Program-made: the position numbers and the translations under genes
The notes under the pieces: generated by a model
The model's database searches: none
What the model saw: only the letters and a program-made list of their open reading frames with translations
What the model was told of the DNA's origin: nothing
Shown: piece by piece, positions 1-64,000 of the stretch
How the letters are laid out: each line of letters opens with the position of its first letter
Numbering within the stretch: the stretch's first letter is position 1
Source: an uncultured virus (IMG/VR IMGVR_UViG_3300043781_000014)
Taxonomy: Duplodnaviria; Heunggongvirae; Uroviricota; Caudoviricetes
Strand: one strand, 5' to 3'
Virus record (IMG/VR): IMGVR_UViG_3300043781_000014
Span: 1-64,000 of that record
Length of the DNA stretch: 64,000 bases

Positions 1-645
1 CTTAAATTTGATATTGAACCTTATCCTAAACAAGATAGCACTCACTACTCAGTAGGTGATACAGAAGAGCGCTTGATCCGTGATCGTCAAGAGAATAAAG
101 TTTATACAGAAACTGAATTACTTAAAGCCTTTCCTAACTATGATTGGAATGGCAATAATGGCGAAGTAGTTAAGCCTATTAAGCCTAAGGTTGTTAAAAA
201 GGTTAATAGGCATTTTGCCCCAGTATACGCTATTAGTACTAAGACTATTCAAGTCTTTCAGTTTGAGTCTATTCGTTCATGTGCAGAAACTCTAGGTGTA
301 GGTGAACGTAATATTAAGCACTGCTTAGCTGATAAGAAAGGTTCTCTTGGTGGTTTTGTCTTTTGTAGACCAGATGATTACACTTCGGAGCTTGCTAAAG
401 AATTAGTAGAAAAAGCTAAGAATAGTCCTAAGTATAATCATGATTTCATCGTTGATGGTAACTGGGTAGAGGGAATGACTAAAGTTCGAGAGATTGTAGG
501 AGCTAGTCGTTCTTCTATTCATAGGGCAATTGATGTTAACCGTAGAGAGGTTAAAGGACACACAATTGATATTCCTAAGCCTAAGGATATAGTTAAGCAT
601 TATAAATCTGTTTATCAGCCTTTGGCTACATATTTAATTAGTTAA
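1..645 (+). CDS. 5'-partial protein: C-terminal tail of a Mom-like domain followed by NUMOD1-like HTH modules
   Basis: Frame 1 is open from base 1. LKFDIEPYPKQDSTHYSVGDTEERLIRDR nearly matches the C-terminus of ORF 26587-28434. FESIRSCAETLGVGERNIKHCL...GGFVF is NUMOD1-like. Confidence 0.7.
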   Translation, partial: LKFDIEPYPKQDSTHYSVGDTEERLIRDRQENKVYTETELLKAFPNYDWNGNNGEVVKPIKPKVVKKVNRHFAPVYAISTKTIQVFQFESIRSCAETLGVGERNIKHCLADKKGSLGGFVFCRPDDYTSELAKELVEKAKNSPKYNHDFIVDGNWVEGMTKVREIVGASRSSIHRAIDVNRREVKGHTIDIPKPKDIVKHYKSVYQPLATYLIS

Positions 646-694
646 TATTAAGATAAATGACTGCTAGTTCAGTCTTTTTTATTTTATCTTTTTA

Positions 695-741
695 TACAAA
701 AGTAGTTGAAAATTCAACTAAAAGTGTTATACTTAAAACAT
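695..741 (+). promoter_or_regulatory. SigA-type early promoter overlapped by palindrome TAGTTGAA-AA-TTCAACTA (copy 1)
   Basis: TTGAAA 706-711 and TG-n-TATACT 728-733; 47 bp identical to 21848-21894. Confidence 0.8.
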
Positions 742-766
742 AAGTTAAGGAAAGGAAGTTATTAAA

Positions 767-1003
767 ATGAGAATGATTAAGACTTCAACGGCTGGTTATA
801 TTTCGGTAATTCAATTTGTAATGGGTGCTTGGTTTGGGTATTCAATACTAATGGCAATTATCTCTGGGGTGCTTACGTGTTTTGTACTTAATTGTTTTGG
901 TACTGATATTGAGTTTGACAATTCATCAAATGAACAGGATAATGAAGATGCTGAAAATGGTAAAGAAACTGCTAAAACACGAGAAGAATTAAAAAACAAA
1001 TAG
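767..1003 (+). CDS. small membrane protein
   Basis: RBS AAGGAAG, hydrophobic N-terminal half, acidic/charged tail. Confidence 0.7.
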   Translation: MRMIKTSTAGYISVIQFVMGAWFGYSILMAIISGVLTCFVLNCFGTDIEFDNSSNEQDNEDAENGKETAKTREELKNK

Positions 1004-1059
1004 GGTAGCATATCAATAGTAGAAATAGTTATGCTAGAAAAGTTGAGGGCTAAATTATC

Positions 1060-1785
1060 ATGAAAATTTTTCGTTTAGGTATACAAAAGAAATGGCACAT
1101 TGTTGATCCAGAGGATCATAATCATTCTTTATGTCGTGAAAATTATAATGCTAATCCAGAAGTAGAAGATGTGCGTGAATATAAAGATGAAAAGCTTTGT
1201 AATATTTGTATGTCACGGGCTTATAAGCGTGGTTTTATTGGGGTTTATCCTAAAGTTTATTTAGATCGAGTTAATGTTCACAAGTACCATACTTATGACT
1301 CTGAAACCATTACCCGTCTATATAATCCAGAAAAGAATTATAAGGAAACTCTTTATCCAGATCGTAATTCCAAGATTGCTGATCCAGAGGGTTATTTAGC
1401 AGATCAATTCTTTGGATTTCTTATTGAAGAATTAAAAGGTCGTGACACTGGCTTATGGACTTTTAGGGAATTGCAGGAAGATTTACTTTCTAAAGATAAG
1501 CATACTAAAAAACAAAAGAATTTCTGGGTTGAGAATTTCTTAACACAAAATAAAGTTAGAACAGACTTACTTTATCGGATTTATCCTATTAGTAATTATG
1601 TAAAACATCAGCTAGTAGAAAGTGACAATCCTCGTCATGTTGAATTGTTAGCTTTAAGACCAGATTATAAAGAAGACGTTGAGCCTGTTGAGGATTTTGT
1701 TGGCTATTATATTGGAGAGGGTATAACTAATGATTTACCAACTTCTTTAATTGATCCTTTTGCTATTGTAGATGGTAAAGTATAA
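1060..1785 (+). CDS. hypothetical protein, possible N-terminal Zn site (H..C...CNIC)
   Basis: 241-aa ORF in the early operon. Confidence 0.7.
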   Translation: MKIFRLGIQKKWHIVDPEDHNHSLCRENYNANPEVEDVREYKDEKLCNICMSRAYKRGFIGVYPKVYLDRVNVHKYHTYDSETITRLYNPEKNYKETLYPDRNSKIADPEGYLADQFFGFLIEELKGRDTGLWTFRELQEDLLSKDKHTKKQKNFWVENFLTQNKVRTDLLYRIYPISNYVKHQLVESDNPRHVELLALRPDYKEDVEPVEDFVGYYIGEGITNDLPTSLIDPFAIVDGKV

Positions 1786-2079
1786 ATGAATATAATTTCA
1801 GTATTTGTCTTAGACTTTTCTAATGAACATATCATGTTGTTTCATTGCTCTAATTCTATTCGAGAGTTCCAAGACTTTGAACAACAAGTAGTTAATACCC
1901 TAACAGATGAAGAATTAAGCTTAGGCGGTTCTCATGTTATTGGTAATGGTCATATTGAGACCCCAGATGATTTAAAGGAATATGATCCGTTCTTTATTCC
2001 TTATAAGTCTGTATACACAATTAAAGAGTATCAAAGCTATGCTAAATTAGCTGTTAAACAACAAAGACTGCTCAGATGA
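1786..2079 (+). CDS. hypothetical protein
   Basis: Abuts the previous stop; followed by hairpin AAGACTGCTC-AGAT-GAGTAGTCTTTTT. Confidence 0.65.
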   Translation: MNIISVFVLDFSNEHIMLFHCSNSIREFQDFEQQVVNTLTDEELSLGGSHVIGNGHIETPDDLKEYDPFFIPYKSVYTIKEYQSYAKLAVKQQRLLR

Positions 2080-2135
2080 GTAGTCTTTTTATATTAAGAC
2101 TAGGTAAACCTTTAACAGAAAGGCAGGTTAAAATT

Positions 2136-3056
2136 TTGTCTAAGGAAGATATAAGAAACTATTTTCAAATACAAAAACAACCCGGAGCAATCCAGACTTA
2201 TAATGGTAATCCAGATTATGCTCTAGGTAGTGATTATGAAGACGTAACCCTAGATTCTTTAGGTATTAATATTGACTTAATTAAAAATGAGCTTATGGGT
2301 ATGGAAAGAGACTTAGTAGACCCTGTTACTAATGAGCCTTATCCAGACAGTTTTTATAAGATGATTTTAAATCGGGTGGTTGCACAGGCTGAAAAGATCT
2401 TTGACGTGGCGATTGTTCCTCGATTGCAAGTAGACCGTTTAGACTATCACCGTTCAGACTTTAATGCTTTTGCCTATCTACATACAACAATGAGACCTAT
2501 TTTAAGTGTTAAGGACTTATTACTCTATTATAATAATCAAGATATTATGCACATCCCAGACGAGTGGATTAAGGTAACTAATCGTACAGGTCAATTACAG
2601 GTATCTCCTTCTGTATTAATGCAAGGACTTAATACTACTATTAACCCTACTATTTATCCTTTAATTAATTCTCCTTATGGAATGACTCCTAGTCCTTTTA
2701 CTCAAATGGAGTTTGCTCCTCAAATGTTAGGAGTAACTTACGTTGCTGGTATGATGCCACATACTGGTAAAGATGGGGTTAACTATGATTGGATGATTCA
2801 GCCAGATATGTTGGGCTATATTGCTAAACTAGGGGCAATTGAGGTCCTTGAGCGCTATGGAAGAGTAATACTATCTCCCGGTATAGCCTCTTATAATGTT
2901 TCTGTAGACGGTATAAGTACTGGTGTTAATACAACTTCGTCAGCTGAAAATTCGGCAACTGCTGGTGAAATACGTAATCTTCAAGTTGATATGAAAGATA
3001 TTGAAAAACGCTTACATAGATTTTATGGTGATCCAGAAGTTTCGTTTATCGGATGA
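2136..3056 (+). CDS. virion neck / head-tail adaptor protein (K/Twort-like)
   Basis: In-frame TTG at 2136 after GAAAGGCAGG. Motifs FAPQMLGVTYVAGM and PGIASYNVSVDGIST..TTSSA, plus position before the sheath. Confidence 0.7.
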   Translation: MSKEDIRNYFQIQKQPGAIQTYNGNPDYALGSDYEDVTLDSLGINIDLIKNELMGMERDLVDPVTNEPYPDSFYKMILNRVVAQAEKIFDVAIVPRLQVDRLDYHRSDFNAFAYLHTTMRPILSVKDLLLYYNNQDIMHIPDEWIKVTNRTGQLQVSPSVLMQGLNTTINPTIYPLINSPYGMTPSPFTQMEFAPQMLGVTYVAGMMPHTGKDGVNYDWMIQPDMLGYIAKLGAIEVLERYGRVILSPGIASYNVSVDGISTGVNTTSSAENSATAGEIRNLQVDMKDIEKRLHRFYGDPEVSFIG

Positions 3057-3133
3057 TACTATGTTGTAATTATGGTGATTATACCCGTTGAACGTGTTGA
3101 AATTTAAAAATATTGTGTTATTATAATGTATGT

Positions 3134-3230
3134 AGGTTCATTAATTCATTTCGATTTCGATTTAATACATTTACATCCATATACTACTTTTGTATTTTCT
3201 AAGGCACCTATTAATTTAGGTGTCTTTTTT
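3134..3230 (+). ncRNA. candidate ~100-nt sRNA (promoter-terminator cassette with no ORF)
   Basis: TTGAAA 3097 and TATTATAAT 3119-3127 upstream; terminator AAGGCACCTA-TTAATT-TAGGTGTCTTTTTT 3201-3230. Confidence 0.45.
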
Positions 3231-3285
3231 GTATTTTAAGTTCAACCTATATTAAAGAGGATAATAGAAAGTAGGTGAAATTATA

Positions 3286-4317
3286 ATGGCTGATAATCCT
3301 TTGCATGAAAAAGTAGAGTCTGCTAATCCGTTTTACCCAGCTAAGAATAATATGAATCCTCTTGATATTGATAGGGTAGTTCAATTAATTCAGCAACACG
3401 CAGTTAACGTTGTTTGGGAGCAGGCTTATCATTGTCCTTGTTTAGATGAGCAGACAGGTCAACCTCAGCCTAATTGTCCTGTTTGTCATGGTCAAGGTTG
3501 GATTTATTTACATCCAAGAACAATTGATATGGCAATTCAAGGTGATGAAAAGAATTTTAGCTTAAATCCTACTGGTATGGATAATTTAGGTACTAGTAAA
3601 GCAACGCCACAAGTTACTGTAAATGGAATTGAACAGGGAATTAAACCGGGTGACAGAATTACAGTTACTGGGTGGACGACTAATGATTCTTATACATTTA
3701 ATGTGACTAATGAACGTTTACAAGATGGTCTATTTTTACCTTTTGATGTAGCGTCTATTAATGAAGCTTATTATATTGAAAATGGAGAATTAAAATCTAT
3801 TGATGATGTTGATAGTTCCTTACTAATTAACGAAGGTAATCAATTAGAGATTAAGGACGAAAGTTTATTAGGTAAAGTTATTACTTTATCATTAGAAGTT
3901 ATTAAGCGTTTTTATGTCGTCTCTATGATTAAAGAATTACGTTATCAACAATATTACAAGCTTAATCAAAAATTATGGGCTTTAGGTAATGGTACTCGTG
4001 CAGTTAATGAAGACGAGACTGTTATTAATGAAGAAGATCAATTAGGTAATGAGTATGTTAATCCTAATGATATGAGTAGTATTGTTCCTAAGAATATTAA
4101 ACAGGCTCAGTTACGTTCTTTTCCTCAAGTAGTAAATCGTGATGGGGCACAAATTGTAATTGGTAAGCACCAGATTTTTAGGATGCCTCCTACATTACTA
4201 ATTAGAAGAGAAAATCTTTACTTCTCTAATGTTAACTTGGCAACCTCAGACGGTAAGAATCAGTCTGTAATTAAGGACCCAACATTGAATGAGTTTGACG
4301 ACTTCCTAGGAGGCTAA
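3286..4317 (+). CDS. virion neck / head-closure protein
   Basis: WEQAYHCPC...QPQPNCPVCHGQG motif and C-terminal P..LLIRRE, typical of K-like neck genes; synteny. Confidence 0.7.
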   Translation: MADNPLHEKVESANPFYPAKNNMNPLDIDRVVQLIQQHAVNVVWEQAYHCPCLDEQTGQPQPNCPVCHGQGWIYLHPRTIDMAIQGDEKNFSLNPTGMDNLGTSKATPQVTVNGIEQGIKPGDRITVTGWTTNDSYTFNVTNERLQDGLFLPFDVASINEAYYIENGELKSIDDVDSSLLINEGNQLEIKDESLLGKVITLSLEVIKRFYVVSMIKELRYQQYYKLNQKLWALGNGTRAVNEDETVINEEDQLGNEYVNPNDMSSIVPKNIKQAQLRSFPQVVNRDGAQIVIGKHQIFRMPPTLLIRRENLYFSNVNLATSDGKNQSVIKDPTLNEFDDFLGG

Positions 4318-4320
4318 GTA

Positions 4321-5034
4321 ATGGCTCAAATATCAGATTTAATTAGTAATGAGTCTATTAGAGGTCTCCATGAGTTCTTTAACAGACAGGTAGATGAGAA
4401 ACAGATCACTGAATCGTATACTAAGGGTTTAGCTAATGAATTAAAAAAGGCCTTTGGTAATCTTGCAGTTAGGGATAATGGATCTAGTGTATCTGTTGCC
4501 TATCGAATTTTGAATGACGCTAATAATGAGAATGTTGGCTTTTATGACTTAAAGCAGGCGTTTGCTCGCTCCTCTAAAGCTAAGCCTACTAAAGATGGTG
4601 GTTGGTATATTAGAATACCAATTTCAAATCGTGCAACAGAGTATCGGCAAGCTTTTGGGCGTAAATTATGGGACACTATTAGTCATACTGAGTTTGGTAC
4701 TACTTCTAGTGCAGATGAGAATATAGCTAGGTTTCAAAAGATTTTATCTAATGCTGGGGGAGTTAATAGTAGTCCAATTGCTTATCAATGGAAGTCTACT
4801 AGTGTGACTCGTGAACAGTTTGGTAGTTCAGCTACTAGAGGTCATTATGTTAGTTTCAGAACCGTTTCAAATAAGTCAGATCCTAACTCATGGCTTATCA
4901 ATAAATCGGGTATGAATGCAAAAATTAATCAAGAAACAGAAAATGAACAACAAGCACAAGAGGTCGCTAAAGTTGTACAACAGGCAATTGAAAAGATTAT
5001 AGACAGATATAATAAGGCAGGTGAGAATAGTTAA
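4321..5034 (+). CDS. neck/tail completion structural protein
   Basis: GGWYIRIPI and YVSFRTVSNKSDPNSW motifs; synteny. Confidence 0.65.
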   Translation: MAQISDLISNESIRGLHEFFNRQVDEKQITESYTKGLANELKKAFGNLAVRDNGSSVSVAYRILNDANNENVGFYDLKQAFARSSKAKPTKDGGWYIRIPISNRATEYRQAFGRKLWDTISHTEFGTTSSADENIARFQKILSNAGGVNSSPIAYQWKSTSVTREQFGSSATRGHYVSFRTVSNKSDPNSWLINKSGMNAKINQETENEQQAQEVAKVVQQAIEKIIDRYNKAGENS

Positions 5035-5879
5035 TGAGTATTGAATTAGTAGATCAGCACATAGTAGATGAGGTTAATTCCCTCTTAAAAGGTATACTTG
5101 CTAATCCCTATATTATAAAACAGGAAATACTTAGCCAACTTCCCGACAAAATTGTAGATAACTTTATTAATACATACGGAATTGGAAAGGGTAATCATGG
5201 GGTTGAAATTCCTCTTTATTTTGCTTTTCCTCAAACTCCTCCTAAAACAGCTTTCTTATTAGCGCAGTTTAAGGGGTCACAGGAAGATGAGGATAATGCA
5301 GTATTAGGTAATTATCAAGGAGACTTAACTTCTAATGATAGTGGTAAGCTAACTCATGAGAAGCTACCTATAATCGTTGATGGTAAGCAGGCTTATTTAC
5401 AGCCTAGTCAACCCATTAAAGATGTTTATTCTCTTCCACAAACTAATGTGTATGAGGTAAAGGATAATAAGGTCTATATTCCTTATTTACCTATCTATAA
5501 TAAAGATTCTAAATTTGATTTGTTCTATATAATTAAGGAAGAAAATACAGGTCAGTCTTATCCAATAGGTATAAATACCATAGAAGCTGTAACAATAGAT
5601 TTTATCTCCAATAATACAAATACTATTCGTTGTCTTTCTGGAATATTTGTTTATATTGAAACCTATTTGCGAAAGTCATTAGAGGATAATGGCGCTGTCT
5701 TTTTACCTAGTATTGAGTTAAATGGTATGGATATGGTTCAAGACGTAAGTACAGCAGAGAATAGTCTTGGTGGTCAACAATTGTACTATCGCCGATTAAC
5801 TGTAAACTATCATGTAACCCAAACGATTAAACAGAACATGAATCAAACATTAGATAAGATTATTTTAGGTGGTGAATAG
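5034..5879 (+). CDS. tail terminator-like structural protein
   Basis: Synteny before the sheath; SNNTNTIRCL and YYRRLTVNY motifs. Confidence 0.6.
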   Translation: MSIELVDQHIVDEVNSLLKGILANPYIIKQEILSQLPDKIVDNFINTYGIGKGNHGVEIPLYFAFPQTPPKTAFLLAQFKGSQEDEDNAVLGNYQGDLTSNDSGKLTHEKLPIIVDGKQAYLQPSQPIKDVYSLPQTNVYEVKDNKVYIPYLPIYNKDSKFDLFYIIKEENTGQSYPIGINTIEAVTIDFISNNTNTIRCLSGIFVYIETYLRKSLEDNGAVFLPSIELNGMDMVQDVSTAENSLGGQQLYYRRLTVNYHVTQTIKQNMNQTLDKIILGGE

Positions 5880-5880
5880 A

Positions 5881-6077
5881 TTGGCGAAAAAAGATCAGAA
5901 GTTAACCCTTTATTCTTTAAACGAGTTTCTTGCTACGGTTAAGGGAATGGCTAAGTATCGAAAATTAACTGATATACAGCTTGCTGGATTTAGTAACTTA
6001 ATGCGTTCTAAGATATGCTTTTTGTATACGATCCGCACGTATATCTTGAAGAATTAGACCATTATATTAATGGTTAA
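5881..6077 (+). CDS. small conserved pre-sheath protein, 1-base frameshift near 6012
   Basis: TTG start after AGGTGG. QLAGF motif continues in the -1 frame as MLFVYDPHVYLEELDHYING*. Confidence 0.55.
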
Positions 6078-6106
6078 TATTGTTAAGTAGAAAGGAACGG
6101 GATAAA

Positions 6107-8050
6107 ATGGCACTAATTCCTTCATCTGATACTATGAAGCGAATCTACCCAAAGTTTTATAATTCACGTCCTCATGTAGAAACGAGTTATGATGACTCAG
6201 CCTTAACTAATCAATCTTCCGATTCAGAAAAGAATATCTTTTTGCTAGGTTCAGCAACAGAAGGTAATCCTAATAATGTTTATGAAATTAAGTCATCTGC
6301 CAGCGCTCGTAAGATCTTTGGTTCTGGTGACTTAGTAAAGGCAATGGAATTGATTTGGAATCCAACTGGTGACTACTACCAAAATGGTGGTAAGGTTTAT
6401 GCTATGCGGGTTGAAAATGCTACGCAAGCTTCACTAGAAGAAGGTCCTATCACTATTACTTCTAAAGTTTTTGGTGCTAGTGCTAATAAGATTGGGGTTT
6501 CATTTACTCGGGACGCTTTATCACAGGGTTATACTTTACGGGTAGAATACGAACCACAAATGTACGCTAAGAATTACACTAACATCGGTAATATCTTTGC
6601 TATTTACCACGGTGGTCGTCAAGCTACAGCTAAGTACTATGGTTACAAGGTTGTAGGTAATGTTGCTCGTGCTAATAAGTTTATCTTAGCTATGGGTGAT
6701 GATCCTAAGAATATGCAAGTAGTTCGTGAATTAGACCTTACTAAGGACTCATTTAGCGAAGTACAAAAGCTCTTATCTGCTATTAACGCAACACCGGGAT
6801 TTCAATCTACAGTTTTGAAGACTTGCGCTCGCATCAGCACTGCGGACTTAGACTTAACTCCGGGTGACGACTATGTAATGATTGGTACAGAAGATGAACC
6901 AACTACTGTTACTAGTGTTTATGGTGACTTGAAGTTATCCACTCGAATGGACCCTTACATTTCAGTAAGCATTAATTCATTAGGTGCGCCTACAGGTGTT
7001 CAGGCTACTCCTACTGCTGATGGTGCTACTATTACTGCTACACCAGTTAAGAAAGATATTCAAATTTTTGCTAATGAATATCTTTCTGGTGGAGACGATG
7101 GTCAAGTACCTATTTCATGGGCTGATAAGTTTAAGAATGTTCATGGTAAGAATGTTTACTACATTGTTCCATTAACAGCCGAAGAAAATGTTCATGCTGA
7201 ATTAGCTGAATTCCTTAGTGAAGAAAACATTTTAGGCTATAACTACATGTCCTTTGTAGGTGGTGGCTATAACGAAGACTTTAACTATGCAATTAATCGT
7301 CAATTAGGCTTGCAATCAAATCGTGTAGCTTTAGTTGCTAACTCTGGTACCTACACTAACTTGTCGGGTAATGAAGTTCATATTCCTGCTTACTTAATGG
7401 CTTCTTATGTTGCTGGTATTGCTTCTAGTCTACCTATTGGTACTCCAGTTACTCATAAGCACCTTAATTTAGTAAGTTTGGATCAAAACTTCGATGGGGA
7501 CGAACTTGATCAATTAGACGCTAATGGTGTTATTGCAATTGAAAACCAAGTACGTAGAAATACGTCTGGTGGATTTACTATTGTAGAAGATGTAACTACT
7601 TACAACTCTACTAATGAACCTACTAAGAATGTTGTTTCATTACAGGAAATTACAGACTTCTTATTTGACGACTTGCGTTACTACCTTGAAGACAACTTCA
7701 TCGGTATGCCAGTACATCAAATTACAAGTGGTTTGATTAATACCTTTATTGAAGCATTCTTGAAGCAACGGGTTTCTGATGGTATGTTAGCTAGTTATGA
7801 CGGTACATCAATTCAAACTGTAATTAATGGTAACCAAGCCTATGTATCATTCTCCTGCGCTCCATCACGTGGGTTACGAACTATCTATGTTGCTGGTACT
7901 TATACTAACTTTGTATCAAGTGCTGGTGGTAATGGTGGTTCTAACTCTGATTATGATGGGATTGAAGGTAATGGAATTAATCCAGACACGGAGTCCGTGG
8001 CTGGGATAGAAAATCAAAATCGTGTCCATACCAATTATACGGATATGTAG
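6107..8050 (+). CDS. major tail sheath protein
   Basis: RPHVET, IFGSGDL, YYIVPLT, LDQLDANGVI, IVEDVTTYN motifs of K-like sheath proteins; RBS GAAAGGA before ATG 6107. Confidence 0.92.
   Translation: MALIPSSDTMKRIYPKFYNSRPHVETSYDDSALTNQSSDSEKNIFLLGSATEGNPNNVYEIKSSASARKIFGSGDLVKAMELIWNPTGDYYQNGGKVYAMRVENATQASLEEGPITITSKVFGASANKIGVSFTRDALSQGYTLRVEYEPQMYAKNYTNIGNIFAIYHGGRQATAKYYGYKVVGNVARANKFILAMGDDPKNMQVVRELDLTKDSFSEVQKLLSAINATPGFQSTVLKTCARISTADLDLTPGDDYVMIGTEDEPTTVTSVYGDLKLSTRMDPYISVSINSLGAPTGVQATPTADGATITATPVKKDIQIFANEYLSGGDDGQVPISWADKFKNVHGKNVYYIVPLTAEENVHAELAEFLSEENILGYNYMSFVGGGYNEDFNYAINRQLGLQSNRVALVANSGTYTNLSGNEVHIPAYLMASYVAGIASSLPIGTPVTHKHLNLVSLDQNFDGDELDQLDANGVIAIENQVRRNTSGGFTIVEDVTTYNSTNEPTKNVVSLQEITDFLFDDLRYYLEDNFIGMPVHQITSGLINTFIEAFLKQRVSDGMLASYDGTSIQTVINGNQAYVSFSCAPSRGLRTIYVAGTYTNFVSSAGGNGGSNSDYDGIEGNGINPDTESVAGIENQNRVHTNYTDM
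7991..8050 (+). repeat. sheath 3' end, diverged direct repeat of 9797-9853
   Basis: CCGTGGCTGGGAT is exact at 7995-8007 and 9801-9813; ESVAGIENQNRVHTNYTDM vs ETVAGIEAQNHVQTHYAD. Confidence 0.85.
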
Positions 8051-8077
8051 CTCATAATACATTATTTACTAAATATG

Positions 8078-8148
8078 TTGACTAATTAAATATACGTTTT
8101 ATAATAATAGTATAGAATTAAAAAAAAATATTCTATACTATTTTTTTT
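8078..8148 (+). promoter_or_regulatory. SigA promoter followed immediately by a terminator-like hairpin
   Basis: TTGACT...TATAAT, then AATAGTATAGAAT-N11-ATTCTATACTATT and a T run. Confidence 0.6.
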
Positions 8149-8164
8149 ATGGGGTGTATTTATA

Positions 8165-9853
8165 ATGAAAACAGATCAGCAATTTAAACAGGAAGTATAT
8201 GATTTAGTAGAGAATGAATATAAATTTTTAGAAGATTATAAAGGATCAATGACCAAAATTAAAGTTCTTCATACTAAATGTGGGTATACCTATAAAGTAA
8301 CACCTAATAACTTTTTAAGAGGAAAGCGTTGTCCTAAATGTGCTGGCAATATAAGAAAAACAACTAGACAGTTTAATCAAGAGGTAAAAAGTTTAGTAGG
8401 TGACGAATATACAATTCTAACGCCTTATAAAAATGCTAGGACGAAAATTTTAGTGAAACACAATAAGTGTGGTTATACTTATAAAGTAACACCTAATGAT
8501 TTTTTAAAGGGTAATCGTTGTCCTAAATGTATTAAGAATAGAAAGAAGAATACAGATGATTTTAAACAAGAAGTTTATAATCTTGTAGGTGACGAGTATA
8601 CTGTTCTAGGTAAGTATAAGAATAGTAAAACTAAGGTATTACTAAGACATAATAAGTGTGGGAATGAATGTGATGTATTACCTAGTGCTTTTTTAAGAGG
8701 TACTAGATGCCCAAAGTGTTTTAAAAATAAGAGGAAAACAACTGAACAGTTTAAAGAAGAGGTTTATAACCTTGTAGGTAGTGAATACACTGTCTTAAGT
8801 GAATATAAGAATAGTAAAACTAAGGTATTAATGAAGCATAATAAATGTGGATCTAGTTTTTATACTTTTTCTAATAACTTTTTAAAGGGTAATCGTTGTC
8901 CTAAATGTGCTGGCAATATGAGAAAAACAACTAGACAGTTTAGTCAAGAAGTATACAATTTAGTAGGGGACGAGTATTCTGTTTTAGGTGAGTATGTAGG
9001 TAGCAACATTAAAATTTTGATGAAACATAATAAGTGTGGGAATGAATATGAAGTATCACCCAGTGCTTTTTTACAGGGTGCTAGATGCCCTCAATGCAAA
9101 GGGGGAGTTAGAAAAACACCTAAGCAGTTTGAACGGGACTTCTATTCTGTTGCACAAGGTAATTATAAATTACTAAGCGTATATAAAAATTCACATACAA
9201 AGGTCAAGGTTAAACATTTATCTTGTGGGAATGTGTATATGGTTAATCCTACTGCTTTTTTACGAGGGGAGAGGTGTCCTCGATGTTTTGGGAATCATAG
9301 AAAAACACAGCAAGAATTTGAAGATATAATATATAATTTAACAGAGGGAGATTATGTAGTATTAAGTAAGTATAAAAATGCTAATACTAAAGTTGTTTTT
9401 GAGCATAAAGTATGTGGAAATAGTTTTAGCATGGTTCCTTATGATTTTATAGGTAGTGGTCATCGTTGTCCTTGGTGTTTTCAATCAGGTTCTAGTCATG
9501 GTAATTCTATGATTGATAAAGTGTTGAGTAAATTAGGAATTAAATATTATAGGGAGTTTAAGTTTAGTGGGTGTAAGGATAAGCGCAAACTTCCATTCGA
9601 TTTTTATTTACCAGACTATAATTTATGTATAGAATATGATGGTAAACAGCATTTTGATAGAGATTCTAAATTTTATTCTACAGACTTAGTTAAACACGAT
9701 AGAATAAAAGATCAATTTTGTTTAGATAATAATATTAATCTCTTAAGGATAAAGTATACATCTGATACTTTATCTAGTGTTAGAAAATTGATATTAGAGA
9801 CCGTGGCTGGGATCGAAGCACAAAATCATGTACAAACTCACTATGCAGACTAG
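8165..9853 (+). CDS. free-standing homing-type endonuclease: 7 x 63-aa Zn-binding repeats + PD-(D/E)XK/Vsr-like nuclease domain
   Basis: Repeats HxxC-x16-CxxC; C-terminal LPFDFYLPDYNLCIEYDGKQH...D..KD.FC....I.LLRI. Confidence 0.8.
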   Translation: MKTDQQFKQEVYDLVENEYKFLEDYKGSMTKIKVLHTKCGYTYKVTPNNFLRGKRCPKCAGNIRKTTRQFNQEVKSLVGDEYTILTPYKNARTKILVKHNKCGYTYKVTPNDFLKGNRCPKCIKNRKKNTDDFKQEVYNLVGDEYTVLGKYKNSKTKVLLRHNKCGNECDVLPSAFLRGTRCPKCFKNKRKTTEQFKEEVYNLVGSEYTVLSEYKNSKTKVLMKHNKCGSSFYTFSNNFLKGNRCPKCAGNMRKTTRQFSQEVYNLVGDEYSVLGEYVGSNIKILMKHNKCGNEYEVSPSAFLQGARCPQCKGGVRKTPKQFERDFYSVAQGNYKLLSVYKNSHTKVKVKHLSCGNVYMVNPTAFLRGERCPRCFGNHRKTQQEFEDIIYNLTEGDYVVLSKYKNANTKVVFEHKVCGNSFSMVPYDFIGSGHRCPWCFQSGSSHGNSMIDKVLSKLGIKYYREFKFSGCKDKRKLPFDFYLPDYNLCIEYDGKQHFDRDSKFYSTDLVKHDRIKDQFCLDNNINLLRIKYTSDTLSSVRKLILETVAGIEAQNHVQTHYAD

Positions 9854-9883
9854 CAGACTACAATAAAACAATTAATTAAATTA

Positions 9884-9917
9884 GAACCCTGTATCATTAA
9901 CTTGATATAGGGTTTTT
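9884..9917 (+). terminator. intrinsic terminator
   Basis: AACCCTGTATCA-loop-TGATATAGGGTT then T run. Confidence 0.7.
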
Positions 9918-9952
9918 CATATATTAAGAATAGTTGAAAGCGAGGATATAAA

Positions 9953-10585
9953 ATGGCTAAAACAAAAGAGGAAATCTTAGCTGAAATGAAAAAAGCGCAA
10001 GCACAGCAACGAGAAGTTCGAGAACATACAGGAAGGGCACCTCGTGGTGGGGAGGCTCAACCTGTAGAAGAAAAACAGTCTAAAGAAGAAAAGAAACAAC
10101 AATCAGTCTCTGATGACGTAAGAATTAAGCAATTAGAAGAGAAGGTTCAAGCCCTAAAACGAGATAAGGCAGATTTAAGAGACCAAGTAGAAAACAAAGA
10201 ACAGGTAAGTAATTATCAAAAAGAACAGGAAGCTTTGTCTTCTGTTATTCAAAATAATGATGATTACCATTTTGTTAAGAAGTATACAGTTTCTACTGCT
10301 AAAGGACAAAAACGTGAATTTGTAGTTAAAATGCACGCTCCTAGTGTAATGGAACAAGCTGAAATTCAACAGGAGTTTGTTGATCTTACCTCTGGTCGAG
10401 GTGCTGGTTTCTTAGCTGGTTTACAAGATTTGTATTTGGCGATTGGTTACTTCCGTGTGGTAGGAGATAACGTACCTAATTGGTTTACTGATGTAGATAA
10501 GACTTATCGGGTAGATATTTTACTAGACGTATTCCGTGACTATGAGGAATGGTTAGACTTTTTTCTGCAAGACCAGCTCCAGTAG
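9953..10585 (+). CDS. tail assembly chaperone (G-like)
   Basis: Position before the TMP; K-like chaperone pattern (F.VK...P...EQ..I; Y.EWLDFF). Confidence 0.7.
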   Translation: MAKTKEEILAEMKKAQAQQREVREHTGRAPRGGEAQPVEEKQSKEEKKQQSVSDDVRIKQLEEKVQALKRDKADLRDQVENKEQVSNYQKEQEALSSVIQNNDDYHFVKKYTVSTAKGQKREFVVKMHAPSVMEQAEIQQEFVDLTSGRGAGFLAGLQDLYLAIGYFRVVGDNVPNWFTDVDKTYRVDILLDVFRDYEEWLDFFLQDQLQ

Positions 10586-11126
10586 AAAAGATATAAAAGA
10601 ACATCCAGATTGGAATATTAATCTATCCCCTGCTTTAAATCGTCTTGGAGGTATTCAAACTTTAGTTCGTTCTACCTCTGGTCGTAATATGTGGGCTATT
10701 ATGAAGTTTTTTAAAGTGCTTCCTAATGATCCATTATTAAAGTCACTTACTTTTGCTCAACGGGAGTTTATTATTGCGTCTATGAATGAGGACGTAAAAG
10801 AGGCAGAGCGTCAAGCTAAAGGTGAGAAAGAAGTTTCTCATGTTGAAGATAAGAGCTTTGAAAAGAAGTTCTACTCTAACGAAAATGTTGAGCTTCTTGA
10901 ACAGGGAGATAACTTAGACGATATTTATAAGCAGACACTTAAACTTAAGGCTAAAGAGGACGCTCGACAGGGTGTTAGCGAGAACTATGATGAAGTTCTT
11001 GACTTTAAGATTAAGCAGGCTATTGAAGAACACGAATTGAAGCAACGGAATGCAGAAGCACAAGTTGACGAAAACTGGAAGAAATTAATTGAAAAGTCTA
11101 ATAATTATGAATTTGATGATGAGTAG
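10557..11126 (+). CDS. tail assembly chaperone extension (GT-like), probably read by +1 frameshift
   Basis: Frame is open from 10557, overlapping GAC TTT TTT CTG; LGGIQTLVRS..GRNMWAIMKFFKVLP motif. Confidence 0.65.
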   Translation, partial: TFFCKTSSSRKDIKEHPDWNINLSPALNRLGGIQTLVRSTSGRNMWAIMKFFKVLPNDPLLKSLTFAQREFIIASMNEDVKEAERQAKGEKEVSHVEDKSFEKKFYSNENVELLEQGDNLDDIYKQTLKLKAKEDARQGVSENYDEVLDFKIKQAIEEHELKQRNAEAQVDENWKKLIEKSNNYEFDDE

Positions 11127-11134
11127 GTGAAGTA

Positions 11135-14100
11135 ATGTCAGTGTCACGATATACAGTAAAACTTGATATTGGCGATGGTCGTTTTAAATCTCTTGCTAGT
11201 CAGTTAAACAGATTAAATAAAGAAATTGATCGGGTCTATCAACGAGGTCAAGATAATAACAATACTGTAAGTGACAAAGACTTAACTAACTTACAAAGTC
11301 ATTTATCTGGTCTTGTACAGGCAATTGATGATAGAAAGCAACGGACTAATGAACAATTAGACCAAGCAAGAATTGTTAATGATACAGATCAGATTGCTAA
11401 ATTTTTAGACGAATTAAAAGAGTTGACAGACGCTGGTAAGGAGTCTAATCAACTCTTTTCTTCTTATAAATTTAATCAAGTAAACAATTATCGAGTTAAT
11501 TCTTCAAGAGCATTTAGAACTAATGACTTCGATAAACTTAATTCTGATTTTCAACATGATTTAACTGATTTAAAAGATAGTATTGGTAAGTTAAGTAACC
11601 GTAGTAAGATTTTAGAAAGACGTTGGGATCGTGGTGTTTTTAATGGTGCGATTACTTATGAACGGTGGCAAAAGTATCAAGACCAAAATCAAACCCAAGC
11701 CAACGAGTATGATAATTATAATAATCAATATCAAGAATTAAAAAAGCAGTATGAAGACCAGTTACAACAATTAACTAAGGAACGAAATGTTTTAAATAAT
11801 CAGATTGAGTCTGGTAAAGGTAGTCAAGATGATATTACTAAACGATCTGCATTAGACGAACAGATCATAAAAATGCGAAAGGTAGATCAGACTCTAAGCG
11901 ATTTAGCTAATACACTCAGTAACACTGGAAGTCGGATTAATCTCTCTAATGCTAAGCTACATGATAAACAGACTGTAGATACTGTTGTTTTACCTGCTAA
12001 GGATTCACTAGAAGGTTTTCTTAGTACCCATAAGCGAATTCTTACTCGTTCTGCTATTGTAGGTGCAGTTGGAAATACTATACGTGCTTATAATACAGGA
12101 AATAGTCTTATTTTAAATAATTTTGATAATATTAAGTCAACTGTTTATGCTTCTGGTTTAGGAGAAAATAAGGTAGAAAATACTTTAGCAGACGCTGGAT
12201 TTAGTATGGGCTATGGTTTAGATGAGATGAGTAATTATCTTAATAATTATACGTCCGCTACTGGTAATGCTAATTTAAGTCGAAATCAAATTAAAGACGT
12301 AACAAGGTCTTGGGCTGGATTGTCTCGATATTCTGGTGCTAATGATTCTACTACTCAAAACTTGGAATACGTAAGTGCTATGACCTCATTAGCTGGTACT
12401 AAAGAATTTAGTAGCTTAGCGAATGCAATTCAAAATGAGATTACTAATTCTGGTATGAATGCAAAGGCTAATGAGCAACAACAAGCCCTAGCTAATATGT
12501 ATCAAACAGCTTTTAATGTTTCTGGTAGTACTTTATCAACTAGAGATCAAAAAGAAATTGCTGGTTTTCAAGGGGTTATGGCTCAAACTGGTAAGTCTGA
12601 ATTACAAGGACAACAGGGGGCGCAAGCCTATGCTGGTTTAGTCTCAGCCTTTCAGCCTAGTAACATAGCTTCTCTTAGGTTATTTACTGGCAATGATCCA
12701 GCTTATCAAACAAGAGAAGGTCATGCTCAAGCTATTTTTGATATGCAGGACGCTTCTAAACATCCATATAAATACAAGACTGCTATTGATAACCTTTTAA
12801 GAAATGCTAAGACACAAGCTCGTACTAAAAACGGTGATGTTACAATTGCTTCTGCTAATCTTTATAAATTATCAAAAGAGAGCGGTGGTAATCTTTCACC
12901 TCAACAAGCTAAAGACTTAGTAGAGCTTTATAAGCATAAGAAGTTTACTAAGAAGAATGTTAATAAGATTGTTAAGGGTAGTGGCAAAGGGAATAAAGAT
13001 AAGTATGATAAAACTGGTGCTAAGACCATTCAGCAACAGCAAAAGGCTATTCAAGAAAGTGAAGTTAAAGCTTCCCACGCTTTAAATCATTTCACCCATA
13101 AGCTTAATTGGATAAATAAGACTTTTTGGATTAGTAATATTATGTCTGGAGTAGGAACGTCTATGGGTGTTTCTATGCTAGGTGATCTAGGAGTAGGTCT
13201 TATTTATGGAGGTTATGTTAAGAGAGGTTATCAAAAGATAGCAGGTAGTCTTAAGAATCGGGGATTTAAAGGTACTTTATCTGCTATTAAAGGTAAGGGT
13301 AGTAGCCTAAAAGATACCGTAATTTCGATTGTAAGCAATGCTAAGAGCGATAAGTCTAGTTCTAGTGTATCTGGTACTAAAACGATTAAAAGAGCTAAAT
13401 CGGGGCTTAAAATTAATCCTACGACACTTGTAAAATCTGGATCTAAAGTTCCTGCTAGAAAGATAGGTAAAGCTGGTGCTTTAATTGGTGTTGGTATGGG
13501 TGCTTATGCTTTATATGATAGTTATAAGAATGATAATAAAGCTCATGCTTCTACAGTTAACCCTAAAGAAGATAATTCTCGTTCTAAGAATAATAAACAG
13601 TCTAATAAGAAAGCTTCTAGTATGACTGTTAGTAAGTTAGCTAAGCAGGTTCAGAACAAATATAAGCGACTTCATAAGTCAGAGTGGCGTTTAATTGATT
13701 ATCTTAATACTTATTGGGATATTTTCTTGCGTAAAGCTAAAGAATCTGGTAGTAGCTCTAGCTCTAGTGATGACGTTGGGAGTGACTCAGGAGGAGATTC
13801 TGCTAAGTCTCCAGAAGAGTGGAAGGATGATATTAAAAAAGCCGCCAAAGCTATGGGACAGAATGTATCAGACGAACAAGTCAATATGATTGTTTCCATG
13901 ATTAAGGCTGAGTCTGGAGGAGATCCTACTGTTACTCAGCAGATTAGTGATATTAATTCGGCTAATGGTCATCCAGCTCAAGGTCTTTTACAATACGTCC
14001 CTTCAACTTTTGAACATTATGCAGTTAAGGGTCATACAAATATTAAATCTGGTTATGATCAATTACTTGCGCTATTTAATGACTCTAACTGGGCTAGAGA

Positions 14101-14476
14101 TATTCATTATGGTGGTGGATGGGGTCCTACTGGTAACCCTATTAAGACTAATGCTACTGGTGGTATTCGTTATCATGCTACAGGTAACACATATAGTACA
14201 CGGGTAGCCCAAGCTCCTACTAGTCAATTTAGTATGAATTTACAGCATCCGTTAGAGTTACAAACGCTTTTTAAACAGAATATTAGAAAGTCTCAAAACT
14301 ATATTAAAGTTCAGAGAAATCGTGGAAAAGTTAATGTTAATGTAAACGTTAATCGGAGTAATATTCTTAAGGTTCAGCAGGTTGTAGACCAAACAATTAA
14401 TGAGGAATTTAACCTTTGGTTGCAGTCTAAGAAGACTGAACAGTATGCAAGCTTTTATAGTAATGAAGTTGGGTAG
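11135..14476 (+). CDS. tape-measure-like protein 1 with C-terminal lytic transglycosylase (SLT) domain
   Basis: Coiled-coil N-terminus; AESGGDP...DINSANGHPAQGLLQYVPSTF motif. Confidence 0.8.
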   Translation: MSVSRYTVKLDIGDGRFKSLASQLNRLNKEIDRVYQRGQDNNNTVSDKDLTNLQSHLSGLVQAIDDRKQRTNEQLDQARIVNDTDQIAKFLDELKELTDAGKESNQLFSSYKFNQVNNYRVNSSRAFRTNDFDKLNSDFQHDLTDLKDSIGKLSNRSKILERRWDRGVFNGAITYERWQKYQDQNQTQANEYDNYNNQYQELKKQYEDQLQQLTKERNVLNNQIESGKGSQDDITKRSALDEQIIKMRKVDQTLSDLANTLSNTGSRINLSNAKLHDKQTVDTVVLPAKDSLEGFLSTHKRILTRSAIVGAVGNTIRAYNTGNSLILNNFDNIKSTVYASGLGENKVENTLADAGFSMGYGLDEMSNYLNNYTSATGNANLSRNQIKDVTRSWAGLSRYSGANDSTTQNLEYVSAMTSLAGTKEFSSLANAIQNEITNSGMNAKANEQQQALANMYQTAFNVSGSTLSTRDQKEIAGFQGVMAQTGKSELQGQQGAQAYAGLVSAFQPSNIASLRLFTGNDPAYQTREGHAQAIFDMQDASKHPYKYKTAIDNLLRNAKTQARTKNGDVTIASANLYKLSKESGGNLSPQQAKDLVELYKHKKFTKKNVNKIVKGSGKGNKDKYDKTGAKTIQQQQKAIQESEVKASHALNHFTHKLNWINKTFWISNIMSGVGTSMGVSMLGDLGVGLIYGGYVKRGYQKIAGSLKNRGFKGTLSAIKGKGSSLKDTVISIVSNAKSDKSSSSVSGTKTIKRAKSGLKINPTTLVKSGSKVPARKIGKAGALIGVGMGAYALYDSYKNDNKAHASTVNPKEDNSRSKNNKQSNKKASSMTVSKLAKQVQNKYKRLHKSEWRLIDYLNTYWDIFLRKAKESGSSSSSSDDVGSDSGGDSAKSPEEWKDDIKKAAKAMGQNVSDEQVNMIVSMIKAESGGDPTVTQQISDINSANGHPAQGLLQYVPSTFEHYAVKGHTNIKSGYDQLLALFNDSNWARDIHYGGGWGPTGNPIKTNATGGIRYHATGNTYSTRVAQAPTSQFSMNLQHPLELQTLFKQNIRKSQNYIKVQRNRGKVNVNVNVNRSNILKVQQVVDQTINEEFNLWLQSKKTEQYASFYSNEVG

Positions 14477-14484
14477 GTGATTGA

Positions 14485-17400
14485 GTGAGCAAGCAAGAAG
14501 ATACAAATATTAAGGTTACGGCTGATGTTGACCCCGCCAAAGCGAGTCTTCGAGAAATTGAGGATCTAGTTAATTCTACCCAACAGAAGATTAATCGGGT
14601 ATTTAGTACTGTACAAGATAATAACGGTCAGATTAGTAATAAGCAGTTAGCTGGGGTTCAAAATGGCTTTGGTCGTTTGGACGAAGTTAAATCTGCTTTA
14701 GATAATGCTCTTAACCAAGCTAAGGCAACTCAAAATGGTTCTAAGCTAGAAGAAAGCATTAATACTTTAGCTCCTAAGTTAGATCTAGTTGTTAGTAGCT
14801 TAAGAGAGTTAAGATCTGGTAATAATAGTACTAAGCTTGATTCTATCTTTAATGCTCGTACAACTACTTCTCGTGCTTTTATAGACGGGAGTGCTACTAT
14901 TCGTGGTGAAGAGGGAGACTTTAGTCAACAAAACTTACATTATGAAAGTTTAGCTAGAGAAAGTCGATCTGATATTCATAATTTAGCTAGTTCGCTTAAA
15001 CGTGAAATGGGTAACTTAGACGTTGGTAGGAAGTCTGGTTATATTTCATATAATCGTTATCACCAGTACAAAGCCTCGTCTCAGTCTATTCAAAGCCGTT
15101 TGCAAGAACAACGAGATCGGTTTGATTCTCCTACTGGTGATATTGCTCGTTTTGCTAGTTATTATCAAAATTTACAAACTCAGGCAAAGGAAGCTAATAA
15201 TATTGCTTCTGCACCGGGCGCAACTACTGAGCAGGTTCGTTATGCTAGAGCTTTAGACGAACAAGTTAAGCACCTAGAAAAGGTTAATGAGCAATTTAAG
15301 AAGCAGGAAGAAGAATTACGAACTGCCGAAAAGAATTCAGAGTCGTTTAATGATCGCCTTAATGATACTCAAGGAGTAACTATTGGTGATGACCCTAATT
15401 CTTTTATGGGTCAGCTTAATAAGCGTAAATATACTATTTTACGTGGTGCTATCTCTGCTGGGGGCGCTTCTATTGCTAGTGCTTATGCTCAAGGAAATAG
15501 TTTAAGACTTTCTAGTTTTGACGATATTAAGTCTACTGCATATGCTAATGGTGGTAGAGATGGTGAAGTTCTTAATACTCTAGGTGACTACGGTTATAAA
15601 TATGGTTATAATGGCGCAGAAATGGGTCAGTTTGCCAATGCTTATACTTCTACTACTGGTAATGTGGGGAGTACTAGAGATGTTGCTGGTGTTGCTCAGA
15701 CGTGGGCTAGACAGTCTCGTATCACAGGAGCTAATGCACAGAGTACTTTAGGGCTAGAACAGACTGTCGGTAATAGTGCTAATTTAAATTCTAGTCAGAT
15801 GAGTAGTGTCGGTAATGCAATTACTAACTCTATCATCAATTCTGGTATGAGTGCTAAGGCAACTGAACAGCAACAAGGATTATCCATGTTAATTCAGAAT
15901 GCAAGTAATCAAGGTCTTACTGCTCGTGACGAGAAGAACTTAGCGGGCTTCCAAGGTGCAATTGCTAGTGGTGGGGCACAGTTCCAAGGTACACAAGGCG
16001 CTCAAAATACTATGCAGTTAGCTCAAGGATTAGGTAATGTTAATAGACCCAATGATGAGACAGCTTTTTGCTCAGTCTAATCCTAGTCGCTATACAGGGG
16101 TAGAGGGTTCTGCTAATATGGTTTTTGATATGCAAGAGTTCCAGAAGAAACCATGGAAGATGAAAGGAATTCTCCAAAATGCTGAAAAAGATTTTGGTAG
16201 TCGCAAGGTTGCTTCCGCTAATCTATAGTCAGGCGACTGATGTTCCGGCAGAGACTATTGAAAAGTGGATTCAATTAGCGGATTCTGGTAAGTTAGACAA
16301 GAAGCATATAGATAAGCTAGAAAAATCATCTAGTGCAAGTAAAGAAGGCGGGAAAGCAGATCAGGACTATGATAAGACAGGAGCTTCACAACTTCAAAAG
16401 TATAATTCTGCATTAGCTGATTCTGCTATGAAAGCTAGTCAAGCTTTAGACGGTTTACGTGGTATTATTGCTAAGGCTTATAAAGCTGGTGGTGGGTTAT
16501 CTCCATTTGTTTCTGGTGTCGCTAGTGCATTTGGCGCTGGTGCTGGAAATCTTATGAGTATCTATGCTCTTGATAAGTTAAGAGGTAAAGGTGGTTCTGG
16601 AGGTGCTGGAGGGTCTGGTATCTTAGGGCGTATCTTTAAAGGTGGTAAATCATCTGTAGAAAAGGAAGCTGAAAAAGCAACTGCTAAAGCTGGAGAAGAA
16701 GCTGTTAAAACTGGTGCTAAATCAGTTTCCCGTTCTGGTATCAAAGCTACTGCTTCTGGTATTCTAAAGTCTAGTAAGCTAAGAGGTTTAGTTCGTGGTG
16801 CTAAAGCTGGGTTGCCGGGTGTTGGTGATTTAGTCTTTGGTGGTTTAGATCTAGCTACCTCTGTTGCAACTACTAAGAAAGGTACTAAAGCTCGTAGAAA
16901 AGCTGTTGGTTCTAGCTTAGGATCATCTGCTGGTAGTGTTGCCGGTGGGGTTGTTGGAGGACTGATAGGTTCAATTTTCCCCGGTGCTGGTACTGCGGTT
17001 GGTGCGGTTGCTGGTAGTGTAGCTGGTGGCTGGTTAGGTGATAAGTTTGGTGGTTTCCTTGGTGGTAAGATAGGTAAGTCTAAGGATAAAGCTATTAATA
17101 AAGCTAAAGGACAATCACTTAGAGACGCTCGTAAGACTGCAAGTAAGTATAATAAGTCTGGTGGCGTACTAAGAGGTATTCTAAAGAATGGTAAGCGATT
17201 CTTACCGGGGGTTGCTCTTGGCGTTGCTGGCTTAGGCTTAATGGACGATTTCTTTGGAGGTAAAGCTAAAGCTTCTTCAAAGAAGGATAGTGAGAAATCA
17301 GAAGCATGGCGTATTTTACGTGGTTATGATAAAATGCTTGACCATGCTATGCGAGTAGTTCAATCTGCTAAGTCTATTAAGAATGGTGGAGACTCTAGTT

Positions 17401-18234
17401 CTAGTAAAGATGGTGATGGCTCTGATATATCCGGTACTTCTGGTGAGGGAGAAAAGGCTATTCGGAGCGTTGCAAAAGCTATTGGTAAGAAGCTTGGTGT
17501 TGATCCTAAACTAGTTTATGCACAATTGATGCACGAAACTAATGGCGGTACTCATATGGCTGGTAAAAACAACTATGGTGGTATTGTTTATGCTGGTCAG
17601 AAAGGTGCTAAAGCTGGGTCTCATCAGCCAGACGGTAGTGGTAATTATGCAGACTTTGATAGCCTAGACGACTTTGCTAATGCTTATGCTTCTACTCTTC
17701 AGAAGATGGGTATTAATAGTAGTATTAAGTCTGTTAATGACTGGGCTAATCAGCTTCATAGTAAGGGTTACTTTACTGATTCTCCTGCTAATTATGCTGG
17801 GGGAATGGAAAGATTTGCTAAGCAGTATGCTGTTGGTGGTATTCGTCAATACGCTTCTGGTAGTCCTTTAATCACAGATCATCCAACTACTAATAATGGT
17901 AGTGATGTTTATGGTGAGGCTGGGACAGAAGCTTATGTACCATTAAATGCTGGTCATTACTTTAGTGGGCTTTCTACCTTTAGACGACTTAGCTGGTATC
18001 TTTGGTAAAAAGGTAGTTAATCCGGGAGTTTCTGAGTCTGGTGGAAAATCAACTACTATTAATCCAAGTTATAATATTAACCTTACGATTAATGGTGGTA
18101 CTGATGATCCAGATACATTAGCCCAAACAGTGGCTAATAAAGTAAGAGAAATGCTAAGTCAATATGATAGTCAGCAAGCAATGAGTAACCAGCAAACATT
18201 CTTTGCTAATGAAACTTCTGGACTTCTAGTCTAA
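14485..18234 (+). CDS. tape-measure-like protein 2 with glucosaminidase (GH73-like) domain; three apparent +1 frameshifts (~16045, 16226, 17980)
   Basis: Four consecutive ORF pieces join into one protein; HETNGG..NNYGGI..YADFDS..GYFTD; GEAGTEAYVPL; Gly-rich membrane-like segments. Confidence 0.75.
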
Positions 18235-18276
18235 ATGAAGTTATAATTCAATTGAACATTTATTAATACACACCCT

Positions 18277-18313
18277 AAAATCCTCTATGTTTCAGACGTG
18301 CATAGGGGATTTT
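18277..18313 (+). terminator. hairpin / terminator
   Basis: AAAATCCTCTATG...CATAGGGGATTTT. Confidence 0.6.
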
Positions 18314-18337
18314 GATTTATATTAAAGGAAAATAGAG

Positions 18338-21300
18338 GTGAAAATATTGCCAAAGATAGATATTGGTGCTTATCGACAAGTAGCAAGTAAAAAGAAGAAA
18401 CCTTTTCATGTAGACTCTAAGTCTGCTGGACAAGCACTAGATCATAAACAAATTAAATCACATATAGATGTAGGTGCTTATGGTGGAGTATCAGACGCTT
18501 ATAAGAATAAAGGTCATAAGTCTGGTTCTTCTAAAGGTGGGGACGATAGAGATATTTCAAAGGCTGATGAAAACTATAAACAAATAATGCAGGAGTCTTT
18601 GAATCTAAGACAGATCCCTACTCCTCGTTATCCTACTCATATAGATCATAAGCCGGGTGATATAGCTAAATATGGTTCTATTTCAACGTCTGGTTATTTA
18701 CAGGTAACGGTAGCAACTATTTCGGGTACTTATCCTTTAGTTCCCCGTTCTGTATCTCATCAAATTCCAGATGACACACAAGATAAATTAATTGCTGATC
18801 TAATTTCAGTACAAGTACAAAATGATATGCAAAATGATATTCCAACTTTGACTATGATTTTAGGCAATAGTCATGATTGGTCTTCCCTTTTTGCTGTTAA
18901 TGATTTAATTCGGGTAGACTATATCTTACCAGACAAACAGTATCGTCAATTTGATAAGTGTATTTATACTGGTTTAGTTTCTAATTTAACTCGTAATGCT
19001 AATTACAATGGAGCGCAAGAAACTTATACGGTTGTAGGTCAAGGTATGGCTAAGATTATGAGTAATATTCAGTTGTCTACTTTTTCTGATTTACAGTCTA
19101 ACCTTAATGGTTATCAACTGCTCCCGGATGATGAAAAGACAGGGATTGGTTTTAAGCAACATACGTCTGCTAATATTATTAAGCAGATTATTAATCGGTT
19201 TGTTTTACAAAATCAAGGTGGAGTAAATACCTATGATTACTTAAATGGTCAAGGTGGTCGAGATATTACTGATCGGGCTACTCCAGTTAAAGCGGGGGTT
19301 GTTAATGACTTTATGGGTCAGCCAATGACTCAAGAACAATACCAAGCTTATTTAGATTCTTTACCTGATAAGGATGGCAATACTGCTGATGGCTCAGACC
19401 AAGATTCTGATACGGATCAAACGGGGAAGAATGATAATCCAGAAACTAATAATCAAGTTAATTGGTTAAATATTCCTATGCAGGTATCAGAAGATGGGGA
19501 ATTACCTATCCAGAATTTAATGGAGTTCTATATTTATGAAAACTTAGATGAGTCCTACCCAGACGCAGGCCCAAGCAATCCATTCTTAAATTACAATGGT
19601 TCTATTCTCCAGTTTATTAAAGACGTTTCTGCTAAGCCTTTTAATGAAATGTATTGGACTCATGATCGGGGGTTAGCTACTTTTAATTACCGCCCTACAC
19701 CGTTTGACCCCCAAAATTGGATGGGCTTACCTGTTAATGAGATTGCTCCCGGTGATATTATGAGCGTTAATATTCAAAACAATGACCAAGAGCAGGCTTC
19801 GATCTTTAAGCTTACGCCTACACAAGGTATGGGGATAGATCAGTATGACGGAGGCTTTACAGGGAATATGGCACCATTAACTAATATGGAGCTTATTCAC
19901 CGTTATGGTTATAAGTTAATGAATGTACAAGTTGATTACTTTAATGGTAATAAACAAGAGGATCCACTGTCACAAGTAACAGCAGGGACGACTAATGCAG
20001 ACAGTGAAGCTATGAAAGGGTGGACTCAAGAAGAAGCTATGCTTCATGCTCCTTATTACACATCTGTAGTTGATGCTTTTTATTATACTAGTGGACGTAA
20101 GGCTAATGGAGAAGATATTTCTATTCCTAAAGAAGCTGGTGGATCTGCTCAGTATAATGCTGTAAATGAAGCGATTAAAGCTTCTGGTAATGCTTATGAT
20201 TTTGCTCGTTCGGTTGCTGGGTTAGGAATTAGTCAAGAAGACGCTAATACACTATGGACAATGCGTAATCACTTTAATCGTACTAGCTACCTTAGTGTGA
20301 TGATGCCTAATTATACTCCTACTAATACAGCTATTTCTAAGAATTCTAAATACTTAAAGAGTTATGATCGGATGGCTAAAAACCCTGAAAAAGCGGCTGG
20401 TGAGCTGATTGATGAAATGGGTTATACGATTGGGCCAGAACAAGCTTGGGAGATTGTACAGTCTGCTTTAGCTCATGGAGGTAAACCTAGTGAGGCTGAT
20501 TATGACCGGATTATGAATTCAGTTCCTTTTGACCAAGGACATGATGGTATTAATGGATCACCAGATAGTGGTCAGCAATCTGTACCTTTCTTATTCCTTA
20601 GATATACCCAGAAATTATTTGATTGGTACGCAGATAATGCTAAGTTTTATTCTGGTACGATTACTTTAGGCTCACTTTCTACACCAATGGTAGATTGGAT
20701 TGGTGAACGGGTAATGTTTTATGATGACCCATCTGGTGTTTGGTGGGAATTTTACTGTGAAGGTGTAACTACTAGCTGGAGTTATGCTAATGGACTACAA
20801 GTTACATTAAATGTAACCCGTGGTGTTCCTTTAAGATCTGAAACAGGCGACTTTTACCGTAGATTTACGGAACCATGGAGTTTTAAGGGTAAGTTTACTC
20901 GTTTCCTAGGTGGTTACTTTGGTGAACAAAATCTTGCTACTGCTATTTCTAATGCAAGTAAAGATAGTGGTGGGAGATAGTGGCGGGAAAGGTTCTGGAG
21001 ATCTTATAGAAAAAGCTAAGGATATTATGAATAATGAAAATTGGAGCTATTCACAACCTATGCGTACGGACTTTCGCAAGAATGGTCATGCAGATTGTTC
21101 AAGTTTTGTCTGGTATGTATGTAATGCTTGTGGGTATGATGTAGGTTCATCTGCCTTTACAACTTATACAGAACCTAGTATTTTAGATGAAATTAGTGCT
21201 GATGATACTGGTTCGGGGTCTATTGTTGTTAATGATAATGGTGGTAATTCACACACTGCTTTTCTTGAAGAGAAGTGGAAGGGTGATGATACAGCAATCA

Positions 21301-21419
21301 TTAATATGGGTGGTCGAGACAATCACGGTGGACCTAGTGGAGATGTTAATGAAGATACCTATGGAATGGCTTTTGCTAAAGGTGGGTCAATAAAATTTTA
21401 TAAGCCAAAAAAGAAGTAA
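18338..21419 (+). CDS. baseplate hub / tail lysin with C-terminal NlpC/P60 peptidase; apparent +1 frameshift at ~20973
   Basis: KPFNEMYW, RPTPFDP, YGYK, TLNVTRG motifs of the K-like hub; DCSSFV...HT in the downstream frame. Confidence 0.75.
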
Positions 21420-21544
21420 GATTGAATTGAATTGATTTGATTAGGATTCCTTATTAAGAAATAGAGAATTTAACTTCTCTATTTTTTTTTAAATTTTTGC
21501 TATCAAGTTGTGATATAATAATTTTAGTTTAAAAGTGAAAGAAG

Positions 21545-21745
21545 TTGTTGCTAATTAAAGCTAGGCGGGGAAAGTGGTTGTTAGCTGGATTAGCTACTAT
21601 CTCATTAGGAGCTTTATCGGTTACAGTCCATGCTGATACTCAAAATGTGCAAGATAATGCTAATGTGTTATCCGCTAAGACTGAACGTTATATTGATAAG
21701 GTTAAAATGGAAGAGGGAGACTTAGCTACGCTGTGGTGTGAATAA
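21545..21745 (+). CDS. short signal-peptide protein, possibly a truncated remnant
   Basis: KWLLAGLATISLGALSVTVHA/D is a Sec signal with a VHA cleavage site; TG-n-TATAAT upstream. Confidence 0.45.
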   Translation: MLLIKARRGKWLLAGLATISLGALSVTVHADTQNVQDNANVLSAKTERYIDKVKMEEGDLATLWCE

Positions 21746-21847
21746 TCTTGACTTTTGTTAGCTAATGTATTAATATAAGTGTATAGCATATCAATCTTTA
21801 TTTTTTAGCTAGGCTTTGGCTTAGCTTTTTTATTTTTGTATTTTTTG

Positions 21848-21894
21848 TACAAAAGTAGTTGAAAATTCAACTAAAAGTGTTATACTTAAAACAT
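21848..21894 (+). promoter_or_regulatory. early promoter with palindromic operator (copy 2)
   Basis: 47 bp identical to 695-741, followed by the same AAGGAAAGGAAG RBS. Confidence 0.8.
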
Positions 21895-21918
21895 GAATTA
21901 AGGAAAGGAAGCATAACA

Positions 21919-22431
21919 ATGAAGAAAGGTAGTACATCTGATTTAGTAGAAGATATTAATAAGAAGTATGATCCAGAAACGATTAAGAAAACATTGATTA
22001 AGTTTCAGCAATTGCAAGAATTGGGTTGGGAGATTATCATTGATCCTGTAGAGAATGAGGCTTATAGTATTAAATCTGATGATGAAACAAAAATTGTTTA
22101 TCGTCCTTATGTATATCCGCCTGAGCGACACGGTGAAGATTATATCTTGAACTTAGATACTTCTTTTGACTCATATTATAGTTATTTACAATGTTTAGTT
22201 GATACTGTTAAGGCTGTTTCTAAGTTAGATAATCATTATAATTGTCCTTATTGCTCTATGATTAATGGAGAAGGTAAAAAGATAGAAATTGATAAAGATT
22301 CTTATATGAGATATAAGACTGATGGTGATATTATAAGGTTGATCGTTTATCGGAGTGATACTATTGAACCCGAAGAGGTACAGGATATTGACTCTAGTTA
22401 TTGTATGATTTGTGGGAGGAAATTATCATGA
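21919..22431 (+). CDS. hypothetical protein with CPYC...CMICGRKL Zn ribbon
   Basis: ATG 21919 after RBS; two CxxC pairs. Confidence 0.7.
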   Translation: MKKGSTSDLVEDINKKYDPETIKKTLIKFQQLQELGWEIIIDPVENEAYSIKSDDETKIVYRPYVYPPERHGEDYILNLDTSFDSYYSYLQCLVDTVKAVSKLDNHYNCPYCSMINGEGKKIEIDKDSYMRYKTDGDIIRLIVYRSDTIEPEEVQDIDSSYCMICGRKLS

Positions 22432-22817
22432 GTAATCAAAAACCAAAAGGTATTGGGGACGTAAAGATTACCCAAAAAGACGTAGATGATTTTTTCAATT
22501 CTATCCACACGGACGCTTTAGTAGACAGTATTAAGATGTCTTATAAACCAACTTTTAAAGTTAAAGTAAAGAAAACACGCAAGTTTCATTCAGCAGAGGC
22601 TTGGATTGTAAAAGATTGTCAAGGTAATTATGTAACGTCTGTAGAGTTCTTACGGGGTACGCCTAAGAATGCTAAGACTGCTTATTATAACAAGCCTGCA
22701 TTTGATATTCTTAAATTCGGACAAATTTGTGTGTTTAATAATTATTTAGAAGCTTGTGCAGTTGCTAATGAATGCGGTGGTAAGGTCTATGAATTAGGAT
22801 TAATTAAAGTGGGGTAG
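22428..22817 (+). CDS. hypothetical protein
   Basis: ATGA overlap, GGGAGG RBS. Confidence 0.7.
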   Translation: MSNQKPKGIGDVKITQKDVDDFFNSIHTDALVDSIKMSYKPTFKVKVKKTRKFHSAEAWIVKDCQGNYVTSVEFLRGTPKNAKTAYYNKPAFDILKFGQICVFNNYLEACAVANECGGKVYELGLIKVG

Positions 22818-22823
22818 GCTAAA

Positions 22824-23279
22824 ATGGGTATAGAAGATTTTATTAATCATTTAAGAAGACTTGAAATAAGTGTATGTAGGTTAGATGGTACTCGCTATAT
22901 CTTACATACTAAGTATACTAAGAGTGCTTTTTTAGTTATCAACTTAGACTTAGATGAGCTTATAGAGAGTTGTCATTGGAATAATTTAAGTCATATAGAC
23001 TATGGATGCTTATTGTTAGTTATGAATGAGGTAGAAGACTTTAGAAAGACACCTATTAAGTTGCGCTATAAATTAAAGAAATATACTATTCAAGTATTAA
23101 TTGGTAATTCTTTAGGCTATCTTAAATATTATTTACCAGATAAAGAATTTGGTATTGGTAGTAGTATTGATTCAGATGATTATCGAATTGTTTTTACCAA
23201 AGATGAGATCGAAGAGATTAAAAAACGTGACGATATTGCTGTTGATTGGGATAAGGTAGAGCTAAGAGAGGTATATTAA
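22824..23279 (+). CDS. hypothetical phage protein
   Basis: Operon spacing; C-terminal FTKDEIEEIK..D.AVDW motif common in lactic-acid-bacterial phage proteins. Confidence 0.7.
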   Translation: MGIEDFINHLRRLEISVCRLDGTRYILHTKYTKSAFLVINLDLDELIESCHWNNLSHIDYGCLLLVMNEVEDFRKTPIKLRYKLKKYTIQVLIGNSLGYLKYYLPDKEFGIGSSIDSDDYRIVFTKDEIEEIKKRDDIAVDWDKVELREVY

Positions 23280-23280
23280 G

Positions 23281-23772
23281 ATGATTAAGTATGATAAAAA
23301 AGATCACACCTTAGAGGTTGATACCCCTAATGCTAAGCTTAAACTAGATCAAAATGACTTACTTTCTTTACGTCAATCCCTCTTTGATTTGCCTGCTCAT
23401 AATTCAAGTGAATTGATTAATTTAAATTATTTGAAAGACTTATATAGTAATCATCAAAAGTATCTTACGTATTTAGCTTATAATATGGTTTATAATTTAA
23501 TCTTAAAATACATCTATGAGGATTTTAATACATCTGAATGGTACATTCCCTATGATTACGAGGGTGTGGCATCTTTTTCAGGTAGTGAATTGATTCCCGG
23601 GTATAAAGATACCATTTTATGGGGAGGTATTCCTGATAAGCTTATTTTGGAACAAGCTGAATTAGTTTTAAAAGATTTAGAATCTCATGGAATTAAGATT
23701 AAAAACTCTTATACCGAAGATGGTGAATTGATAGTATATGTAGACGAAAGTATTTTTAAGGATGGTAAATAA
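23281..23772 (+). CDS. hypothetical protein
   Basis: GAGG RBS, tight spacing. Confidence 0.7.
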   Translation: MIKYDKKDHTLEVDTPNAKLKLDQNDLLSLRQSLFDLPAHNSSELINLNYLKDLYSNHQKYLTYLAYNMVYNLILKYIYEDFNTSEWYIPYDYEGVASFSGSELIPGYKDTILWGGIPDKLILEQAELVLKDLESHGIKIKNSYTEDGELIVYVDESIFKDGK

Positions 23773-23774
23773 TT

Positions 23775-24308
23775 ATGTATGCACTTTATAATACAAAGAC
23801 TGGTAATTATGTAAAATCAATTGGTACTTCTGCTTTTGATAATGCGAAGATTTATTCTGAAACGGCTATGCTGGCTGAAGTTCCTTTTCTTAGTAAAGAT
23901 CTTTATACAGCAGACCAGTTAAAGAATTTTAACACCCTAGCTAATATGGCTGATGGTACTTTAGGGAATAAGGCTGTATCAATTGAAGACTCACTTAATT
24001 GGGGGTTAAATAAGGTTGGTTCTCTGCTTTATTCTACTACCCGTGATATTTATAATAAGGATCTTATTAAGGGTGAAGACTTAGGCTCATTAACAGACAC
24101 TTTTATTTCAATGATGTCTAGCTATCTTGATTTTGACGTTAATGCTTATCTAAAGGATAAAGCTACTTATTTAGCTACTTTTAATGGACCAATTAATGAT
24201 GAATTGGCTAAGAAAGCACAAGAAGCTCAGAATGCTAAGAAACAAGCACAGGCTGAGAATGATCAGAAGCAAGCTGAGATTGAAGCAAAGAATAAAGTAA
24301 AGGATTAA
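23775..24308 (+). CDS. hypothetical protein, paralog of 24325-24957
   Basis: MYALYNTKTGNYVK vs MKYALYNNKENKFVK. Confidence 0.7.
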   Translation: MYALYNTKTGNYVKSIGTSAFDNAKIYSETAMLAEVPFLSKDLYTADQLKNFNTLANMADGTLGNKAVSIEDSLNWGLNKVGSLLYSTTRDIYNKDLIKGEDLGSLTDTFISMMSSYLDFDVNAYLKDKATYLATFNGPINDELAKKAQEAQNAKKQAQAENDQKQAEIEAKNKVKD

Positions 24309-24324
24309 GGTAGGGTGTTAAACT

Positions 24325-24957
24325 ATGAAATATGCTCTTTATAACAATAAGGAAAATAAGTTTGTTAAGCTTTTAGCTACTCGAATGTTAAGTCATGAAA
24401 CTATTTATGAATTAACATCTGATGTGGAAGAAGTTAAAGAATTGACTGATAAGCCATATACAGAAGCAGAGCTACATCATTTTGAAGAAGTAGCTGGAGT
24501 AGAAAAAGGGTCTTTTGAAAATTACAAATTAAGTATGCAAGATGAGGAGGCTTATACGGTATATAATGCAGGAGATAAAGCTTTGCAATCTATCCATGAT
24601 TATTTGTGTATGTTAGATCCTCGTAATGTAGATAGTATTGCTGATTTTGTAGATCGGATTCAAACAACTATCTACAACTTGACTGATTTTGATATGGAAG
24701 AGTATTTTGAAGATAAAGATGATCCTCGTATGCACCTGCGACTAAATGGTTTTAATCGTCCGGTTGTTTTCATTGTTGAGTACACCTATAGCGATGACTA
24801 TGGTTCCTATACTAGCTCTGATGTTTTTGCTTATAGAGAAGATGCTGAGGGGTTTGTTAGAAAGTTGAAAGACTTACCATCTGGGGTATCTGATATATCA
24901 GTCAGTCCTAGGATTGTTTATCTTGATAAAGATAAAACTTTAGATAATGTTGATTAG
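24325..24957 (+). CDS. hypothetical protein, paralog of 23775-24308
   Basis: Collinear similarity through DFDVNAYLKDK / DFDMEEYFEDK. Confidence 0.7.
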   Translation: MKYALYNNKENKFVKLLATRMLSHETIYELTSDVEEVKELTDKPYTEAELHHFEEVAGVEKGSFENYKLSMQDEEAYTVYNAGDKALQSIHDYLCMLDPRNVDSIADFVDRIQTTIYNLTDFDMEEYFEDKDDPRMHLRLNGFNRPVVFIVEYTYSDDYGSYTSSDVFAYREDAEGFVRKLKDLPSGVSDISVSPRIVYLDKDKTLDNVD

Positions 24958-24970
24958 TCTTTAATAGAGG

Positions 24971-24999
24971 TTGACAACTATGGGTCTATGTTCTATACT
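24971..24999 (+). promoter_or_regulatory. consensus SigA promoter
   Basis: TTGACA-17 bp-TATACT. Confidence 0.85.
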
Positions 25000-25005
25000 A
25001 TGTTT

Positions 25006-25231
25006 ATGGTTAGGGACTAGCCATGGTAAAAGAGTTTAGTTCTGTAAGTTAGGTATTCAGAATACTGATGTAATATCCTAAATACTACTAGATGTTCCCA
25101 GAAACCACCTACTAAAGTGGGTGTGTAGTTCATTAATAATGTTCCTTATTTCAGTAGGGAAACTGTTTCAAACTTTTATCTGAATTCTTTGTTTGTTTTT
25201 CTTTGGCAGGGTTTGTCCCTGTTTTTTTTTT
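25006..25231 (+). ncRNA. candidate orphan IS200/IS605-type TnpB omega-RNA (scaffold 25006-~25133 + guide)
   Basis: 5' hairpin ATGGTTAG-GGA-CTAGCCAT; long central stem; GTTCCCAGAA; hairpin CACCTAC-TAAA-GTGGGTG; end TAGTTCA; terminator CAGGG-TTTGT-CCCTG then T run. Confidence 0.65.
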
Positions 25232-25275
25232 ATTTTAGCTATTGTATTTTAATTAAAGTGTGTTATACTATAGTC

Positions 25276-25398
25276 ATGGTTATGTTAATGAAGCATTTAG
25301 TCAGACTGGCAGTGACTCTATGTTTGTTTGCATTACCTCCTTTATATTAGATTAGTCGATTAAAAGAGTGCTTATCCGATTGGGTAGGTGCTCTTTTT
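25276..25398 (+). ncRNA. candidate sRNA with anti-Shine-Dalgarno motif, or leaderless 24-aa hydrophobic peptide mRNA
   Basis: TTGTAT...TG-n-TATACT 25264-25269; CATTACCTCCTTT; terminator AAAAGAGTGCTTATCC-GATT-GGGTAGGTGCTCTTTTT. Confidence 0.5.
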
Positions 25399-25475
25399 GT
25401 TTGGGTCTATATTAATTAATGACCACTAAGATATATCTTAAGTTTAACCTTTTATTTGAAAGGAAAGTGATTATA

Positions 25476-26416
25476 ATCGCGACTGTAAGCAACCAAACGG
25501 TTAGGTATTAGCTGTTTCAAAATTTCCTCTAAACGGGTATAGCTAAATAAATAGTAGTAATAAAAGAGAATAAGCTAGTAAGAGAGACTAAGCCCTGTAA
25601 TCTACTAGGGGTAGAGTTGACCAACCGTTCTAAATAAAAAGACTAACGACTAAAGTTCTAATAATTTATTAGATAAGAGCCTTATGGTGTAATGAGGAAG
25701 ATTCCTACTAAGGAATAAGATATAGTCTAATTTTATATGAAAGTATAAATATAATTTTTGTAATACCTCCAACCGAATTTATATTATGGCAAAGAACCAC
25801 TTAATTGCACGTGCCCAAAGCTTGACAGCTAATAGAAGTTACGGTACTGAGGGTGTATACGAAATCGGATCCATTAACTAGCATAGTGGTGGTTAACAGT
25901 AATGTTAATTGAAAAATTCTACTAAACGGGTAAAGCTGAATAACTGAATTGAATAGGCTAGTAAGAGAGGCTACGTCCAGAGGTGGATAGAGCTAACCAA
26001 CCGTTCTAAAACAAAAGACTAACGATTAAGTCCTTATTAGATTAAGATAAGGTAATGTAGAACCTCTTATAGAGAGGAAGATATAATCTAATCTTTTTAG
26101 AAATAAGTAGTTAATATAATGTATGCCAAGGGAACACGTATACCTAAAATATACGGGTTCTCTTACACTAGAAAGATTTCGTATGGTACGAGATAACCTT
26201 GCATCTAAACAAATGGATATAGCCCATCTGGGAGAAGACATCTTGCAAGCTGACGTTTTAACCATTTCTGTAATGGATAGCGTTACTAAAATGGTAGTCG
26301 AAGCGTTTTACGGATGCAGTGCTTCCACCTACAACACCAGTTATAGAGCCAATCAAATCGTATCTGAATCTATTGAGTTTCTTTACCTCAGCTCTTCGAC
26401 TGGCTCACAGTCATAA
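25476..26416 (+). CDS. major tail tube protein, join(25476..25501,25761..25874,26122..26416), 144 aa
   Basis: Spliced product (M)ATVSNQTVNTSNRIYIMAKNHLIARAQSLTANRSYGTEGVYEIGSIMPREHVYLKY...GCSASTYN...EFLYL is collinear with K/Twort tail tube proteins. Start is ATC (or GTG 25467). Confidence 0.9.
25502..25760 (+). ncRNA. group I intron 1 (259 nt, no ORF) in tail tube gene
   Basis: P1 AAACGGU/GCUGUUU with U-G at the splice site; P10 AGGUAUUA/UAAUACCU; P7 GACUA/UAGUC with AAGAUAUAGUC; terminal G. Confidence 0.9.
25875..26121 (+). ncRNA. group I intron 2 (247 nt, no ORF) in tail tube gene
   Basis: P1 CCAU/GUGG; P10 GCAUA/UAUGC; P7 GAUUA/UAAUC (compensatory relative to intron 1); terminal G. Confidence 0.9.
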
Positions 26417-26454
26417 TTATTATATGGTGTATTGATAACTAAATAAATTAATTT

Positions 26455-26503
26455 AATAGCGTATATCATAATCTAATATCTAGGTAACGATATACGCTAT
26501 TTT
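26455..26503 (+). terminator. hairpin after tail tube gene
   Basis: AATAGCGTATATC...GATATACGCTATT then T run. Confidence 0.65.
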
Positions 26504-26586
26504 ATATACTTTATTTCTTTTGATAAAATATACTCTTGAATGATAAATTAATTGGGGTATAATTATATAAGAAAGAAGGAATAGTA

Positions 26587-28434
26587 TTGAAAAAATTAAC
26601 TTTTGAAGAATTTAATTATAGGGCACAGCGTATACTAGGATCTAGTTATGTTTTTTATCCTCCATATAAGGATATGAAAACGCCTGTTAAATATAAGCAT
26701 TTAGTGTGCGGTACTACTGGAACCTTAATTCCTGATAACATTTTTAGGGGTAAAGCTAAATGCAAGTATTGTAGTATGAGGAGGAGATCTGGTAGACGTA
26801 TGATAACAGACGATGAGTTTAGGAAAAGGCTACATAAAGTCCGCTCTAGCGATGATATTATTTTACTTGAGCCTATACATGGTATTTTTAAGAAAACCAA
26901 GGCAAAATGTCTTGTGTGTGGATATGGTTCAAAAGGTGAATGGACTCCTCTTCCAGTTAACTTATTAAAGGGTAAAGGGTGTCCTAATTGTGCAGGTAAT
27001 GCCCCTAAAACACCAGATAAGGTAATTAAAGAAGTCAAAGATTTAGGGAAGGGTGAGTATGAATTATTAGGAACTAAGAGAACTAAAAAAGATGGTTTAT
27101 GGTTACATTTACTCCATAAAGAGTGCGAAAATGATTATTGGGTTCGTGACTATAGTTTCATACATGGTTATCGTTGTAAATTTTGTGCTAATAAAGCAAC
27201 AGGTGACAGATGTAGGCTATCCTTAGACGAAGTTAAGCAACGAATTACAAGGGTTGCTGATAGTCGTTATACATATGTAAGTGGTAATTATAAGAACAAC
27301 CAAAGCCCTATCTATGTAAGGCACAACGTATGTGGTACTGTGTTTAAAACCACATGGGGGCAACTTAGTGCTAATAGGGGATTGTGTCCTAATTGTGGTT
27401 CTTCTAATGGTGAGCAGGTGATTATGAACTATTTAGTATCACACAGGATTAGTTACTCTTATGGTTATTTAATTCCAGATTTAATAGATAAGAAAAACCT
27501 TCACTTTGACTTCTGGTTGTCTCAATTCAATACTGCTATTGAATATGATGGCCAACAACATTTTAATCCTGTCGATTTGTTTGGGGGTAAAGAGTGTTAT
27601 GAATTGCAAAATAAACATGATGAAATGAAAGATAATTATTGTAAGAAAAAAGGTATTAATTTAATTAGGATTAAATATAATGAAAGTATTAAGGACACAT
27701 TAGACTATTATCTTTTACCTTTAGTAGATAAGCTTAGTGACGTTGAGTTTAGAAAGGTAGAGAGTACAGATCTTAACGAGTTAATGATTAGGTATCATTA
27801 TTTACACCGTAAAGTGACTACTTCTTATTGTTATGGTTTATATTATCGAGGAAGTCTGGCAGGAATGGTAACATATACAAGACCTAGAATTAGCCTTGCT
27901 CAGTCAATCTCGCCTTTAGCTAATAAAGATAACACCCTAGAACTATCCAGACTATACATAAAAGATGAAGTAAGCCAAAACTTAAAGAATATTACTTCTA
28001 AGTTTGTCTCATGGACTTTAAGACAGTTAAAGAAAGAACAAGATGGTAATTGGTTTATTATTTCCTTTGCAGATCAAGGTATGCACCATACAGGAGCAAT
28101 TTACCAAGCTACTAATTTCTTATACTGTGGGACTACTAAACATCGTGAATACTCTTGGAATGGATATGGTAAGCATGGCGGTGTATGGGAAAAAGGTCAT
28201 TACTATAGGTATATGATAATTAGTCCTATCAAATATCGTTACATTATGTTCTTAGGATCAAAGACTTTTAAGAAACAAGCCCGTAAGACCCTTAAATTTG
28301 AAATTGAACCTTATCCTAAACAAGATAGCGTTCACTATTCTGTAGGTGACACAGAGGAAAGACTAATTCGAGACCGAGAAACTGGTAAGATTTGGAAAGA
28401 GTCTGAGTTAGTTAAACATCTAAAGAAAGATTAA
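26587..28434 (+). CDS. Zn-repeat + PD-(D/E)XK endonuclease fused to C-terminal Mom-like (GNAT-fold) DNA-modification domain
   Basis: Four CxxC-type repeats; HFDFWL..FNTAIEYDGQQH; then HYLHR..YGLY..LELSRL..IISFADQGMHHTGAIYQATNFLYCG. Confidence 0.75.
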   Translation: MKKLTFEEFNYRAQRILGSSYVFYPPYKDMKTPVKYKHLVCGTTGTLIPDNIFRGKAKCKYCSMRRRSGRRMITDDEFRKRLHKVRSSDDIILLEPIHGIFKKTKAKCLVCGYGSKGEWTPLPVNLLKGKGCPNCAGNAPKTPDKVIKEVKDLGKGEYELLGTKRTKKDGLWLHLLHKECENDYWVRDYSFIHGYRCKFCANKATGDRCRLSLDEVKQRITRVADSRYTYVSGNYKNNQSPIYVRHNVCGTVFKTTWGQLSANRGLCPNCGSSNGEQVIMNYLVSHRISYSYGYLIPDLIDKKNLHFDFWLSQFNTAIEYDGQQHFNPVDLFGGKECYELQNKHDEMKDNYCKKKGINLIRIKYNESIKDTLDYYLLPLVDKLSDVEFRKVESTDLNELMIRYHYLHRKVTTSYCYGLYYRGSLAGMVTYTRPRISLAQSISPLANKDNTLELSRLYIKDEVSQNLKNITSKFVSWTLRQLKKEQDGNWFIISFADQGMHHTGAIYQATNFLYCGTTKHREYSWNGYGKHGGVWEKGHYYRYMIISPIKYRYIMFLGSKTFKKQARKTLKFEIEPYPKQDSVHYSVGDTEERLIRDRETGKIWKESELVKHLKKD

Positions 28435-28555
28435 GGGGAATTAAGAAAGAGGTATAACAACGAAACTGTTGGAGAATATTCTTTCTTTTTATAATTAAGT
28501 ATTGACAACCTGTCTATTCTATTGTATTATAATAGCTGTAAAGGAGTTGTTAAGT

Positions 28556-29170
28556 ATGCGAAGAAAAACTGATAAAGAATTTAAACAAGAATTGCATGAT
28601 TTAGTAGGTGATGAATATACAGCTTTAGATCATTATGAGAAAGGAACAATTAAGATTCATATTAAGCATAATAAATGTGGTCATGTGCTATATGTTTATC
28701 CTTTGGCTTTTTTACAAAGACCTCACTGCCCTTATTGTAGTGGTCGCCCACGTTACACCCCAGCAGAGTATAGGGAGTATGTAAAAGAAATGACTAATGA
28801 TGCGTACGAGGTTTTAGACGATTTTGTAAATAATAGGACACCAATTCGTTATAAGCATAAGAAATGTGGTACTGTATTTAAGACTCTTCCTAATACCTTT
28901 AGTGTTGGGTCTGTTCGCTGTCCTGTATGTGCTAATAAGGTTCGTTCTAAGAAGCAATCCTTAACCACTGAGGAATTTAAGGAGCGGGTTCATAATTTAC
29001 CACATGGAGACGAATTCGAAGTTCTATCTGAATATAAAGGCTACCACCAACGTGTTACCTTTAAGCATAAGAAGTGTGATACTGTATGGATGACTACCCC
29101 AGCCAGTTTCTTTCTTAGTAAACATAAATGTCCGGTATGTGCAATTAATTCAACTAGAAAGGTTAAGTAA
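28556..29170 (+). CDS. protein of three Zn-binding repeats with no nuclease domain
   Basis: Same KHxKCG...CPxC repeat as 8165-9853; own TTGACA promoter at 28502 and AAGGAG RBS. Confidence 0.75.
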   Translation: MRRKTDKEFKQELHDLVGDEYTALDHYEKGTIKIHIKHNKCGHVLYVYPLAFLQRPHCPYCSGRPRYTPAEYREYVKEMTNDAYEVLDDFVNNRTPIRYKHKKCGTVFKTLPNTFSVGSVRCPVCANKVRSKKQSLTTEEFKERVHNLPHGDEFEVLSEYKGYHQRVTFKHKKCDTVWMTTPASFFLSKHKCPVCAINSTRKVK

Positions 29171-29172
29171 TT

Positions 29173-30165
29173 ATGGAGAAAGTAATTAAGAACTATTTAG
29201 ACAATGTAGATAAAGTAGAAGAGGAATTATCCCGAAAGAAAAAGTTATTGAATAAGTTTGATAATATCTCAGACCTTTTTAATTTCTTATATGTAGGTAA
29301 TTTGACTAAGGACTTATCTTTTTATGACCCTAACCATGACTCTCTAGCTTTAGATGGTGGTTTGTTTAATGATAATGAAAGGGCAATGAGAGAGGCTCTA
29401 GGTGCTGAATTTAAAAAGCGTTTAGAAAGTATTGGAATTAATAATGTAGGAGTAGACACGGATGGCTGGAGATTAGGATTTAATATTCCGTCTCCTTACC
29501 CTAATGATATTGTAATTGAGTCTTTAATCCCCAACCATAATGTTAAGTTAAATTATTATGCAGACGTTAACTCTTTAAACCAGTTATCCAGAGTAGACGA
29601 AATTAATATTGACTTAGTTCTAAAGTACTTTAATCCAATGGCTAACTATGGACGTTTTAAATGGGATCTAAAAGGTATCATTGCTCAATCAGCGAATGGG
29701 CATGATAATGAGTTTTGGTATGATGATTTATTAACTGCTTTATCGACAGATCGTGACTATTTAATTCAATGCTTGACCTTATTTAGGGGTATGCAATATG
29801 ATGATGACTCTATAGAATATCCTAATTACTTGTCTGAACGATTAAAGAGTACTGTTGAAAGATTAGAGTCTATCCATGCTCATACCCAAAAGGGTTTAGC
29901 TAAGAAGATTAAAAAGGAACTTAAAAAGTCATACTTAGAACATCAAATTGATATTATGATTAAGCCTAAGTATTTCTACTACAATCGGAAATTTAACCAG
30001 TTTAAGCAAGATATTGACCACGCAGAAATATGGAGTAACACTATTGAGATTCGTAAGTCTACAGAAGATTATTACCGTGGTATTTTTACTGGCTTGTTTA
30101 ACAAGAAAGTTAATATTAACTGGTTTGTTAAAAATTATAATGATGATTATGTAAAACTAAAATAA
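29173..30165 (+). CDS. hypothetical protein
   Basis: 330-aa ORF, tight spacing. Confidence 0.7.
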   Translation: MEKVIKNYLDNVDKVEEELSRKKKLLNKFDNISDLFNFLYVGNLTKDLSFYDPNHDSLALDGGLFNDNERAMREALGAEFKKRLESIGINNVGVDTDGWRLGFNIPSPYPNDIVIESLIPNHNVKLNYYADVNSLNQLSRVDEINIDLVLKYFNPMANYGRFKWDLKGIIAQSANGHDNEFWYDDLLTALSTDRDYLIQCLTLFRGMQYDDDSIEYPNYLSERLKSTVERLESIHAHTQKGLAKKIKKELKKSYLEHQIDIMIKPKYFYYNRKFNQFKQDIDHAEIWSNTIEIRKSTEDYYRGIFTGLFNKKVNINWFVKNYNDDYVKLK

Positions 30166-30170
30166 TATCA

Positions 30171-30251
30171 TTCCCTCTTTCAGAACTACATTAAGAGTAG
30201 AATAAAAGCAATTCTGTTATACAATGTAGAATAACGAAAGGGGGATTTTTT
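30171..30251 (+). promoter_or_regulatory. long nested hairpin covering the RBS of the spike gene, followed by a T run
   Basis: TCCCTCTTTC/GAAAGGGGGA, CTACATT/AATGTAG, AGAAT/ATTCT. Confidence 0.55.
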
Positions 30252-33200
30252 GTGGGTCAAAAGATCAATATACCCTCACAAAATCAACCGTTTAGAAAGC
30301 AATCTTCCCTAGGTGGAGACGTTAGCTTTCGGAATTTAAACGGAACAAATGATAATTCATTTATTACTTTAGCTAAGGTAACAAAAGTTTATTATAAACA
30401 AGGTAAATTAGATTTTAAATTAACTAATACTGTTTCTATTGTACAAGAGCAGGGTGGAGATGGTTCTGGATCAGCTCCTATCCCTGTTGACTTCTTTGGA
30501 CGTAAGCCAGATGGTCAAGTTTTTGGTCATTATCGTCCGGTTAAAGTTGGAGACTTGATTGCAATTGCTTATATCAATGGTCACCGTTCTAATCAAATTG
30601 TAATTGGTGTTTATCCCGATTCTGCACCAGATTATGAATTGATTTCACCATCAATGTTTGAAACTGGTGATGATAATGATTCTGGAATTGCTGAGACTGG
30701 TTTAGCTGAGCAAAAGGTTTATCCGTCTATGCAGACTAGCTACCGTTCTGGTTCTGGTACAATTGCAGAAGCTTTAAACGGTCATTCTTTCTTGATCCTA
30801 GACGATGAAACAGCTAATCAATATGACCAGCTTTGGACTGATTACGAGTCTGTTGGATTCTTTAACCATAATGGAGAAACAACTAATCCATTAAAAGAAG
30901 AGGCTGGTAGTTGGTTATTAGTTCATGAGGATAATCCAGACGGTGATGGCGATGGTCACCGTACTCGTTTCTACGTTAATCCTAAAGGTGAAATTCAAAT
31001 TGTCCTTATGGGTTCTGACTCAGAGGGTGACGTTTCTGTATTAGAGGGTTCTCGTAAAGACGGGTTTACTCTTAAGCATTATAACGATCTTTCATCAATT
31101 AAAGCTGGTGATAAAGGACAGGATGTCTATAATCCAGATTTTGACGTTGCTAAGAAATATGTAGAGCTTAATATTGGTAAAGATCAGTCTATTCTCATGC
31201 AGGCTGTAGACCAAGGCTTTTCTGGTGGTAATACTAATCTTACAGTTAAGCCGGATGGTGTTTATTTAAATGATAAGCCTTTAAATGCAAGTATTACAGA
31301 TTCGGTAAGAGAACATAGTAAAGAAGTAGCAGACGCTATTTCTAAAGATTTAACCTCTACTAAAGAGTGGGAGGACTTTGATAAGCGGGTTACTCAAGCT
31401 GGTAAGGATGCTAAAGACGCTGGTGATAAAGCTAAGCAAGCTGGTGAAGATGCTAAGCAAGCTGGTATCAGCGCAGAAAAAGCAGGAGAAGACGCTAAGA
31501 AAACTGGTGAGGATATTAAGCGTCACGTTATTTACTATGCTTCTGCTTTTCCTCAAGGAGATCATTACATTCCGGGTAAGTATTTAGCGATTAATACTGA
31601 AACTTATATTGCTAATGGTATTATTAAGTCTGCGATGATTGAAGACGGGGCTATTGATAATGCTAAAATTGCATATGAAGCCGTTGGTAGTTCACAGATT
31701 GAAGACCTAGCGGTTACTCGTGGTAAATTAGCATATATGGCTGTAGGGACTGCTCAAATTGAAGATCTTGCTGTGTCTGATGAAAAAGTAGACCACCTTT
31801 CCTTTAATCATATGGAGGGGGAATTATTAGATGCCCATAAGATTAGAGTTCGTAATCTTTCGGGTGATAGTATTTCTGCTAAAACTCTTACTGCTGATAA
31901 ATTAATTATTGGTGAATTAGGGGATATTACAGATAAGTTAGGAACCATTGCTGATGGTAATATTATTGTTAAAGGGAATGGTAAAGATTCTGGAGTTACC
32001 TTAGACGGGTTAGACGCAGATAATCCCGATGTCTATACCCCAAGTAAGAAAGCCATTTTGGTTAACATTGTTCGAGCTATTAAGTCTAGTGCTGAGGCTA
32101 GTTTAGACTATGCTAAGGAGGTAGGTTTAAATAATGACCCTATAGCAAAAGACTTACAGAAGAAGTATGACGCAATGGTTGACGGTTTAGCTCCTATCTT
32201 TAATGATATGACTGCTACTACTAACTTTGACCATAATACAGTTGAGCAATTAACATCTGATTGTAATAATGCAATTGATAAATTCCAAAACCTTGCCAAT
32301 AGTCAATTAAATCGTAAGATTGGGCAAACCGCTGATAATAAGAATTCTGTTTATCAAGGCTATGAACAGCCTGCTAATCCACACATTAATGATATATGGT
32401 TCCAAGAGAATTCAGACGGAACTTATCAAATTAGGGTTTATGATGGCGGATCTTGGATTAGTCCCGGTATGCAGGATATTAAAGAAGTACAAGAATCAGT
32501 GTCTACTTTGCCAAGGTCATACTATAGTTCTATACAGCCAGCTGGGACAGATTATAAAGACGGTGACATCTGGTATAAAACTAGTACCGATACAACTAAC
32601 AATACCGTAGTATATACTGCGTACAAGTGGAATCGTAATACTAATACATGGGATCCTCTGTTAGATGCAACTAGTTCACATAATTATATAGGATCTGCAC
32701 CAGCTAACCCAATCAATGGGGACTTTTGGATGGATAATACCACCCTTAAACAGTATCAAAATGGGGTCTGGAAAACAATTCCAACCCAAGGACCTCAAGG
32801 TGTTCCCGGTGTTAGTGCAAAACAACAATACATTCATACTGCGTACGCAACTAGTGCTGATGGTAATAATAATTTTAGTGTGGATAGCTTTAGTGGGGCT
32901 ACTTATATTGGTTTGCTAGTTGATTTTGATGAAGAAGATTCTAAGGATCATACTAAGTACACATGGTCATTAATCAAGGGTAAAGATGGTACAGATGGTA
33001 AAGATGGGGTACCGGGTAAGCCGGGTGTAGACGGTAAGACAAGTTATGTACACTTTGCCTATGCTAATAGTAGTGATGGTAATACTGATTTTAACCTAGA
33101 ATACTTTGCTAATGCTCTATATGTTGGTACTTATACTGATTTTACAGAATCGGATTCCTCTGACCATACCAAGTACACATGGTCTAGGTTAAGGGGTGAT

Positions 33201-36200
33201 AAAGGGGACCAAGGTATTCCCGGTGCAGATGGTACAGACGGTAAAACTTACTACACATGGATCAAGTATGCTACTGATAGTAGTGGTAGCAATATTAGTG
33301 ATTCCCCGACTGGAATGAGTTATATAGGAATAGCTTATAACAAAGGAAGTCAAACTGAATCAAGTACACCTACTGATTACAAGTGGACTAAAATTAAGGG
33401 TGATGACGGTATTCCGGGCACTCCAGGTGCAGACGGTAAAACTAGTTATTTCCATGTTGCCTATGCTAATAGTAGTGATGGTAGTATAGGATTCACAACT
33501 AGTCCAAATATAAGTAGTAGCTATCGTTATCTAGGAACTTATACAGATTATACAAGTACCAGTAGTAGAAACCCTTCTTCTTACACATGGGCACCAATGT
33601 TTGACTCAACTAAGAAACGCAACTTTACTTCCCAACCAACCACACCTTACGCTGTGGGTGATACGTGGACACAATCAGGTGCTACTTATTTCTGTACAGT
33701 CGCACGTGATAGTGGTGCATTCAGACAGGATGATTGGGAGATGCAACAATTAACTATTCATTCGTTGGATAGTAGCGTTGCTAATAGTTTGCATAACGAT
33801 AATCTAGTTTCTGGTACTGATCAGAAATATACAATGGGTTATGGTATCCCTAATACTGTCTGGCAGGATGACTATGCTTACTTGAAATTACCAACAAATG
33901 CCACAGGTTATGAAATCCTTCCGCAAGACCCACATACCTTTTTCCATGTTATGAATAAAGGGACAACTTATACTCAAACAATCTGGTTTGAAACTGATGC
34001 AACTGTCAAAGACTTGAGTAGGGCTCAAATTACATGGTTTACCAATGTAGGGCACGATCCTCAACCTGCAACCTTGATTAATCTTGGCGAAAATAAATAT
34101 AAGCTCTACTCGACTTATATGTGGACCGGCAAGAGTGATAATAACGTACGATTGTTTGATATTTTCTACTTAAATTTCGCTTTTGATTTAAGCACAGGAA
34201 CATACTTGAAGTTTGGCAAGTTGAAGTTGGAAAAAGGAAGTGTAGCTACCCCTTGGTGCTTATCGCAATCTGAACTTACAACGACTACTAGAGACTATAG
34301 AGGTGTTACTTTAAATGACAGGGGGCTAACTGCTACCGCAGGAAGTACAACGGTTGCTATGAACTCTAACGATGGTTTTCTTATTAATAATGCTAGCGGA
34401 CAGGTATTCCATGTAGATACTAGTGGTAATCTTAATATGAAAGGTAATATTACTGCGGGTAACATTTCTGGAGTTAACTTTATCGGAGATAATTTAACCC
34501 TTAATAACTCACTGCAAGTTATTAATGGTAATATTTCTGCTGATAATGGTAATGTTGTTATTAACTCTAATGGTCTTACCATTAAAGACGGTGGATTGAA
34601 AATTGTTAATAGTAAAGGCGAAACTACTACCGAGATTAGAGATGATGGTACTTTTGCTACTAATAAAGGTTTCTTTAGTGGTTCTATTACTGGTAGTAAT
34701 ATTGTTCTAAATGGTAATGATGGTTCTAAAATCTCTGCTAGTGGTGGTGCTTTTAGTGTAGACGGTTTTGGTAATGTTACTGCAAACTCAATTAAAATTA
34801 CTGGTAACCGTAAGGATGACGTATCTAATCAAGCTCTGATAAAGGGGGCTAGTATTACAGATGGTAATATTATTAAAGGTAATTTAATTGAGGGTAATAA
34901 TATTATTGGTAACCGGATTCAATCATCTGAATTTATGACTTCTACTCGTGAGTACTCTAATGGATCCTACTATCCAATTTCTGGGTCTATCTATACGCCA
35001 TCATTTCTTATTGAAGATTCTGGTAATATTAGTGTACATACTGTCTTTCCTCAAGCTTTTTCTACCATTGCTCGAATTGGATCTAATAAAGGGGTTGACG
35101 GTCCCTATGTAAACATTACCCATGAAGCATTTGACCGTAGTACTTTGTCTGGATCTTTCGGGTATGGTAGAGGTTATGAATATCCAGTTCCATATTTATA
35201 TGGTCATCAAGGGGGAATGGTAGAGTATCCTGTTAATTCTAATGAATTAAGTATTGTCTATATGAATGATATTAGTAGGTCTGAATATAATGGTTATGGA
35301 TTATATGATGGCTATAAATATACTGAGATAGCAACAATTAATGATATTGTACAAAAGTATAAGTCTAAGATAGGGCGAATTAAGTTTAACTTTGGTATTG
35401 TTTGTACCTATGGTAGCTATGATACTTCAGGGGGTACTACAGTGGCTGGAGGATACCATGATTTGTATGTTGTATTAACTACTGGAAGGATTAATGAAAA
35501 TGATACTTATCATGTAGACTTTGATGGAAAAACTTTTAATAATGTAAAAAATAATATTAAGATTAAAATGACATCTAAGAAGGTTTTAACTGGTGTCGGG
35601 GGATTGTCTTATTATAATTTGTATGCTGAACTATCGACTAAGGATTTAGATTTAGCTAATACCTATTATTTAGGAGTATTGCAAAAAGGATTTATAAAAG
35701 ACTCCAGAGAGTCCCTTGCTAACCATACATGGAAGATTCAAATTGATGAGATGGCAATAATTCCAGAGGGCGATATTCTTGATGATCAAGGTTATTATGT
35801 TCCTACTGCGGGTGGGAGTTATCGAGATCTTACAATATCGGCTAACGGATCAATTATTACCCATGAAGACGATATTGGAGTACAAACTACTTCTGAATAT
35901 AGTAGTAGGTACCTTTCTTTTGCAGTAAGTACTGATGGGCAGAGTCCAATGCCTTATTGGACGACTATAAATGCAGATGGTATTGGGTTCTCTATTGGTA
36001 ATAATAATAGCTCTACCGATGGTAATGGTAACCCTAATGGCTTAGCTACCCGACAGTGTATTTATTTCTCTGGAGACTCTAACCAAAATGGGATGTCAAT
36101 GGATAACTATGGTAATGTTCACGGACAGGTATGGTCTGGAGCTTGGAAAGTTTACAATAATCAGGGTGACGAGGTATTTAATGTGCCATTTGATCCTAAT

Positions 36201-36512
36201 GGTGTGTTTAATTTTTATGTACCTAGAGTAAATAAAAATCAAGATCCGGGTCATAAATGGGGAGGTCTAAAGATTGGTTGGGTCTACTTTGACCAAGCGC
36301 AATATCGTTGGGCTGAAACAGTTCCTGCTATTTATAATACTGGAGGAAGAGTAAAGGGGATTGCTATGTATGATCAATTTATTGTGACTTTTATGGATGG
36401 TTGGTGTTACCAATTATCTTCTTGGTGGAATCATGGTGTTCCTAGAGGCATTGATAGTTCAAACGGTGAAGCACAGGGAACAAATACAGATGCTGGTCAT
36501 AGAGGTGTCTAA
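30252..36512 (+). CDS. large central spike / tail fibre (receptor-binding) protein
   Basis: K-like N-terminus (LAKVTKVYY, FGHYRP, HRTRF), heptad repeats, 10-residue beta-helix repeats, collagen-like G-X-Y with YxHxAYA modules, CBM-like segment. Confidence 0.75.
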   Translation: MGQKINIPSQNQPFRKQSSLGGDVSFRNLNGTNDNSFITLAKVTKVYYKQGKLDFKLTNTVSIVQEQGGDGSGSAPIPVDFFGRKPDGQVFGHYRPVKVGDLIAIAYINGHRSNQIVIGVYPDSAPDYELISPSMFETGDDNDSGIAETGLAEQKVYPSMQTSYRSGSGTIAEALNGHSFLILDDETANQYDQLWTDYESVGFFNHNGETTNPLKEEAGSWLLVHEDNPDGDGDGHRTRFYVNPKGEIQIVLMGSDSEGDVSVLEGSRKDGFTLKHYNDLSSIKAGDKGQDVYNPDFDVAKKYVELNIGKDQSILMQAVDQGFSGGNTNLTVKPDGVYLNDKPLNASITDSVREHSKEVADAISKDLTSTKEWEDFDKRVTQAGKDAKDAGDKAKQAGEDAKQAGISAEKAGEDAKKTGEDIKRHVIYYASAFPQGDHYIPGKYLAINTETYIANGIIKSAMIEDGAIDNAKIAYEAVGSSQIEDLAVTRGKLAYMAVGTAQIEDLAVSDEKVDHLSFNHMEGELLDAHKIRVRNLSGDSISAKTLTADKLIIGELGDITDKLGTIADGNIIVKGNGKDSGVTLDGLDADNPDVYTPSKKAILVNIVRAIKSSAEASLDYAKEVGLNNDPIAKDLQKKYDAMVDGLAPIFNDMTATTNFDHNTVEQLTSDCNNAIDKFQNLANSQLNRKIGQTADNKNSVYQGYEQPANPHINDIWFQENSDGTYQIRVYDGGSWISPGMQDIKEVQESVSTLPRSYYSSIQPAGTDYKDGDIWYKTSTDTTNNTVVYTAYKWNRNTNTWDPLLDATSSHNYIGSAPANPINGDFWMDNTTLKQYQNGVWKTIPTQGPQGVPGVSAKQQYIHTAYATSADGNNNFSVDSFSGATYIGLLVDFDEEDSKDHTKYTWSLIKGKDGTDGKDGVPGKPGVDGKTSYVHFAYANSSDGNTDFNLEYFANALYVGTYTDFTESDSSDHTKYTWSRLRGDKGDQGIPGADGTDGKTYYTWIKYATDSSGSNISDSPTGMSYIGIAYNKGSQTESSTPTDYKWTKIKGDDGIPGTPGADGKTSYFHVAYANSSDGSIGFTTSPNISSSYRYLGTYTDYTSTSSRNPSSYTWAPMFDSTKKRNFTSQPTTPYAVGDTWTQSGATYFCTVARDSGAFRQDDWEMQQLTIHSLDSSVANSLHNDNLVSGTDQKYTMGYGIPNTVWQDDYAYLKLPTNATGYEILPQDPHTFFHVMNKGTTYTQTIWFETDATVKDLSRAQITWFTNVGHDPQPATLINLGENKYKLYSTYMWTGKSDNNVRLFDIFYLNFAFDLSTGTYLKFGKLKLEKGSVATPWCLSQSELTTTTRDYRGVTLNDRGLTATAGSTTVAMNSNDGFLINNASGQVFHVDTSGNLNMKGNITAGNISGVNFIGDNLTLNNSLQVINGNISADNGNVVINSNGLTIKDGGLKIVNSKGETTTEIRDDGTFATNKGFFSGSITGSNIVLNGNDGSKISASGGAFSVDGFGNVTANSIKITGNRKDDVSNQALIKGASITDGNIIKGNLIEGNNIIGNRIQSSEFMTSTREYSNGSYYPISGSIYTPSFLIEDSGNISVHTVFPQAFSTIARIGSNKGVDGPYVNITHEAFDRSTLSGSFGYGRGYEYPVPYLYGHQGGMVEYPVNSNELSIVYMNDISRSEYNGYGLYDGYKYTEIATINDIVQKYKSKIGRIKFNFGIVCTYGSYDTSGGTTVAGGYHDLYVVLTTGRINENDTYHVDFDGKTFNNVKNNIKIKMTSKKVLTGVGGLSYYNLYAELSTKDLDLANTYYLGVLQKGFIKDSRESLANHTWKIQIDEMAIIPEGDILDDQGYYVPTAGGSYRDLTISANGSIITHEDDIGVQTTSEYSSRYLSFAVSTDGQSPMPYWTTINADGIGFSIGNNNSSTDGNGNPNGLATRQCIYFSGDSNQNGMSMDNYGNVHGQVWSGAWKVYNNQGDEVFNVPFDPNGVFNFYVPRVNKNQDPGHKWGGLKIGWVYFDQAQYRWAETVPAIYNTGGRVKGIAMYDQFIVTFMDGWCYQLSSWWNHGVPRGIDSSNGEAQGTNTDAGHRGV

Positions 36513-36567
36513 ATTTGATTAATTTTGTGCTATAATAAACTTATCTTAGTAATGGAGGATAATATAA

Positions 36568-36942
36568 GTGTCTAAATTATTAATTAATAAGAGTGTAGAA
36601 GAACATCAAGAGTTAGATAGCAATAATCAAGTAAGAAAGAGGAAAAGTATTACTTTAGATGGAACTGTTGTTGATGAACAAACTGGTAATACTTTAATGA
36701 ATATGCGTACTACTTTATTAGGAGACGGTTCAACTCCACAGACTTTAGTTTATGGAGGAGAGGATAGTATCGTTGGTTTTAATGATGATGGTACTGTTAG
36801 ACTTGCTTCTGCTACTAAAGAGGAACGTGATAAGAATTTAGTAAAGTTTCGTGCTAGGGCGATTAAGGAACAAAAAGAATTATCTAAAGAAAATGGAATT
36901 GATCCTAGTGTTGTTAATAACTATGGAGACGAACTTAAGTAA
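36568..36942 (+). CDS. hypothetical protein
   Basis: GGAGG RBS, GTG start. Confidence 0.65.
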   Translation: MSKLLINKSVEEHQELDSNNQVRKRKSITLDGTVVDEQTGNTLMNMRTTLLGDGSTPQTLVYGGEDSIVGFNDDGTVRLASATKEERDKNLVKFRARAIKEQKELSKENGIDPSVVNNYGDELK

Positions 36943-37441
36943 TACTCCTGCCCTTAGACAAGAAAATGATTACTATGCAACTCCACCTAGAGCTATTGAT
37001 GATCTACTCAGTAAAGTAGGGTTAAGTCATCATATCTGGGAACCTGCTTGTGGGGGAGGGCACCTATCACATAGGTTATCTGAGTTAGGTTACCAAGTAT
37101 ATTCTACAGATTTAGTAGATCGTAATTATTCACATATGGATAAGCAGTTAAATTTTTTGGAAGCAGTACAGTCTTTTAATGGTGATATTGTGACTAATCC
37201 TCCTTATCGGTATGCAAAGGATTTTGTTCTAAAATCATTATCTCTAATACCTGATAATCATAAAGTGTGTATGTTTCTAAAGCTGCAGTTCTTAGAAGGT
37301 CAAGCTCGTTATAAGGAATTGTTTTCACAACAAAACCTAAAATATATTCTTGTATATAGTAAAAGAATTACTACAGCAAAGAATGGTGACTTTGATACTT
37401 ACCATTCGACTACGGCTTTTGCCCATGCTTGGTTTGTGTGA
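36923..37441 (+). CDS. SAM-dependent amino (N6-adenine-type) DNA methyltransferase-like protein, possibly C-terminally truncated
   Basis: DYYATP, IWEPACGGG, DIVTNPPY, FLEG.R; ends at AWFV*. Confidence 0.7.
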   Translation: METNLSNTPALRQENDYYATPPRAIDDLLSKVGLSHHIWEPACGGGHLSHRLSELGYQVYSTDLVDRNYSHMDKQLNFLEAVQSFNGDIVTNPPYRYAKDFVLKSLSLIPDNHKVCMFLKLQFLEGQARYKELFSQQNLKYILVYSKRITTAKNGDFDTYHSTTAFAHAWFV

Positions 37442-37457
37442 ATAGGAGAGATATAAT

Positions 37458-37694
37458 ATGAATAATAATCAAGCAGGACAACAAAATAATCCGATGAATG
37501 TAGATGCTAATGCACTTTTAGACGATTATAAGAAACAAGTGGGAGATCTTGATTTAAACGTTAAGATTAAAGATATTCAAATTAAAAACTATCAAAAAGA
37601 AAATCAACGTTTGCGGGAACAGGCTAAGTCTTTACAAGATCAAATTGACTTATTAAAGGGAAAAGAGGAAAAGCATACTAAGGATAAGAAGTAA
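37458..37694 (+). CDS. small coiled-coil protein
   Basis: GGAG RBS, heptad pattern. Confidence 0.65.
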   Translation: MNNNQAGQQNNPMNVDANALLDDYKKQVGDLDLNVKIKDIQIKNYQKENQRLREQAKSLQDQIDLLKGKEEKHTKDKK

Positions 37695-37882
37695 TGTTAA
37701 AAGATAAATTAAAGGTTGAACAGGAGCAATTAGACGCTAAGGTTAAGAAGCTAGAAGCATTCCTAACCGATAAAGATAAGCTAAAAGATCTTAAGTTCAA
37801 ACAAATTCAGTTATTGCATAAGCAACTTTCTGGAATGAAAACTTATTTAGAAGCGTTAACAGAACGAATTAAGAACTTATAA
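37694..37882 (+). CDS. small helical-hairpin hypothetical protein
   Basis: TAATG overlap; followed by terminator 37887-37914. Confidence 0.65.
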   Translation: MLKDKLKVEQEQLDAKVKKLEAFLTDKDKLKDLKFKQIQLLHKQLSGMKTYLEALTERIKNL

Positions 37883-37949
37883 TATTAAGGGCAGGTTAAA
37901 TACCTGTCCTTTTTATATTAAAACTAGAATTTACTAAGTAGGTGATATA

Positions 37950-38534
37950 ATGGCAATGGCTGATGGTCGTTATTACCTAGATCGGTGTGCTTTTAGAATA
38001 CTAAATAGTGATGGTTCACAACAAAATCGGTTTGACTTTTCAATCAACCCACAATCAATTCAAGAACAGACACAAGCCCGTACAGCTTATATGAATACTA
38101 AGGACTGGGGAACAGTTCAGAACTTTGGTATGGGTCAAAAGTCAATTACTATTTCTGGTACAACTGGTTGGCAACACGGTTTAGGTATAGATCAAGCATG
38201 GCAATTAAAATCTTTTTTAGACACATATTTAAATAACTATCCAACTGGAACCGAGGATAACCACCCTGTTTTAGTCTTTGATAACTATACTGATAACTAC
38301 TCTTATAAGGTTGCTATTTCACCATCTGGCTATCAATTTAGTCAAGACGTATCGCAAGCAATCCTTGTTAAGTACACAATTAATATGATTGTAGTCGGTA
38401 ACACAGACCAAGCGTCTGCTAGTGATCGTACTAATACATTAATAGGTAGACCCGGTGAGGGTGGGATGACAGATGGTAATATGAGTAATGCTACTAGCTC
38501 TGCGATTGCTAGTTTAAGGAGGGATATAAGATAG
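37950..38534 (+). CDS. baseplate / tube initiator-like structural protein
   Basis: MADG, F.INPQ, ITISGTTG motifs of K-like baseplate genes. Confidence 0.7.
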   Translation: MAMADGRYYLDRCAFRILNSDGSQQNRFDFSINPQSIQEQTQARTAYMNTKDWGTVQNFGMGQKSITISGTTGWQHGLGIDQAWQLKSFLDTYLNNYPTGTEDNHPVLVFDNYTDNYSYKVAISPSGYQFSQDVSQAILVKYTINMIVVGNTDQASASDRTNTLIGRPGEGGMTDGNMSNATSSAIASLRRDIR

Positions 38535-39076
38535 TGACAGGTAAGAATAATTATTTTGACCCAATTACATTAGACGAATACTTTTTATATTCCCTACCTG
38601 ATATTACGTCTGATAATCGTTTAATTATTCCCGAATTGCAATTAAAGACTTTTAATGGGTTAGCTAATCAACCACAACTACAGGTGTCTGAATTAACTAA
38701 GATGTTTCAGTATTATACCTTATCTTATTTACCAATCTTCTTTGGTAAGACACCAGCAGATAGATCTTTTACTAATAAGTTAGCTCATACCAAAATGTTT
38801 TCATATAAGCCGGGGGCGTATAAGTTATTAAATGCAGTTTATCTTGAAATTAGGTCATTAACTTGGCACTTAGATAATGCACCAGATTTAATTCAATACA
38901 TTAGTAAAAAGGATATTGTTCGTATTCGTTATAACTTAAGAGTAATGGCTGACTGGTGTGGAGACTATACAGAGTACTTGGATTTTATTCCAAAGCTAAG
39001 ACAGTTGGAGGTTGACTTAGGTTTTATTGAAAATAAGCTTAATTATATTGTTAATCATTATGGTTACACTAAGTAA
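38534..39076 (+). CDS. baseplate-region structural protein
   Basis: Synteny; YLE...D...IR.N...ADW pattern. Confidence 0.6.
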   Translation: MTGKNNYFDPITLDEYFLYSLPDITSDNRLIIPELQLKTFNGLANQPQLQVSELTKMFQYYTLSYLPIFFGKTPADRSFTNKLAHTKMFSYKPGAYKLLNAVYLEIRSLTWHLDNAPDLIQYISKKDIVRIRYNLRVMADWCGDYTEYLDFIPKLRQLEVDLGFIENKLNYIVNHYGYTK

Positions 39077-39088
39077 GGTGGTGAGATT

Positions 39089-39796
39089 TTGAGTGCTTAT
39101 AAACATTACGTAATTCAAGAGGGAGACACAATTCAGACAATTGCCTTTAAGCTTTATCAAGATATGGAGCAATGGCATACGCTAGTTAACCTTAATCATT
39201 TAGAATATCCATACATTGTTGACACTCCACAAGAAAAGATGGGAAATCCAGAACATCTTTTAACTCGTGGAGATCGAATGCTATTACCTAATGACCAAGA
39301 TACTTGGCAAAGAGCAAGTGAGAATAAGATTATTGAGTCGAATACCGCTCATTATCAACCAGCCTATTATGATACTGTTTTAGGTATGGATCTTGCTTTA
39401 AATGTTAATACTGATGGTCATATGGACGAAGCTTTTGGTATTTTAGACTCAGACGGACACCAACCTAATACTGTGGTAGGAATACAGAACTTAAAACAGA
39501 GTTTAATCTTACGGATTTTAACACGTAAGGGAACACTTTTATTTCACCCCGAATATGGGTCTCTCTTGCCTGATATGCTTGGTAAACAGATGAATAGGCA
39601 ATTGCTCATGGATGCTAAAAATGAGCTTAGGCGTACGCTCACGTCCGATCCACGAGTAAAGAATGCAACAGTAACGTCTGCTAAGATGTCATATACCTCG
39701 ATGTTCTTAACGGCAGATATTACACCAATTGGTTCAGACAAGATTTTTAATCTTTACCTTTACCAATCCGAAAATGGAGAAATTTCAATTAGATAG
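39089..39796 (+). CDS. baseplate wedge protein, LysM-like N-terminus + gp25-like domain
   Basis: YVIQEGDTIQTIA; GIQNLKQSL..R.LT.KG.L..HPEYGS; DPRV. Confidence 0.85.
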   Translation: MSAYKHYVIQEGDTIQTIAFKLYQDMEQWHTLVNLNHLEYPYIVDTPQEKMGNPEHLLTRGDRMLLPNDQDTWQRASENKIIESNTAHYQPAYYDTVLGMDLALNVNTDGHMDEAFGILDSDGHQPNTVVGIQNLKQSLILRILTRKGTLLFHPEYGSLLPDMLGKQMNRQLLMDAKNELRRTLTSDPRVKNATVTSAKMSYTSMFLTADITPIGSDKIFNLYLYQSENGEISIR

Positions 39797-39809
39797 GAAG
39801 TGAATAGGT

Positions 39810-41243
39810 TTGGCAATTGATACTTCAGCAGATACAACTCAAATAGATAAAAATGGTTTTGCTTTTCGGAAAGCCAGTCAAATTATTCAATCAGAAATTG
39901 ACCAAGTAAGAACACATACTGATTTAATTAATGACTTTAGCACTGGTTCGATTACTCGTACTTTAATCGAAGCCGAAGCAATTGAAATTGAAAAACTTTA
40001 TTATTACACATTAGAAAACCTACAGAAGTCGATTGATGACGCAGTAACTTCGGCTTTTGGCTTTACACATAAGAGTGCTACCTATGCTTTTGGTGACGTT
40101 TTTGTTCGACTTAACGGGACTTTACAACAGGATTTAGTAGTAGACCGAGGTACTCGTTTTTATTCCACTAACCCTAATTATGAACAGGTATATAGGACAA
40201 TGGTTCCTTATCGTGTTCCTAAAGGGGCTAAGTCATTTACTATTCCAGTTTATTGTACTGTAATTGGTTCTTATGGTAACATTCCAGATCGGATAATTGA
40301 TCGTACAACTGATATTGGCGGAATTGCAGAAGTTTATAATCCTGAGGCTTTTAATACAGGTGAGGACGAGGAAAATCCACAACAGGCTAAAGTTCGGTTT
40401 AGACAGATGATCCAGTCTTTAGCTCGGGGTACTAGTCAATCCTTAAAGTATGTTGCAGAAAGTGTTCCGGGAGTCGCTGGTGCTAATGTTTATGAATCTA
40501 CCTATGGAGCAGTAGTAGTTTATGCACATGACGCTAATGGTAACTTGGGTGATGATCTTAAACAGCAGATTGCGGATCGGTTAGTTGATTATAAACCAGC
40601 CGGAATTAAGGTCATGGTTTATCCAACTCATAAATCAGTAGTTGCTCTTGACGTTACAGTAAGAGTAGATAATACAGATTTGTTAACTAATGACTTTCTG
40701 GCTTTAATTAAACAAAATCTTGCTAATTATATTAATTCGCTTACTGTAGGTGAACCTCTTTACAAAGCAAACATTATTCAAAAGATAATGGATACTGACG
40801 ATTTAGGTTTACTTGATACGACAGTGGACGTTAAAGTCTATCCAGATAGAAAGATGCTAAATAATCCCGGAATTAGTGATGATACAATTATTAATATCAA
40901 GGGTGCAGAAGTAAAACAACCCTACCTTAGACCTACTGATATTACCCAAGATGGGACTTATGGTATTTTAGGTCGTAAGTCTAATAAGCTTACTGAACAA
41001 GACGGGGTGAGCTGGAAAGATTCTATTGTAAAGGATAAACAACCAGAGCAAGATGAGATTACAGAGGGTTTAGATATAGATGATGTATACCAAACTAATT
41101 CAAATGAAATCTTACGTCTAGCTATTTGTAATATTAAGTTCAAACAAGAAGCTAATGAAGCAGACCCTACAGTTTTAATTAATGACAAAGCACCACAAGA
41201 TGATTCCTTGCCTAGTGTACTAGCTAATGGAATTGGTAAATAG
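39810..41243 (+). CDS. baseplate J-like wedge protein
   Basis: DFSTGSITRTL.EA, G.DEE, ARGT...L, VPGV, YKPAGI. Confidence 0.85.
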   Translation: MAIDTSADTTQIDKNGFAFRKASQIIQSEIDQVRTHTDLINDFSTGSITRTLIEAEAIEIEKLYYYTLENLQKSIDDAVTSAFGFTHKSATYAFGDVFVRLNGTLQQDLVVDRGTRFYSTNPNYEQVYRTMVPYRVPKGAKSFTIPVYCTVIGSYGNIPDRIIDRTTDIGGIAEVYNPEAFNTGEDEENPQQAKVRFRQMIQSLARGTSQSLKYVAESVPGVAGANVYESTYGAVVVYAHDANGNLGDDLKQQIADRLVDYKPAGIKVMVYPTHKSVVALDVTVRVDNTDLLTNDFLALIKQNLANYINSLTVGEPLYKANIIQKIMDTDDLGLLDTTVDVKVYPDRKMLNNPGISDDTIINIKGAEVKQPYLRPTDITQDGTYGILGRKSNKLTEQDGVSWKDSIVKDKQPEQDEITEGLDIDDVYQTNSNEILRLAICNIKFKQEANEADPTVLINDKAPQDDSLPSVLANGIGK

Positions 41244-41255
41244 GAGGTGTAGGTT

Positions 41256-42608
41256 ATGAGTATTGCTAATAACTTACATCCATTATGGAAAGGTGCACTA
41301 AGAGGTTATAATAAACCTACAGGGGAAGTTAATGATGCTCTGATTAATGCACTCCAATATGAGGTAGATCGGGCAGAAGCTAGTATGTATTCGACTAAAA
41401 TTGATTCTTATTTAGATACTGCTAGAGGTGTTTGGCTTGATTACTGGGGTAGCTGGTTGGGGTTGCAACGTCTAAGTGGTGAAAATGATTATACTTATCG
41501 GGAAAAGTTAAAACACCATGTTTTGCATAGTCGAAGTACGAATAACAGTATTAGACAAGCACTTGCTGATTACTTGCATACTAACGTAGGTAATATTTAT
41601 ATTTATGAGCCTTATCGTGATATGTTTATCTGGAATTCTAGCAAGTGGAATACTTATAAGTTTTATCCTTCTACTTATTACCGCTATGCAGTAATTGACG
41701 TTCAGATTGATTCTCCGATTAATACAATTGCTGGTGAAATTATTAATCTATTTAGACCTGCTGGGGTTATCTGGGTTATTACTTCCTTAGTTAATGTATT
41801 AAATACTAAAGCGCCAATTATTGACTTTACTGCTTATGATAAATACAACTTTGTAACCGAAGATGTTGATTATATTGGGTTTACTGAAAGAGACGCTAAT
41901 TATATTCTCCCTAATTTTGATCGAACTATCCATGTAACTGATCCATTTATTTATAACGATAGCTTGTTAAACGGAGGAAAGAAATATTATACTCCCGGTG
42001 GTTTTCATAATATGATTTGGCTTGGTAAGGTTTTAAAGGATTACCAACCAACTCAAACCTTAGATACAGGACAATCAAAATCATTTGTAGAAATGCTACC
42101 ATTACAAGATTATAATGCAATGTCAAGAATTGATAGCTTATCTAAGGACTTTGAATATAATTCCCTAGGTATTGGTGGAGGAATTGATTTCTATACTTTC
42201 TTAGGGGGTAATTTAACTGGTAATACTCCTAAGCAAGCAGTACTTAATAAATTAGATAAATTCCCAATCAAGACTCTTGCTACCTATATGAAAGTTAATG
42301 GTATAGGCAGTAAACAAACAATTCACCCCTATGTATATGACTTTATTAATAATATGTGGGTAAAGTTTTCTGACTATGAATTAAGTTCAAAATATAAGCT
42401 ATACCGAATTAGCTTTAATACATTGAAACCTTACCTTAATAATAATGGAATTATGTATGTTAAGTTTATGTTCGATACTCAGTCTTCCATTTCTGTAGAT
42501 TACTTTGGTTTTGATTATGAAGACGACAGTGTTGGAGTAATGAGAATGGGATCGACTGATGGTCAATTTAAGATGGGTGCGTATACACAAGATCGATATA
42601 ATGATTAA
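41256..42608 (+). CDS. baseplate wedge / tail I-like protein
   Basis: LDTARGVWLDYWG..LG.R..GEND..YR; IYEPY; FRPAGV. Confidence 0.75.
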   Translation: MSIANNLHPLWKGALRGYNKPTGEVNDALINALQYEVDRAEASMYSTKIDSYLDTARGVWLDYWGSWLGLQRLSGENDYTYREKLKHHVLHSRSTNNSIRQALADYLHTNVGNIYIYEPYRDMFIWNSSKWNTYKFYPSTYYRYAVIDVQIDSPINTIAGEIINLFRPAGVIWVITSLVNVLNTKAPIIDFTAYDKYNFVTEDVDYIGFTERDANYILPNFDRTIHVTDPFIYNDSLLNGGKKYYTPGGFHNMIWLGKVLKDYQPTQTLDTGQSKSFVEMLPLQDYNAMSRIDSLSKDFEYNSLGIGGGIDFYTFLGGNLTGNTPKQAVLNKLDKFPIKTLATYMKVNGIGSKQTIHPYVYDFINNMWVKFSDYELSSKYKLYRISFNTLKPYLNNNGIMYVKFMFDTQSSISVDYFGFDYEDDSVGVMRMGSTDGQFKMGAYTQDRYND

Positions 42609-42710
42609 GAGACAGGTTAACCCCTGTCTTTTTAGATTCAACTATATTAAAGCAAGACAAAAGAGACTTTCTAGTATACTAAGAAAGAATAAATTAAAGG
42701 AGTAATTAAA

Positions 42711-43229
42711 ATGGTTGTTAAGTTTACGCAAGCATATATGACAACAGATTATCCAGATGAAAATGGTAACTACTACTATCCTGTATTTGTACCAGAAAAT
42801 GCTCATGTACAGTTACCAATCGTTACTTCGATGCCAGATGCTAGTTTAGGAAATCGTGGTATTCGTTATGATTGGAATACTAATAGCTGGACTGTATCAA
42901 GTGATGACCCACTAATTAAAAAGATTAATACTCTTGAAGCACAATTGAATGGTTTAGTTTCAGCTTCTAAAGGTGATAACAGCACCTCAGGAAATCCTAG
43001 TTCAACTCAACCAACTACCCCTGCTAGTTCTGCTGATAGCTCGTCTACTGCACCTGCAAGTCCTAATGGTAGTACATTATCTAATATGATGAATATGTTT
43101 AATGGAATGAACCCGAGTCCAGCTAACGCAACTAGTCAAGCTCAACCAGCTAGTTCTGACTCTAGCTCAGCAGACGTTAATTCAGTAAACCCAGACACTC
43201 CAGACCCAACAAAGGACAGTGATAAGTAA
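42711..43229 (+). CDS. hypothetical protein with S/T/P-rich tail
   Basis: AAAGGAG RBS; late motif upstream. Confidence 0.7.
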   Translation: MVVKFTQAYMTTDYPDENGNYYYPVFVPENAHVQLPIVTSMPDASLGNRGIRYDWNTNSWTVSSDDPLIKKINTLEAQLNGLVSASKGDNSTSGNPSSTQPTTPASSADSSSTAPASPNGSTLSNMMNMFNGMNPSPANATSQAQPASSDSSSADVNSVNPDTPDPTKDSDK

Positions 43230-43471
43230 TGAGAGCTGAATTTTACGACAATTATTGGTATAACCAGATGTGTGCGGGTTATGAAAAAGGAGTATTTAAA
43301 GAAGAATGGTACATCGATAAGGCTGTAGATTTTGGCTGGATTGATGAAAAAGAGGCACAAGTCTTACATAAGAAATATTTTACAAAACCAGACGATATTA
43401 TCATTCCTAATCCTCCTGCTTCTATTCAACTCTACGTATCTACTACGAGTGTAGAAGTAAGGGGTGAATAG
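43229..43471 (+). CDS. small XkdX-like tail-associated protein
   Basis: Y..G.F....IDKAV.FGWI...EA pattern; TAATG overlap. Confidence 0.55.
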   Translation: MRAEFYDNYWYNQMCAGYEKGVFKEEWYIDKAVDFGWIDEKEAQVLHKKYFTKPDDIIIPNPPASIQLYVSTTSVEVRGE

Positions 43472-43473
43472 AA

Positions 43474-44022
43474 TTGGCAATTGAAACTAACATGGGACAC
43501 GTTCTCCAAGCTATTGATTTTAGCCAAAAACGTGATCTTTATTTTGTATTAGGTCGGGATAAAGACTGGCCGGATCCTTCTAGTCCTAGCCCTGAAAGTG
43601 TAACTACTACTATGATTGAGAATCCATTAGCTGTAGTTAAGGTTGATCGGTTAGTCTTATGCTATAAAACAGACGAACACGTTCCAGATAGTGCTTCGGA
43701 TGGTGACGATTTTGTTATCTATAAGGGTAGCAAGTGGAAGACTATTAGATCAGACCAAGTATTAAGTAATAACCAATTACTCCAACCTGCTAACTATGTT
43801 TGTTTAATTGGTACTTTAGACGTAGCTAAGTTACCAATGTTTAGCTTTACTCAAATCGGTGTAACAGAAGATGTAGCAATTGCAGATAATGCCCCGTCAA
43901 AACATGAAGCACAAAAGCAAAATGTTACTAATTGGGGTAATATGTATTTCTATGAAAATAGACCAATGGAAACATATGGTAATACACAACGTAAGATTAT
44001 GAAGTACATGATTCAGTTTTAG
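43474..44022 (+). CDS. baseplate protein
   Basis: MAIETN..HV; Y.VLGR..W.D...P.PE; FYENR. Confidence 0.7.
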   Translation: MAIETNMGHVLQAIDFSQKRDLYFVLGRDKDWPDPSSPSPESVTTTMIENPLAVVKVDRLVLCYKTDEHVPDSASDGDDFVIYKGSKWKTIRSDQVLSNNQLLQPANYVCLIGTLDVAKLPMFSFTQIGVTEDVAIADNAPSKHEAQKQNVTNWGNMYFYENRPMETYGNTQRKIMKYMIQF

Positions 44023-44057
44023 ATTAAAACTTAAGTAGAAAGGAATGATAAAAGTAT

Positions 44058-47000
44058 ATGGCAGGAACAATTGATGATAGCCAACAACCTTATGGAAACC
44101 ACTTTAACCTCTCTAAGAGATTTTCTAAGGTTTTATTCCGCCCCGGAAGACCTGCACTGAGTTCAGAGTTGCTTGAATTGCAAAGTATTCAAAACAATCA
44201 ACTAGAAATGCTAGGCGATTCTCTTTTTCAAGAAGGGGCTATTATTTCTGGTATGGAAATTATTCCAAAACCAGACCGAACAACAGCAGATACTAAGATG
44301 CCAAACTCATTCTCAGTAGCTAGTTTGTTTGCTAATAATTCTAAGTATTCAACGGGTGGCTATGTTCGAGATGGTAGAATTACGGTAACAACGGAGGGTA
44401 ACTTACCTACTGATGTTCCGTCTATTGACTTTACTGGTAATGTTACTCAGGGGTTAGGTGTAGTAGTAAGTTTTACTATTAGTAAGAACTCTGGTAATTT
44501 AAATAAGATTAATTTAGTGGGTGACGACAGTAAGTTAGAATTAATTAGTTGGACGGTAGATGGGAATACTATTAGTTCTGATATTAATGATTTAGCTAAT
44601 GCTTCTGCTTTAGTTTTGACTAATGGAAACCAAGTTAACCTTAATGATGGCTCACATAAGTTTGTTGTTAAGTACCGTACAAAAGCCTCTGGTTCTGTTA
44701 GCTTTAAACTTGCAATTAATGCTGGTTACGATCCAACTTCTAATACTGCTGAAGTTAATATTGATAAGCTTTATATTGAAGACGGTAATGAAGCTACCGA
44801 TTGGAAGATTAACTCTAAAGACTCTGGTACTGCTTCTGATACTGAACGAATTAAAGATTATACTGTAAGGTCTGGTCGGGTTTACCTAAATGGTGCTGTT
44901 CGAGAATTTGACCAACAAGACTTTTCTATTAAGGGAACAGGTCGAGAAGAAATTGGTTTAAGACTAGATGAAAATATTGTTACTGCAAGTGATGATCCGT
45001 CCTTACTAGATGATACTCCCGGTGCAGTAACTAAGGGTGAAGCTGGGGCAGATCGACTTCATTATAATGTTGCTCTTACCTATCAAGATGCCAGTGCTAC
45101 ACCTTTTGTAGTATTCCAAGATAACGTTCTTAATCAAAGAGCAATTAAACCGGATTACTCTAACCTAGAGCCAATTTTAGCTAAACGTACTTATGACCAA
45201 TCTGGTTCATTCCGTTCTTATGGTTTTGAAGCCCACTTGAGAAAGAATCCAGATCCATCTAAAGGTGCGCAAGACCCAACAGACGCAAACAAGATTTTGC
45301 TCGATATTGATGCCGGACAAGCTTATGTACAAGGTTATAGTATCTCTACTTCTGAACCTACTACAATTAAGCTGGACGTTGCTAATCAATTAGGTACTGC
45401 AACTAACGAAGGTTTCTACTATCGTGGCGATGGCTCAAATTACCAATTAATTAACCAACCGGTTAGAAAGGTTGCTGGGGTTACTTATACGTCACGTGAA
45501 ACCATTAATCATGCACGTGGTGCGGGTAGTGACGTTAAGGATAACTTTACTAGCAAGAATGTTACTTATATCCGTAAAGTTTGGGATAATGCCCATGAAT
45601 ATGAGGAGGGAAAGCATTTCACCTATGTAGGGAATACTATTTACTGGGGTGTTGATCTTAAGGGTATTCCTCTTCCAAATGCTAATGACCTACCTACCCC
45701 CGGTCAAGGATATAACATTACTTATGACTATGCTACTAATGCTAAAGAAGGTACCGATTACCGAGTAGTTGTACAAGATGGTGTTACTTCTATTGATATT
45801 GATAGTATGAAAGGTGCTAAGCCAGTTGCCAGTTCAACAATTAATGTTACTTATAGCTACTTTACGGCTCGGATTGATATGATTAGAATTACAATGGATC
45901 AAGCAAATCCGTTTAAGGTTATTCCGGGACAAGCGGGACCTCTTAATTCTATTACTCCTCCAGTAGTAAATGACCCATTAACGCTTGAACTTGGTTATGT
46001 ATATATTGAGCCTAATTCGCATAATGCTGTCTTTACTATGCAAACCATTACTCGGATTACTTTTGAATCATTACAACAATGGGGACATCGTTTAGATAAT
46101 GCAGAATACAACATGGCTCTTAATTATATGCAATCTGATGTCAAGCGTTCAGAAGACCCAGTAGTATTGAAAGATGCTTTTGCTGATAGTTTTGCTACAA
46201 TTGCTAACCGTGACGACAGTAATAGTAATGTTGCATATGACTTTGAGAATGGTGAAATTTCCATTCCAGCACAAGCTAAGGCAGACTTATCACCTAACAT
46301 GAACAAGGCTCTTTCTAATATTTCATTACATGGTAATTTAGTTCGTCCACCTTATCATGAAGTTGAAGCACTTAGTCAATCTATTGCCACTGGTGTTATT
46401 AATATTAATGAGTTTAATATTTTCTCTGCTAATGGTAATTTAACTATTGATCCTGCTGTTGATAATTGGATTGATAGTAAGACTACTACTGACTTTAAGC
46501 GTGTTGATAAAGGTACGATTAACATGAATAAGTGGTGGAGACACATGAGTGACACTAGCATGGGCTGGTATAATGATGGTCGTACTGCACAGCAACACGC
46601 CATTGATCAAGCTGGTCAAGAGTTAATGCGTTATGGTGGGCTTAATGGAGTTGTTGATACTGGTTCTGGTAACACCTTAGGTCAAACTGGTTGGATGATT
46701 GGTGATGGTGGTACTTCTACTACGGACTCATTAGTCGAATACATGAGATCTAAGAAGATTACTTTTAAGGCTACTAACTTTAGACCTATTAACTGATGGT
46801 TACACAATTACGATTGATGGTACTCCAGTTCAAGAACCTACCCCAGAAAACGACAACTATAAAGGAGCTAAGGCTAATACCTTCAAGACTGATTCTAAAG
46901 GTGAAATTCATGGTACCTTTGTAATTCCGGGTGGATCTATTCGTTGTGGTACTCGTGTAGTTAAGATTGTTAATAATAGTGGTGATGTAGCCTCTACTAA

Positions 47001-48570
47001 CTACACTGCTAATGGTACGCTTAGAACAACTACTAACGTTATTGAAAAACAAACTTATACTGTTAACCTTTGGGATCCGCTGGCTCAATCATTCTACCTA
47101 CAAGAAACGAGACAACTATCGTCTATCGACTTGTACTTTATGACTAAGCCTGCTAGTGCTAATAGTAATGAAGCCCATCGTCCTCAATTAATTGTTCAAA
47201 TTCGGGAATTAGGGGATACTCAATACCCTAATCGAGTAGTTAGAGCAGAGCAATATCTGGACCCAGAAGAAATTCATACTAGTAATGATGGTAGTGTCGC
47301 AACTAGAATTACTTTTGATGATCCAGTTACTCTTAAAGCTAACGAAGGTTATGCTGTTGTTCTTATTTCAGATAGTAACGAATATACTGTCTTTAAGGCT
47401 ACTAAGGGCGAAACTGTTATGAGTGCTGGTAAGTCTGAAACTGGTTACAACACTAACTATCAAGCTATCTATAATGACGACCCACAAGCTACCGGTCAAA
47501 ACTTTGTTATTTCGTCTACTGTTTCTGCTAATGTGGGCGATGTTTTAGGTAAAGCGCCTAACTCAAATGGTGACTTATTCATTTCTAACAACGGTATGAC
47601 TTGGACTGCTGACGGTGCTTCTAGTTTGAAGTTCAGAGTTAACGTAGCTGAGTTCTTAGATAATGGTCAAGTTGTCTTTGATCCAATTATTATGTCTGAC
47701 TTTAACCAATCAGCTAATACTGTTTGGGACAAACGCAGTGACATGGGACCTAATATGGATTGGCATGGTACAACCCCTAATACTTACTTATCGTCTATTG
47801 ATCGTTTAGCTACTTTGACCAACTTCTTAACTTATCAAAACACTGCTATGCACTGGTATATTAAGCTAGTTCAGCAATCAGATGTTAATACCGAAGGTAG
47901 CAATAATTTAACTGCCGTATTGAATAATACACAATGGAAACCATTAGTTGTTAATAATAACAATAAAGTGGTATCTGTTCCGGGAACTACTACTACTACT
48001 GTTCCCAAGATTACAACAAGTAATGATCCACAACAACTTGATGGTGAACTTGCTTTATTCCAAAACACTTATGCTATTCAGTTAATGGCTGAGTTTACTA
48101 CTGATAGATACATTGCTCCTATCTTAACTACTGAATCGTTAAGTTTAGCCTCTATTCTTACTGGTACTAAAGCCCATTATGAATCTATTAACTTAGACGA
48201 GTCTGGTGATGCCTCATTTAACAAGGTTAAAATCCAGTATGACGCTTATATTCCTAATCCGGGGACAGAGGAGTCTTATGTATTACCTATGTATTCAGTA
48301 GATGGTGGTAATACTTGGTACAACTTCCCAGAAAATGGTGGTAAGAGTACAACCCTAAACAAGGAAGCTTCTAGTGGTTCTAAGCCAACCTCAACTAAGC
48401 AAGTTAGTCCTTACTTTACTCGTTATATCTTCCAAGCAACTGTTCCTAATGCAACGGATAAAAACCACCTAGCTACCCAGTTTAAGGTTCGTCTTAACCT
48501 TCATGCTTCTAGCAACTTCAGAAGTCCGAAAGTAAGAAAGCTCAGTGGTGTATTTAAGTACGATGTATAG
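44058..48570 (+). CDS. large baseplate/adsorption protein (DUF4815-like); apparent +1 frameshift at ~46791
   Basis: KVLFRPGRP..ELLELQSIQ, GADRL, LAKRTYDQSGSF, WDPLAQSF. The second frame is open from 46792 to 48570. Confidence 0.8.
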
Positions 48571-48726
48571 CCTTTCTTTGGATAACGTTACACGTAATTA
48601 AATAATAAATTAGAAAGTACTTAGTTTAATTACTAGGTACTTTTTCTTTACCTTAAATATCCTATATTAGAACTAGCACAGATTAGATTTACCTGACTTG
48701 ACTGATAATCAGAGAGGAAGAATAGA

Positions 48727-49206
48727 ATGCACGATTTACTGATGGCGATTGCGATTGCATTAATTCCAGTTGTAATGGGCTGGATTGGTCAACAACTGAT
48801 TAATAATCATAAGCTAGGGGAACAAGCATATAAGATTGAGAACCTAGTTAGCATGGCAGTGGTAGAAGCTGAAAAGCTTGGCTTAACAAAACAACTTACT
48901 GGTAATGAGCAATTCCAATATGCTTTTAACTTTGTCAATAGCCAGCTTAAAGCTTTAGGTATTACAGATGTTGATGAAAGCTTAATTAAAGCACAAATTG
49001 AACGGTCTTGGTTTACCCAAAAAGATCGTCTTGAACAGGCTTATGGAAGTGTGAGCCAACCTACTACACCTACTGATCCTCGACAACTAAAAAGTGCTAA
49101 TACTACGGTGGAAAAGCCAGCTCCAACAGTACCAGAACAAGGAAAAGATAATATCCAAGCAAGTCAACCAGCTACTAACCAAGTATCTGAAAATGGCGGA
49201 AAGTAG
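48727..49206 (+). CDS. holin (LL-H family-like)
   Basis: N-terminal TM, AVVEAEK..G.E.F..A...V...L...GI...IE pattern. Confidence 0.7.
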   Translation: MHDLLMAIAIALIPVVMGWIGQQLINNHKLGEQAYKIENLVSMAVVEAEKLGLTKQLTGNEQFQYAFNFVNSQLKALGITDVDESLIKAQIERSWFTQKDRLEQAYGSVSQPTTPTDPRQLKSANTTVEKPAPTVPEQGKDNIQASQPATNQVSENGGK

Positions 49207-49558
49207 AGACAATAATCAGGGTAAATCTACTATGCAGGTAGATAACGATACAATCTTTAACTTGTTAATGGAACTGAAATCCTCTAATGCGTCTATTCAA
49301 ACTGAAATTAACTCATTAAATGAGAAGATAGATCAATCTAATCGTAAGTTTGATGAGTTAAAGCAAGATTTTAATACTCGTATTGATAATGTGGAAGAGG
49401 ATTCCACTAAAGCACGGGATAAGGCACAAGAAGCCCTAGAGAAGAGTAAACAGCTAGAAAAGGATAATCAGCAGAAGAACAATACATGGACTTTGATCTG
49501 GTTACCCATTTTGATTGCCTTTATTCCAACTATTTTAGGGCACATCCACTTACAATAA
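49193..49558 (+). CDS. coiled-coil protein with C-terminal TM helix (lysis-cassette accessory)
   Basis: Heptads followed by WTLIWLPILIAFIPTILG. Confidence 0.6.
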   Translation: MAESRDNNQGKSTMQVDNDTIFNLLMELKSSNASIQTEINSLNEKIDQSNRKFDELKQDFNTRIDNVEEDSTKARDKAQEALEKSKQLEKDNQQKNNTWTLIWLPILIAFIPTILGHIHLQ

Positions 49559-49590
49559 AGGAGAGGTAAAATTATTGCCTCTCTTTTTAT

Positions 49591-49642
49591 TTTTATCTTT
49601 TTATACAAAAACAGTTGAATATTTAACTAAAAGTGTTATAGT
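49591..49642 (+). promoter_or_regulatory. early promoter with degenerate operator (copy 3)
   Basis: TTTTATCTTTTTATACAAAA-ACAGTTGAATATTTAACTAAAAGTGTTATAGT. Confidence 0.7.
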
Positions 49643-49673
49643 AGAATTATCAATAAAACGGGTTGGTGATGTA

Positions 49674-50417
49674 ATGTGTAATTATTTAAAAGGAGACTAT
49701 GTATACTTACTAGGTCAAGCTTATGATTGCTTTAATTATGTTTTACTTGAAGATGAGGCAACTGTATTTAATTACTTTGCTAAGCCTAGTAAGATCGATT
49801 TACAGATTATGAGTAGTTTTTATGAGTTAAGTATTAGACTAAAGGAAAATCCTGTTTGGCTGATGTCTAACGTATTTGATTATTATTTATATCTTAATCG
49901 AAAACGTAAGGCTATTCCGTTCATGCCTTTAGGTAATTTTAATCAAGAAATGATTCTAAAAGCTTATGATGGAAAAGATAAATACCGAAAACTAGCTAAT
50001 AAAAACTTATATGTTACCTTAGACAACCTTTACTTAAAAGCTCTTAATATGTTATTTAAAATTCCAATTAAGGAATTATATAGTGAGGAACAGACTTATC
50101 TTAAAGAAAGAGTTTTTGGCTATCGTAACACTTCTTATATCAACGTTTCAATGGAAAAGGTTAGACGATTGCTTTTAAAACGATCTAATAAAACGTGGGA
50201 TAATATGTTATTATTAGATGGTGTGGAGTATTTTGAACCAGTAATATTCTTAATTTGTAAGGAACCTCATGAAGCTCTAACCCATCATTTAGGAGTAACA
50301 GAATACAGCTATTACTATTATGGAATTAATAATGAAATAGAACTTCGAGATCCAGACGAATTAAAGTATCTATTCAATGCTTACCATTATCTTAATCAGA
50401 GAGGATTAATAATTTAA
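49674..50417 (+). CDS. hypothetical protein upstream of helicase
   Basis: ATG 49674 after GGTTGGTG; overlaps the helicase start. Confidence 0.6.
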   Translation: MCNYLKGDYVYLLGQAYDCFNYVLLEDEATVFNYFAKPSKIDLQIMSSFYELSIRLKENPVWLMSNVFDYYLYLNRKRKAIPFMPLGNFNQEMILKAYDGKDKYRKLANKNLYVTLDNLYLKALNMLFKIPIKELYSEEQTYLKERVFGYRNTSYINVSMEKVRRLLLKRSNKTWDNMLLLDGVEYFEPVIFLICKEPHEALTHHLGVTEYSYYYYGINNEIELRDPDELKYLFNAYHYLNQRGLII

Positions 50418-51880
50418 TGGAATTAGATAGCCGTCAAAAAGAAGAGCAATTATTAATAAGATCAATCCATAGCGCTCATACTGCTAAGAATGTATTGTCA
50501 CGTAATGTGGGAGTGCTAATTAAAGATCCTACTTATAAATTAATTGCTGAAACCGTAGTTCAATACTATGCAACTACAGACGAACCTTTAAGTCTAAATG
50601 CTCTTAACTTAAAAGTTGAAGAACGTCTAAAGAGACAAGCGGAGAGAAGTAACACTACTGTTCCAGACAGTGTATTAAATGGTTTGTTTCAAACTACCTC
50701 TAATCTTATTAATGCAAAAGAGGATAATAATACAGTTGTTCTTACTGAGCTGGAAAATTATGTACATACTCAATTAGGTAATCAAGCCATTATTGAAGAA
50801 GCTACTAAAGGATCCGATCATATTTCAGAGCGAGTAGAAAAGCGAATGGCTAAGATTAATGAAATCAAGCTTACTGGAACAGACTATGAAGTTATCGATA
50901 TTTTTAAAGACCTAGCCCGTAAGGAAGCTATTTATGATGAGTTTGGTAATCGTAAGCTGTCTTCTGGTCTAAAACCATTAGATGTTGTTACTGGTGGAGG
51001 GTTGGAAACAGGACAAATCGCAGTTATTAACGCTCCTTCTGGACGGGGTAAAAGTAGTTTCTTATCCAATCTTACTTATTACTATTCAATGGTTGCTCAC
51101 CATAATGTTTTACATATTACACTAGAAGAGTTAAATACCGATCAGATTTTACGTTTTGACCGGATTATTACTAATTCTGATATACATGATGTATTTACTC
51201 CCGATGGTGAAATCAGAGAAGACTATAAGGAACGAGTTCATAACTATTACAGTAAAGTAAATGAAAATCAAATGGTAGGAAACGTTTATTATGCAAAATC
51301 TACTCCATTAACATGGACCGTAGACGATGTAAGACAAGTAATTAATAAAGTAGAACGGGAAAAGCAAACTAAGATTGAAGTAGTTATCTTGGACTATGCC
51401 GACTTACTTATTAAGAAACAGTATTCTGATAATGAAGCACAAGCGGGAGAATTGCTTTACCAAGATTTAGTTCGCCTAGCTCAAGAAACAGATACTCTAA
51501 TCTTTACTGCTTCTCAGCTTAATCGTGGTTCGGGGATTGCTGAAATTAAGACCATGGAAAATGTGGAAGGTTCATATCGTAAGAAGAACACAATTGCCTT
51601 CGGTGCTACTTTGAACTCAACACCAGAGGAATATAAGAAAGGTTACATTAGACTTTATTTAGATAAGGTTCGTAATAACTTTGGTTTTGATGATAACTTT
51701 ATGTACTTACATTATGACTTAAAGTCTATGCGTCTGCACCCCGAGTCAAAAGATGAACAAGCAGATCACTTAGCTACTTTAGATGAATCAAATACAACCC
51801 ATTCACGTCCTAGTAATAAAATAGATAAAAACGCAGAATTAATTCAAACGATTAATGATGCTATTAGCCCTAATAAATAA
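50417..51880 (+). CDS. dnaB: DnaB-like replicative helicase
   Basis: APSGRGKS Walker A, ITLEE, ILDYADL, TASQLNR, DKVRN. Confidence 0.9.
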   Translation: MELDSRQKEEQLLIRSIHSAHTAKNVLSRNVGVLIKDPTYKLIAETVVQYYATTDEPLSLNALNLKVEERLKRQAERSNTTVPDSVLNGLFQTTSNLINAKEDNNTVVLTELENYVHTQLGNQAIIEEATKGSDHISERVEKRMAKINEIKLTGTDYEVIDIFKDLARKEAIYDEFGNRKLSSGLKPLDVVTGGGLETGQIAVINAPSGRGKSSFLSNLTYYYSMVAHHNVLHITLEELNTDQILRFDRIITNSDIHDVFTPDGEIREDYKERVHNYYSKVNENQMVGNVYYAKSTPLTWTVDDVRQVINKVEREKQTKIEVVILDYADLLIKKQYSDNEAQAGELLYQDLVRLAQETDTLIFTASQLNRGSGIAEIKTMENVEGSYRKKNTIAFGATLNSTPEEYKKGYIRLYLDKVRNNFGFDDNFMYLHYDLKSMRLHPESKDEQADHLATLDESNTTHSRPSNKIDKNAELIQTINDAISPNK

Positions 51881-51898
51881 ATAAAAGGAAGTATAATA

Positions 51899-53791
51899 AT
51901 GAGGATAAAAACAATTGAAGCTCAAAATTTTCGTAGTTTTAGCCACTTTAAGCTCGAACTAAATGATCTAGGATTAACTCTGCTTAATGGTCAAAACACT
52001 GGTATTGATAGTGAGAGGACAAATGGATCTGGAAAAAGTTCGATTATCTATGCGATGATTTATGCTCTTTATGGTGAAACTCCAGACGGTGCTAAAAGTG
52101 ATGAAGTGATTAAGAATGACGTAGGTAAGAATTGTTTTGCTAAAGTAGTATTTACCCATTTTGGTCATGAATATGAGATTACTCGTTACCGTAAGGATAA
52201 AGAATTTAAGAATAAGGTAATCATGTATCGAGACGGTAAAGACGTTACTCTATCGACTAATAAGGAAACGGATAAGGAGATTGTAGCTACTTTAGGTTTT
52301 GGCTTTGATACTTTACTTAACTCTGTTATTTTTAGTCCTGAAAAGCTTAATACATTCATTAGTGCTACAGATAAGCACCGTAAGGAGATTTTAGAAGAAC
52401 TTACTAATACTAATATTTATAAGCAAGCGTTACAGTTGGTTAAAGAAGATAGCAAAGAATCTTCTAGCAAGCTCGTAGAGGACAAAAAAGAACTAGAACG
52501 ACTAGATACATTAATGGATAGCCAAACAGCCTTACAACGTCAGTATGAGCAATCTGTAGCTATGCAAAAGCAACGGGCTGATAATCTTGAAAATCAAATT
52601 AGTTTAAGAAAAGCTAAGCTAGATTCGCTTAACTACAATCCAACAATTCATGAGTCTGTTAAAACAGAATATAATACTTATCAACAACAGGTATCAGCTT
52701 TTAACTTTACACATAGTAATGGATATGCTAATAAGCTCCAAACTGCACAGGCTCAACAAAAGAATATTGAATTACAGCAGGAAAATATTAAGAAACAGCT
52801 TACTGACTTATCTGCTCAATACAAGCAATTGCAAAACTCAGAGAATGCAGTATGTAATTGGTGTGGAAATGTATTAGATGCAGAACATAAGCAATTAGAG
52901 CTAAACAATATGAATAAGAAAGCTAATGAGCTTATGACCTCGTATAAGGCTCTCTCACCTCGTCTAAGCACTCTTAACCAAGACGTGGATAATTATGCTA
53001 AACTTGCTAGAGAAGAGCAGGAACAGGCTTCTAAGCAACAGGAACAGTACCGTAAGCTAACCAATGCTCTTAATGTGGCTCAACAAAAGCTTAATAAGCA
53101 AGAAAATCTAGTAACTGAAATTAATCGTCTTAATAATGACATCAACCAGCTAAAGGCTGAACTAGGACAAGCACGGACACCGATTGAGAAGCCAAAGCAA
53201 TTAGATACTGCTGGAATTGAAAAACAGATTAAGGAAACAGAAGTAGACCTATACAAGCAACAATCAGCCCAAGAGGATTTTGAAAAGCTTACTAAGGTTT
53301 ATTCAGATCGAGGTGTTAAAGCTCAAGCCTTATCTTTAGTTATTCCTTATCTTAACGATCAATTAGAAAAGATCTTAAAAGTATTGACTAATAATACAAT
53401 GACCGTAGCTCTTAATAATAAGACTACTACTAAGTCTGGTAAGGTTAATGAACAAATTAGCCTAGACGTTGACTCTAGTGTTTCTGGTAGTAATTATCAA
53501 GATCTATCTTCTGGTGAAAAGCGCCGAATTGGGATCGCTCTTAACCTTGCTTTTATGAACTATCTTAAATCACAAATTGGTGGACTTAATTTAGTGGTAT
53601 TTGATGAGGTGTTTGATTCATTAGATAAGGCGGGGATTGATAGCGTTATTAATGTATTAAGTGACTTAAAGCAAAGCGTAGGTAATATTATTATTGTTTC
53701 TCATAATGATGATATGAAGTTTAATGATAATATTGATAATCAATTATTAGTTAAAAAGGTTGACAACACTTCGAAACTAGTTAATAATTAA
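51899..53791 (+). CDS. sbcC: SbcC/Rad50/gp46-like recombination ATPase
   Basis: NFRSF, NGSGKSS, CNWC Zn hook, LSSGE, FDEVFDSLD, IVSH. Confidence 0.9.
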   Translation: MRIKTIEAQNFRSFSHFKLELNDLGLTLLNGQNTGIDSERTNGSGKSSIIYAMIYALYGETPDGAKSDEVIKNDVGKNCFAKVVFTHFGHEYEITRYRKDKEFKNKVIMYRDGKDVTLSTNKETDKEIVATLGFGFDTLLNSVIFSPEKLNTFISATDKHRKEILEELTNTNIYKQALQLVKEDSKESSSKLVEDKKELERLDTLMDSQTALQRQYEQSVAMQKQRADNLENQISLRKAKLDSLNYNPTIHESVKTEYNTYQQQVSAFNFTHSNGYANKLQTAQAQQKNIELQQENIKKQLTDLSAQYKQLQNSENAVCNWCGNVLDAEHKQLELNNMNKKANELMTSYKALSPRLSTLNQDVDNYAKLAREEQEQASKQQEQYRKLTNALNVAQQKLNKQENLVTEINRLNNDINQLKAELGQARTPIEKPKQLDTAGIEKQIKETEVDLYKQQSAQEDFEKLTKVYSDRGVKAQALSLVIPYLNDQLEKILKVLTNNTMTVALNNKTTTKSGKVNEQISLDVDSSVSGSNYQDLSSGEKRRIGIALNLAFMNYLKSQIGGLNLVVFDEVFDSLDKAGIDSVINVLSDLKQSVGNIIIVSHNDDMKFNDNIDNQLLVKKVDNTSKLVNN

Positions 53792-53874
53792 TCTTTTAAA
53801 GGTTACTTGACCTCTTGTATCGAATGGGTTTAAAATAGACCTATACTTTGATATAAGGGGTTTTTAGTTTATTA

Positions 53875-54498
53875 ATGCTCGATTTAGTAAATACTAATGG
53901 TCTTAAAATTAAGGCTACTAAAAAAGACGGACGGATTTATATTGTTGCAAAGTGCCAATCAAGCCAAGGCAATCTTGAGGTTGCCTATATTCCTGCTGAA
54001 TATGGTATGTATTGGTATCCGTTGTCTTTTTATTTTGATTATTATTATGTATCGATGTTCCATAATATTATGTTAAAGGTTGATCCAATTGCACCTAAGG
54101 ATATTCAAGAGCGGTTTAAGGATAATCACCATTTCTTACATAATTATTATGAATATAAAAAAGACGAACTCGGTACAGATAAATCTATGTATATGTTTAA
54201 CCTAGGAATTACTACTAAGCTAAAGTCAATAGGTCTAAAGACTTGGGATGGTTTCTATACTTTACAAGACGTACAAAGAAATTACTTATTATTAAGCCAA
54301 ACTTTAGACAATATTGAACAAAAGATTATTAAACGAGAACATGACGAGGGAGTTAACCCAAACGCCCTTGAGTCCAACCCAACAAAGTTTGCAACCAAAG
54401 AAGAAATGACAATGTTAAGTGATCTTGGAATGGGATTTAGAATGAATCAATATATGCGAAAAGTTGCTAAAATTATATATGAGGATAATGTGAGATAG
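53875..54498 (+). CDS. conserved hypothetical protein between SbcC and primase
   Basis: 207-aa ORF in the syntenic position. Confidence 0.6.
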   Translation: MLDLVNTNGLKIKATKKDGRIYIVAKCQSSQGNLEVAYIPAEYGMYWYPLSFYFDYYYVSMFHNIMLKVDPIAPKDIQERFKDNHHFLHNYYEYKKDELGTDKSMYMFNLGITTKLKSIGLKTWDGFYTLQDVQRNYLLLSQTLDNIEQKIIKREHDEGVNPNALESNPTKFATKEEMTMLSDLGMGFRMNQYMRKVAKIIYEDNVR

Positions 54499-54506
54499 GT
54501 GAAATT

Positions 54507-55547
54507 ATGACTCGGGAACAACAAATTATTGTTAATTGTGTTAATGAGGATTATCAAGAAACAGCTACGGGTGAAGTTCATTTAGATTGTCCTTTCTGTG
54601 GAGAGCATGATAAAAAGCTCTATATCTCTCCTAAAGGTCAATTTATCTGTTTTAAGTGTGAGTCTCGTGGTAACAGCCCAATCAGCTTTTTTATGCAATA
54701 TTATGATGTTTCCTATAAAGAAGCTAGTGATATGTTAAAAGATGAAGACTTTGCTATTCCTAAAGTAGAGCCGGTTGATAATGAAACACTTTTAAGTCGC
54801 TTAGTTGCTCTTAACACTAAAGTAGAAAAGCAAAAACAAGCAGGAAAAAAGTGTCCCCCCTTTCCTACTAATACTAAGCTATTAAGGGATAATCTTAATA
54901 ATCCCGAGTCTTATCCCTATTTATGGTATCTTAAAAATCGTGGAATTACCTTACAACAAATATATAAATATAATCTGGGCTATCTTACCTCTGGTACTAT
55001 TAAAACCCAAGATAAAGATATGACAATTAGTAATAGTATTATCTTTCCTACTTATGGTCTTAATAATGATGTTATTTATTGGAGTACTAGAAGTATTGAA
55101 CCTAATCCATTTATTAAATCTTTTAATGCACTGGCTAAGGACAATGAATACTCTAGGAAAGATGTTGTTTTTAACCTTAATCATGTAAAAGACAAAATGG
55201 TTATCTGCGAAGGTATTTTTAATGCAATTAGTTCGACTGTAGCGGATTATGTAGGGGTTGCTACTTTAGGTAAGGCAATTACAGATAATCAGATTAATCT
55301 CATGCTTAAAGCTAACCCTAAGTACTTTTATGTATTTTTAGATAATGACGCTATGAAAGAAGAAATTAAGTTAATAGATCGACTAAAGCAAAGAATTAGC
55401 CTAGACCGGATATATTTAGTTGTAAATCCCTATAAAGATAAAGATGCTAATGATTTAGGTAGTACAATAGTTAAAGAATTGTTAGACAAGGCTCAACCTG
55501 TTAATCTACAATCATTACTGTATCTAGTAAGAGGTGATAAAAAGTGA
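54507..55547 (+). CDS. DNA primase (Zn finger + TOPRIM)
   Basis: CPFC..CFKC, YLKNRG, ICEGIFNA, LDND, KDAND. Confidence 0.9.
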   Translation: MTREQQIIVNCVNEDYQETATGEVHLDCPFCGEHDKKLYISPKGQFICFKCESRGNSPISFFMQYYDVSYKEASDMLKDEDFAIPKVEPVDNETLLSRLVALNTKVEKQKQAGKKCPPFPTNTKLLRDNLNNPESYPYLWYLKNRGITLQQIYKYNLGYLTSGTIKTQDKDMTISNSIIFPTYGLNNDVIYWSTRSIEPNPFIKSFNALAKDNEYSRKDVVFNLNHVKDKMVICEGIFNAISSTVADYVGVATLGKAITDNQINLMLKANPKYFYVFLDNDAMKEEIKLIDRLKQRISLDRIYLVVNPYKDKDANDLGSTIVKELLDKAQPVNLQSLLYLVRGDKK

Positions 55548-55894
55548 AAAGAGACTTACCAGATGTAAGAAACTTAAGTACACTAAGTTTTCAAGATTAT
55601 ATCCGGTTAATGGAATTAGTTAAACAAGATGGTAAGCTACCAACAGAAACGGTTACTCAGCATAATAATGACCCTGTTTCCTATAAGGAAGCCTATGAAG
55701 CATTAAAAGATTTAGCTAATAAAGTAACGGGTGAAGCCCAGCAAGCTAATAACTATACTGCGGACTTGTTTTCTAGTCTAGCTACTTTATTAGTTAAAAA
55801 ACATATTATTAGTGAAAAAGAATTAAATGAAGTAAGCAGAATTGCTCAACAAATTTGGGAGGAAGAAAATAATGGTAAAATCAGCTCTAAGTAA
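55544..55894 (+). CDS. hypothetical protein
   Basis: GTGA overlap, GAGGTG RBS. Confidence 0.65.
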   Translation: MKRDLPDVRNLSTLSFQDYIRLMELVKQDGKLPTETVTQHNNDPVSYKEAYEALKDLANKVTGEAQQANNYTADLFSSLATLLVKKHIISEKELNEVSRIAQQIWEEENNGKISSK

Positions 55895-56252
55895 AGTACA
55901 AATTTTAAATGCAATTAAGGTTCATAAACAACTACCAATGCCAATGACTAAGTTAGAACAGACTAGTGCTGAAACCTTGCTCAAGAAGCGCTTAACAATG
56001 GAAGAAGTATTAGATGTAATTGATCTTGTTAATTCACCACTTAGTCAACAATTATCTGCAATTAATCAACGGGCTAGTTTAACTGCAATTGCGTTAGATA
56101 AGTCAATGCAAAAGAATGGCTTAGATGAAAAGACAATTGATAAGATCTGGGCGGATGCTCATAAGGAATTGGATAAGGCTAACCGTAAAGCTAGTGAAAA
56201 GATGCAGGAATCATTCAAGCAACAAGTAGCAGACTTAAAGGAAGGTAAGTAA
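55872..56252 (+). CDS. hypothetical protein
   Basis: ATG 55872 after GGAGG. Confidence 0.65.
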   Translation: MVKSALSKVQILNAIKVHKQLPMPMTKLEQTSAETLLKKRLTMEEVLDVIDLVNSPLSQQLSAINQRASLTAIALDKSMQKNGLDEKTIDKIWADAHKELDKANRKASEKMQESFKQQVADLKEGK

Positions 56253-56941
56253 TGAGTGTAGCAGACCTTAAAAAGGCTTTAGGTGAAGTTGGCTTTACTC
56301 AATTAAAGAAAGCTGTTAATACTGGGAACGTAACTGTATATACAGTAAAGACTTTAAATAAAGAATTTGGCTTAGCTCCTTTAGCTGGAATTTCAGAAAG
56401 TGACGTAGCAGATAATCAAGCTGAATTAGTTAACGTTTTTGAAGAATCTTTTGTTAATATTCAAGATCAGAAGATTAGTGTTGTTATGTATGATAAGGAA
56501 TTAAATTCAGCCCTATTTAAGAGTGTAGTTCGTTCTTATGTACTAAGTCTTGAGGGACTAGAAAGTGTAAGCAATAACTTAAAAGATGAAATTGATTATG
56601 ACTCTTACATGGCTAAATTAGTAAAAGAGGACAAATTAGGTATTTTAGTTGTTAAAGACGAAGACGAGGATCATCTTTATATGTTTAAGAAAGAACCAGC
56701 TTTAATTAAATTAAAGGTTATTAAGCAATTAAGAGACCTAGCAGAGTCCGAAGATATTGATACGAATAAGGATAAGCAAGACCAATTTATGAAGTTAAAT
56801 AAACTAGCTAAAAAGTCCTATAAGGAAAACAAGACTTACATTAGTCATCTTGATCCACTTATTACCCAACGGGCAATCTATGATCCAGACGTAAGAGAAA
56901 AAGTAAAACTATTTAATAACTTAAAAATGATGTATGATTAA
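56252..56941 (+). CDS. hypothetical protein
   Basis: TAATG overlap. Confidence 0.65.
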   Translation: MSVADLKKALGEVGFTQLKKAVNTGNVTVYTVKTLNKEFGLAPLAGISESDVADNQAELVNVFEESFVNIQDQKISVVMYDKELNSALFKSVVRSYVLSLEGLESVSNNLKDEIDYDSYMAKLVKEDKLGILVVKDEDEDHLYMFKKEPALIKLKVIKQLRDLAESEDIDTNKDKQDQFMKLNKLAKKSYKENKTYISHLDPLITQRAIYDPDVREKVKLFNNLKMMYD

Positions 56942-58010
56942 TATGATTAAACAAAACTATAAAGAGAAATTTTGCGATACAAATAAAGTGAAACCTAAAA
57001 GAACGTATAATGTACTAGAGCTTTTTGCAGGAGCTGGTGGGCTAGCCTTAGGACTAGAAGAAGCTGGTTTTAAAGATGTTGGGCTTGTAGAAATAGATAA
57101 AAATGCAGTAGCAACTTTAAAACGAAATAGACCAAATTGGAATGTTATCAAAGGAGATATTACAAAAATAACAGATGATCCAGAAGGTATTAGAAAATAT
57201 ATACCTAAGGACACTGAGATCGATCTGCTTAGTGGTGGTTATCCATGCCAAGCATTTTCTTATGCTGGAAAGAGAAAAGGTCTCGAAGATACTCGAGGAA
57301 CATTATTTTATAATTATGCTCAAATATTAAAGCAAACGATGCCAAAAATGTTTCTTGTAGAAAATGTTAAAGGTTTAACCACGCACGATCATGGAAGAAC
57401 GCTTAAAACAATGATCAATGTATTCGAAGAAATCGGTTATCATACCCAATATAAGGTATTAAATGCGTGGGACTATGGAGTTGCAGAAAAAAGACAACGT
57501 ATGATTCTAATTGGTATTAGGAATGATTTAAACATTAAATATATGTATCCTAAGCCTCACACCTACAAACCAGTGCTAAAAGACGTACTAGTGAATGTTC
57601 CTGATAGTCCGGGTGTAAAATACTCTAAGAAAAAGTATAATGTATTAAAACTTGTTCCAGCTGGAGGATATTGGCGGGATTTACCAGAAGAAATCGCTAA
57701 AGACTATATGGGAGCAAGCTGGAATTCTGGTGGTGGACGGACAGGTATGGCAAGAAGATTAAGTTGGGACGAACCAAGCCTTACTCTTACTACGTCACCA
57801 TCTCAAAAGCAAACGGAGCGATGCCATCCAGATGAGACAAGACCTTTCACAACTAGAGAGTACGCACGTATTCAGAGTTTTCCAGATGAATGGAAATTTG
57901 AAGGCGGTGTAGGTTCAGTGTATAAACAGATTGGAAATGCTGTAGCCGTTAATTTTGCTAAAGAGATAGGATTATCTATAATTGATTCCTTAAATCAGAT
58001 AGAAAAGTAG
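56934..58010 (+). CDS. dcm: C5-cytosine DNA methyltransferase, target-recognition region resembling GGNCC-type enzymes (M.Sau96I/M.Eco47II-like)
   Basis: FAGAGG, GGYPCQ, ENVKG, R.R, YKQIGNAV; GGYWRDLP..SPSQKQTERCHP. Specificity is inferred. Confidence 0.9.
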   Translation: MINMIKQNYKEKFCDTNKVKPKRTYNVLELFAGAGGLALGLEEAGFKDVGLVEIDKNAVATLKRNRPNWNVIKGDITKITDDPEGIRKYIPKDTEIDLLSGGYPCQAFSYAGKRKGLEDTRGTLFYNYAQILKQTMPKMFLVENVKGLTTHDHGRTLKTMINVFEEIGYHTQYKVLNAWDYGVAEKRQRMILIGIRNDLNIKYMYPKPHTYKPVLKDVLVNVPDSPGVKYSKKKYNVLKLVPAGGYWRDLPEEIAKDYMGASWNSGGGRTGMARRLSWDEPSLTLTTSPSQKQTERCHPDETRPFTTREYARIQSFPDEWKFEGGVGSVYKQIGNAVAVNFAKEIGLSIIDSLNQIEK

Positions 58011-58127
58011 CTAGATACTCTCTACAAGAATTAGGCTTAGTCAAATGATTAATACTAATTAGGCTAACAATTATGTTAGTCTTTTTTATTAATAAACAAA
58101 ACTATATTATAAACAAGGTGATAATAA

Positions 58128-58772
58128 ATGGATGGGAATAGTATCGTAAAAAAAGGCAAGAATTTTGAAAGAAAGATAGCCAAGGAGTTTTCATTACACT
58201 ATAAGACTAATGTAAGCCGTACTGCTTATTCTGGGGCAACAAGAGGAATTGAAACTCAGTACAATCATTCTGATCAAACAGGTAATATGGGATTTGTTGG
58301 TGATTTATTCTTTCCGGCAGATCACCCAATGAGTATCTTTAATTATGAACTAAAGAATCATGACTCTGTTAAGTTTACTCAATTCTTTAATTCTAATGGT
58401 GAAATTCCTAGTTTTATGGAACAGGTAACTACAGACTCTAGCAGATTAGGTGGAGTTGGTCATACAGTACCATGTTTAATTATCCATATTAAGCGAGAAA
58501 ATGACTATGCCCTATTCCCTTTTAAAGCAAGCGTATATCAAGTTTTAGCTAAAGACCATGACAATGTATTGGCTACGATGATAAGCTATACACAAGAGCG
58601 TACAGAGGAAATTAACAGGTATAATATGATTGTTACCACTTTAGATAACTTTATGGAGCTAGACCCAGATTTTATGTATCAACAATATAAGGACTTTAAT
58701 TGGGATAGCCTAAATACTCATGAGGTAAAGCATAAAGAAGTGGACTTAAATAAATTAATTGACGAGGTTTAA
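58128..58772 (+). CDS. Holliday junction resolvase (PD-(D/E)XK)
   Basis: KGKNFERKIA, R...SGA, GDL, YELKN. Confidence 0.8.
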   Translation: MDGNSIVKKGKNFERKIAKEFSLHYKTNVSRTAYSGATRGIETQYNHSDQTGNMGFVGDLFFPADHPMSIFNYELKNHDSVKFTQFFNSNGEIPSFMEQVTTDSSRLGGVGHTVPCLIIHIKRENDYALFPFKASVYQVLAKDHDNVLATMISYTQERTEEINRYNMIVTTLDNFMELDPDFMYQQYKDFNWDSLNTHEVKHKEVDLNKLIDEV

Positions 58773-58777
58773 TTAAA

Positions 58778-59389
58778 TTGCGTTTACAAAGACAATTAAA
58801 TATTGATAATACTTTTCGGGTATTAAACCTAAACTTTTATGATAAGAAACGTGATTATGTAAAAGTTAATGCTAAAAACAAGGAGAAAGTCTTAGCTTGT
58901 CTAAATGACGATCAAGAACACTATTACGTAATTGACGGTACGAGTGACGACTTATTACTTAACCATAAAGTATATAAGAGTCAAGACCATATCATTTATG
59001 CTACTAATGACTTAATTCCAATGAGCGTCTTTTTAGCTATTGGATCTAATCGAAAAGTTATTTATATGTATCGACTTCATAACTTTAGCCAAGCAGAATT
59101 AGATAATATGAACACTGCTTCTGAGGTTGGGACTACCGCTATTTATGTACCAAACATTACAGAAGATACAAGGATTACTCCTTTGCTGTTTGATATAGAA
59201 GACGCTAGATTTATTGCTGATCGAATTTATCTTGAATTTAATGATAATGTTACTCAAGACTTAAAAGAGGCTTATTTTGATACTCTACATGAAATTCTAG
59301 CCCGCTGGACTATTCAGCTTTATCTTAGCTACTCTAGTGAAGCAGAACACCAAAAACTAAGTAAGTATTTAATTAAGAAATATAAATAG
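58778..59389 (+). CDS. conserved hypothetical protein
   Basis: GAGG RBS, TTG start; syntenic position before the HU-like gene. Confidence 0.6.
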   Translation: MRLQRQLNIDNTFRVLNLNFYDKKRDYVKVNAKNKEKVLACLNDDQEHYYVIDGTSDDLLLNHKVYKSQDHIIYATNDLIPMSVFLAIGSNRKVIYMYRLHNFSQAELDNMNTASEVGTTAIYVPNITEDTRITPLLFDIEDARFIADRIYLEFNDNVTQDLKEAYFDTLHEILARWTIQLYLSYSSEAEHQKLSKYLIKKYK

Positions 59390-59434
59390 ACCTTATATCA
59401 TTCGTTGTCTAATATGTTATAAGGACGAACTAAA

Positions 59435-59749
59435 ATGAAAAAAGACGTGGAAACACTTAATACAACAGATTTAGCTAGGCTAATTAAATTCAGAGATCCT
59501 AGCTTAAAATTAAAAGACATACAAAAGGTATTAAATCTTCAATCAGAAGTAATTGCCTATGGTTTAGACACAGAACAACGAATTAAAATTGGTAAGTTGT
59601 TTATTATCGAACCTACTATTCGCCCTAGTCACAAACACTACCGAGGAATGGGTAAAGGTTCTAAGTATGTAACAGTACCAAAAAGACTTCGGTTTAAGTT
59701 TAAAGCCCTTAAGCAATTAAAAGAAATAGAAGATAGCCACCAATACTAG
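59435..59749 (+). CDS. HU/IHF-like DNA-binding protein
   Basis: IKIGKLF, R.....Y.G, VPKRLRFKFKA..QLKE. Confidence 0.8.
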   Translation: MKKDVETLNTTDLARLIKFRDPSLKLKDIQKVLNLQSEVIAYGLDTEQRIKIGKLFIIEPTIRPSHKHYRGMGKGSKYVTVPKRLRFKFKALKQLKEIEDSHQY

Positions 59750-59883
59750 ACGGGTTAATTTAGCCTGTCTTTTTTTTTTTATTTTTCTATTGCAATCCTT
59801 ACACTTTTAGTTCATAATAAGAGGTGCGCAAGATTAGATGCGCAGAAATGCGTAAACCCTTGGGCGGAAAGGAAGACAGACAC

Positions 59884-60174
59884 ATGAATGAGTGCGCAGT
59901 AATGCAAGAATTCAAGATTGCTCAATCTAAATTAGATAAAGTAATGGAATGGGTTAAAGCACAAACTGTCCCTATTCCATACGGTGAAAAGAATAACCCT
60001 AAGAAAGTTAAGGTAACGTTTCAAGGACAAGACTTCTATTATCCTAGTATTCGAGAAACTGCTCGTTATATTAACGTTCCAGAATCTAGCATTCGTTATG
60101 CTTTAAGTAAACAGAATACTTATTATCGTAATGGTTGCTTAATTAGCTATGCGGATGAAGGAGAGGAAGTGTAA
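59884..60174 (+). CDS. small NUMOD1/HTH-like DNA-binding protein
   Basis: YPSIRETARYINVPESSIRYAL; RBS GAAAGGAAG before ATG 59884. Confidence 0.65.
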   Translation: MNECAVMQEFKIAQSKLDKVMEWVKAQTVPIPYGEKNNPKKVKVTFQGQDFYYPSIRETARYINVPESSIRYALSKQNTYYRNGCLISYADEGEEV

Positions 60175-60176
60175 AT

Positions 60177-60668
60177 ATGACAGCGGATATTATCAAGGAT
60201 GCCCTGCGTCCTCTACAATATGTAGACATGAATGGGGAACTTAAAACTTTAGTACCAGAACAGATTCTTAATTTTGATACTAATAAATTAGTTGAAGAAA
60301 TGCAAAACAACCCCAATATCTATTATTTAGTGGCTAGACTTGCAGAGCGTAAACGATTAGAGGCTAAAGACTTAGATACACAATTAGATGCTCTAAAGGG
60401 AACTCTATATATCCAATACGTGCAAGACGAAAACTTAAAAAAGTTTAATGGTGGACGTAAACCACCCGAGTCTATGCTTGCTACGGCAATTCAATCTGAT
60501 CCTAAATACGTTGAATTGAGTAAGCAACGGAATCTAGCTGACTATCAATTTAGATGTCTTAACTGGTTAACCAAGGCAATTGAAAATAAAGCTGATATGA
60601 TGCAAAGCATTAGTGCTAACCAACGACAACAGCAAAAAATGATCCCACAAGGAGGATTTAATGGCTAA
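60177..60668 (+). CDS. UvsY-like recombination mediator
   Basis: KP.E......I.SDPKY...KAIENKADMMQS helical pattern; position upstream of SSB/RecA. Confidence 0.6.
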   Translation: MTADIIKDALRPLQYVDMNGELKTLVPEQILNFDTNKLVEEMQNNPNIYYLVARLAERKRLEAKDLDTQLDALKGTLYIQYVQDENLKKFNGGRKPPESMLATAIQSDPKYVELSKQRNLADYQFRCLNWLTKAIENKADMMQSISANQRQQQKMIPQGGFNG

Positions 60669-61218
60669 TAATTTTGAAACTAAAGTAAAAGATATTTGTA
60701 ATAATATCTATAATTTAACCCTAGATTTAAAAGACTCTGAACAGTTAGTGCTTAATCGTCATGTAGGAAATGTTGATAATCTAGTTGCTAAGTTAATAAG
60801 TGAAGAAGGTAAAACCCTAGTGCGAGATCTTCAACAAGATACTTTTAAAGAATATCAACAGGTTGAAATGATTAAAGATTATTGTTCCCGAGGCTTTATT
60901 TATGCCCTAGCTTACAAAGGAATTTTACCAGATAGTGATAACTCCACCTTTGTAAAGGCTTTAAGCGCTATTACTACTGCTACTAAAAAGTTACTAATTA
61001 AGAAGAACCATGATTATGGTTCTAGCTATCAAAAGGTGGCAGATATTCTAGGTGCTATTCCAGCGTTTTCAGTGCGAATTTTAGACAAGTGTAATCGACT
61101 AGATAATCTAATTAATAGTAACAAAACAGTCAAAGTAAAAGATGAATCACTCGCAGATACTATACAAGACTTGTTAGGCTACTATGTATTGTTTATAATT
61201 AGTATTGAAAATAAATAA
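60661..61218 (+). CDS. nucleotide-modification-associated (DUF1599-like / dATP-dGTP diphosphatase-like) domain protein
   Basis: KKNHDYGSS, RILDK.NRL, DESLADT..DL.GY. Confidence 0.7.
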   Translation: MANNFETKVKDICNNIYNLTLDLKDSEQLVLNRHVGNVDNLVAKLISEEGKTLVRDLQQDTFKEYQQVEMIKDYCSRGFIYALAYKGILPDSDNSTFVKALSAITTATKKLLIKKNHDYGSSYQKVADILGAIPAFSVRILDKCNRLDNLINSNKTVKVKDESLADTIQDLLGYYVLFIISIENK

Positions 61219-61257
61219 CAGGTAATATCTTGTATTAGAAACAGGGAGTGGATTTTA

Positions 61258-61968
61258 ATTATTTATATTAACGCACCGATCGGTATCGGTAAGACAAGTT
61301 TAGCTAAGATTTTATCTAAGGATTTAGGTACACCTGCATTTTTAGAAGAACCAGAAAAGATTCCATTATTAAATAGTTTTTATGAAGACGGTAAGATTTC
61401 ACGAGAGCTTAAATCATTCGTAGTTCAGATTGAATTTCTGGATTACCGATATGAGCAACTTATGGAAGGTGTTCATTTAGGACTAGAAGGTATTACAAAT
61501 ACTGTCTATGATTCTTCGCTTATTAGTGATGGGATCATGAGTCATAACCTTTATAATCGTGGTGAATTCCCAGAGATTCTTTATAAGGACTACTTACGTC
61601 TTAATAATATTATGCAACGTAACGTAGCAGGTCATCCTTTCATGGGTCCAGACTTAATTATTTATCTGGAAGCACCATTTGAACAAATGCTGAGTAATAT
61701 TGCTAAACGTGGGCGTGAAATGGAAACTACAGACCCTAAGCTAACAGAGTATTATAAGTCTGTATGGAACATCTATCGAGACTGGTATAACTCTTATGGT
61801 AATACTCCAGTTCTCAAATTAGATTTAGATAATGTAGATTTTGTTAATAATGTAGATGATAAAAACATGGTCTTAGATAAGATTGAAAATGAGCTTGTTA
61901 ACCTAGGAAAATTAAGTCTTAATGAGTTTAACCGACTGCATGATAAACGAGTAAAAGAGGTAGCTTAA
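61258..61968 (+). CDS. deoxynucleoside kinase (probable ATT start)
   Basis: Frame is open upstream of the tracked ORF: IYINAPIGIGKTSLA P-loop, EP, FYED, PDLIIYL, IAKRGR. Confidence 0.85.
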   Translation: MIYINAPIGIGKTSLAKILSKDLGTPAFLEEPEKIPLLNSFYEDGKISRELKSFVVQIEFLDYRYEQLMEGVHLGLEGITNTVYDSSLISDGIMSHNLYNRGEFPEILYKDYLRLNNIMQRNVAGHPFMGPDLIIYLEAPFEQMLSNIAKRGREMETTDPKLTEYYKSVWNIYRDWYNSYGNTPVLKLDLDNVDFVNNVDDKNMVLDKIENELVNLGKLSLNEFNRLHDKRVKEVA

Positions 61969-62225
61969 TGGAAAAAGAACGCAGAATTGTCGTTGTTAGT
62001 AAAGACGACAATAAGGGCAATCTTTTAACTAATGTTTTGTTTGAAGATTATCCTAAACAGGGTAAAAATGCTAGTGATATGCTAAGTGACTTTACAGTAG
62101 GCTTTGTAAACACTATGCAACGTTATGGTCTTTCTAAAAAAGGACTACTAGAAACTATTGGTGCTATGTATGACACCTTAAATGAAGATGATACAGAAGA
62201 AAAGAACAACGGAGGAAACAACTAA
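61968..62225 (+). CDS. hypothetical protein
   Basis: TAATG overlaps at both ends. Confidence 0.65.
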   Translation: MEKERRIVVVSKDDNKGNLLTNVLFEDYPKQGKNASDMLSDFTVGFVNTMQRYGLSKKGLLETIGAMYDTLNEDDTEEKNNGGNN

Positions 62226-63592
62226 TGGCAATGAATTTCGCAGACGCAATTAATCAACTTAACTCAAACAGCAACGAAAACAACTTTCGTCCTACTACCC
62301 TTGGCAAAAAGCAAGCCTTTTTTGGTCGGATCTTACCATTAGAAAATGGCGGATTTCCTTTTGTTCAATTCCGTGAAGCATGGGTTAGTTTTACTAAGAA
62401 AGATGGCAGTGTTACAGCCTTACCAGTAATTATTGATCCTAGCAATCAAAATGATCAATTAGCTAAACTTCTTAATACGGTTATTCAATTCAATAAAGAC
62501 AAAGGTGCTAAAGATGAAAAAGGTTATGCAGTAGATACTATTAAATTAGCTTCTGGACGTTTCCCACTATCTGTTCGTACTCGTGCTTACTTTCTTGGTG
62601 TTCCTGTTACTAATCAAAATGGTACTTATGCTCAAGCGGTAGATAACCAAGGTCGCCCTGCTGTAGAAGCTTATCAAATTAGCTACTCTGGTATGTATGC
62701 TATTTCTTCCTTGCTTACTCCAGAAATGCCTTATATGAATGCACGGACTGGTCAACCAATGTTTACTGACCAAGCACAATTCATGACTGCTAAAGAAACA
62801 ATGCCTGTTAGCGCTAAGTTTGTTGACGCTCCTAATGGTGGTGTAGGTAGTTGGAATGCTAGTGTTAACCAAGCTATGATCTTACCTGCTATGAACTTTA
62901 ACTACTTAGAACGTGATGCTCAAGGTAATATGAAGTATGTAGATGATATTGAAAAGGAAGCTAAGCCTTTAATTGAATCCGATCCTAACTTCTACCAAAT
63001 CGTCCTTAAGCAACTTACCCAATCCTACAACACACAAATGGCTCAAGTAAGTTCTAACCCATATGCTACGGGCGCTAGCTTTAACTCAACCCCACAAGTA
63101 GGCGCAAGTGATTTGCCATTCCCTAATCAAAATCAAACATCTACTGCTCCTGCTAATAATCAAGCCCCTACGACTGGTCAACCAGCTCCACAAGCACCTA
63201 TGAATAATCAACCTCAAGCCCAAAAGGTAGATGTCGTTGCTAATATGACTGGTCAACCTGCTTCAAACTTTACCCAGTCTCAAACACAACAGCCTACAGC
63301 ACCAGCACAATCGGCTCCACAAGCTCCTGTAAGCTCTTCGGCACCAGCCCAAGGTAATTTTACTAATCCATTCTCAGAACCTACTACAGACACCCCAGAG
63401 AACGATTTAAGTATGCCTTTCCCTAACTCTGCGGATATGCAAGAACCAGCACCTACACCAACTAGTCAAGCTTCTGTACAACCAACTACACCTGCTCAAC
63501 AGCCACAGCCACAACCTAATACAGCACCAGATCCATTAGCTAACTTAAACGCTAGTTCTGATGTTGACTCATTCTTAGCCAACTTAAAGTAA
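62225..63592 (+). CDS. single-stranded DNA-binding protein (gp32-like) with long Q/P-rich linker
   Basis: GRILP motif, acidic C-terminus DVDSFLANLK, position just before RecA. Confidence 0.7.
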   Translation: MAMNFADAINQLNSNSNENNFRPTTLGKKQAFFGRILPLENGGFPFVQFREAWVSFTKKDGSVTALPVIIDPSNQNDQLAKLLNTVIQFNKDKGAKDEKGYAVDTIKLASGRFPLSVRTRAYFLGVPVTNQNGTYAQAVDNQGRPAVEAYQISYSGMYAISSLLTPEMPYMNARTGQPMFTDQAQFMTAKETMPVSAKFVDAPNGGVGSWNASVNQAMILPAMNFNYLERDAQGNMKYVDDIEKEAKPLIESDPNFYQIVLKQLTQSYNTQMAQVSSNPYATGASFNSTPQVGASDLPFPNQNQTSTAPANNQAPTTGQPAPQAPMNNQPQAQKVDVVANMTGQPASNFTQSQTQQPTAPAQSAPQAPVSSSAPAQGNFTNPFSEPTTDTPENDLSMPFPNSADMQEPAPTPTSQASVQPTTPAQQPQPQPNTAPDPLANLNASSDVDSFLANLK

Positions 63593-63607
63593 TAAGGAGA
63601 GATTGCT

Positions 63608-64000
63608 TTGTCTAAAATTACTGATATTATTGGGGAACTTAATAAAGATCCTAAGCTCACTACCTTTAACCAAACGGACAGTGGTGAAATTATGGACTGG
63701 TACCCAACTTTAATCCCTGTCTTTGATTATAATATGGTAGGTGGTGTTCCAGCTTCCGGTAGAGTTTCTCAAGCTTTCGGGAAACCCTCGTCTGGTAAAA
63801 GTACCTTCTCTGGCAATGTTATGAAAAATGCAATTAAGATGGGAGCCATTGTAGTTTACTTTGACTTAGAAGGTACACAAAATAATTCTCGTCTTGAAGC
63901 TCTTGGTGTCGATACTTCTAAAGTTCTTACATATACCACTACCCGTAAAAAAGATGGGACCATGCAAGAATTATCTATTGAAGAAATTGGTAAGACTATT
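63608..64000 (+). CDS. recA: RecA/UvsX-like recombinase, 3'-partial
   Basis: TTG after AAGGAG; GGVPASGRV, GKPSSGKST, YFDLEG, ALGVD. Confidence 0.9.
   Translation, partial: MSKITDIIGELNKDPKLTTFNQTDSGEIMDWYPTLIPVFDYNMVGGVPASGRVSQAFGKPSSGKSTFSGNVMKNAIKMGAIVVYFDLEGTQNNSRLEALGVDTSKVLTYTTTRKKDGTMQELSIEEIGKTI

What the first reader, a model, noticed from the sequence alone, without database searches (positions are those of the whole stretch)
24971..25231. Stand-alone TnpB-type omega-RNA gene with its own promoter, guide and terminator, and no tnpB nearby
Seen: a perfect TTGACA-17-TATACT promoter puts +1 exactly on the first base of a structured RNA. It has hairpin ATGGTTAG-GGA-CTAGCCAT, a nested central stem (TTTAGT/ACTAGA, TTAGG/CCTAA, TCAG/CTGA), GTTCCCAGAA, subterminal hairpin CACCTAC-TAAA-GTGGGTG, and the end TAGTTCA. 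GGACTA in the 5' hairpin can pair with the terminal TAGTTC (pseudoknot). About 75 nt follow before a strong terminator. Knowledge: this layout matches my recollection of IS200/IS605 right ends, which encode the TnpB omega-RNA whose 3' flank is the guide. Inference: the phage keeps a domesticated, trans-acting guide RNA (guide ~TAATAATGTTCCTTATTTC) for a TnpB or TldR encoded elsewhere or by the host. The junction read antisense is AAGGAACATTATTAATG, which looks like an RBS plus start codon and hints at gene repression rather than transposon homing.
Basis: partly seen in the sequence, partly recalled or inferred. Interest (0 to 1): 0.85.

Follow-up and report, generated by a model that had tools for sequence, protein, structure and literature searches.

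The report
Solo TnpB guide RNA gene in phage
A lactobacillus-type phage carries the guide-RNA part of a TnpB transposon without the TnpB gene, inserted right behind the promoter of a small conserved RNA gene, and related phages hold many such protein-less guide genes, a possible step between transposon guides and CRISPR-like guide sets.

Summary
The omega-RNA reading is largely right; the repression reading is not supported.

- **Identity.** Window 25006-25133 belongs to an RNA scaffold family that lies at the 3' end of tnpB in Lactobacillus phage LP65 and in IMG/VR relatives. Stems and the pseudoknot covary. The scaffold always ends at GTTCA plus one base, and the downstream "guide" differs between loci.
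- **tnpB.** None is found in the 75-kb record, which is only 57% complete. The sister phage G001 has the same solo gene and a frameshifted tnpB about 63 kb away.
- **Insertion.** Three complete relatives have the same promoter joined directly to the "guide" and terminator. The scaffold is therefore a 135-nt insertion at the start of a conserved small non-coding unit, and the guide is that unit's 5' end.
- **Solo copies.** Across nine phage records 9 of 17 family copies lack tnpB. Most have their own -10 box, and one is tandem to a linked copy.
- **TAM.** The family TAM is TTAT, from four sites.
- **Best reading.** A left-end-less solo omega-RNA acts in trans with phage TnpB against uninterrupted alleles. 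Function is untested. An inert relic is the main rival.

The parts
24971..24999 (+). Sigma-70-type promoter, TTGACA-17-TATACT. It is native to the locus: present with and without the scaffold in relatives.
   Evidence: The alignment shows the same promoter in G001 (filled) and in G002, G004 and G007 (uninterrupted).
24999..25133 (+). 135-nt insertion relative to three complete relatives. It consists of 9 nt (TATGTTTAT) plus the 126-nt scaffold element. The junction is ambiguous by 2 nt (TA).
25003..25007 (+). TTTAT, matching the family TAM (TTAT), directly 5' of the first conserved scaffold base at 25008.
   Evidence: The family TAM is derived.
25006..25133 (+). TnpB omega-RNA scaffold: 5' hairpin, long nested central stem, GTTCCCAGAA block, variable subterminal hairpin (the transposon right-end hairpin), and the end GTTCA plus one base.
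   Evidence: Covariance model R1 hits 25006-25132 at 140.3 bits, E 5e-34. Homology. Covariation.
25014..25018 (+). 5' arm of the pseudoknot (GGACT), pairing with 25127-25131.
   Evidence: helix 2: 100% paired in 13 sequences, with one two-sided change.
25127..25131 (+). 3' arm of the pseudoknot (AGTTC), two bases before the guide.
   Evidence: The same position as the pseudoknot described for ISDra2 in PMC10097598 (passages).
25134..25149 (+). Guide-equivalent 16 nt (TAATAATGTTCCTTAT). It is the 5' end of the conserved small unit.
   Evidence: The register comes from three filled/empty comparisons.
25134..25235 (+). Body and intrinsic terminator (stem 25205-25223, T-run to 25233) of the older small non-coding unit, here called sRNA-A.
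   Evidence: 100 of 102 bases are identical to G001.
25242..25402 (+). Second conserved small unit: TTGTAT-16-TATACT promoter, a CCTCC-containing body and a terminator-like hairpin. It is a neighbour and not part of the omega-RNA.
   Evidence: The possible short ORF is broken in G007.

Best explanation
Window 25006-25133 is a genuine TnpB omega-RNA scaffold. It comes from an IS200/IS605-type, TnpA-less (tnpB-only) element family that lives in LP65-like phages of Lactobacillaceae.

Here the scaffold is a solo copy with no tnpB and no left end. It sits as a 135-nt insertion between the -10 box and the body of an older, conserved small non-coding transcription unit. The phage promoter should therefore produce a chimeric RNA made of scaffold plus guide, where the guide (25134-25149) is the 5' end of that unit, ending at the unit's terminator.

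The most likely working, which is inferred and not shown, runs as follows. The RNA is loaded in trans by a TnpB of the same family encoded elsewhere in the phage. The sister phage has one about 63 kb away, beyond the end of this partial contig. A co-infecting relative could also supply it. The complex is directed at the uninterrupted allele of the same locus in related phages. Break repair there would copy the insertion or exclude the rival allele. This would be RNA-guided homing or marker exclusion by a protein-less guide gene.

Identity and architecture are shown. Transcription, TnpB loading and cleavage are inferred.
For: **Homology**
- 88.5% identity to LP65, exactly from the last 13 nt of the tnpB gene gp060 to the element end. 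gp060 carries the three TnpB Pfam domains.
- The same scaffold lies directly 3' of tnpB in 8 places across 6 records: LP65, G001, G002 (two), G003, G006 and G007 (two).

**Structure**
- 30 pairs with 98.5% of cells paired, 7 pairs with two-sided changes, and the pseudoknot 100% paired.
- The layout matches ISDra2: a 116-nt scaffold, four stems, and a pseudoknot between bases just 5' of the guide and the 5' region (PMC10097598 passages).

**Boundary and guide**
- All copies end at GTTCA (or close variants) plus one base, and then diverge.
- Three filled/empty comparisons place the guide start right after that base.

**TAM**
- TTAT lies directly 5' of the empty or target site at four independent sites.
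- In the window, TTTAT (25003-25007) directly precedes the element.

**Insertion**
- G002, G004 and G007 (CheckV 100%) have the promoter joined directly to TAATAATGTTCC... or TAAGAATG....
- In nine related records the only hits with 0 or 1 mismatch are the loci themselves (G000, G001) and the uninterrupted alleles of G004 and G002. Those two differ only at position 16, which is TAM-distal. G007's allele has 2 mismatches.
- In ISDra2, mismatches at positions 13-16 are tolerated.

**Constraint**
- The scaffold is 128 of 128 identical between G000 and G001, while neighbouring segments are 83-93% identical.

**Trans partner**
- G001 has the identical solo gene and a same-family tnpB with its own omega-RNA at about 92 kb.
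- The family TnpB keeps RuvC D/E/D (D191A and E278A are inactivating in ISDra2).

**Recurrence of solo copies**
- 9 of 17 model hits in nine records have no tnpB upstream.
- Copies outside the training set keep the full model: solos score 115-149 bits and 0 of 7 chance loci hit.
- Eight of nine distinct solo loci show a -10-like box upstream, by my reading.
- Four are exact-boundary insertions or deletion derivatives.

**Precedent**
- Protein-less IS605 mini-elements encoding omega-RNAs that need TnpB in trans are noted by Meers et al. (preprint Discussion).
- Homing between co-infecting phages is listed as a type in the review PMC13565253.
Against: - No tnpB is found in the 75-kb record.
- The sister phage's tnpB is split by a frameshift in a G7 run. 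This is either an assembly error or a real pseudogene.
- G004, estimated complete, has two solo copies but only a different-clade TnpB (408 aa, TNB score 66 bits against more than 100 for this family). Solo copies can therefore persist without a cognate nuclease in cis.
- In the uninterrupted alleles the bases 5' of the guide match are TATAC or TATAA, not TTAT. By the family's own TAM rule, canonical TnpB cleavage of those alleles is doubtful.
- The extra 9 nt (TATGTTTAT) at the left junction are unexplained.
- Guide bases 8-16 are predicted to be paired in the 5' hairpin of the older unit.
- There is no transcript evidence. Contigs from RNA libraries carry many scaffold variants but cannot show starts or strand, and may be DNA.
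- No Rfam model matches.
- All related records come from a few samples and are related phages, so the counts are not independent events.
Confidence: 0.6

Rival explanations
1. Inert remnant. The scaffold is a dead piece of an IS element, or was copied by recombination. It happens to sit behind a promoter and is transcribed as a passenger on the 5' end of the older small RNA, with no TnpB-dependent activity. It might slightly alter that RNA.
For: - No tnpB in the record, and the tnpB in G001 is frameshifted.
- G004 has solo copies without a same-clade tnpB.
- The uninterrupted alleles lack the TTAT TAM.
- Deletion intermediates exist. L046 keeps a 20-aa TnpB remnant fused to the scaffold, and L052 keeps the last codons of tnpB.
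- The element has no left end and no TnpA is found in 5 of 5 records, so it cannot transpose canonically.
Against: - 128 of 128 identity between G000 and G001, where flanks are 83-93% identical.
- Solo copies score as high as linked ones with the covariance model.
- Compensatory changes are seen in solo copies too, for example the central stem of the G004-type solo.
- Own -10 boxes recur at a fixed distance of 8 nt before GGTTAGG in three module types.
- The leader hairpin with the conserved loop GAAAACCAA keeps its loop while its stem changes in solo copies.
Confidence: 0.28
2. Domesticated regulator. The solo guide RNA directs a nuclease-dead TnpB relative (TldR-like), or a host TnpB, to repress a host or phage gene.
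For: - Phage-encoded TldR with guide RNAs exists (seen in search listings and abstract starts only).
- The gene has a strong promoter and a terminator.
Against: - No TnpB-like ORF is found in the record.
- The family TnpBs keep the catalytic D/E/D.
- The guide equals the 5' end of a conserved non-coding unit and matches only that locus in nine related records.
- There is no match with 3 or fewer mismatches in 16 nt elsewhere in the 75-kb genome.
- The antisense RBS plus ATG depends on scaffold bases that are absent from the uninterrupted alleles.
- Host genomes could not be scanned because the host is unknown.
Confidence: 0.07
3. PATE-type non-autonomous transposon, mobilised by a host TnpA. 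Under this reading the RNA is only a by-product of the right end.
For: - A sibling solo, L019, behaves like a mini-IS. It is a 161-nt exact insertion after TTAT with a 43-nt left part containing a hairpin.
- The right-end hairpin is kept in all copies.
Against: - The window copy has no left-end block or partner hairpin. Only 9 nt precede the scaffold.
- The hairpins of the full elements' left ends resemble their own right-end hairpins, but nothing similar lies upstream here.
- No Y1 TnpA is found in 5 of 5 records, three of them complete.
Confidence: 0.05

Closest known systems
ISDra2 TnpB omega-RNA / reRNA (Deinococcus radiodurans; PMC8612924 and PMC10097598, passages read)
   Same: - A scaffold of about 120 nt derived from the transposon right end.
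- Several stems, plus a pseudoknot between bases just 5' of the guide and the 5' region.
- The guide is the DNA flanking the right end.
- A TAM 5' of the target.
- A RuvC D/E/D nuclease partner (TnpB E 1.6e-54 to 8bf8/8h1j).
   Different: - No detectable sequence similarity of the RNA, and no Rfam model.
- The TAM is TTAT here against TTGAT.
- The window copy is not overlapped by tnpB, has no left end, is promoter-driven, and lies in a lytic-type phage.
Right end of the tnpB element of Lactobacillus phage LP65 (gp060, NC_006565.1)
   Same: - The closest named sequence relative: 88.5% identity over 96 nt, the same end GTAGTTCA, and compensatory changes in both hairpins.
   Different: - LP65 has the full element with a left-end hairpin block, a 387-aa tnpB and an omega-RNA that overlaps the ORF end. 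It lies in front of the DNA polymerase gene.
- The window has only the scaffold.
PATE-like protein-less IS200/IS605 mini-elements encoding omega-RNAs (Meers et al. preprint 10.1101/2023.03.14.532601, Discussion and Methods passages)
   Same: - Omega-RNA without a nuclease gene, which needs TnpB in trans.
   Different: - PATEs keep both a left and a right end and are moved by TnpA.
- The window copy has no left end, no TnpA is found in the phages, and expression comes from a captured or native sigma-70 promoter.
TldR guide RNAs (TnpB-like nuclease-dead repressors, some phage-encoded; listings and abstract starts only)
   Same: - TnpB-type guide RNA used outside transposition, and encoded by phages.
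   Different: - TldR loci have the dead nuclease next to the guide, and the guide targets a host promoter.
- Here there is no adjacent protein, the family nucleases look active, and the guide matches the phage's own locus.
Free-standing homing endonucleases and group I intron homing in phages (review PMC13565253, passages)
   Same: - Presence/absence polymorphism with exact boundaries among related phages.
- Target-site changes in alleles that lack the element.
- The neighbourhood is rich in HNH endonuclease genes and group I introns.
   Different: - Specificity would come from an RNA supplied separately from the nuclease. This would be a guide-only element.

Membership tests
TnpB omega-RNA (right-end-derived guide RNA of IS200/IS605-type elements) | Sequence homologous to the 3' end or right end of tnpB-bearing elements | tested here: met
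   LP65 gp060 3' end at 88.5% identity. Eight tnpB-linked copies in six records.
TnpB omega-RNA (right-end-derived guide RNA of IS200/IS605-type elements) | Conserved multi-stem fold with a pseudoknot next to the guide, supported by covariation | tested here: met
   98.5% of cells paired, 7 pairs with two-sided changes, 0 of 500 shuffles reach the covariation score, and the pseudoknot is 100% paired. Caveat: the 13 sequences are related to each other.
TnpB omega-RNA (right-end-derived guide RNA of IS200/IS605-type elements) | Scaffold ends at the element boundary, followed by a locus-specific guide | tested here: met
   Boundaries are fixed by filled/empty pairs.
TnpB omega-RNA (right-end-derived guide RNA of IS200/IS605-type elements) | TAM 5' of the sequence that the guide matches | tested here: inconclusive
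   The family TAM is TTAT at four sites. In the window TTTAT lies directly 5' of the element. The uninterrupted alleles in relatives have TATAC or TATAA there.
TnpB omega-RNA (right-end-derived guide RNA of IS200/IS605-type elements) | A cognate TnpB available in the same genome | tested here: inconclusive
   None in the 57%-complete record. The sister phage has one, with a frameshift.
TnpB omega-RNA (right-end-derived guide RNA of IS200/IS605-type elements) | RNA is made, bound by TnpB and guides DNA cleavage | not testable with these tools
   Contigs from RNA libraries hold scaffold variants but give no start, strand or proof of RNA origin.
Rfam-curated RNA family | Score at or above a family's gathering threshold | tested here: not met
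   0 matches in the window at gathering threshold. At E up to 10 in 24800-26700 the only hits are group I intron, snoR25 and Atu_C9, and none lies on 25006-25133.
PATE (protein-less IS200/IS605 mini-element) | Left end with a subterminal hairpin paired to a similar right-end hairpin | tested here: not met
   Only 9 nt of the insertion precede the scaffold. No partner hairpin or left-end block is found in the 75 kb.
PATE (protein-less IS200/IS605 mini-element) | Insertion directly 3' of the TAM, with exact boundaries | tested here: inconclusive
   TTTAT abuts the scaffold, but the insertion relative to relatives starts 9 nt earlier, after TATAC.
TldR-associated guide RNA | Adjacent nuclease-dead TnpB homologue | tested here: not met
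   No TnpB-like ORF in the record. The family TnpB keeps D/E/D.

The most novel reading that the evidence does not exclude
LP65-like phages of Lactobacillaceae may run a distributed RNA-guided system. One or a few tnpB genes would serve a pool of separately encoded, promoter-driven, protein-less guide genes. About half of all scaffold copies are solo, one is tandem to a linked copy, and several are miniaturised with a retained leader hairpin.

These guide genes would spread by homing into, or excluding, the uninterrupted alleles of co-infecting relatives. Resistant alleles would accumulate seed mismatches in response.

This would be a natural intermediate between a transposon-bound single guide and a CRISPR-like arrangement of many guides for one nuclease, operating in phage-against-phage competition.
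Probability: 0.3. Interest if true: 0.85.

Novelty: new variant of a known kind. Interest (0 to 1): 0.66.

Why it matters
**Why it would matter**
- TnpB is the ancestor of Cas12. How its guide became separated from the transposon end, gained its own promoter and multiplied is an open question.
- This phage group shows those steps side by side in natural sequence:
  - omega-RNAs that overlap tnpB;
  - omega-RNAs with their own promoter behind tnpB;
  - deletion remnants;
  - a tandem pair;
  - fully solo guide genes, including the window's copy, which uses the promoter of an older small RNA gene.
- The group also offers filled/empty allele pairs with a defined TAM. RNA-guided homing between co-infecting lytic phages therefore becomes directly testable.

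**If the copy is only a relic**
- The finding is still a clean description of how IS605 right ends decay in phage genomes.

**Literature**
- Four searches were read as titles and abstract starts, plus passages of four papers. None described left-end-less, promoter-driven solo omega-RNA genes in such phages.
- The general idea of trans-acting omega-RNAs from protein-less elements is already in print.

Tried and rejected
**Database and collection scans**
- Rfam gave nothing on the element, at gathering threshold or at E up to 10.
- The 19-mer scan of 185,579 species genomes gave one locus, L005 from a Segetibacter MAG. It has no scaffold around the match and no model hit, so it is chance.
- The 17-mer metagenome scan gave 13 loci. 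Six were chance matches (five of them were tested with the model and none hit), two were duplicates of G002, and five were true family members.
- The scan for the uninterrupted and filled locus found only G001, G004 and G007. With G000 and G002 the sample for polarity is five records, two filled and three empty.

**Search for guide targets**
- No match with 3 or fewer mismatches in 16 nt elsewhere in the 75 kb.
- The IMG/VR 18-mer scan gave 12 loci. One is G001's own copy. The other eleven are unrelated coding contexts without a shared flank.
- Two of those eleven, L026 and L030, are the same sequence. They have ATTAT followed by a 17-nt match inside a phage structural ORF. I treat this as chance, since about 0.3 such cases are expected among ten hits, but I cannot exclude a real target.

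**RNA evidence**
- Four RNA-library runs, available as contigs only, cover mainly 25008-25109 with many variants. They give no start, end or strand, and one contig includes promoter DNA. They are not used as evidence of expression.

**Other checks that led nowhere**
- A search for a left end found no partner hairpin. The 11-mer and 13-mer matches to left-end blocks lie in coding DNA without the hairpin.
- The antisense 38-aa ORF at 25017-25133 is rejected. It lies inside the scaffold, and its start uses scaffold bases that the uninterrupted alleles lack.
- The short ORF in the second small unit is rejected, because it is broken in G007.
- I tried to explain the extra 9 nt and the 22-nt leader (TATGTTNTATACTATRYTTAT) shared by the window-type and G004-type solos as a recombination or circular-intermediate product. 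I found no consistent model, so it stays unexplained.
- The search of earlier findings returned nothing.
Full report
**1. What is in the sequence**

- The promoter is TTGACA (24971-24976), a 17-nt spacer and TATACT (24994-24999).
- It is the only TTGACA-N15-19-TATACT in the window, although 16 of 100 shuffles also give at least one.
- A structured stretch runs from 25006 to 25133.
- 72 nt further on lies a terminator with stem 25205-25223 and a T-run to 25233.
- The window holds no tRNA.
- The single-sequence fold is not exceptional, with z = -1.57. Support for the structure has to come from relatives.

**2. Identity**

A blastn search of 24900-25450 against 50,697 phage records hit only Lactobacillus phage LP65 (two records of one genome). 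The match is 88.5% over window 25008-25103.

In LP65 the match starts 13 nt before the stop codon of gp060, annotated "transposase", and runs downstream. gp060 carries HTH_OrfB_IS605, OrfB_IS605 and Cas12f1-like_TNB, so it is a TnpB. Both sequences end at GTAGTTCA and diverge after it, and both hairpins show compensatory changes.

Exact-word scans of IMG/VR brought in more copies (3 loci, 11 loci). I aligned 13 scaffolds (A2).
- RNAalifold gave 27 pairs, 5 of them with two-sided changes.
  - 98.5% of cells are standard pairs;
  - 7 pairs show two-sided changes;
  - 0 of 500 shuffles reach the covariation score;
  - slid controls pair at 31.6-50.8%.
- The pseudoknot (GGACT 25014-25018 with AGTTC 25127-25131) pairs in 13 of 13 sequences. 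In the two G002a/G003a copies it switches AU to UA.

The sequences are related, so these figures overstate independence.

The layout matches what Nakagawa et al. describe for ISDra2: a scaffold of about 116 nt, four stems, and a pseudoknot between bases -5 to -3 and the 5' region (PMC10097598, passages). Rfam has no model that matches.

**3. Where the nuclease is**

The window is bases 1-64000 of a 75,303-nt IMG/VR record that CheckV rates 57% complete.
- No TNB domain and no match to a family TnpB is found in it.
- The sister record G001 (96.7 kb, 74% complete) has the same solo gene at 29162-29288. It also has a same-family tnpB at about 92.1-93.4 kb with its own overlapping omega-RNA and a different guide.
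- That tnpB is split by one extra G in a G7 run. I cannot tell an assembly error from a pseudogene.
- By colinearity the G001 tnpB lies beyond the point where the window's contig ends. This is an inference.
- A family TnpB (L004) aligns over its full length to the ISDra2 TnpB structures at E 1.6e-54. In the one alignment printed, to a 408-residue designed TnpB-like nuclease, chain positions 191, 278 and 361 (D, E, D) pair with D, E, D of the query. I equate these positions with ISDra2's catalytic residues from recall, which shows D191A and E278A to be inactivating.
- No Y1 TnpA is found in 5 of 5 records, three of them estimated complete. The control genomes did give matches.

**4. The key correction: the scaffold is an insertion into an older small unit**

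At the syntenic locus, G002, G004 and G007 (all CheckV 100%) carry the same promoter, AAAGGTTGACAA...TATG.T.TATA(C/A). It is joined directly to TAATAATGTTCCTTAATTC... (TAAGAATG... in G007), followed by the same tail and terminator.
- Window 24999-25133 is therefore a 135-nt insertion found only in G000 and G001. The junction is ambiguous by the dinucleotide TA.
- The insertion consists of 9 nt (TATGTTTAT) plus the 126-nt scaffold element.
- The promoter, the "guide" and the terminator belong to a conserved small non-coding unit. A second conserved unit follows at 25242-25402. Its possible short ORF is broken in G007.
- Polarity (insertion, not three separate losses) is inferred by parsimony from five records.
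- Between G000 and G001 the identities are as follows:
  - scaffold, 128 of 128;
  - unit body, 100 of 102;
  - promoter, 46 of 48;
  - second unit, 92.7%;
  - upstream ORF, 83%;
  - downstream DNA, 88.5%.

**5. Family rules: TAM and guide register**

Four independent sites give a TTAT TAM directly 5' of the sequence that a guide matches.
- **L021.** The full element L021 of G007 is absent from the window at 37916|37917. The empty site reads TTTAT|ATTAAAAC....
- **L019.** The 161-nt solo L019 of G007 is absent from the window at 18244|18245. The empty site reads GTTAT|AATTCAATTG....
- **G002b.** The guide of the G002b element has a perfect 16 of 16 match in the window at 58075-58090, preceded by TTAT.
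- **G004-type solo.** The uninterrupted allele in G002 reads GTTTAT|TATAATAAATG....

The right end includes one base after GTTCA in these pairs, which fixes the window's guide at 25134-25149.

In the window, TTTAT (25003-25007) lies directly 5' of the first conserved scaffold base, as in a canonical element. In the uninterrupted alleles of relatives, however, the 5' flank of the guide match is TATAC or TATAA. This conflict and the extra 9 nt remain unexplained.

**6. What the guide matches**

- In the 75 kb there is no other match with 3 or fewer mismatches in 16 nt.
- In nine related records the best matches are the loci themselves and the uninterrupted alleles:
  - G004 and G002 each have one mismatch, at position 16;
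  - G007 has two, at positions 4 and 16;
  - all other hits have two mismatches and lie at unrelated places.
- In ISDra2, mismatches at positions 13-16 are tolerated and double mismatches within 1-12 abolish cleavage.
- The relation is thus the usual one between a right-end guide and its empty site, apart from the TAM problem.

**7. Solo copies are common and look maintained**

The covariance model R1 found 17 copies in nine records.
- Eight lie directly 3' of a tnpB.
- Nine do not:
  - G000;
  - G001;
  - G004, two copies;
  - G005;
  - G006, two copies, one of them 63 nt behind a linked copy, which makes a tandem pair;
  - G007, two copies.

The metagenome scan added one linked copy and four copies without a tnpB ORF (L044, L046, L048, L052).
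- L046 keeps a 20-residue TnpB remnant fused to the scaffold.
- L052 keeps the last tnpB codons behind a TGCTATACT box.

Copies outside the training set score 115-149 bits, and none of seven control loci hit.

Three module types place a -10 hexamer 8 nt before GGTTAGG: the window type, the G004/G006/G007 type, and the G002a/G003a type, which sits behind a tnpB stop codon.

Another class (L016, L018-2, L019, L044, L048, and L012 with a different stem) has a -10 box followed by a leader hairpin with loop GAAAACCAA. The same loop occurs in a hairpin inside the tnpB ORF about 320 nt upstream of the scaffold. This suggests a miniaturised omega-RNA, which is an inference. The window copy lacks this leader.

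G004, estimated complete, has two solo copies but only a TnpB of another clade.

**8. Mechanism and rivals**

*Best reading, about 0.6 overall.* Identity as a solo omega-RNA scaffold is about 0.9. Function in trans is about 0.45.
- The native promoter makes a scaffold-guide chimera.
- A same-family TnpB, from the phage itself or from a co-infecting relative, loads it.
- The complex acts on uninterrupted alleles.

This resembles the "non-restorative homing" between co-infecting phages listed in the review PMC13565253, and the trans use of omega-RNAs from protein-less elements noted by Meers et al..

*Evidence on both sides.*
- The window's empty sites for G007's guides carry more changes than their flanks:
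  - five of 16 at 37917-37932, against 91-96% flank identity;
  - two of 16, at seed positions 5 and 7, at 18245-18260, against 94-96% flank identity.
- This fits target escape but rests on two sites.
- Against function:
  - the TAM mismatch at the uninterrupted alleles;
  - the frameshifted tnpB in G001;
  - G004 without a cognate tnpB;
  - no transcript evidence.

*Rivals.*
- Inert remnant, 0.28.
- TldR-type or host-directed regulator, 0.07.
- TnpA-mobilised PATE, 0.05.

**9. Comparison and novelty**

The element works like, and by sequence and structure belongs to, TnpB omega-RNAs. It fails the PATE definition because it has no left end. It fails the TldR pattern because there is no adjacent dead nuclease. 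I rate it a new variant of a known kind: a left-end-less solo guide gene driven by a native or acquired promoter, in lytic-type phages, as part of a polymorphic population of such genes.

All related records come from a few metagenome samples. LP65 is the only named isolate found.

Noticed in passing
window 25875-26122, with exons about 25786-25874 and 26123-26416: A group I intron-like element (Rfam Intron_gpI, 17.1 bits, below threshold) interrupts a virion structural gene (phrog_985). The sister phage G001 has the gene uninterrupted as a 127-aa ORF, which fixes the intron at about 248 nt.
   Followed up: partly
window about 25504-25762: A second group I intron-like element (Intron_gpI, 31.5 bits, E 1e-5, below threshold) lies just upstream of that gene's ATG. 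It is present in G001 too. One contig of an RNA library joins 25503 to about 25763, which means either a spliced RNA or an intron-less relative.
   Followed up: partly
window 25242-25402: A second conserved promoter-to-terminator unit with a CATTACCTCCTTTAT motif, which resembles an anti-Shine-Dalgarno sequence. It is conserved in G001, G002, G004 and G007. Its possible 24-aa ORF is broken in G007, so it is probably a small RNA.
   Followed up: partly
window 58071-58090 and ORF 56934-58010: TTAT followed by a perfect 16-nt match to the guide of a tnpB element of phage G002. Where G002 has that element, this phage has a C-5 cytosine DNA methylase gene.
   Followed up: partly
window 18241-18260 and 37912-37932: Empty sites, TAM plus target, for a 161-nt solo omega element and a full tnpB element of phage G007. 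The target bases carry 2 and 5 mismatches in 16, while the flanks are 91-96% identical. This could be escape from RNA-guided cleavage.
   Followed up: partly
L018 (G006 16804-17118): Two omega scaffolds in tandem behind one tnpB, each with its own guide. The second has its own -10 box and a leader hairpin, so the arrangement looks like a small array.
   Followed up: partly
L004, L013 and L018 (tnpB copies in G002, G003 and G006): These tnpB copies lack the left-end hairpin block seen in LP65, L015, L020, L021 and L022. They have a TTGAC...TATACT-like promoter instead, so they look immobilised.
   Followed up: no
window 26587-28434 and 28502-29170: Two HNH endonuclease-like ORFs lie just downstream of the intron-bearing gene. 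One is fused to a Mom-like domain. The neighbourhood is dense in selfish elements.
   Followed up: no
L002 and L004, downstream of the scaffold: In G002a/G003a the scaffold ends GTAGATCG. The flank looks like the 3' part of a tRNA-like sequence (GGTTCGAGTC-type arm), but ARAGORN calls no tRNA there.
   Followed up: no

Follow-up and report, generated by a model that had tools for sequence, protein, structure and literature searches.

Two ORF-less group I introns of a terminase- and DNA polymerase-associated family split the tail tube gene of an uncultured phage

The closest described system is orf142 of phage Twort, which the excerpted text of PMC11878797 identifies as the tail tube gene and describes as carrying several group I introns. 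Phage tail tube introns are thus not new in themselves, and the precedent that the initial annotation of the present locus had drawn from Twort holds. Prophages of the Bacillus cereus group carry the introns TMP-IVS1, TMP-IVS2, and term-IVS1 and an intron in the tail tube gene (Tourasse & Kolsto, PMC2504315, excerpts). In the Bastillevirinae, terL introns accompany PHROG 559 VSR-like nucleases (PMC11878797, excerpts). The partnership of a free-standing endonuclease with an ORF-less intron has been termed collaborative homing, and for the reverse-splicing route to new sites the excerpted part of the same source notes no direct evidence (PMC3984707).

We analyzed a window of 64,000 nt, the whole stretch of DNA taken from the uncultured virus IMGVR_UViG_3300043781_000014, to which all coordinates refer. 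A hidden tube gene of 144 residues with two introns had been proposed for it, and the frame opens exactly where this proposal places it: excision of 25502 to 25760 and 25875 to 26121 leaves 435 nt, which is 144 codons plus a stop, with no internal stop. Exon 1 (25476 to 25501, plus strand, as are all exon and intron features below) begins with ATC, a nonstandard and putative start. Exon 2 (25761 to 25874, 114 nt) matches positions 11 to 46 of PHROG 985 (E value of 9e-14), and exon 3 (26122 to 26416) matches positions 48 to 138 of PHROG 985 (2e-34) and positions 48 to 138 of the tail tube protein in PDB entry 8q01 (5e-26). Both introns interrupt the frame in phase 2, at codons 9 and 47. Homology to the Herelleviridae tail tube protein (PHROG 985; PDB 8q01), for which the reference is about 142 residues long, spans the length of the product in a single copy. 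Alignment of the intron-less allele L088 with the Twort tube protein starts at residue 1 and gives 65% identity over the first 68 residues. By tube protein, the best cultured match is LfeInf, a Lactobacillus phage of the Herelleviridae (77%), a match that does not establish the host of the window phage. Gene callers detect the exon 3 part alone, as an ORF of 97 residues from 26123, and the tube gene is accordingly misannotated, with only its last 97 residues reported.

The position directly behind the sheath gene (6080 to 8050), which the tube gene holds in Twort, is taken here by a PHROG 559 nuclease (8165 to 9853), and the tube gene lies about 17 kb downstream. The LfeInf tube gene is likewise away from a sheath gene in the stretch examined. 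At 18338 to 21419, two overlapping ORFs match the PHROG 1015 tail lysin (profile positions 191 to 621 and 647 to 725), and LfeInf has two annotated genes so named.

A Shine-Dalgarno-like GAAAGGA, read from the sequence at 25457 to 25463 (plus strand), precedes the ATC by 11 nt, and relatives keep the same spacing ahead of TTG, ATC, or ATT. The ATC at 25476 to 25478 stands where L001 to L005 and L088 have TTG; L081 and L085 have ATC too, and L008 has ATT. The alternative in-frame GTG at 25467 is merely 3 nt past GAAAGGA. Translation of the tube gene appears to start at the ATC. A promoter scan (10 found versus 7.7 expected) and a candidate late-promoter word (4 matches versus 3.2 expected) were not used.

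The initial annotation had named a tube protein encoded by another gene as one outcome that would speak against it. No second PHROG 985 locus was found, the split gene being the only one in five of the five records searched, three complete sister genomes among them. A contractile-tailed phage requires a tube. Given this need and a sole, presumably essential, tube gene, splicing must therefore work, and it must work for both introns, as the unspliced reading frame meets a stop within a few codons of entering either one. The exon proteins are 92 to 100% conserved among close alleles, many synonymous changes notwithstanding. In L005, one additional base at 4231 to 4233 shifts the exon 3 frame, possibly through an assembly error.

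Intron 1 (25502 to 25760, 259 nt) contains no ORF, has no P2, and ends in G; intron 2 (25875 to 26121, 247 nt) contains no ORF and likewise ends in G. Each is supported by the frame, by alignment to Rfam model RF00028, by its pairings, by its absence from related alleles, and by a joint in RNA-run contigs described below. The stems bear the helix names customary for group I introns. In intron 1, these are P1 (25495 to 25501 with 25511 to 25517, 7 bp, ending in U-G), P10 (25503 to 25510 with 25761 to 25768, 8 bp), P3 (25524 to 25529 with 25694 to 25699), and P7 (25648 to 25652 with 25723 to 25727, GACUA/UAGUC). In intron 2, they are P1 (25871 to 25874 with 25886 to 25889, 4 bp, ending in U-G), P10 (25881 to 25885 with 26122 to 26126, 5 bp), P2 (25893 to 25908), which intron 1 lacks, P3 (25917 to 25922 with 26057 to 26062), and P7 (26024 to 26028 with 26084 to 26088, GAUUA/UAAUC). 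The U-G P1, the P10, and the terminal G that had been claimed for both introns were all found. The two were also rightly called ORF-less: no sense stretch free of stops exceeds 28 codons in intron 1 or 21 codons in intron 2, and neither holds a homing endonuclease ORF of its own in a peripheral loop. Each of four sequence blocks reported as shared occurs once per intron and nowhere else in the window. The longest word common to both introns is 15 nt (maximum of 12 in 200 shuffles), BLASTN aligns them at 67% over 245 columns (5e-15), and both have a short P6.

These pairings recur in natural alleles. P1 with its terminal U-G, P10, P3, P7, and the final G are present in six of six intron 1 alleles and five of five intron 2 alleles; P10 has 7 to 8 bp in intron 1 and 5 bp in intron 2, while P3 has 6 bp and P7 has 5 bp in all 11. 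P3 takes three forms among the intron 1 alleles and a fourth in intron 2, always paired, with two-sided changes between alleles and between introns, and P10 of L003 is changed on both sides. The compensatory change that had been noted in P7 sets a C-G pair in intron 1 against a U-A pair in intron 2, and L002 has the wobble U-G intermediate.

The proposed RF00028 search reached both introns, aligning J8/7-P7-P9 of each, but the scores of 31.5 bits (E value of 7e-6) for intron 1 and 17.1 bits (0.14) for intron 2 are below the gathering score of 50; at the gathering threshold, Rfam gave no hit in the whole window. An ARAGORN scan found none. Single-strand minimum-energy folds were no more stable than those of shuffled sequences (z of -0.98 and -0.86), by a method that cannot represent the P3/P7 pseudoknot, and the lack of excess stability is unsurprising for an AU-rich pseudoknotted RNA. 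Subgroup IA2 introns have P7.1/P7.2 between P7 and P3, a P2 with a GNRA loop, and a simple P4-P5. Compared with these features, both introns here have extra stems after P7, P2 is present in intron 2 only, and P4 has an extra hairpin. One could take the low Rfam scores, the ATC start, the missing P2 of intron 1, and the weak folds as signs that the inserts are dead or protein-dependent relics in a pseudogene, or that the splice is an artifact. We consider this barely credible in view of the sole tube gene in three complete genomes, the conservation of the exon proteins despite synonymous changes, the compensatory pairs within the introns, and the joined contigs.

With exon 3 as the query, 10 loci were retrieved from viral and 9 from metagenome sequences (L080 repeats L003). 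Eight close alleles, the window included, display all four states of intron presence and absence: both introns (the window, L002, L003, and L005), intron 1 only (L004 and L081), intron 2 only (L001), and neither (L088). Intron 1 is thus found in six and intron 2 in five of the eight, while none of 11 more distant tube loci carries either. Both junctions are fixed because intron-empty alleles exist: L001 and L088 lack intron 1, and L004, L081, and L088 lack intron 2. The exon flanks that pair with the intron guides occur in six of six and five of five intron-bearing alleles and in zero of two and zero of three close intron-less alleles. A scan for the exon 2 flank motif gave 10 loci, namely four known intron 2 alleles, one distant intron-less tube gene, and five without a tube match.

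RNA evidence came from 4 of 22 listed runs (X17, X12, X10, and X8), in all cases as contigs, which drop rare forms; absence of cover in a run was not used as evidence. A single contig of 299 nt from X17, a pig gut metatranscriptome, with a depth of 29.8, lacks precisely the 259 nt and 247 nt of the introns, at joints 25501->25761 and 25874->26122, whose position could fall up to 2 letters further on. Among the X17 pieces listed, none was the tube intron itself. X12, from a different study, has a contig of 163 nt (depth of 3) that covers exon 2, with loose ends that we interpret as exon 1 and exon 3; it also contains a 186-nt piece identical to intron 1, together with an intron-2-less allele. 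X10 has a piece inside intron 2 only. X8, probably a DNA run, has no exon joint and one contig spanning the border of intron 2 and exon 3. Its joint 25551->25951 was rejected as a tube splice: one side is 22 nt, and a different intron of the family is its probable source.

The joined contigs are most simply taken as spliced mRNA. Read from the RNA runs themselves, they could also come from an intron-less allele; L113, a distant intron-less tube gene, carries an intron-2-type flank. Against such a source, no difference between the X17 contig and the window is listed at the guide-pairing exon flanks, which the close intron-less alleles do not have.

We put at roughly 90% the probability that a single essential Herelleviridae tail tube gene carries two functional ORF-less group I introns, which arrived separately from a family populating terL and polA. 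The split of the tube gene is genuine, with borders placed to the single nucleotide, and its splicing is very likely. We infer catalysis along the usual lines: the guide of each intron would pair with the upstream exon in P1, with U-G at the cut, and free guanosine would be bound in P7; the intron would then cut, P10 would align the next exon, and ligation would take place at the terminal G.

It had also been pointed out that exon 2 could be skipped in frame. Its 114 nt, the phase 2 position of both introns, and the open skip frame bear this out, and exon skipping is possible as noise but unsupported as a function. A hybrid intron would mismatch in two of six P3 pairs and one of five P7 pairs, the intron 2 guide fits the end of exon 1 poorly, and in the normal register intron 1 P10 forms three of eight pairs with exon 3; by eye, its P10 loop could pair there if the register is shifted and one bulge allowed. 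The skipped product would lose 38 of 144 residues and profile positions 11 to 46. That the intron pair serves alternative splicing, giving a 106-residue product or tuning tube output, has precedents in Twort orf142 and in polA of phage SIOphi, as far as the excerpted sources go. We nevertheless regard it as very unlikely here: in addition to the poor fit of the hybrid core, guide, and P10, the Twort case as excerpted has two highly similar introns flanking a 23-nt exon, no skip joint was found among the contigs (which drop rare forms) in four of four runs, and the pair is not required, three of eight alleles having one intron and one of eight having none.

The introns match terL introns of LP65, PBEF129, and BE05 (69 to 76% over 108 to 147 nt). 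A scan of viral contigs with a family pattern gave 60 loci, 2 of which (L021 and L076) were excluded as nonintron. In the stretches fetched, terL holds five family introns in G001, one in G002, and two in G003, and polA of G002 holds two; three of the G001 introns contain ORFs of 254 to 323 residues. The record of the window is 57% complete and lacks the terminase region, because of which the paralogues are visible in sister genomes only. No other family intron was found in that record, with one 14-nt match at an E value of 0.2. In bacterial and archaeal genomes, the pattern gave 28 matches, none of which extends into an intron core, and these were discarded as chance. Two terL or polA introns of L104 (2012 to 2215 and 2414 to 2626) are compact family members of 204 and 213 nt, with only 34 nt between the P7 motifs and no P7.1. 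Compact introns without P7.1 also occur in L106 and L107, the compact forms being located in terL and polA of sister genomes. The terL intron at 2012 to 2215 of L104 seems to end in A and not G if the terminase frame is kept, and the ends are alike in L106 and L031.

The initial annotation had derived both introns from one ancestor by transposition. They are homologous at the family level, but direct duplication of one tube intron into the other appears disfavored, because each is closer to terL/polA introns than to its neighbor. Identity between the two is 62, 69, and 68% in the P2-P3 region, core, and P9, while intron 1 and the ORF-less terL intron L067 share 71, 83, and 79%; for intron 2, the best values against terL or polA introns are 88% in the P2 region and 91% in both the core and P9. 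As these best module matches are three different introns, intron 2 looks mosaic. In a 60-row core tree (102 columns), L067 is the partner of intron 1 (95/95), while L023 and L032 group with intron 2 (85/91), and an AU test on the 102 columns does not reject a single clade of both introns (P = 0.098). This last result would allow copying of one intron from the other within the tube gene followed by divergence, as would their homology (67%), their separation by only 114 nt, their common short P6, and the masking that later exchange with paralogues could bring about. We hold such copying to be unlikely in view of the identities above and of the parts list, intron 1 having kissing loops and no P2 and intron 2 having P2 and short loops. 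The best fit is that the two arrived separately from a family spread over the genome and that exchange followed. This family populates the terminase and DNA polymerase genes of these phages, and the tube introns would have come separately from such paralogues, exchanging parts with them. Tourasse & Kolsto describe a comparable pattern for Bacillus prophages.

A hairpin at 25538 to 25577 is inserted in the 5' strand of P4, making a three-way junction, and is conserved in the family, with seven pairs, 98% of cells paired, and three pairs changed on both sides. Its loop (25552 to 25557) is predicted to form a kissing pair of six Watson-Crick pairs with L5 (25602 to 25607). We aligned 55 cores (56 were extracted; L039 was dropped as a duplicate of L038). 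A 23-pair model of P4-P5-P6 was paired in 95.3% of cells, with a covariation of 0.296 versus 0.142 in shuffles (reached in 0 of 500), and slid controls were at most 46% paired with a covariation of 0.091. The search pattern had fixed some columns, including part of the invariant P4 pairs, and invariant pairs were given no weight. Both loops are long in 18 of the 39 distinct loop types, by thresholds chosen after viewing the alignment. In every one of the 18, the hairpin loop matches L5 by six or seven Watson-Crick pairs, with 16 different sequences represented, while noncognate combinations reach five pairs in 44 of 306; no permutation in 5,000 reached the observed mean, loop types being treated as independent of kinship. 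The other 21 types, intron 2 included, have no loop-loop pair, whereas intron 1 has it. The kissing pair is optional within the intron family.

We found no published description of the inserted hairpin or the kissing pair in a search that took in excerpts of PMC2504315 and PMC5618024 and lay largely outside subscription papers. In the main text of PMC11878797, as excerpted, neither is described, and its supplement with clade-specific features may show the fold. Tentatively, and at slightly less than even odds, we suggest that the family is an undescribed structural subgroup, with a P4 three-way junction and a lock of 6 to 7 bp on L5. In terL, polA, and the tube gene, its multicopy introns would swap P2, P4-P6, P7.1, and P9 by recombination, so that new introns would be pieced together from existing domains and would spread without encoding a nuclease. 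The P2-less intron 1 may depend on the lock. With a covarying loop-loop pair in a ribozyme of 250 nt, a peripheral fold can be tested cleanly by mutation.

A candidate helper of intron 2 in trans, weakly indicated, lies just downstream of the tube gene. A free-standing fusion of a PHROG 559-type nuclease with a Mom domain (26587 to 28434, plus strand, 615 residues) may act as its mobilizer; the Mom domain is PF25680, at residues 387 to 578, and the Mom-like part of L006 matches separately at 60%. The fusion adjoins five of five intron 2 alleles and zero of two intron-2-less alleles with downstream DNA. At nt 60 to 150 of exon 3, the intron 2 alleles differ among themselves at 0 to 9 positions and from the intron-2-less group at 13 to 20. 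The co-occurrence and the divide in the exon 3 flank, from seven related alleles, hint at co-conversion or collaborative homing. For intron 1 and an upstream nuclease, no association was seen among the alleles. Lacking nucleases of their own, the introns would be gained and lost by recombination, probably aided in trans by neighborhood nucleases. Further downstream, at 28502 to 29170, a 222-residue ORF with zinc finger repeats resembles the N-terminal part of PHROG 559, with the C-terminal half of the profile unmatched, and it is kept in L001 to L005 and L081.

In comparison with known systems, the locus resembles collaborative homing in that the ORF-less intron 2 lies beside a co-occurring free-standing nuclease; it differs in that no such partner was seen for intron 1, and the nuclease here is known from co-occurrence in seven related alleles. 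Like Twort orf142 with introns I1 to I3 (PMC11878797, PMC10136302, PMC4853749, excerpts), it has more than one ORF-less group I intron within a single structural gene, and one of the same tail tube family; in Twort (NC_007021), too, a nuclease gene is annotated just downstream of the tube gene. However, the Twort introns lie within the last 30 codons or so and not at codons 9 and 47, and in Twort the skipped exon, of 23 nt, involves the highly similar introns I2 and I3, according to the same excerpts. Orthology with the three Twort sites was rejected: the sites differ, and BLASTN gave no match to the Twort tube locus at an E value of 0.01. The terL introns of LP65, Enterococcus phage PBEF129, and Sepunavirus BE05 are of the same family by sequence and P4-P5 architecture. 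Unlike Herelleviridae terL introns, those of the window are in the tube gene, have no nuclease ORF, and have P6 cut to a short loop. The B. cereus prophages (PMC2504315, excerpts) likewise have homologous introns at two sites within a single structural gene, the core being conserved and P1 adapted, as well as a terminase intron with relatives among the tail gene introns and an intron in the tail tube gene; they are temperate, and their introns are of IA1 or IA2, the likeness being drawn from the published description. To these systems the present locus adds a four-state polymorphism, a link to terL/polA paralogues, joined RNA-run contigs, and a kissing-loop fold. Eight alleles in four states, together with close terL/polA paralogues, make up a compact natural experiment in which the spread of ORF-less group I introns becomes testable.

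Follow-up and report, generated by a model that had tools for sequence, protein, structure and literature searches.

Type IIG/IIC restriction-modification enzymes join a nuclease to a DNA-modifying domain within a single polypeptide, and they rely on SAM-dependent methyltransferases and a shared target-recognition domain. The modifier of the viral protein described here is, in contrast, a putative tRNA-dependent GNAT and not a SAM-dependent methyltransferase. Fusions of Mom with endoDNases of the REase fold have been reported in jumbo phages, and a protect-and-attack logic for them has already been proposed as a prediction without tests (Iyer, Anantharaman, Krishnan, Burroughs and Aravind, 2021; PMC7824862, section 3.4.7). 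Compared with the fusions of that section, the kind of fusion and the proposed logic are the same here, whereas the setting is different: a clade of ~130-150 kb myoviruses, with fused, unfused and standalone forms side by side and with exchange of the nuclease. Neither the fusion design nor the cut-and-protect idea is new to the literature, and the present gene is a further case of a known kind of fusion.

Another relative is the "putative Hef-like homing endonuclease" of Campylobacter phage CP30A (AFR52373.1), to which residues 250-544 of the viral protein can be aligned by BLASTP (E 3e-12). Both proteins have the same order of parts: Zn-ribbon repeats come first, then a Vsr-like nuclease, then a C-terminal region resembling Mom. 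The aligned region takes in the last Zn ribbon and the nuclease and extends into Mom, and the counterparts of R455, S471, D496 and Y506 are kept. The Mom-like domain of the CP30A protein is missed by the Mom model of Pfam, whereas the one studied here is a canonical Mom that shares 58-69% identity with standalone Mom proteins. The first-pass annotation of the locus, made from the sequence, took the architecture to be uncharacterised, a belief outdated by Iyer et al. (2021) and by the same layout in the CP30A protein. Hef-type enzymes have been placed in the Vsr-like family (Taylor et al., 2011; PMC3239194), and U5 Hef is cited as cleaving nrdB (PMC2988022). The EDxHD prototype I-Bth0305I (PDB 3r3p) gives the best fold match to the nuclease and has the same E/D/H/D order and the same spacing of 17 residues; unlike the viral protein, it is intron-encoded and binds DNA through NUMOD/HTH elements in place of Zn ribbons, and it has no Mom domain.

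In phage Mu, Gly-tRNA(Gly) is the donor of the glycine that Mom attaches to N6 of adenine in dsDNA, and H58, Y59, R111, S124, D149, R151 and Y159 have been proposed as the key active-site residues of this Mom (Silva et al., 2026; PMC13219725). Mu Mom is a tight dimer, and the monomeric W48A mutant is nearly inactive (PMC13219725). In the main text of that paper the words "fusion", "fused" and "HNH" have 0 occurrences; its supplements may show fused homologues. The LIMEstone and DC4 papers name Hef-like enzymes and do not mention Mom, and a literature search for a paper on a Mom-homing endonuclease fusion under that description found none.

The fusion gene and its three parts

The window, that is, the whole stretch of 64,000 nucleotides analysed here, comes from an uncultured large myovirus that is kin to Lactobacillus phages and belongs to a clade of roughly 130-150 kb genomes. 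In the comparison of tail sheath proteins the nearest named phage is Lactobacillus phage LfeInf (60%), and other large Lactobacillus myoviruses follow at ~47%. The parent viral record is 75.3 kb long with a CheckV completeness of 57%. The window covers a region of tail and baseplate genes, which encode the tail sheath, a chaperone, a tape measure/lysin and a fibre protein of 2086 aa, and all its genes are on the + strand; Rfam at the gathering threshold and ARAGORN found nothing in it. Near-identical DNA was sought in named phages without a match. A tblastn comparison with named phages gave 718 matching records for the whole protein and 732 for its nuclease plus Mom part. In neither case did any record reach 80% coverage of the query, which leaves no named phage with a close copy over the full length. 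The fusion gene (locus A) and its immediate surroundings comprise the following features.

26536..26563, + strand: promoter-like site (TTGAAT, 16 nt, TATAAT) from a consensus scan, 10/12 matches; weak, the number of such sites being no higher than in shuffled sequence
26587..28434, + strand: fusion gene with a TTG start, 615 aa, Zn-ribbon array, Vsr-like nuclease and Mom (Pfam, PHROGs)
26587..27408, + strand: DNA-binding array of four Zn ribbons, residues 1-274 (invariant ligands, secondary structure of the model, dN/dS 0.06-0.13)
27409..27738, + strand: Vsr-like (EDxHD-type) PD-(D/E)XK nuclease, residues 275-384 (fold of the model, invariant residues)
27739..28434, + strand: Mom domain (GNAT fold) and short C-terminal tail, residues 385-615 (Pfam, PHROGs, 8bv8)
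28556..29170, + strand: Zn-ribbon-array protein without the nuclease domain, 204 aa from its ATG, matching phrog_559 at positions 119-307 only

A purine run resembling a ribosome-binding site (GAAGGA) lies 8 nt ahead of the TTG start. At the junction of locus A there is neither an in-frame start codon nor a ribosome-binding site at the Mom N-terminus; the gene is therefore a true translational fusion, and Mom is made only as a part of it. An internal Mom start was considered for this locus and is ruled out by the same junction DNA, whereas the locus-B fusions described below do retain the mom ATG. PHROGs assign residues 1-518 to phrog_559 (E 1.5e-77) and residues 266-377 to homing endonuclease families. 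The domain order proposed in the first-pass annotation (Zn repeats, PD-(D/E)XK nuclease, Mom) is confirmed by Pfam, PHROGs and fold comparison. The full-length AlphaFold model built from a 35-row alignment has a mean pLDDT of 81.5 and a pTM of 0.40, at which the arrangement of the domains is not confident. A complex prediction for the nuclease and Mom domains scored 0.00, which, made without controls, is uninformative in either direction.

The Zn ligands H38, C41, C59 and C62, as well as C249, C267 and C270, are invariant in 35 fused homologues. Pfam found no NUMOD in P0001, and its N-terminus consists of the four Zn ribbons. An array of this length is typical of homing enzymes with long sites and not of a general restriction nuclease. 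Folded alone, the nuclease domain reached a pLDDT of 92.7. With VIA this model matched I-Bth0305I (3r3p_B; Z 9.7, rmsd 3.1 Å over 93 residues) and Vsr (1cw0_A; Z 9.3). Foldseek also put 3r3p first, with 1cw0/1vsr among the top matches, at weak E values of 0.013-0.05. The profile of the domain (A3) gave 0 matches to PDB sequences at E <= 10, so that the nuclease is placed by fold comparison only. Among its residues E276, D308, E319, H325, D345 and K348 are invariant in the 35 fused proteins, and D308, H325 and D345 are also invariant among 13 fused and Mom-less copies. The EDxHD motif (E276, D308, H325, D345) was matched by order and spacing, not by residue-level superposition; the D308-H325 spacing of 17 equals that of D196-H213 in I-Bth0305I. 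The HNH identity implied by the PHROGs label of phrog_559 was rejected as a misnomer, since there is no HNH among the Pfam matches and the catalytic domain folds as PD-(D/E)XK.

The Mom domain is recognised at several levels. Pfam PF25680 (Mom) matches residues 387-578 over positions 3-202 of its 202 (E 7.3e-31, 107.8 bits against a cut-off of 27.1), a six-frame search with the same model gives 108.8 bits, and phrog_1384, labelled "Mom-like", covers residues 380-598 (E 1.7e-41). Mu Mom itself (PDB 8bv8) is found by sequence at E 9.2e-10, and chain 8bv8_B is the top Foldseek match (E 7.9e-11, TM (target) 0.74, alignment identity ~22%), followed by GNAT acetyltransferases. The Mom/GNAT-like nature suggested earlier for the C-terminal domain thus stands up to the structural check as well as to the full Pfam profile. 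The motifs quoted in its favour are all present (H404-Y405, L451-E-L-S-R-L456, S493-F-A-D496, H501, G503, I505-Y-Q-A-T-N-F511, Y513 and G515).

In a pairwise alignment H404, Y405, R455, S471, D496 and Y506 correspond to H58, Y59, R111, S124, D149 and Y159 of Mu Mom (the 8bv8 chain is numbered as native minus 9), and all six are invariant in the 35 fused proteins. With six of the seven proposed Mu active-site residues kept and invariant, the domain is, as far as the alignment goes, probably active. The similarity to Mu Mom extends to the full-length Pfam match, the GNAT fold and six active-site counterparts. The Mom of the window differs in being the last third of a protein of 615 aa, with a nuclease in front of it, and in two details of the domain. 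The essential R151 of Mu aligns with G498, invariant in the fused set, although a shift of a few residues is possible in this pairwise alignment, and the chemistry may consequently differ from that of Mu Mom. The region of the HTH-like insertion (Mu ~175-209, required for activity) aligns with ~12 fewer residues in the sequence alignment. H501, which lies near G498, is likewise invariant in the fused set.

Recurrence of the fusion and exchange of its halves

The fusion ORF of 615/618 aa is present at the syntenic locus of four other viral contigs (L003-L006), with 92-100% identity and many synonymous differences. In each contig it is preceded by the gene of the phrog_985 virion protein; downstream of it come an ORF for a Zn-ribbon protein, one of 330 aa and the large fibre gene. 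Among 52 database matches Mom was found in 41, and 35 of the 41 have the N-terminal nuclease. The alignment of 35 used throughout consists of the window protein and 34 of those 35 (34-97% identity), P0011 (401 aa, 66% coverage) having been left out; the domain-architecture search thus recovers the same layout in 34 further database proteins.

Pairwise comparison among the window and L004-L006 gave dN/dS values of 0.06-0.13 in the Zn array, 0.03-0.07 in Mom and, for five of six pairs, 0.07-0.10 in the nuclease; the value of 0.56 in the sixth pair stands for 8 non-synonymous and 3 synonymous changes. These estimates place all three parts under strong purifying selection. The downstream gene at 28556..29170 has its own promoter-like site at 28502-28530 and a dN/dS of 0.07-0.13, and its relatives carry stops upstream of the ATG.

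A second Mom gene and further copies of the nuclease belong to the same genome, as seen in the features below.

1..645, + strand: 3' part of a second Mom gene (locus B), comprising the last stretch of Mom and an I-HmuI NUMOD-like DNA-binding tail; 92% identity to residues 508-721 of P0023
8165..9853, + strand: Mom-less Zn-ribbon/Vsr-like nuclease paralogue, 562 aa, a free-standing gene with the tail sheath gene on one side and the tail chaperone gene on the other (phrog_559, E 3e-157)
~27898..28137, + strand: block of ~87-100% identical DNA shared with the second Mom paralogue, flanks 47-58% (sliding DNA identity of locus A and locus B of L007; approximate coordinates)
~28228-28356, + strand: second near-identical block shared by the Mom paralogues (sliding DNA identity; approximate coordinates)

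The contig starts inside the locus-B gene, seen as a 5'-open ORF at the window start. The whole gene, 713 aa, is held by L007, which corresponds to window positions 1-7125 at 99.86% identity; it consists of Zn ribbons, nuclease, Mom and the NUMOD-like tail and is placed after the major head protein gene. Locus B is a single ORF in L007, L008 and L013, with the mom ATG surviving in frame. In L009, L010, L012 and L014 the same locus is made up of a 378-aa nuclease gene and a 405-aa Mom gene that overlap by 4 nt. A nuclease gene followed by a Mom fused to a complete HNH endonuclease is found in L011, and L015 has a standalone Mom of 254 aa, then a nuclease gene and an intron-free phrog_985 gene. 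Standalone Mom proteins with 58-69% identity exist in relatives.

Standalone Mom, overlapping unfused genes, swapped nucleases and Mom-less nuclease copies in the same genome show that the nuclease and Mom halves are separable and exchangeable, and pairwise identities point to separate histories of the two. L007 and L009 share 96.8% identity in Mom and 47% in the nuclease; for L008 and L009 the values are 91.6% and 36%. Among the 595 pairs of the 35 fused proteins, Mom is at least 85% identical in 21, and in 12 of these 21 the nucleases are at most 55% identical. The reverse, Mom at most 65% identical beside nucleases of at least 85%, occurs in 0 of 4 pairs. In addition, dS differs several-fold between segments of one pair, and the DNA of locus A and of locus B in L007, 75.7% identical overall, shares an identical run of up to 70 nt. 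The segment differences in dS and the near-identical blocks of the paralogues point to recombination or gene conversion.

The nuclease domain occurs three times in the 75.3-kb record, and two of the copies, at 8165-9853 and at ~65.7 kb, are without Mom; the nuclease profile matches positions 9500-9805 at E 6.4e-34. Many more Mom-less copies were seen in related loci. The copies adjoin conserved structural genes, namely those of the major head protein, the phrog_985 virion protein, portal and sheath. Directly upstream of the phrog_985 gene a copy is present in L005, L006 and L015 and absent in the window and L004. The copies of L005 and L006 were also considered as intron-encoded, which was rejected, as exon mapping puts them upstream of the phrog_985 gene, free-standing. 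Judged by its modelled fold, the nuclease belongs to a multi-copy family of free-standing homing endonucleases (I-Bth0305I/Hef-like). The earlier reading of a selfish, homing-type nuclease holds in the light of the I-Bth0305I fold, the multi-copy family and the presence/absence variation.

Fusion partners of Mom were also surveyed more widely. An exhaustive search with the Mom domain yielded 1518 representatives at E <= 0.001; among the 150 best, 21 have a length of at least 340 aa. Pfam assigned an N-terminal NUMOD4/HNH, a C-terminal GIY-YIG, an RNase_T exonuclease and a ParB_N domain to one each of 18 distant long Mom proteins, YunG to two and Mom only to 12. HNH domains are located at the C-terminus of Mom in P0037, P0040, P0042, P0043 and L011 and at its N-terminus in P0092, and GIY-YIG is found in P0163. 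A set of 66 viral loci further afield contains 65 complete Mom ORFs, every one of them 195-263 aa long and none reaching 300 aa, so that fusion is not a general accident of mom genes. Mom fusion is concentrated in the clade of the window phage and scattered elsewhere.

Possible roles of the fusion

We give a probability of roughly 0.55 to the reading that a selfish homing endonuclease gene has been fused to a useful anti-restriction mom passenger, the two activities being independent. A free-standing homing endonuclease gene of the Hef-like/Vsr-like (EDxHD) kind would have been joined in frame to a resident, probably active mom; the fusion would have arisen because the nuclease gene lay flush against the mom start codon, the loss of a 4-nt stop/start overlap joining the two frames. 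The Zn-ribbon array and the nuclease would cut a long site in alleles without the gene, leading to gene conversion around the locus. The Mom domain would independently glycylate adenine N6 from Gly-tRNA(Gly) across the phage DNA, as Mu Mom does, and DNA modified in this way would be protected from host restriction. By its N-terminal position the selfish gene would be permanently linked to a useful one, and a frameshift or stop in the nuclease would also abolish Mom. The case illustrates a way for a selfish gene to become bound to a useful one; it is no new kind of system.

The independence of the two activities is suggested, at the level of sequence comparison, by the mobility of the nuclease family, the separability of the halves, the replacement of the nuclease, the signs of recombination and the varied endonuclease types on Mom. 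On the other side, Mom and the nuclease were either direct neighbours or one protein in all the arrangements observed, and the phage has two such genes, which suggests that their linkage has been selected and is not accidental. Further points against a mere passenger are the dN/dS of ~0.03-0.13 in all parts and the Mom-like domain kept by the CP30A Hef-like enzyme. Persistent linkage, two copies per genome and strong constraint give some added weight to the two readings that follow, in which the nuclease cuts unmarked DNA or Mom is an integral part of the homing enzyme.

According to the first of them, Mom marks the DNA of its own phage, and the nuclease spares marked DNA and cuts the unmodified DNA of the host or of co-infecting phages, making the protein a single-chain analogue of restriction-modification with momylation in place of methylation. 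We regard this as rather unlikely, although it has been predicted in print (PMC7824862, section 3.4.7). It agrees with the union of nuclease and modifier in a single chain, whose two active sites are both invariant across 35 proteins, with adjacency or fusion in all arrangements, including overlapping genes reminiscent of restriction-modification loci, and with the three nuclease classes found on Mom. A four-unit Zn-ribbon array, as in long-site homing enzymes, would however find few sites in a foreign genome; and Mom-less copies of the same nuclease family in the same genome, nucleases swapped beside nearly identical Mom genes and standalone Mom at 58-69% identity in relatives all argue against it.

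A narrower idea, which we consider somewhat less likely still, is a site-specific, tRNA-dependent cut-and-protect gene drive, in which Mom, brought by the Zn-ribbon array to the long site of its own nuclease, would glycylate or momylate adenines there and unmodified alleles of co-infecting phages would be cut. If true, carrier genomes and freshly converted ones would be immune to the attached nuclease, and the joining of three unrelated endonuclease classes to Mom would be explained. The chemistry of Mom has been solved only recently, and endonucleases are often attached to it. Within the clade, Mom is found standalone, in overlapping genes, in N-terminal fusions, in C-terminal HNH fusions and with HNH-less remnants, all on almost the same genetic background, a natural series that makes the published cut-and-protect prediction directly testable.

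It is decidedly doubtful that Mom is a working part of the homing enzyme, either dimerising and thereby pairing two nicking domains for a double-strand break or modifying the recognition site of the enzyme itself. In the latter variant the Zn-ribbon array would bring Mom to the site, and adenine modification would stop the carrier allele from being cut again. The tight dimer of Mu Mom and the near inactivity of its W48A monomer (PMC13219725) are compatible with such a role, as are the Mom-like domain kept in a distant Hef-like enzyme and the two fused copies in the phage. Against it, Mom-less family members are common and show no visible handicap, unfused forms exist, and the full-length model, with its pTM of 0.40, gives no confident domain arrangement.

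A domesticated nuclease is very improbable. Modules derived from endonucleases would then tether Mom to DNA, and the nuclease would no longer drive mobility; the HNH-less C-terminal NUMOD-like domain retained on the locus-B Mom (dN/dS 0.10-0.27) and the conserved neighbouring Zn-ribbon protein without a nuclease (dN/dS 0.07-0.13) fit this. The catalytic residues of the nuclease are nevertheless invariant, the dN/dS of its domain is low in five of the six pairs, and the replacement of nucleases together with their presence/absence variation argues for ongoing mobility.

An assembly or gene-calling artefact joining two genes, for which one could adduce the metagenomic origin of the fragment (CheckV 57%) and the near-identical blocks of the two Mom paralogues that might mislead assemblers, has a negligible chance, given the same ORF at the syntenic locus of the four other contigs, a P0002 cluster of 63 member sequences and the 34 further proteins that can be aligned over the full layout.

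Group I introns and the ORF-free interval upstream

The phrog_985 virion protein gene (25467-26416), located just upstream of the gene for the zinc-ribbon, nuclease and Mom fusion, is interrupted by two introns. Both interruptions are group I introns devoid of endonuclease genes; they match RF00028 below its threshold, one at 31.5 bits (E 9e-6), the other at 17.1 bits (E 0.19). Repeated segments of 28-45 nt in these introns fall into families D1-D3 and are 83-87% alike. Among the related viral contigs, L006 carries the gene without the first intron and L015 without any. The split gene resembles orf142 of phage Twort, which has three introns.

The interval preceding phrog_985 (24958-25466) contains no ORFs and possibly encodes small RNAs. 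In contigs L005 and L006 the matching interval is occupied by a free-standing nuclease gene. The features of the interval and the phrog_985 exons are as follows:

24971-24999, strong promoter-like site (TTGACA, 17 nt, TATACT)
25205-25223, terminator-like hairpin
near 25360-25397, second hairpin
about 25467-25502, phrog_985 exon
about 25762-25875, phrog_985 exon
about 26123-26416, phrog_985 exon

Other interrupted or possibly divided genes

Another insertion polymorphism is found in the gene for a 210-aa protein (24325-24957), which is uninterrupted in the window; in both L003 and L006 an insert of 1.2-1.5 kb splits it. No copy of the zinc-ribbon nuclease was detected in the inserts of these two homologues:

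L003:3740-5261, interrupted homologue of the 210-aa gene
L006:3068-4265, interrupted homologue of the 210-aa gene

Three successive ORFs of 1113, 531 and 609 aa (11135-18008) each match the tail-lysin/tape-measure family phrog_1047. Since the profile ranges matched by these consecutive ORFs are overlapping or successive, the arrangement suggests a gene that has been duplicated or split. A single 1241-aa version is present in L015.

Zinc-ribbon protein and HNH-less endonuclease remnant

The following gene has a promoter-like site of its own:

28556-29170, 204-aa protein consisting of three endonuclease-type zinc ribbons and nothing else

The nuclease domain is absent from this protein, which is conserved in relatives with a dN/dS of 0.07-0.13. 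Rather than decaying, the gene may code for a DNA-binding protein that has been domesticated or serves as a helper.

The second Mom gene (1-645 in the window; also L007, L009, L012 and others) ends in an I-HmuI-like endonuclease that lacks the HNH core and retains its NUMOD-like DNA-binding end (dN/dS 0.10-0.27). The C-terminal I-HmuI-like endonuclease has a complete HNH in L011 and in the database proteins P0037, P0040, P0042 and P0043. Distant Mom homologues (P0148, P0096, P0130 and P0168) have ParB_N, RNase_T-type exonuclease and YunG domains as fusion partners.
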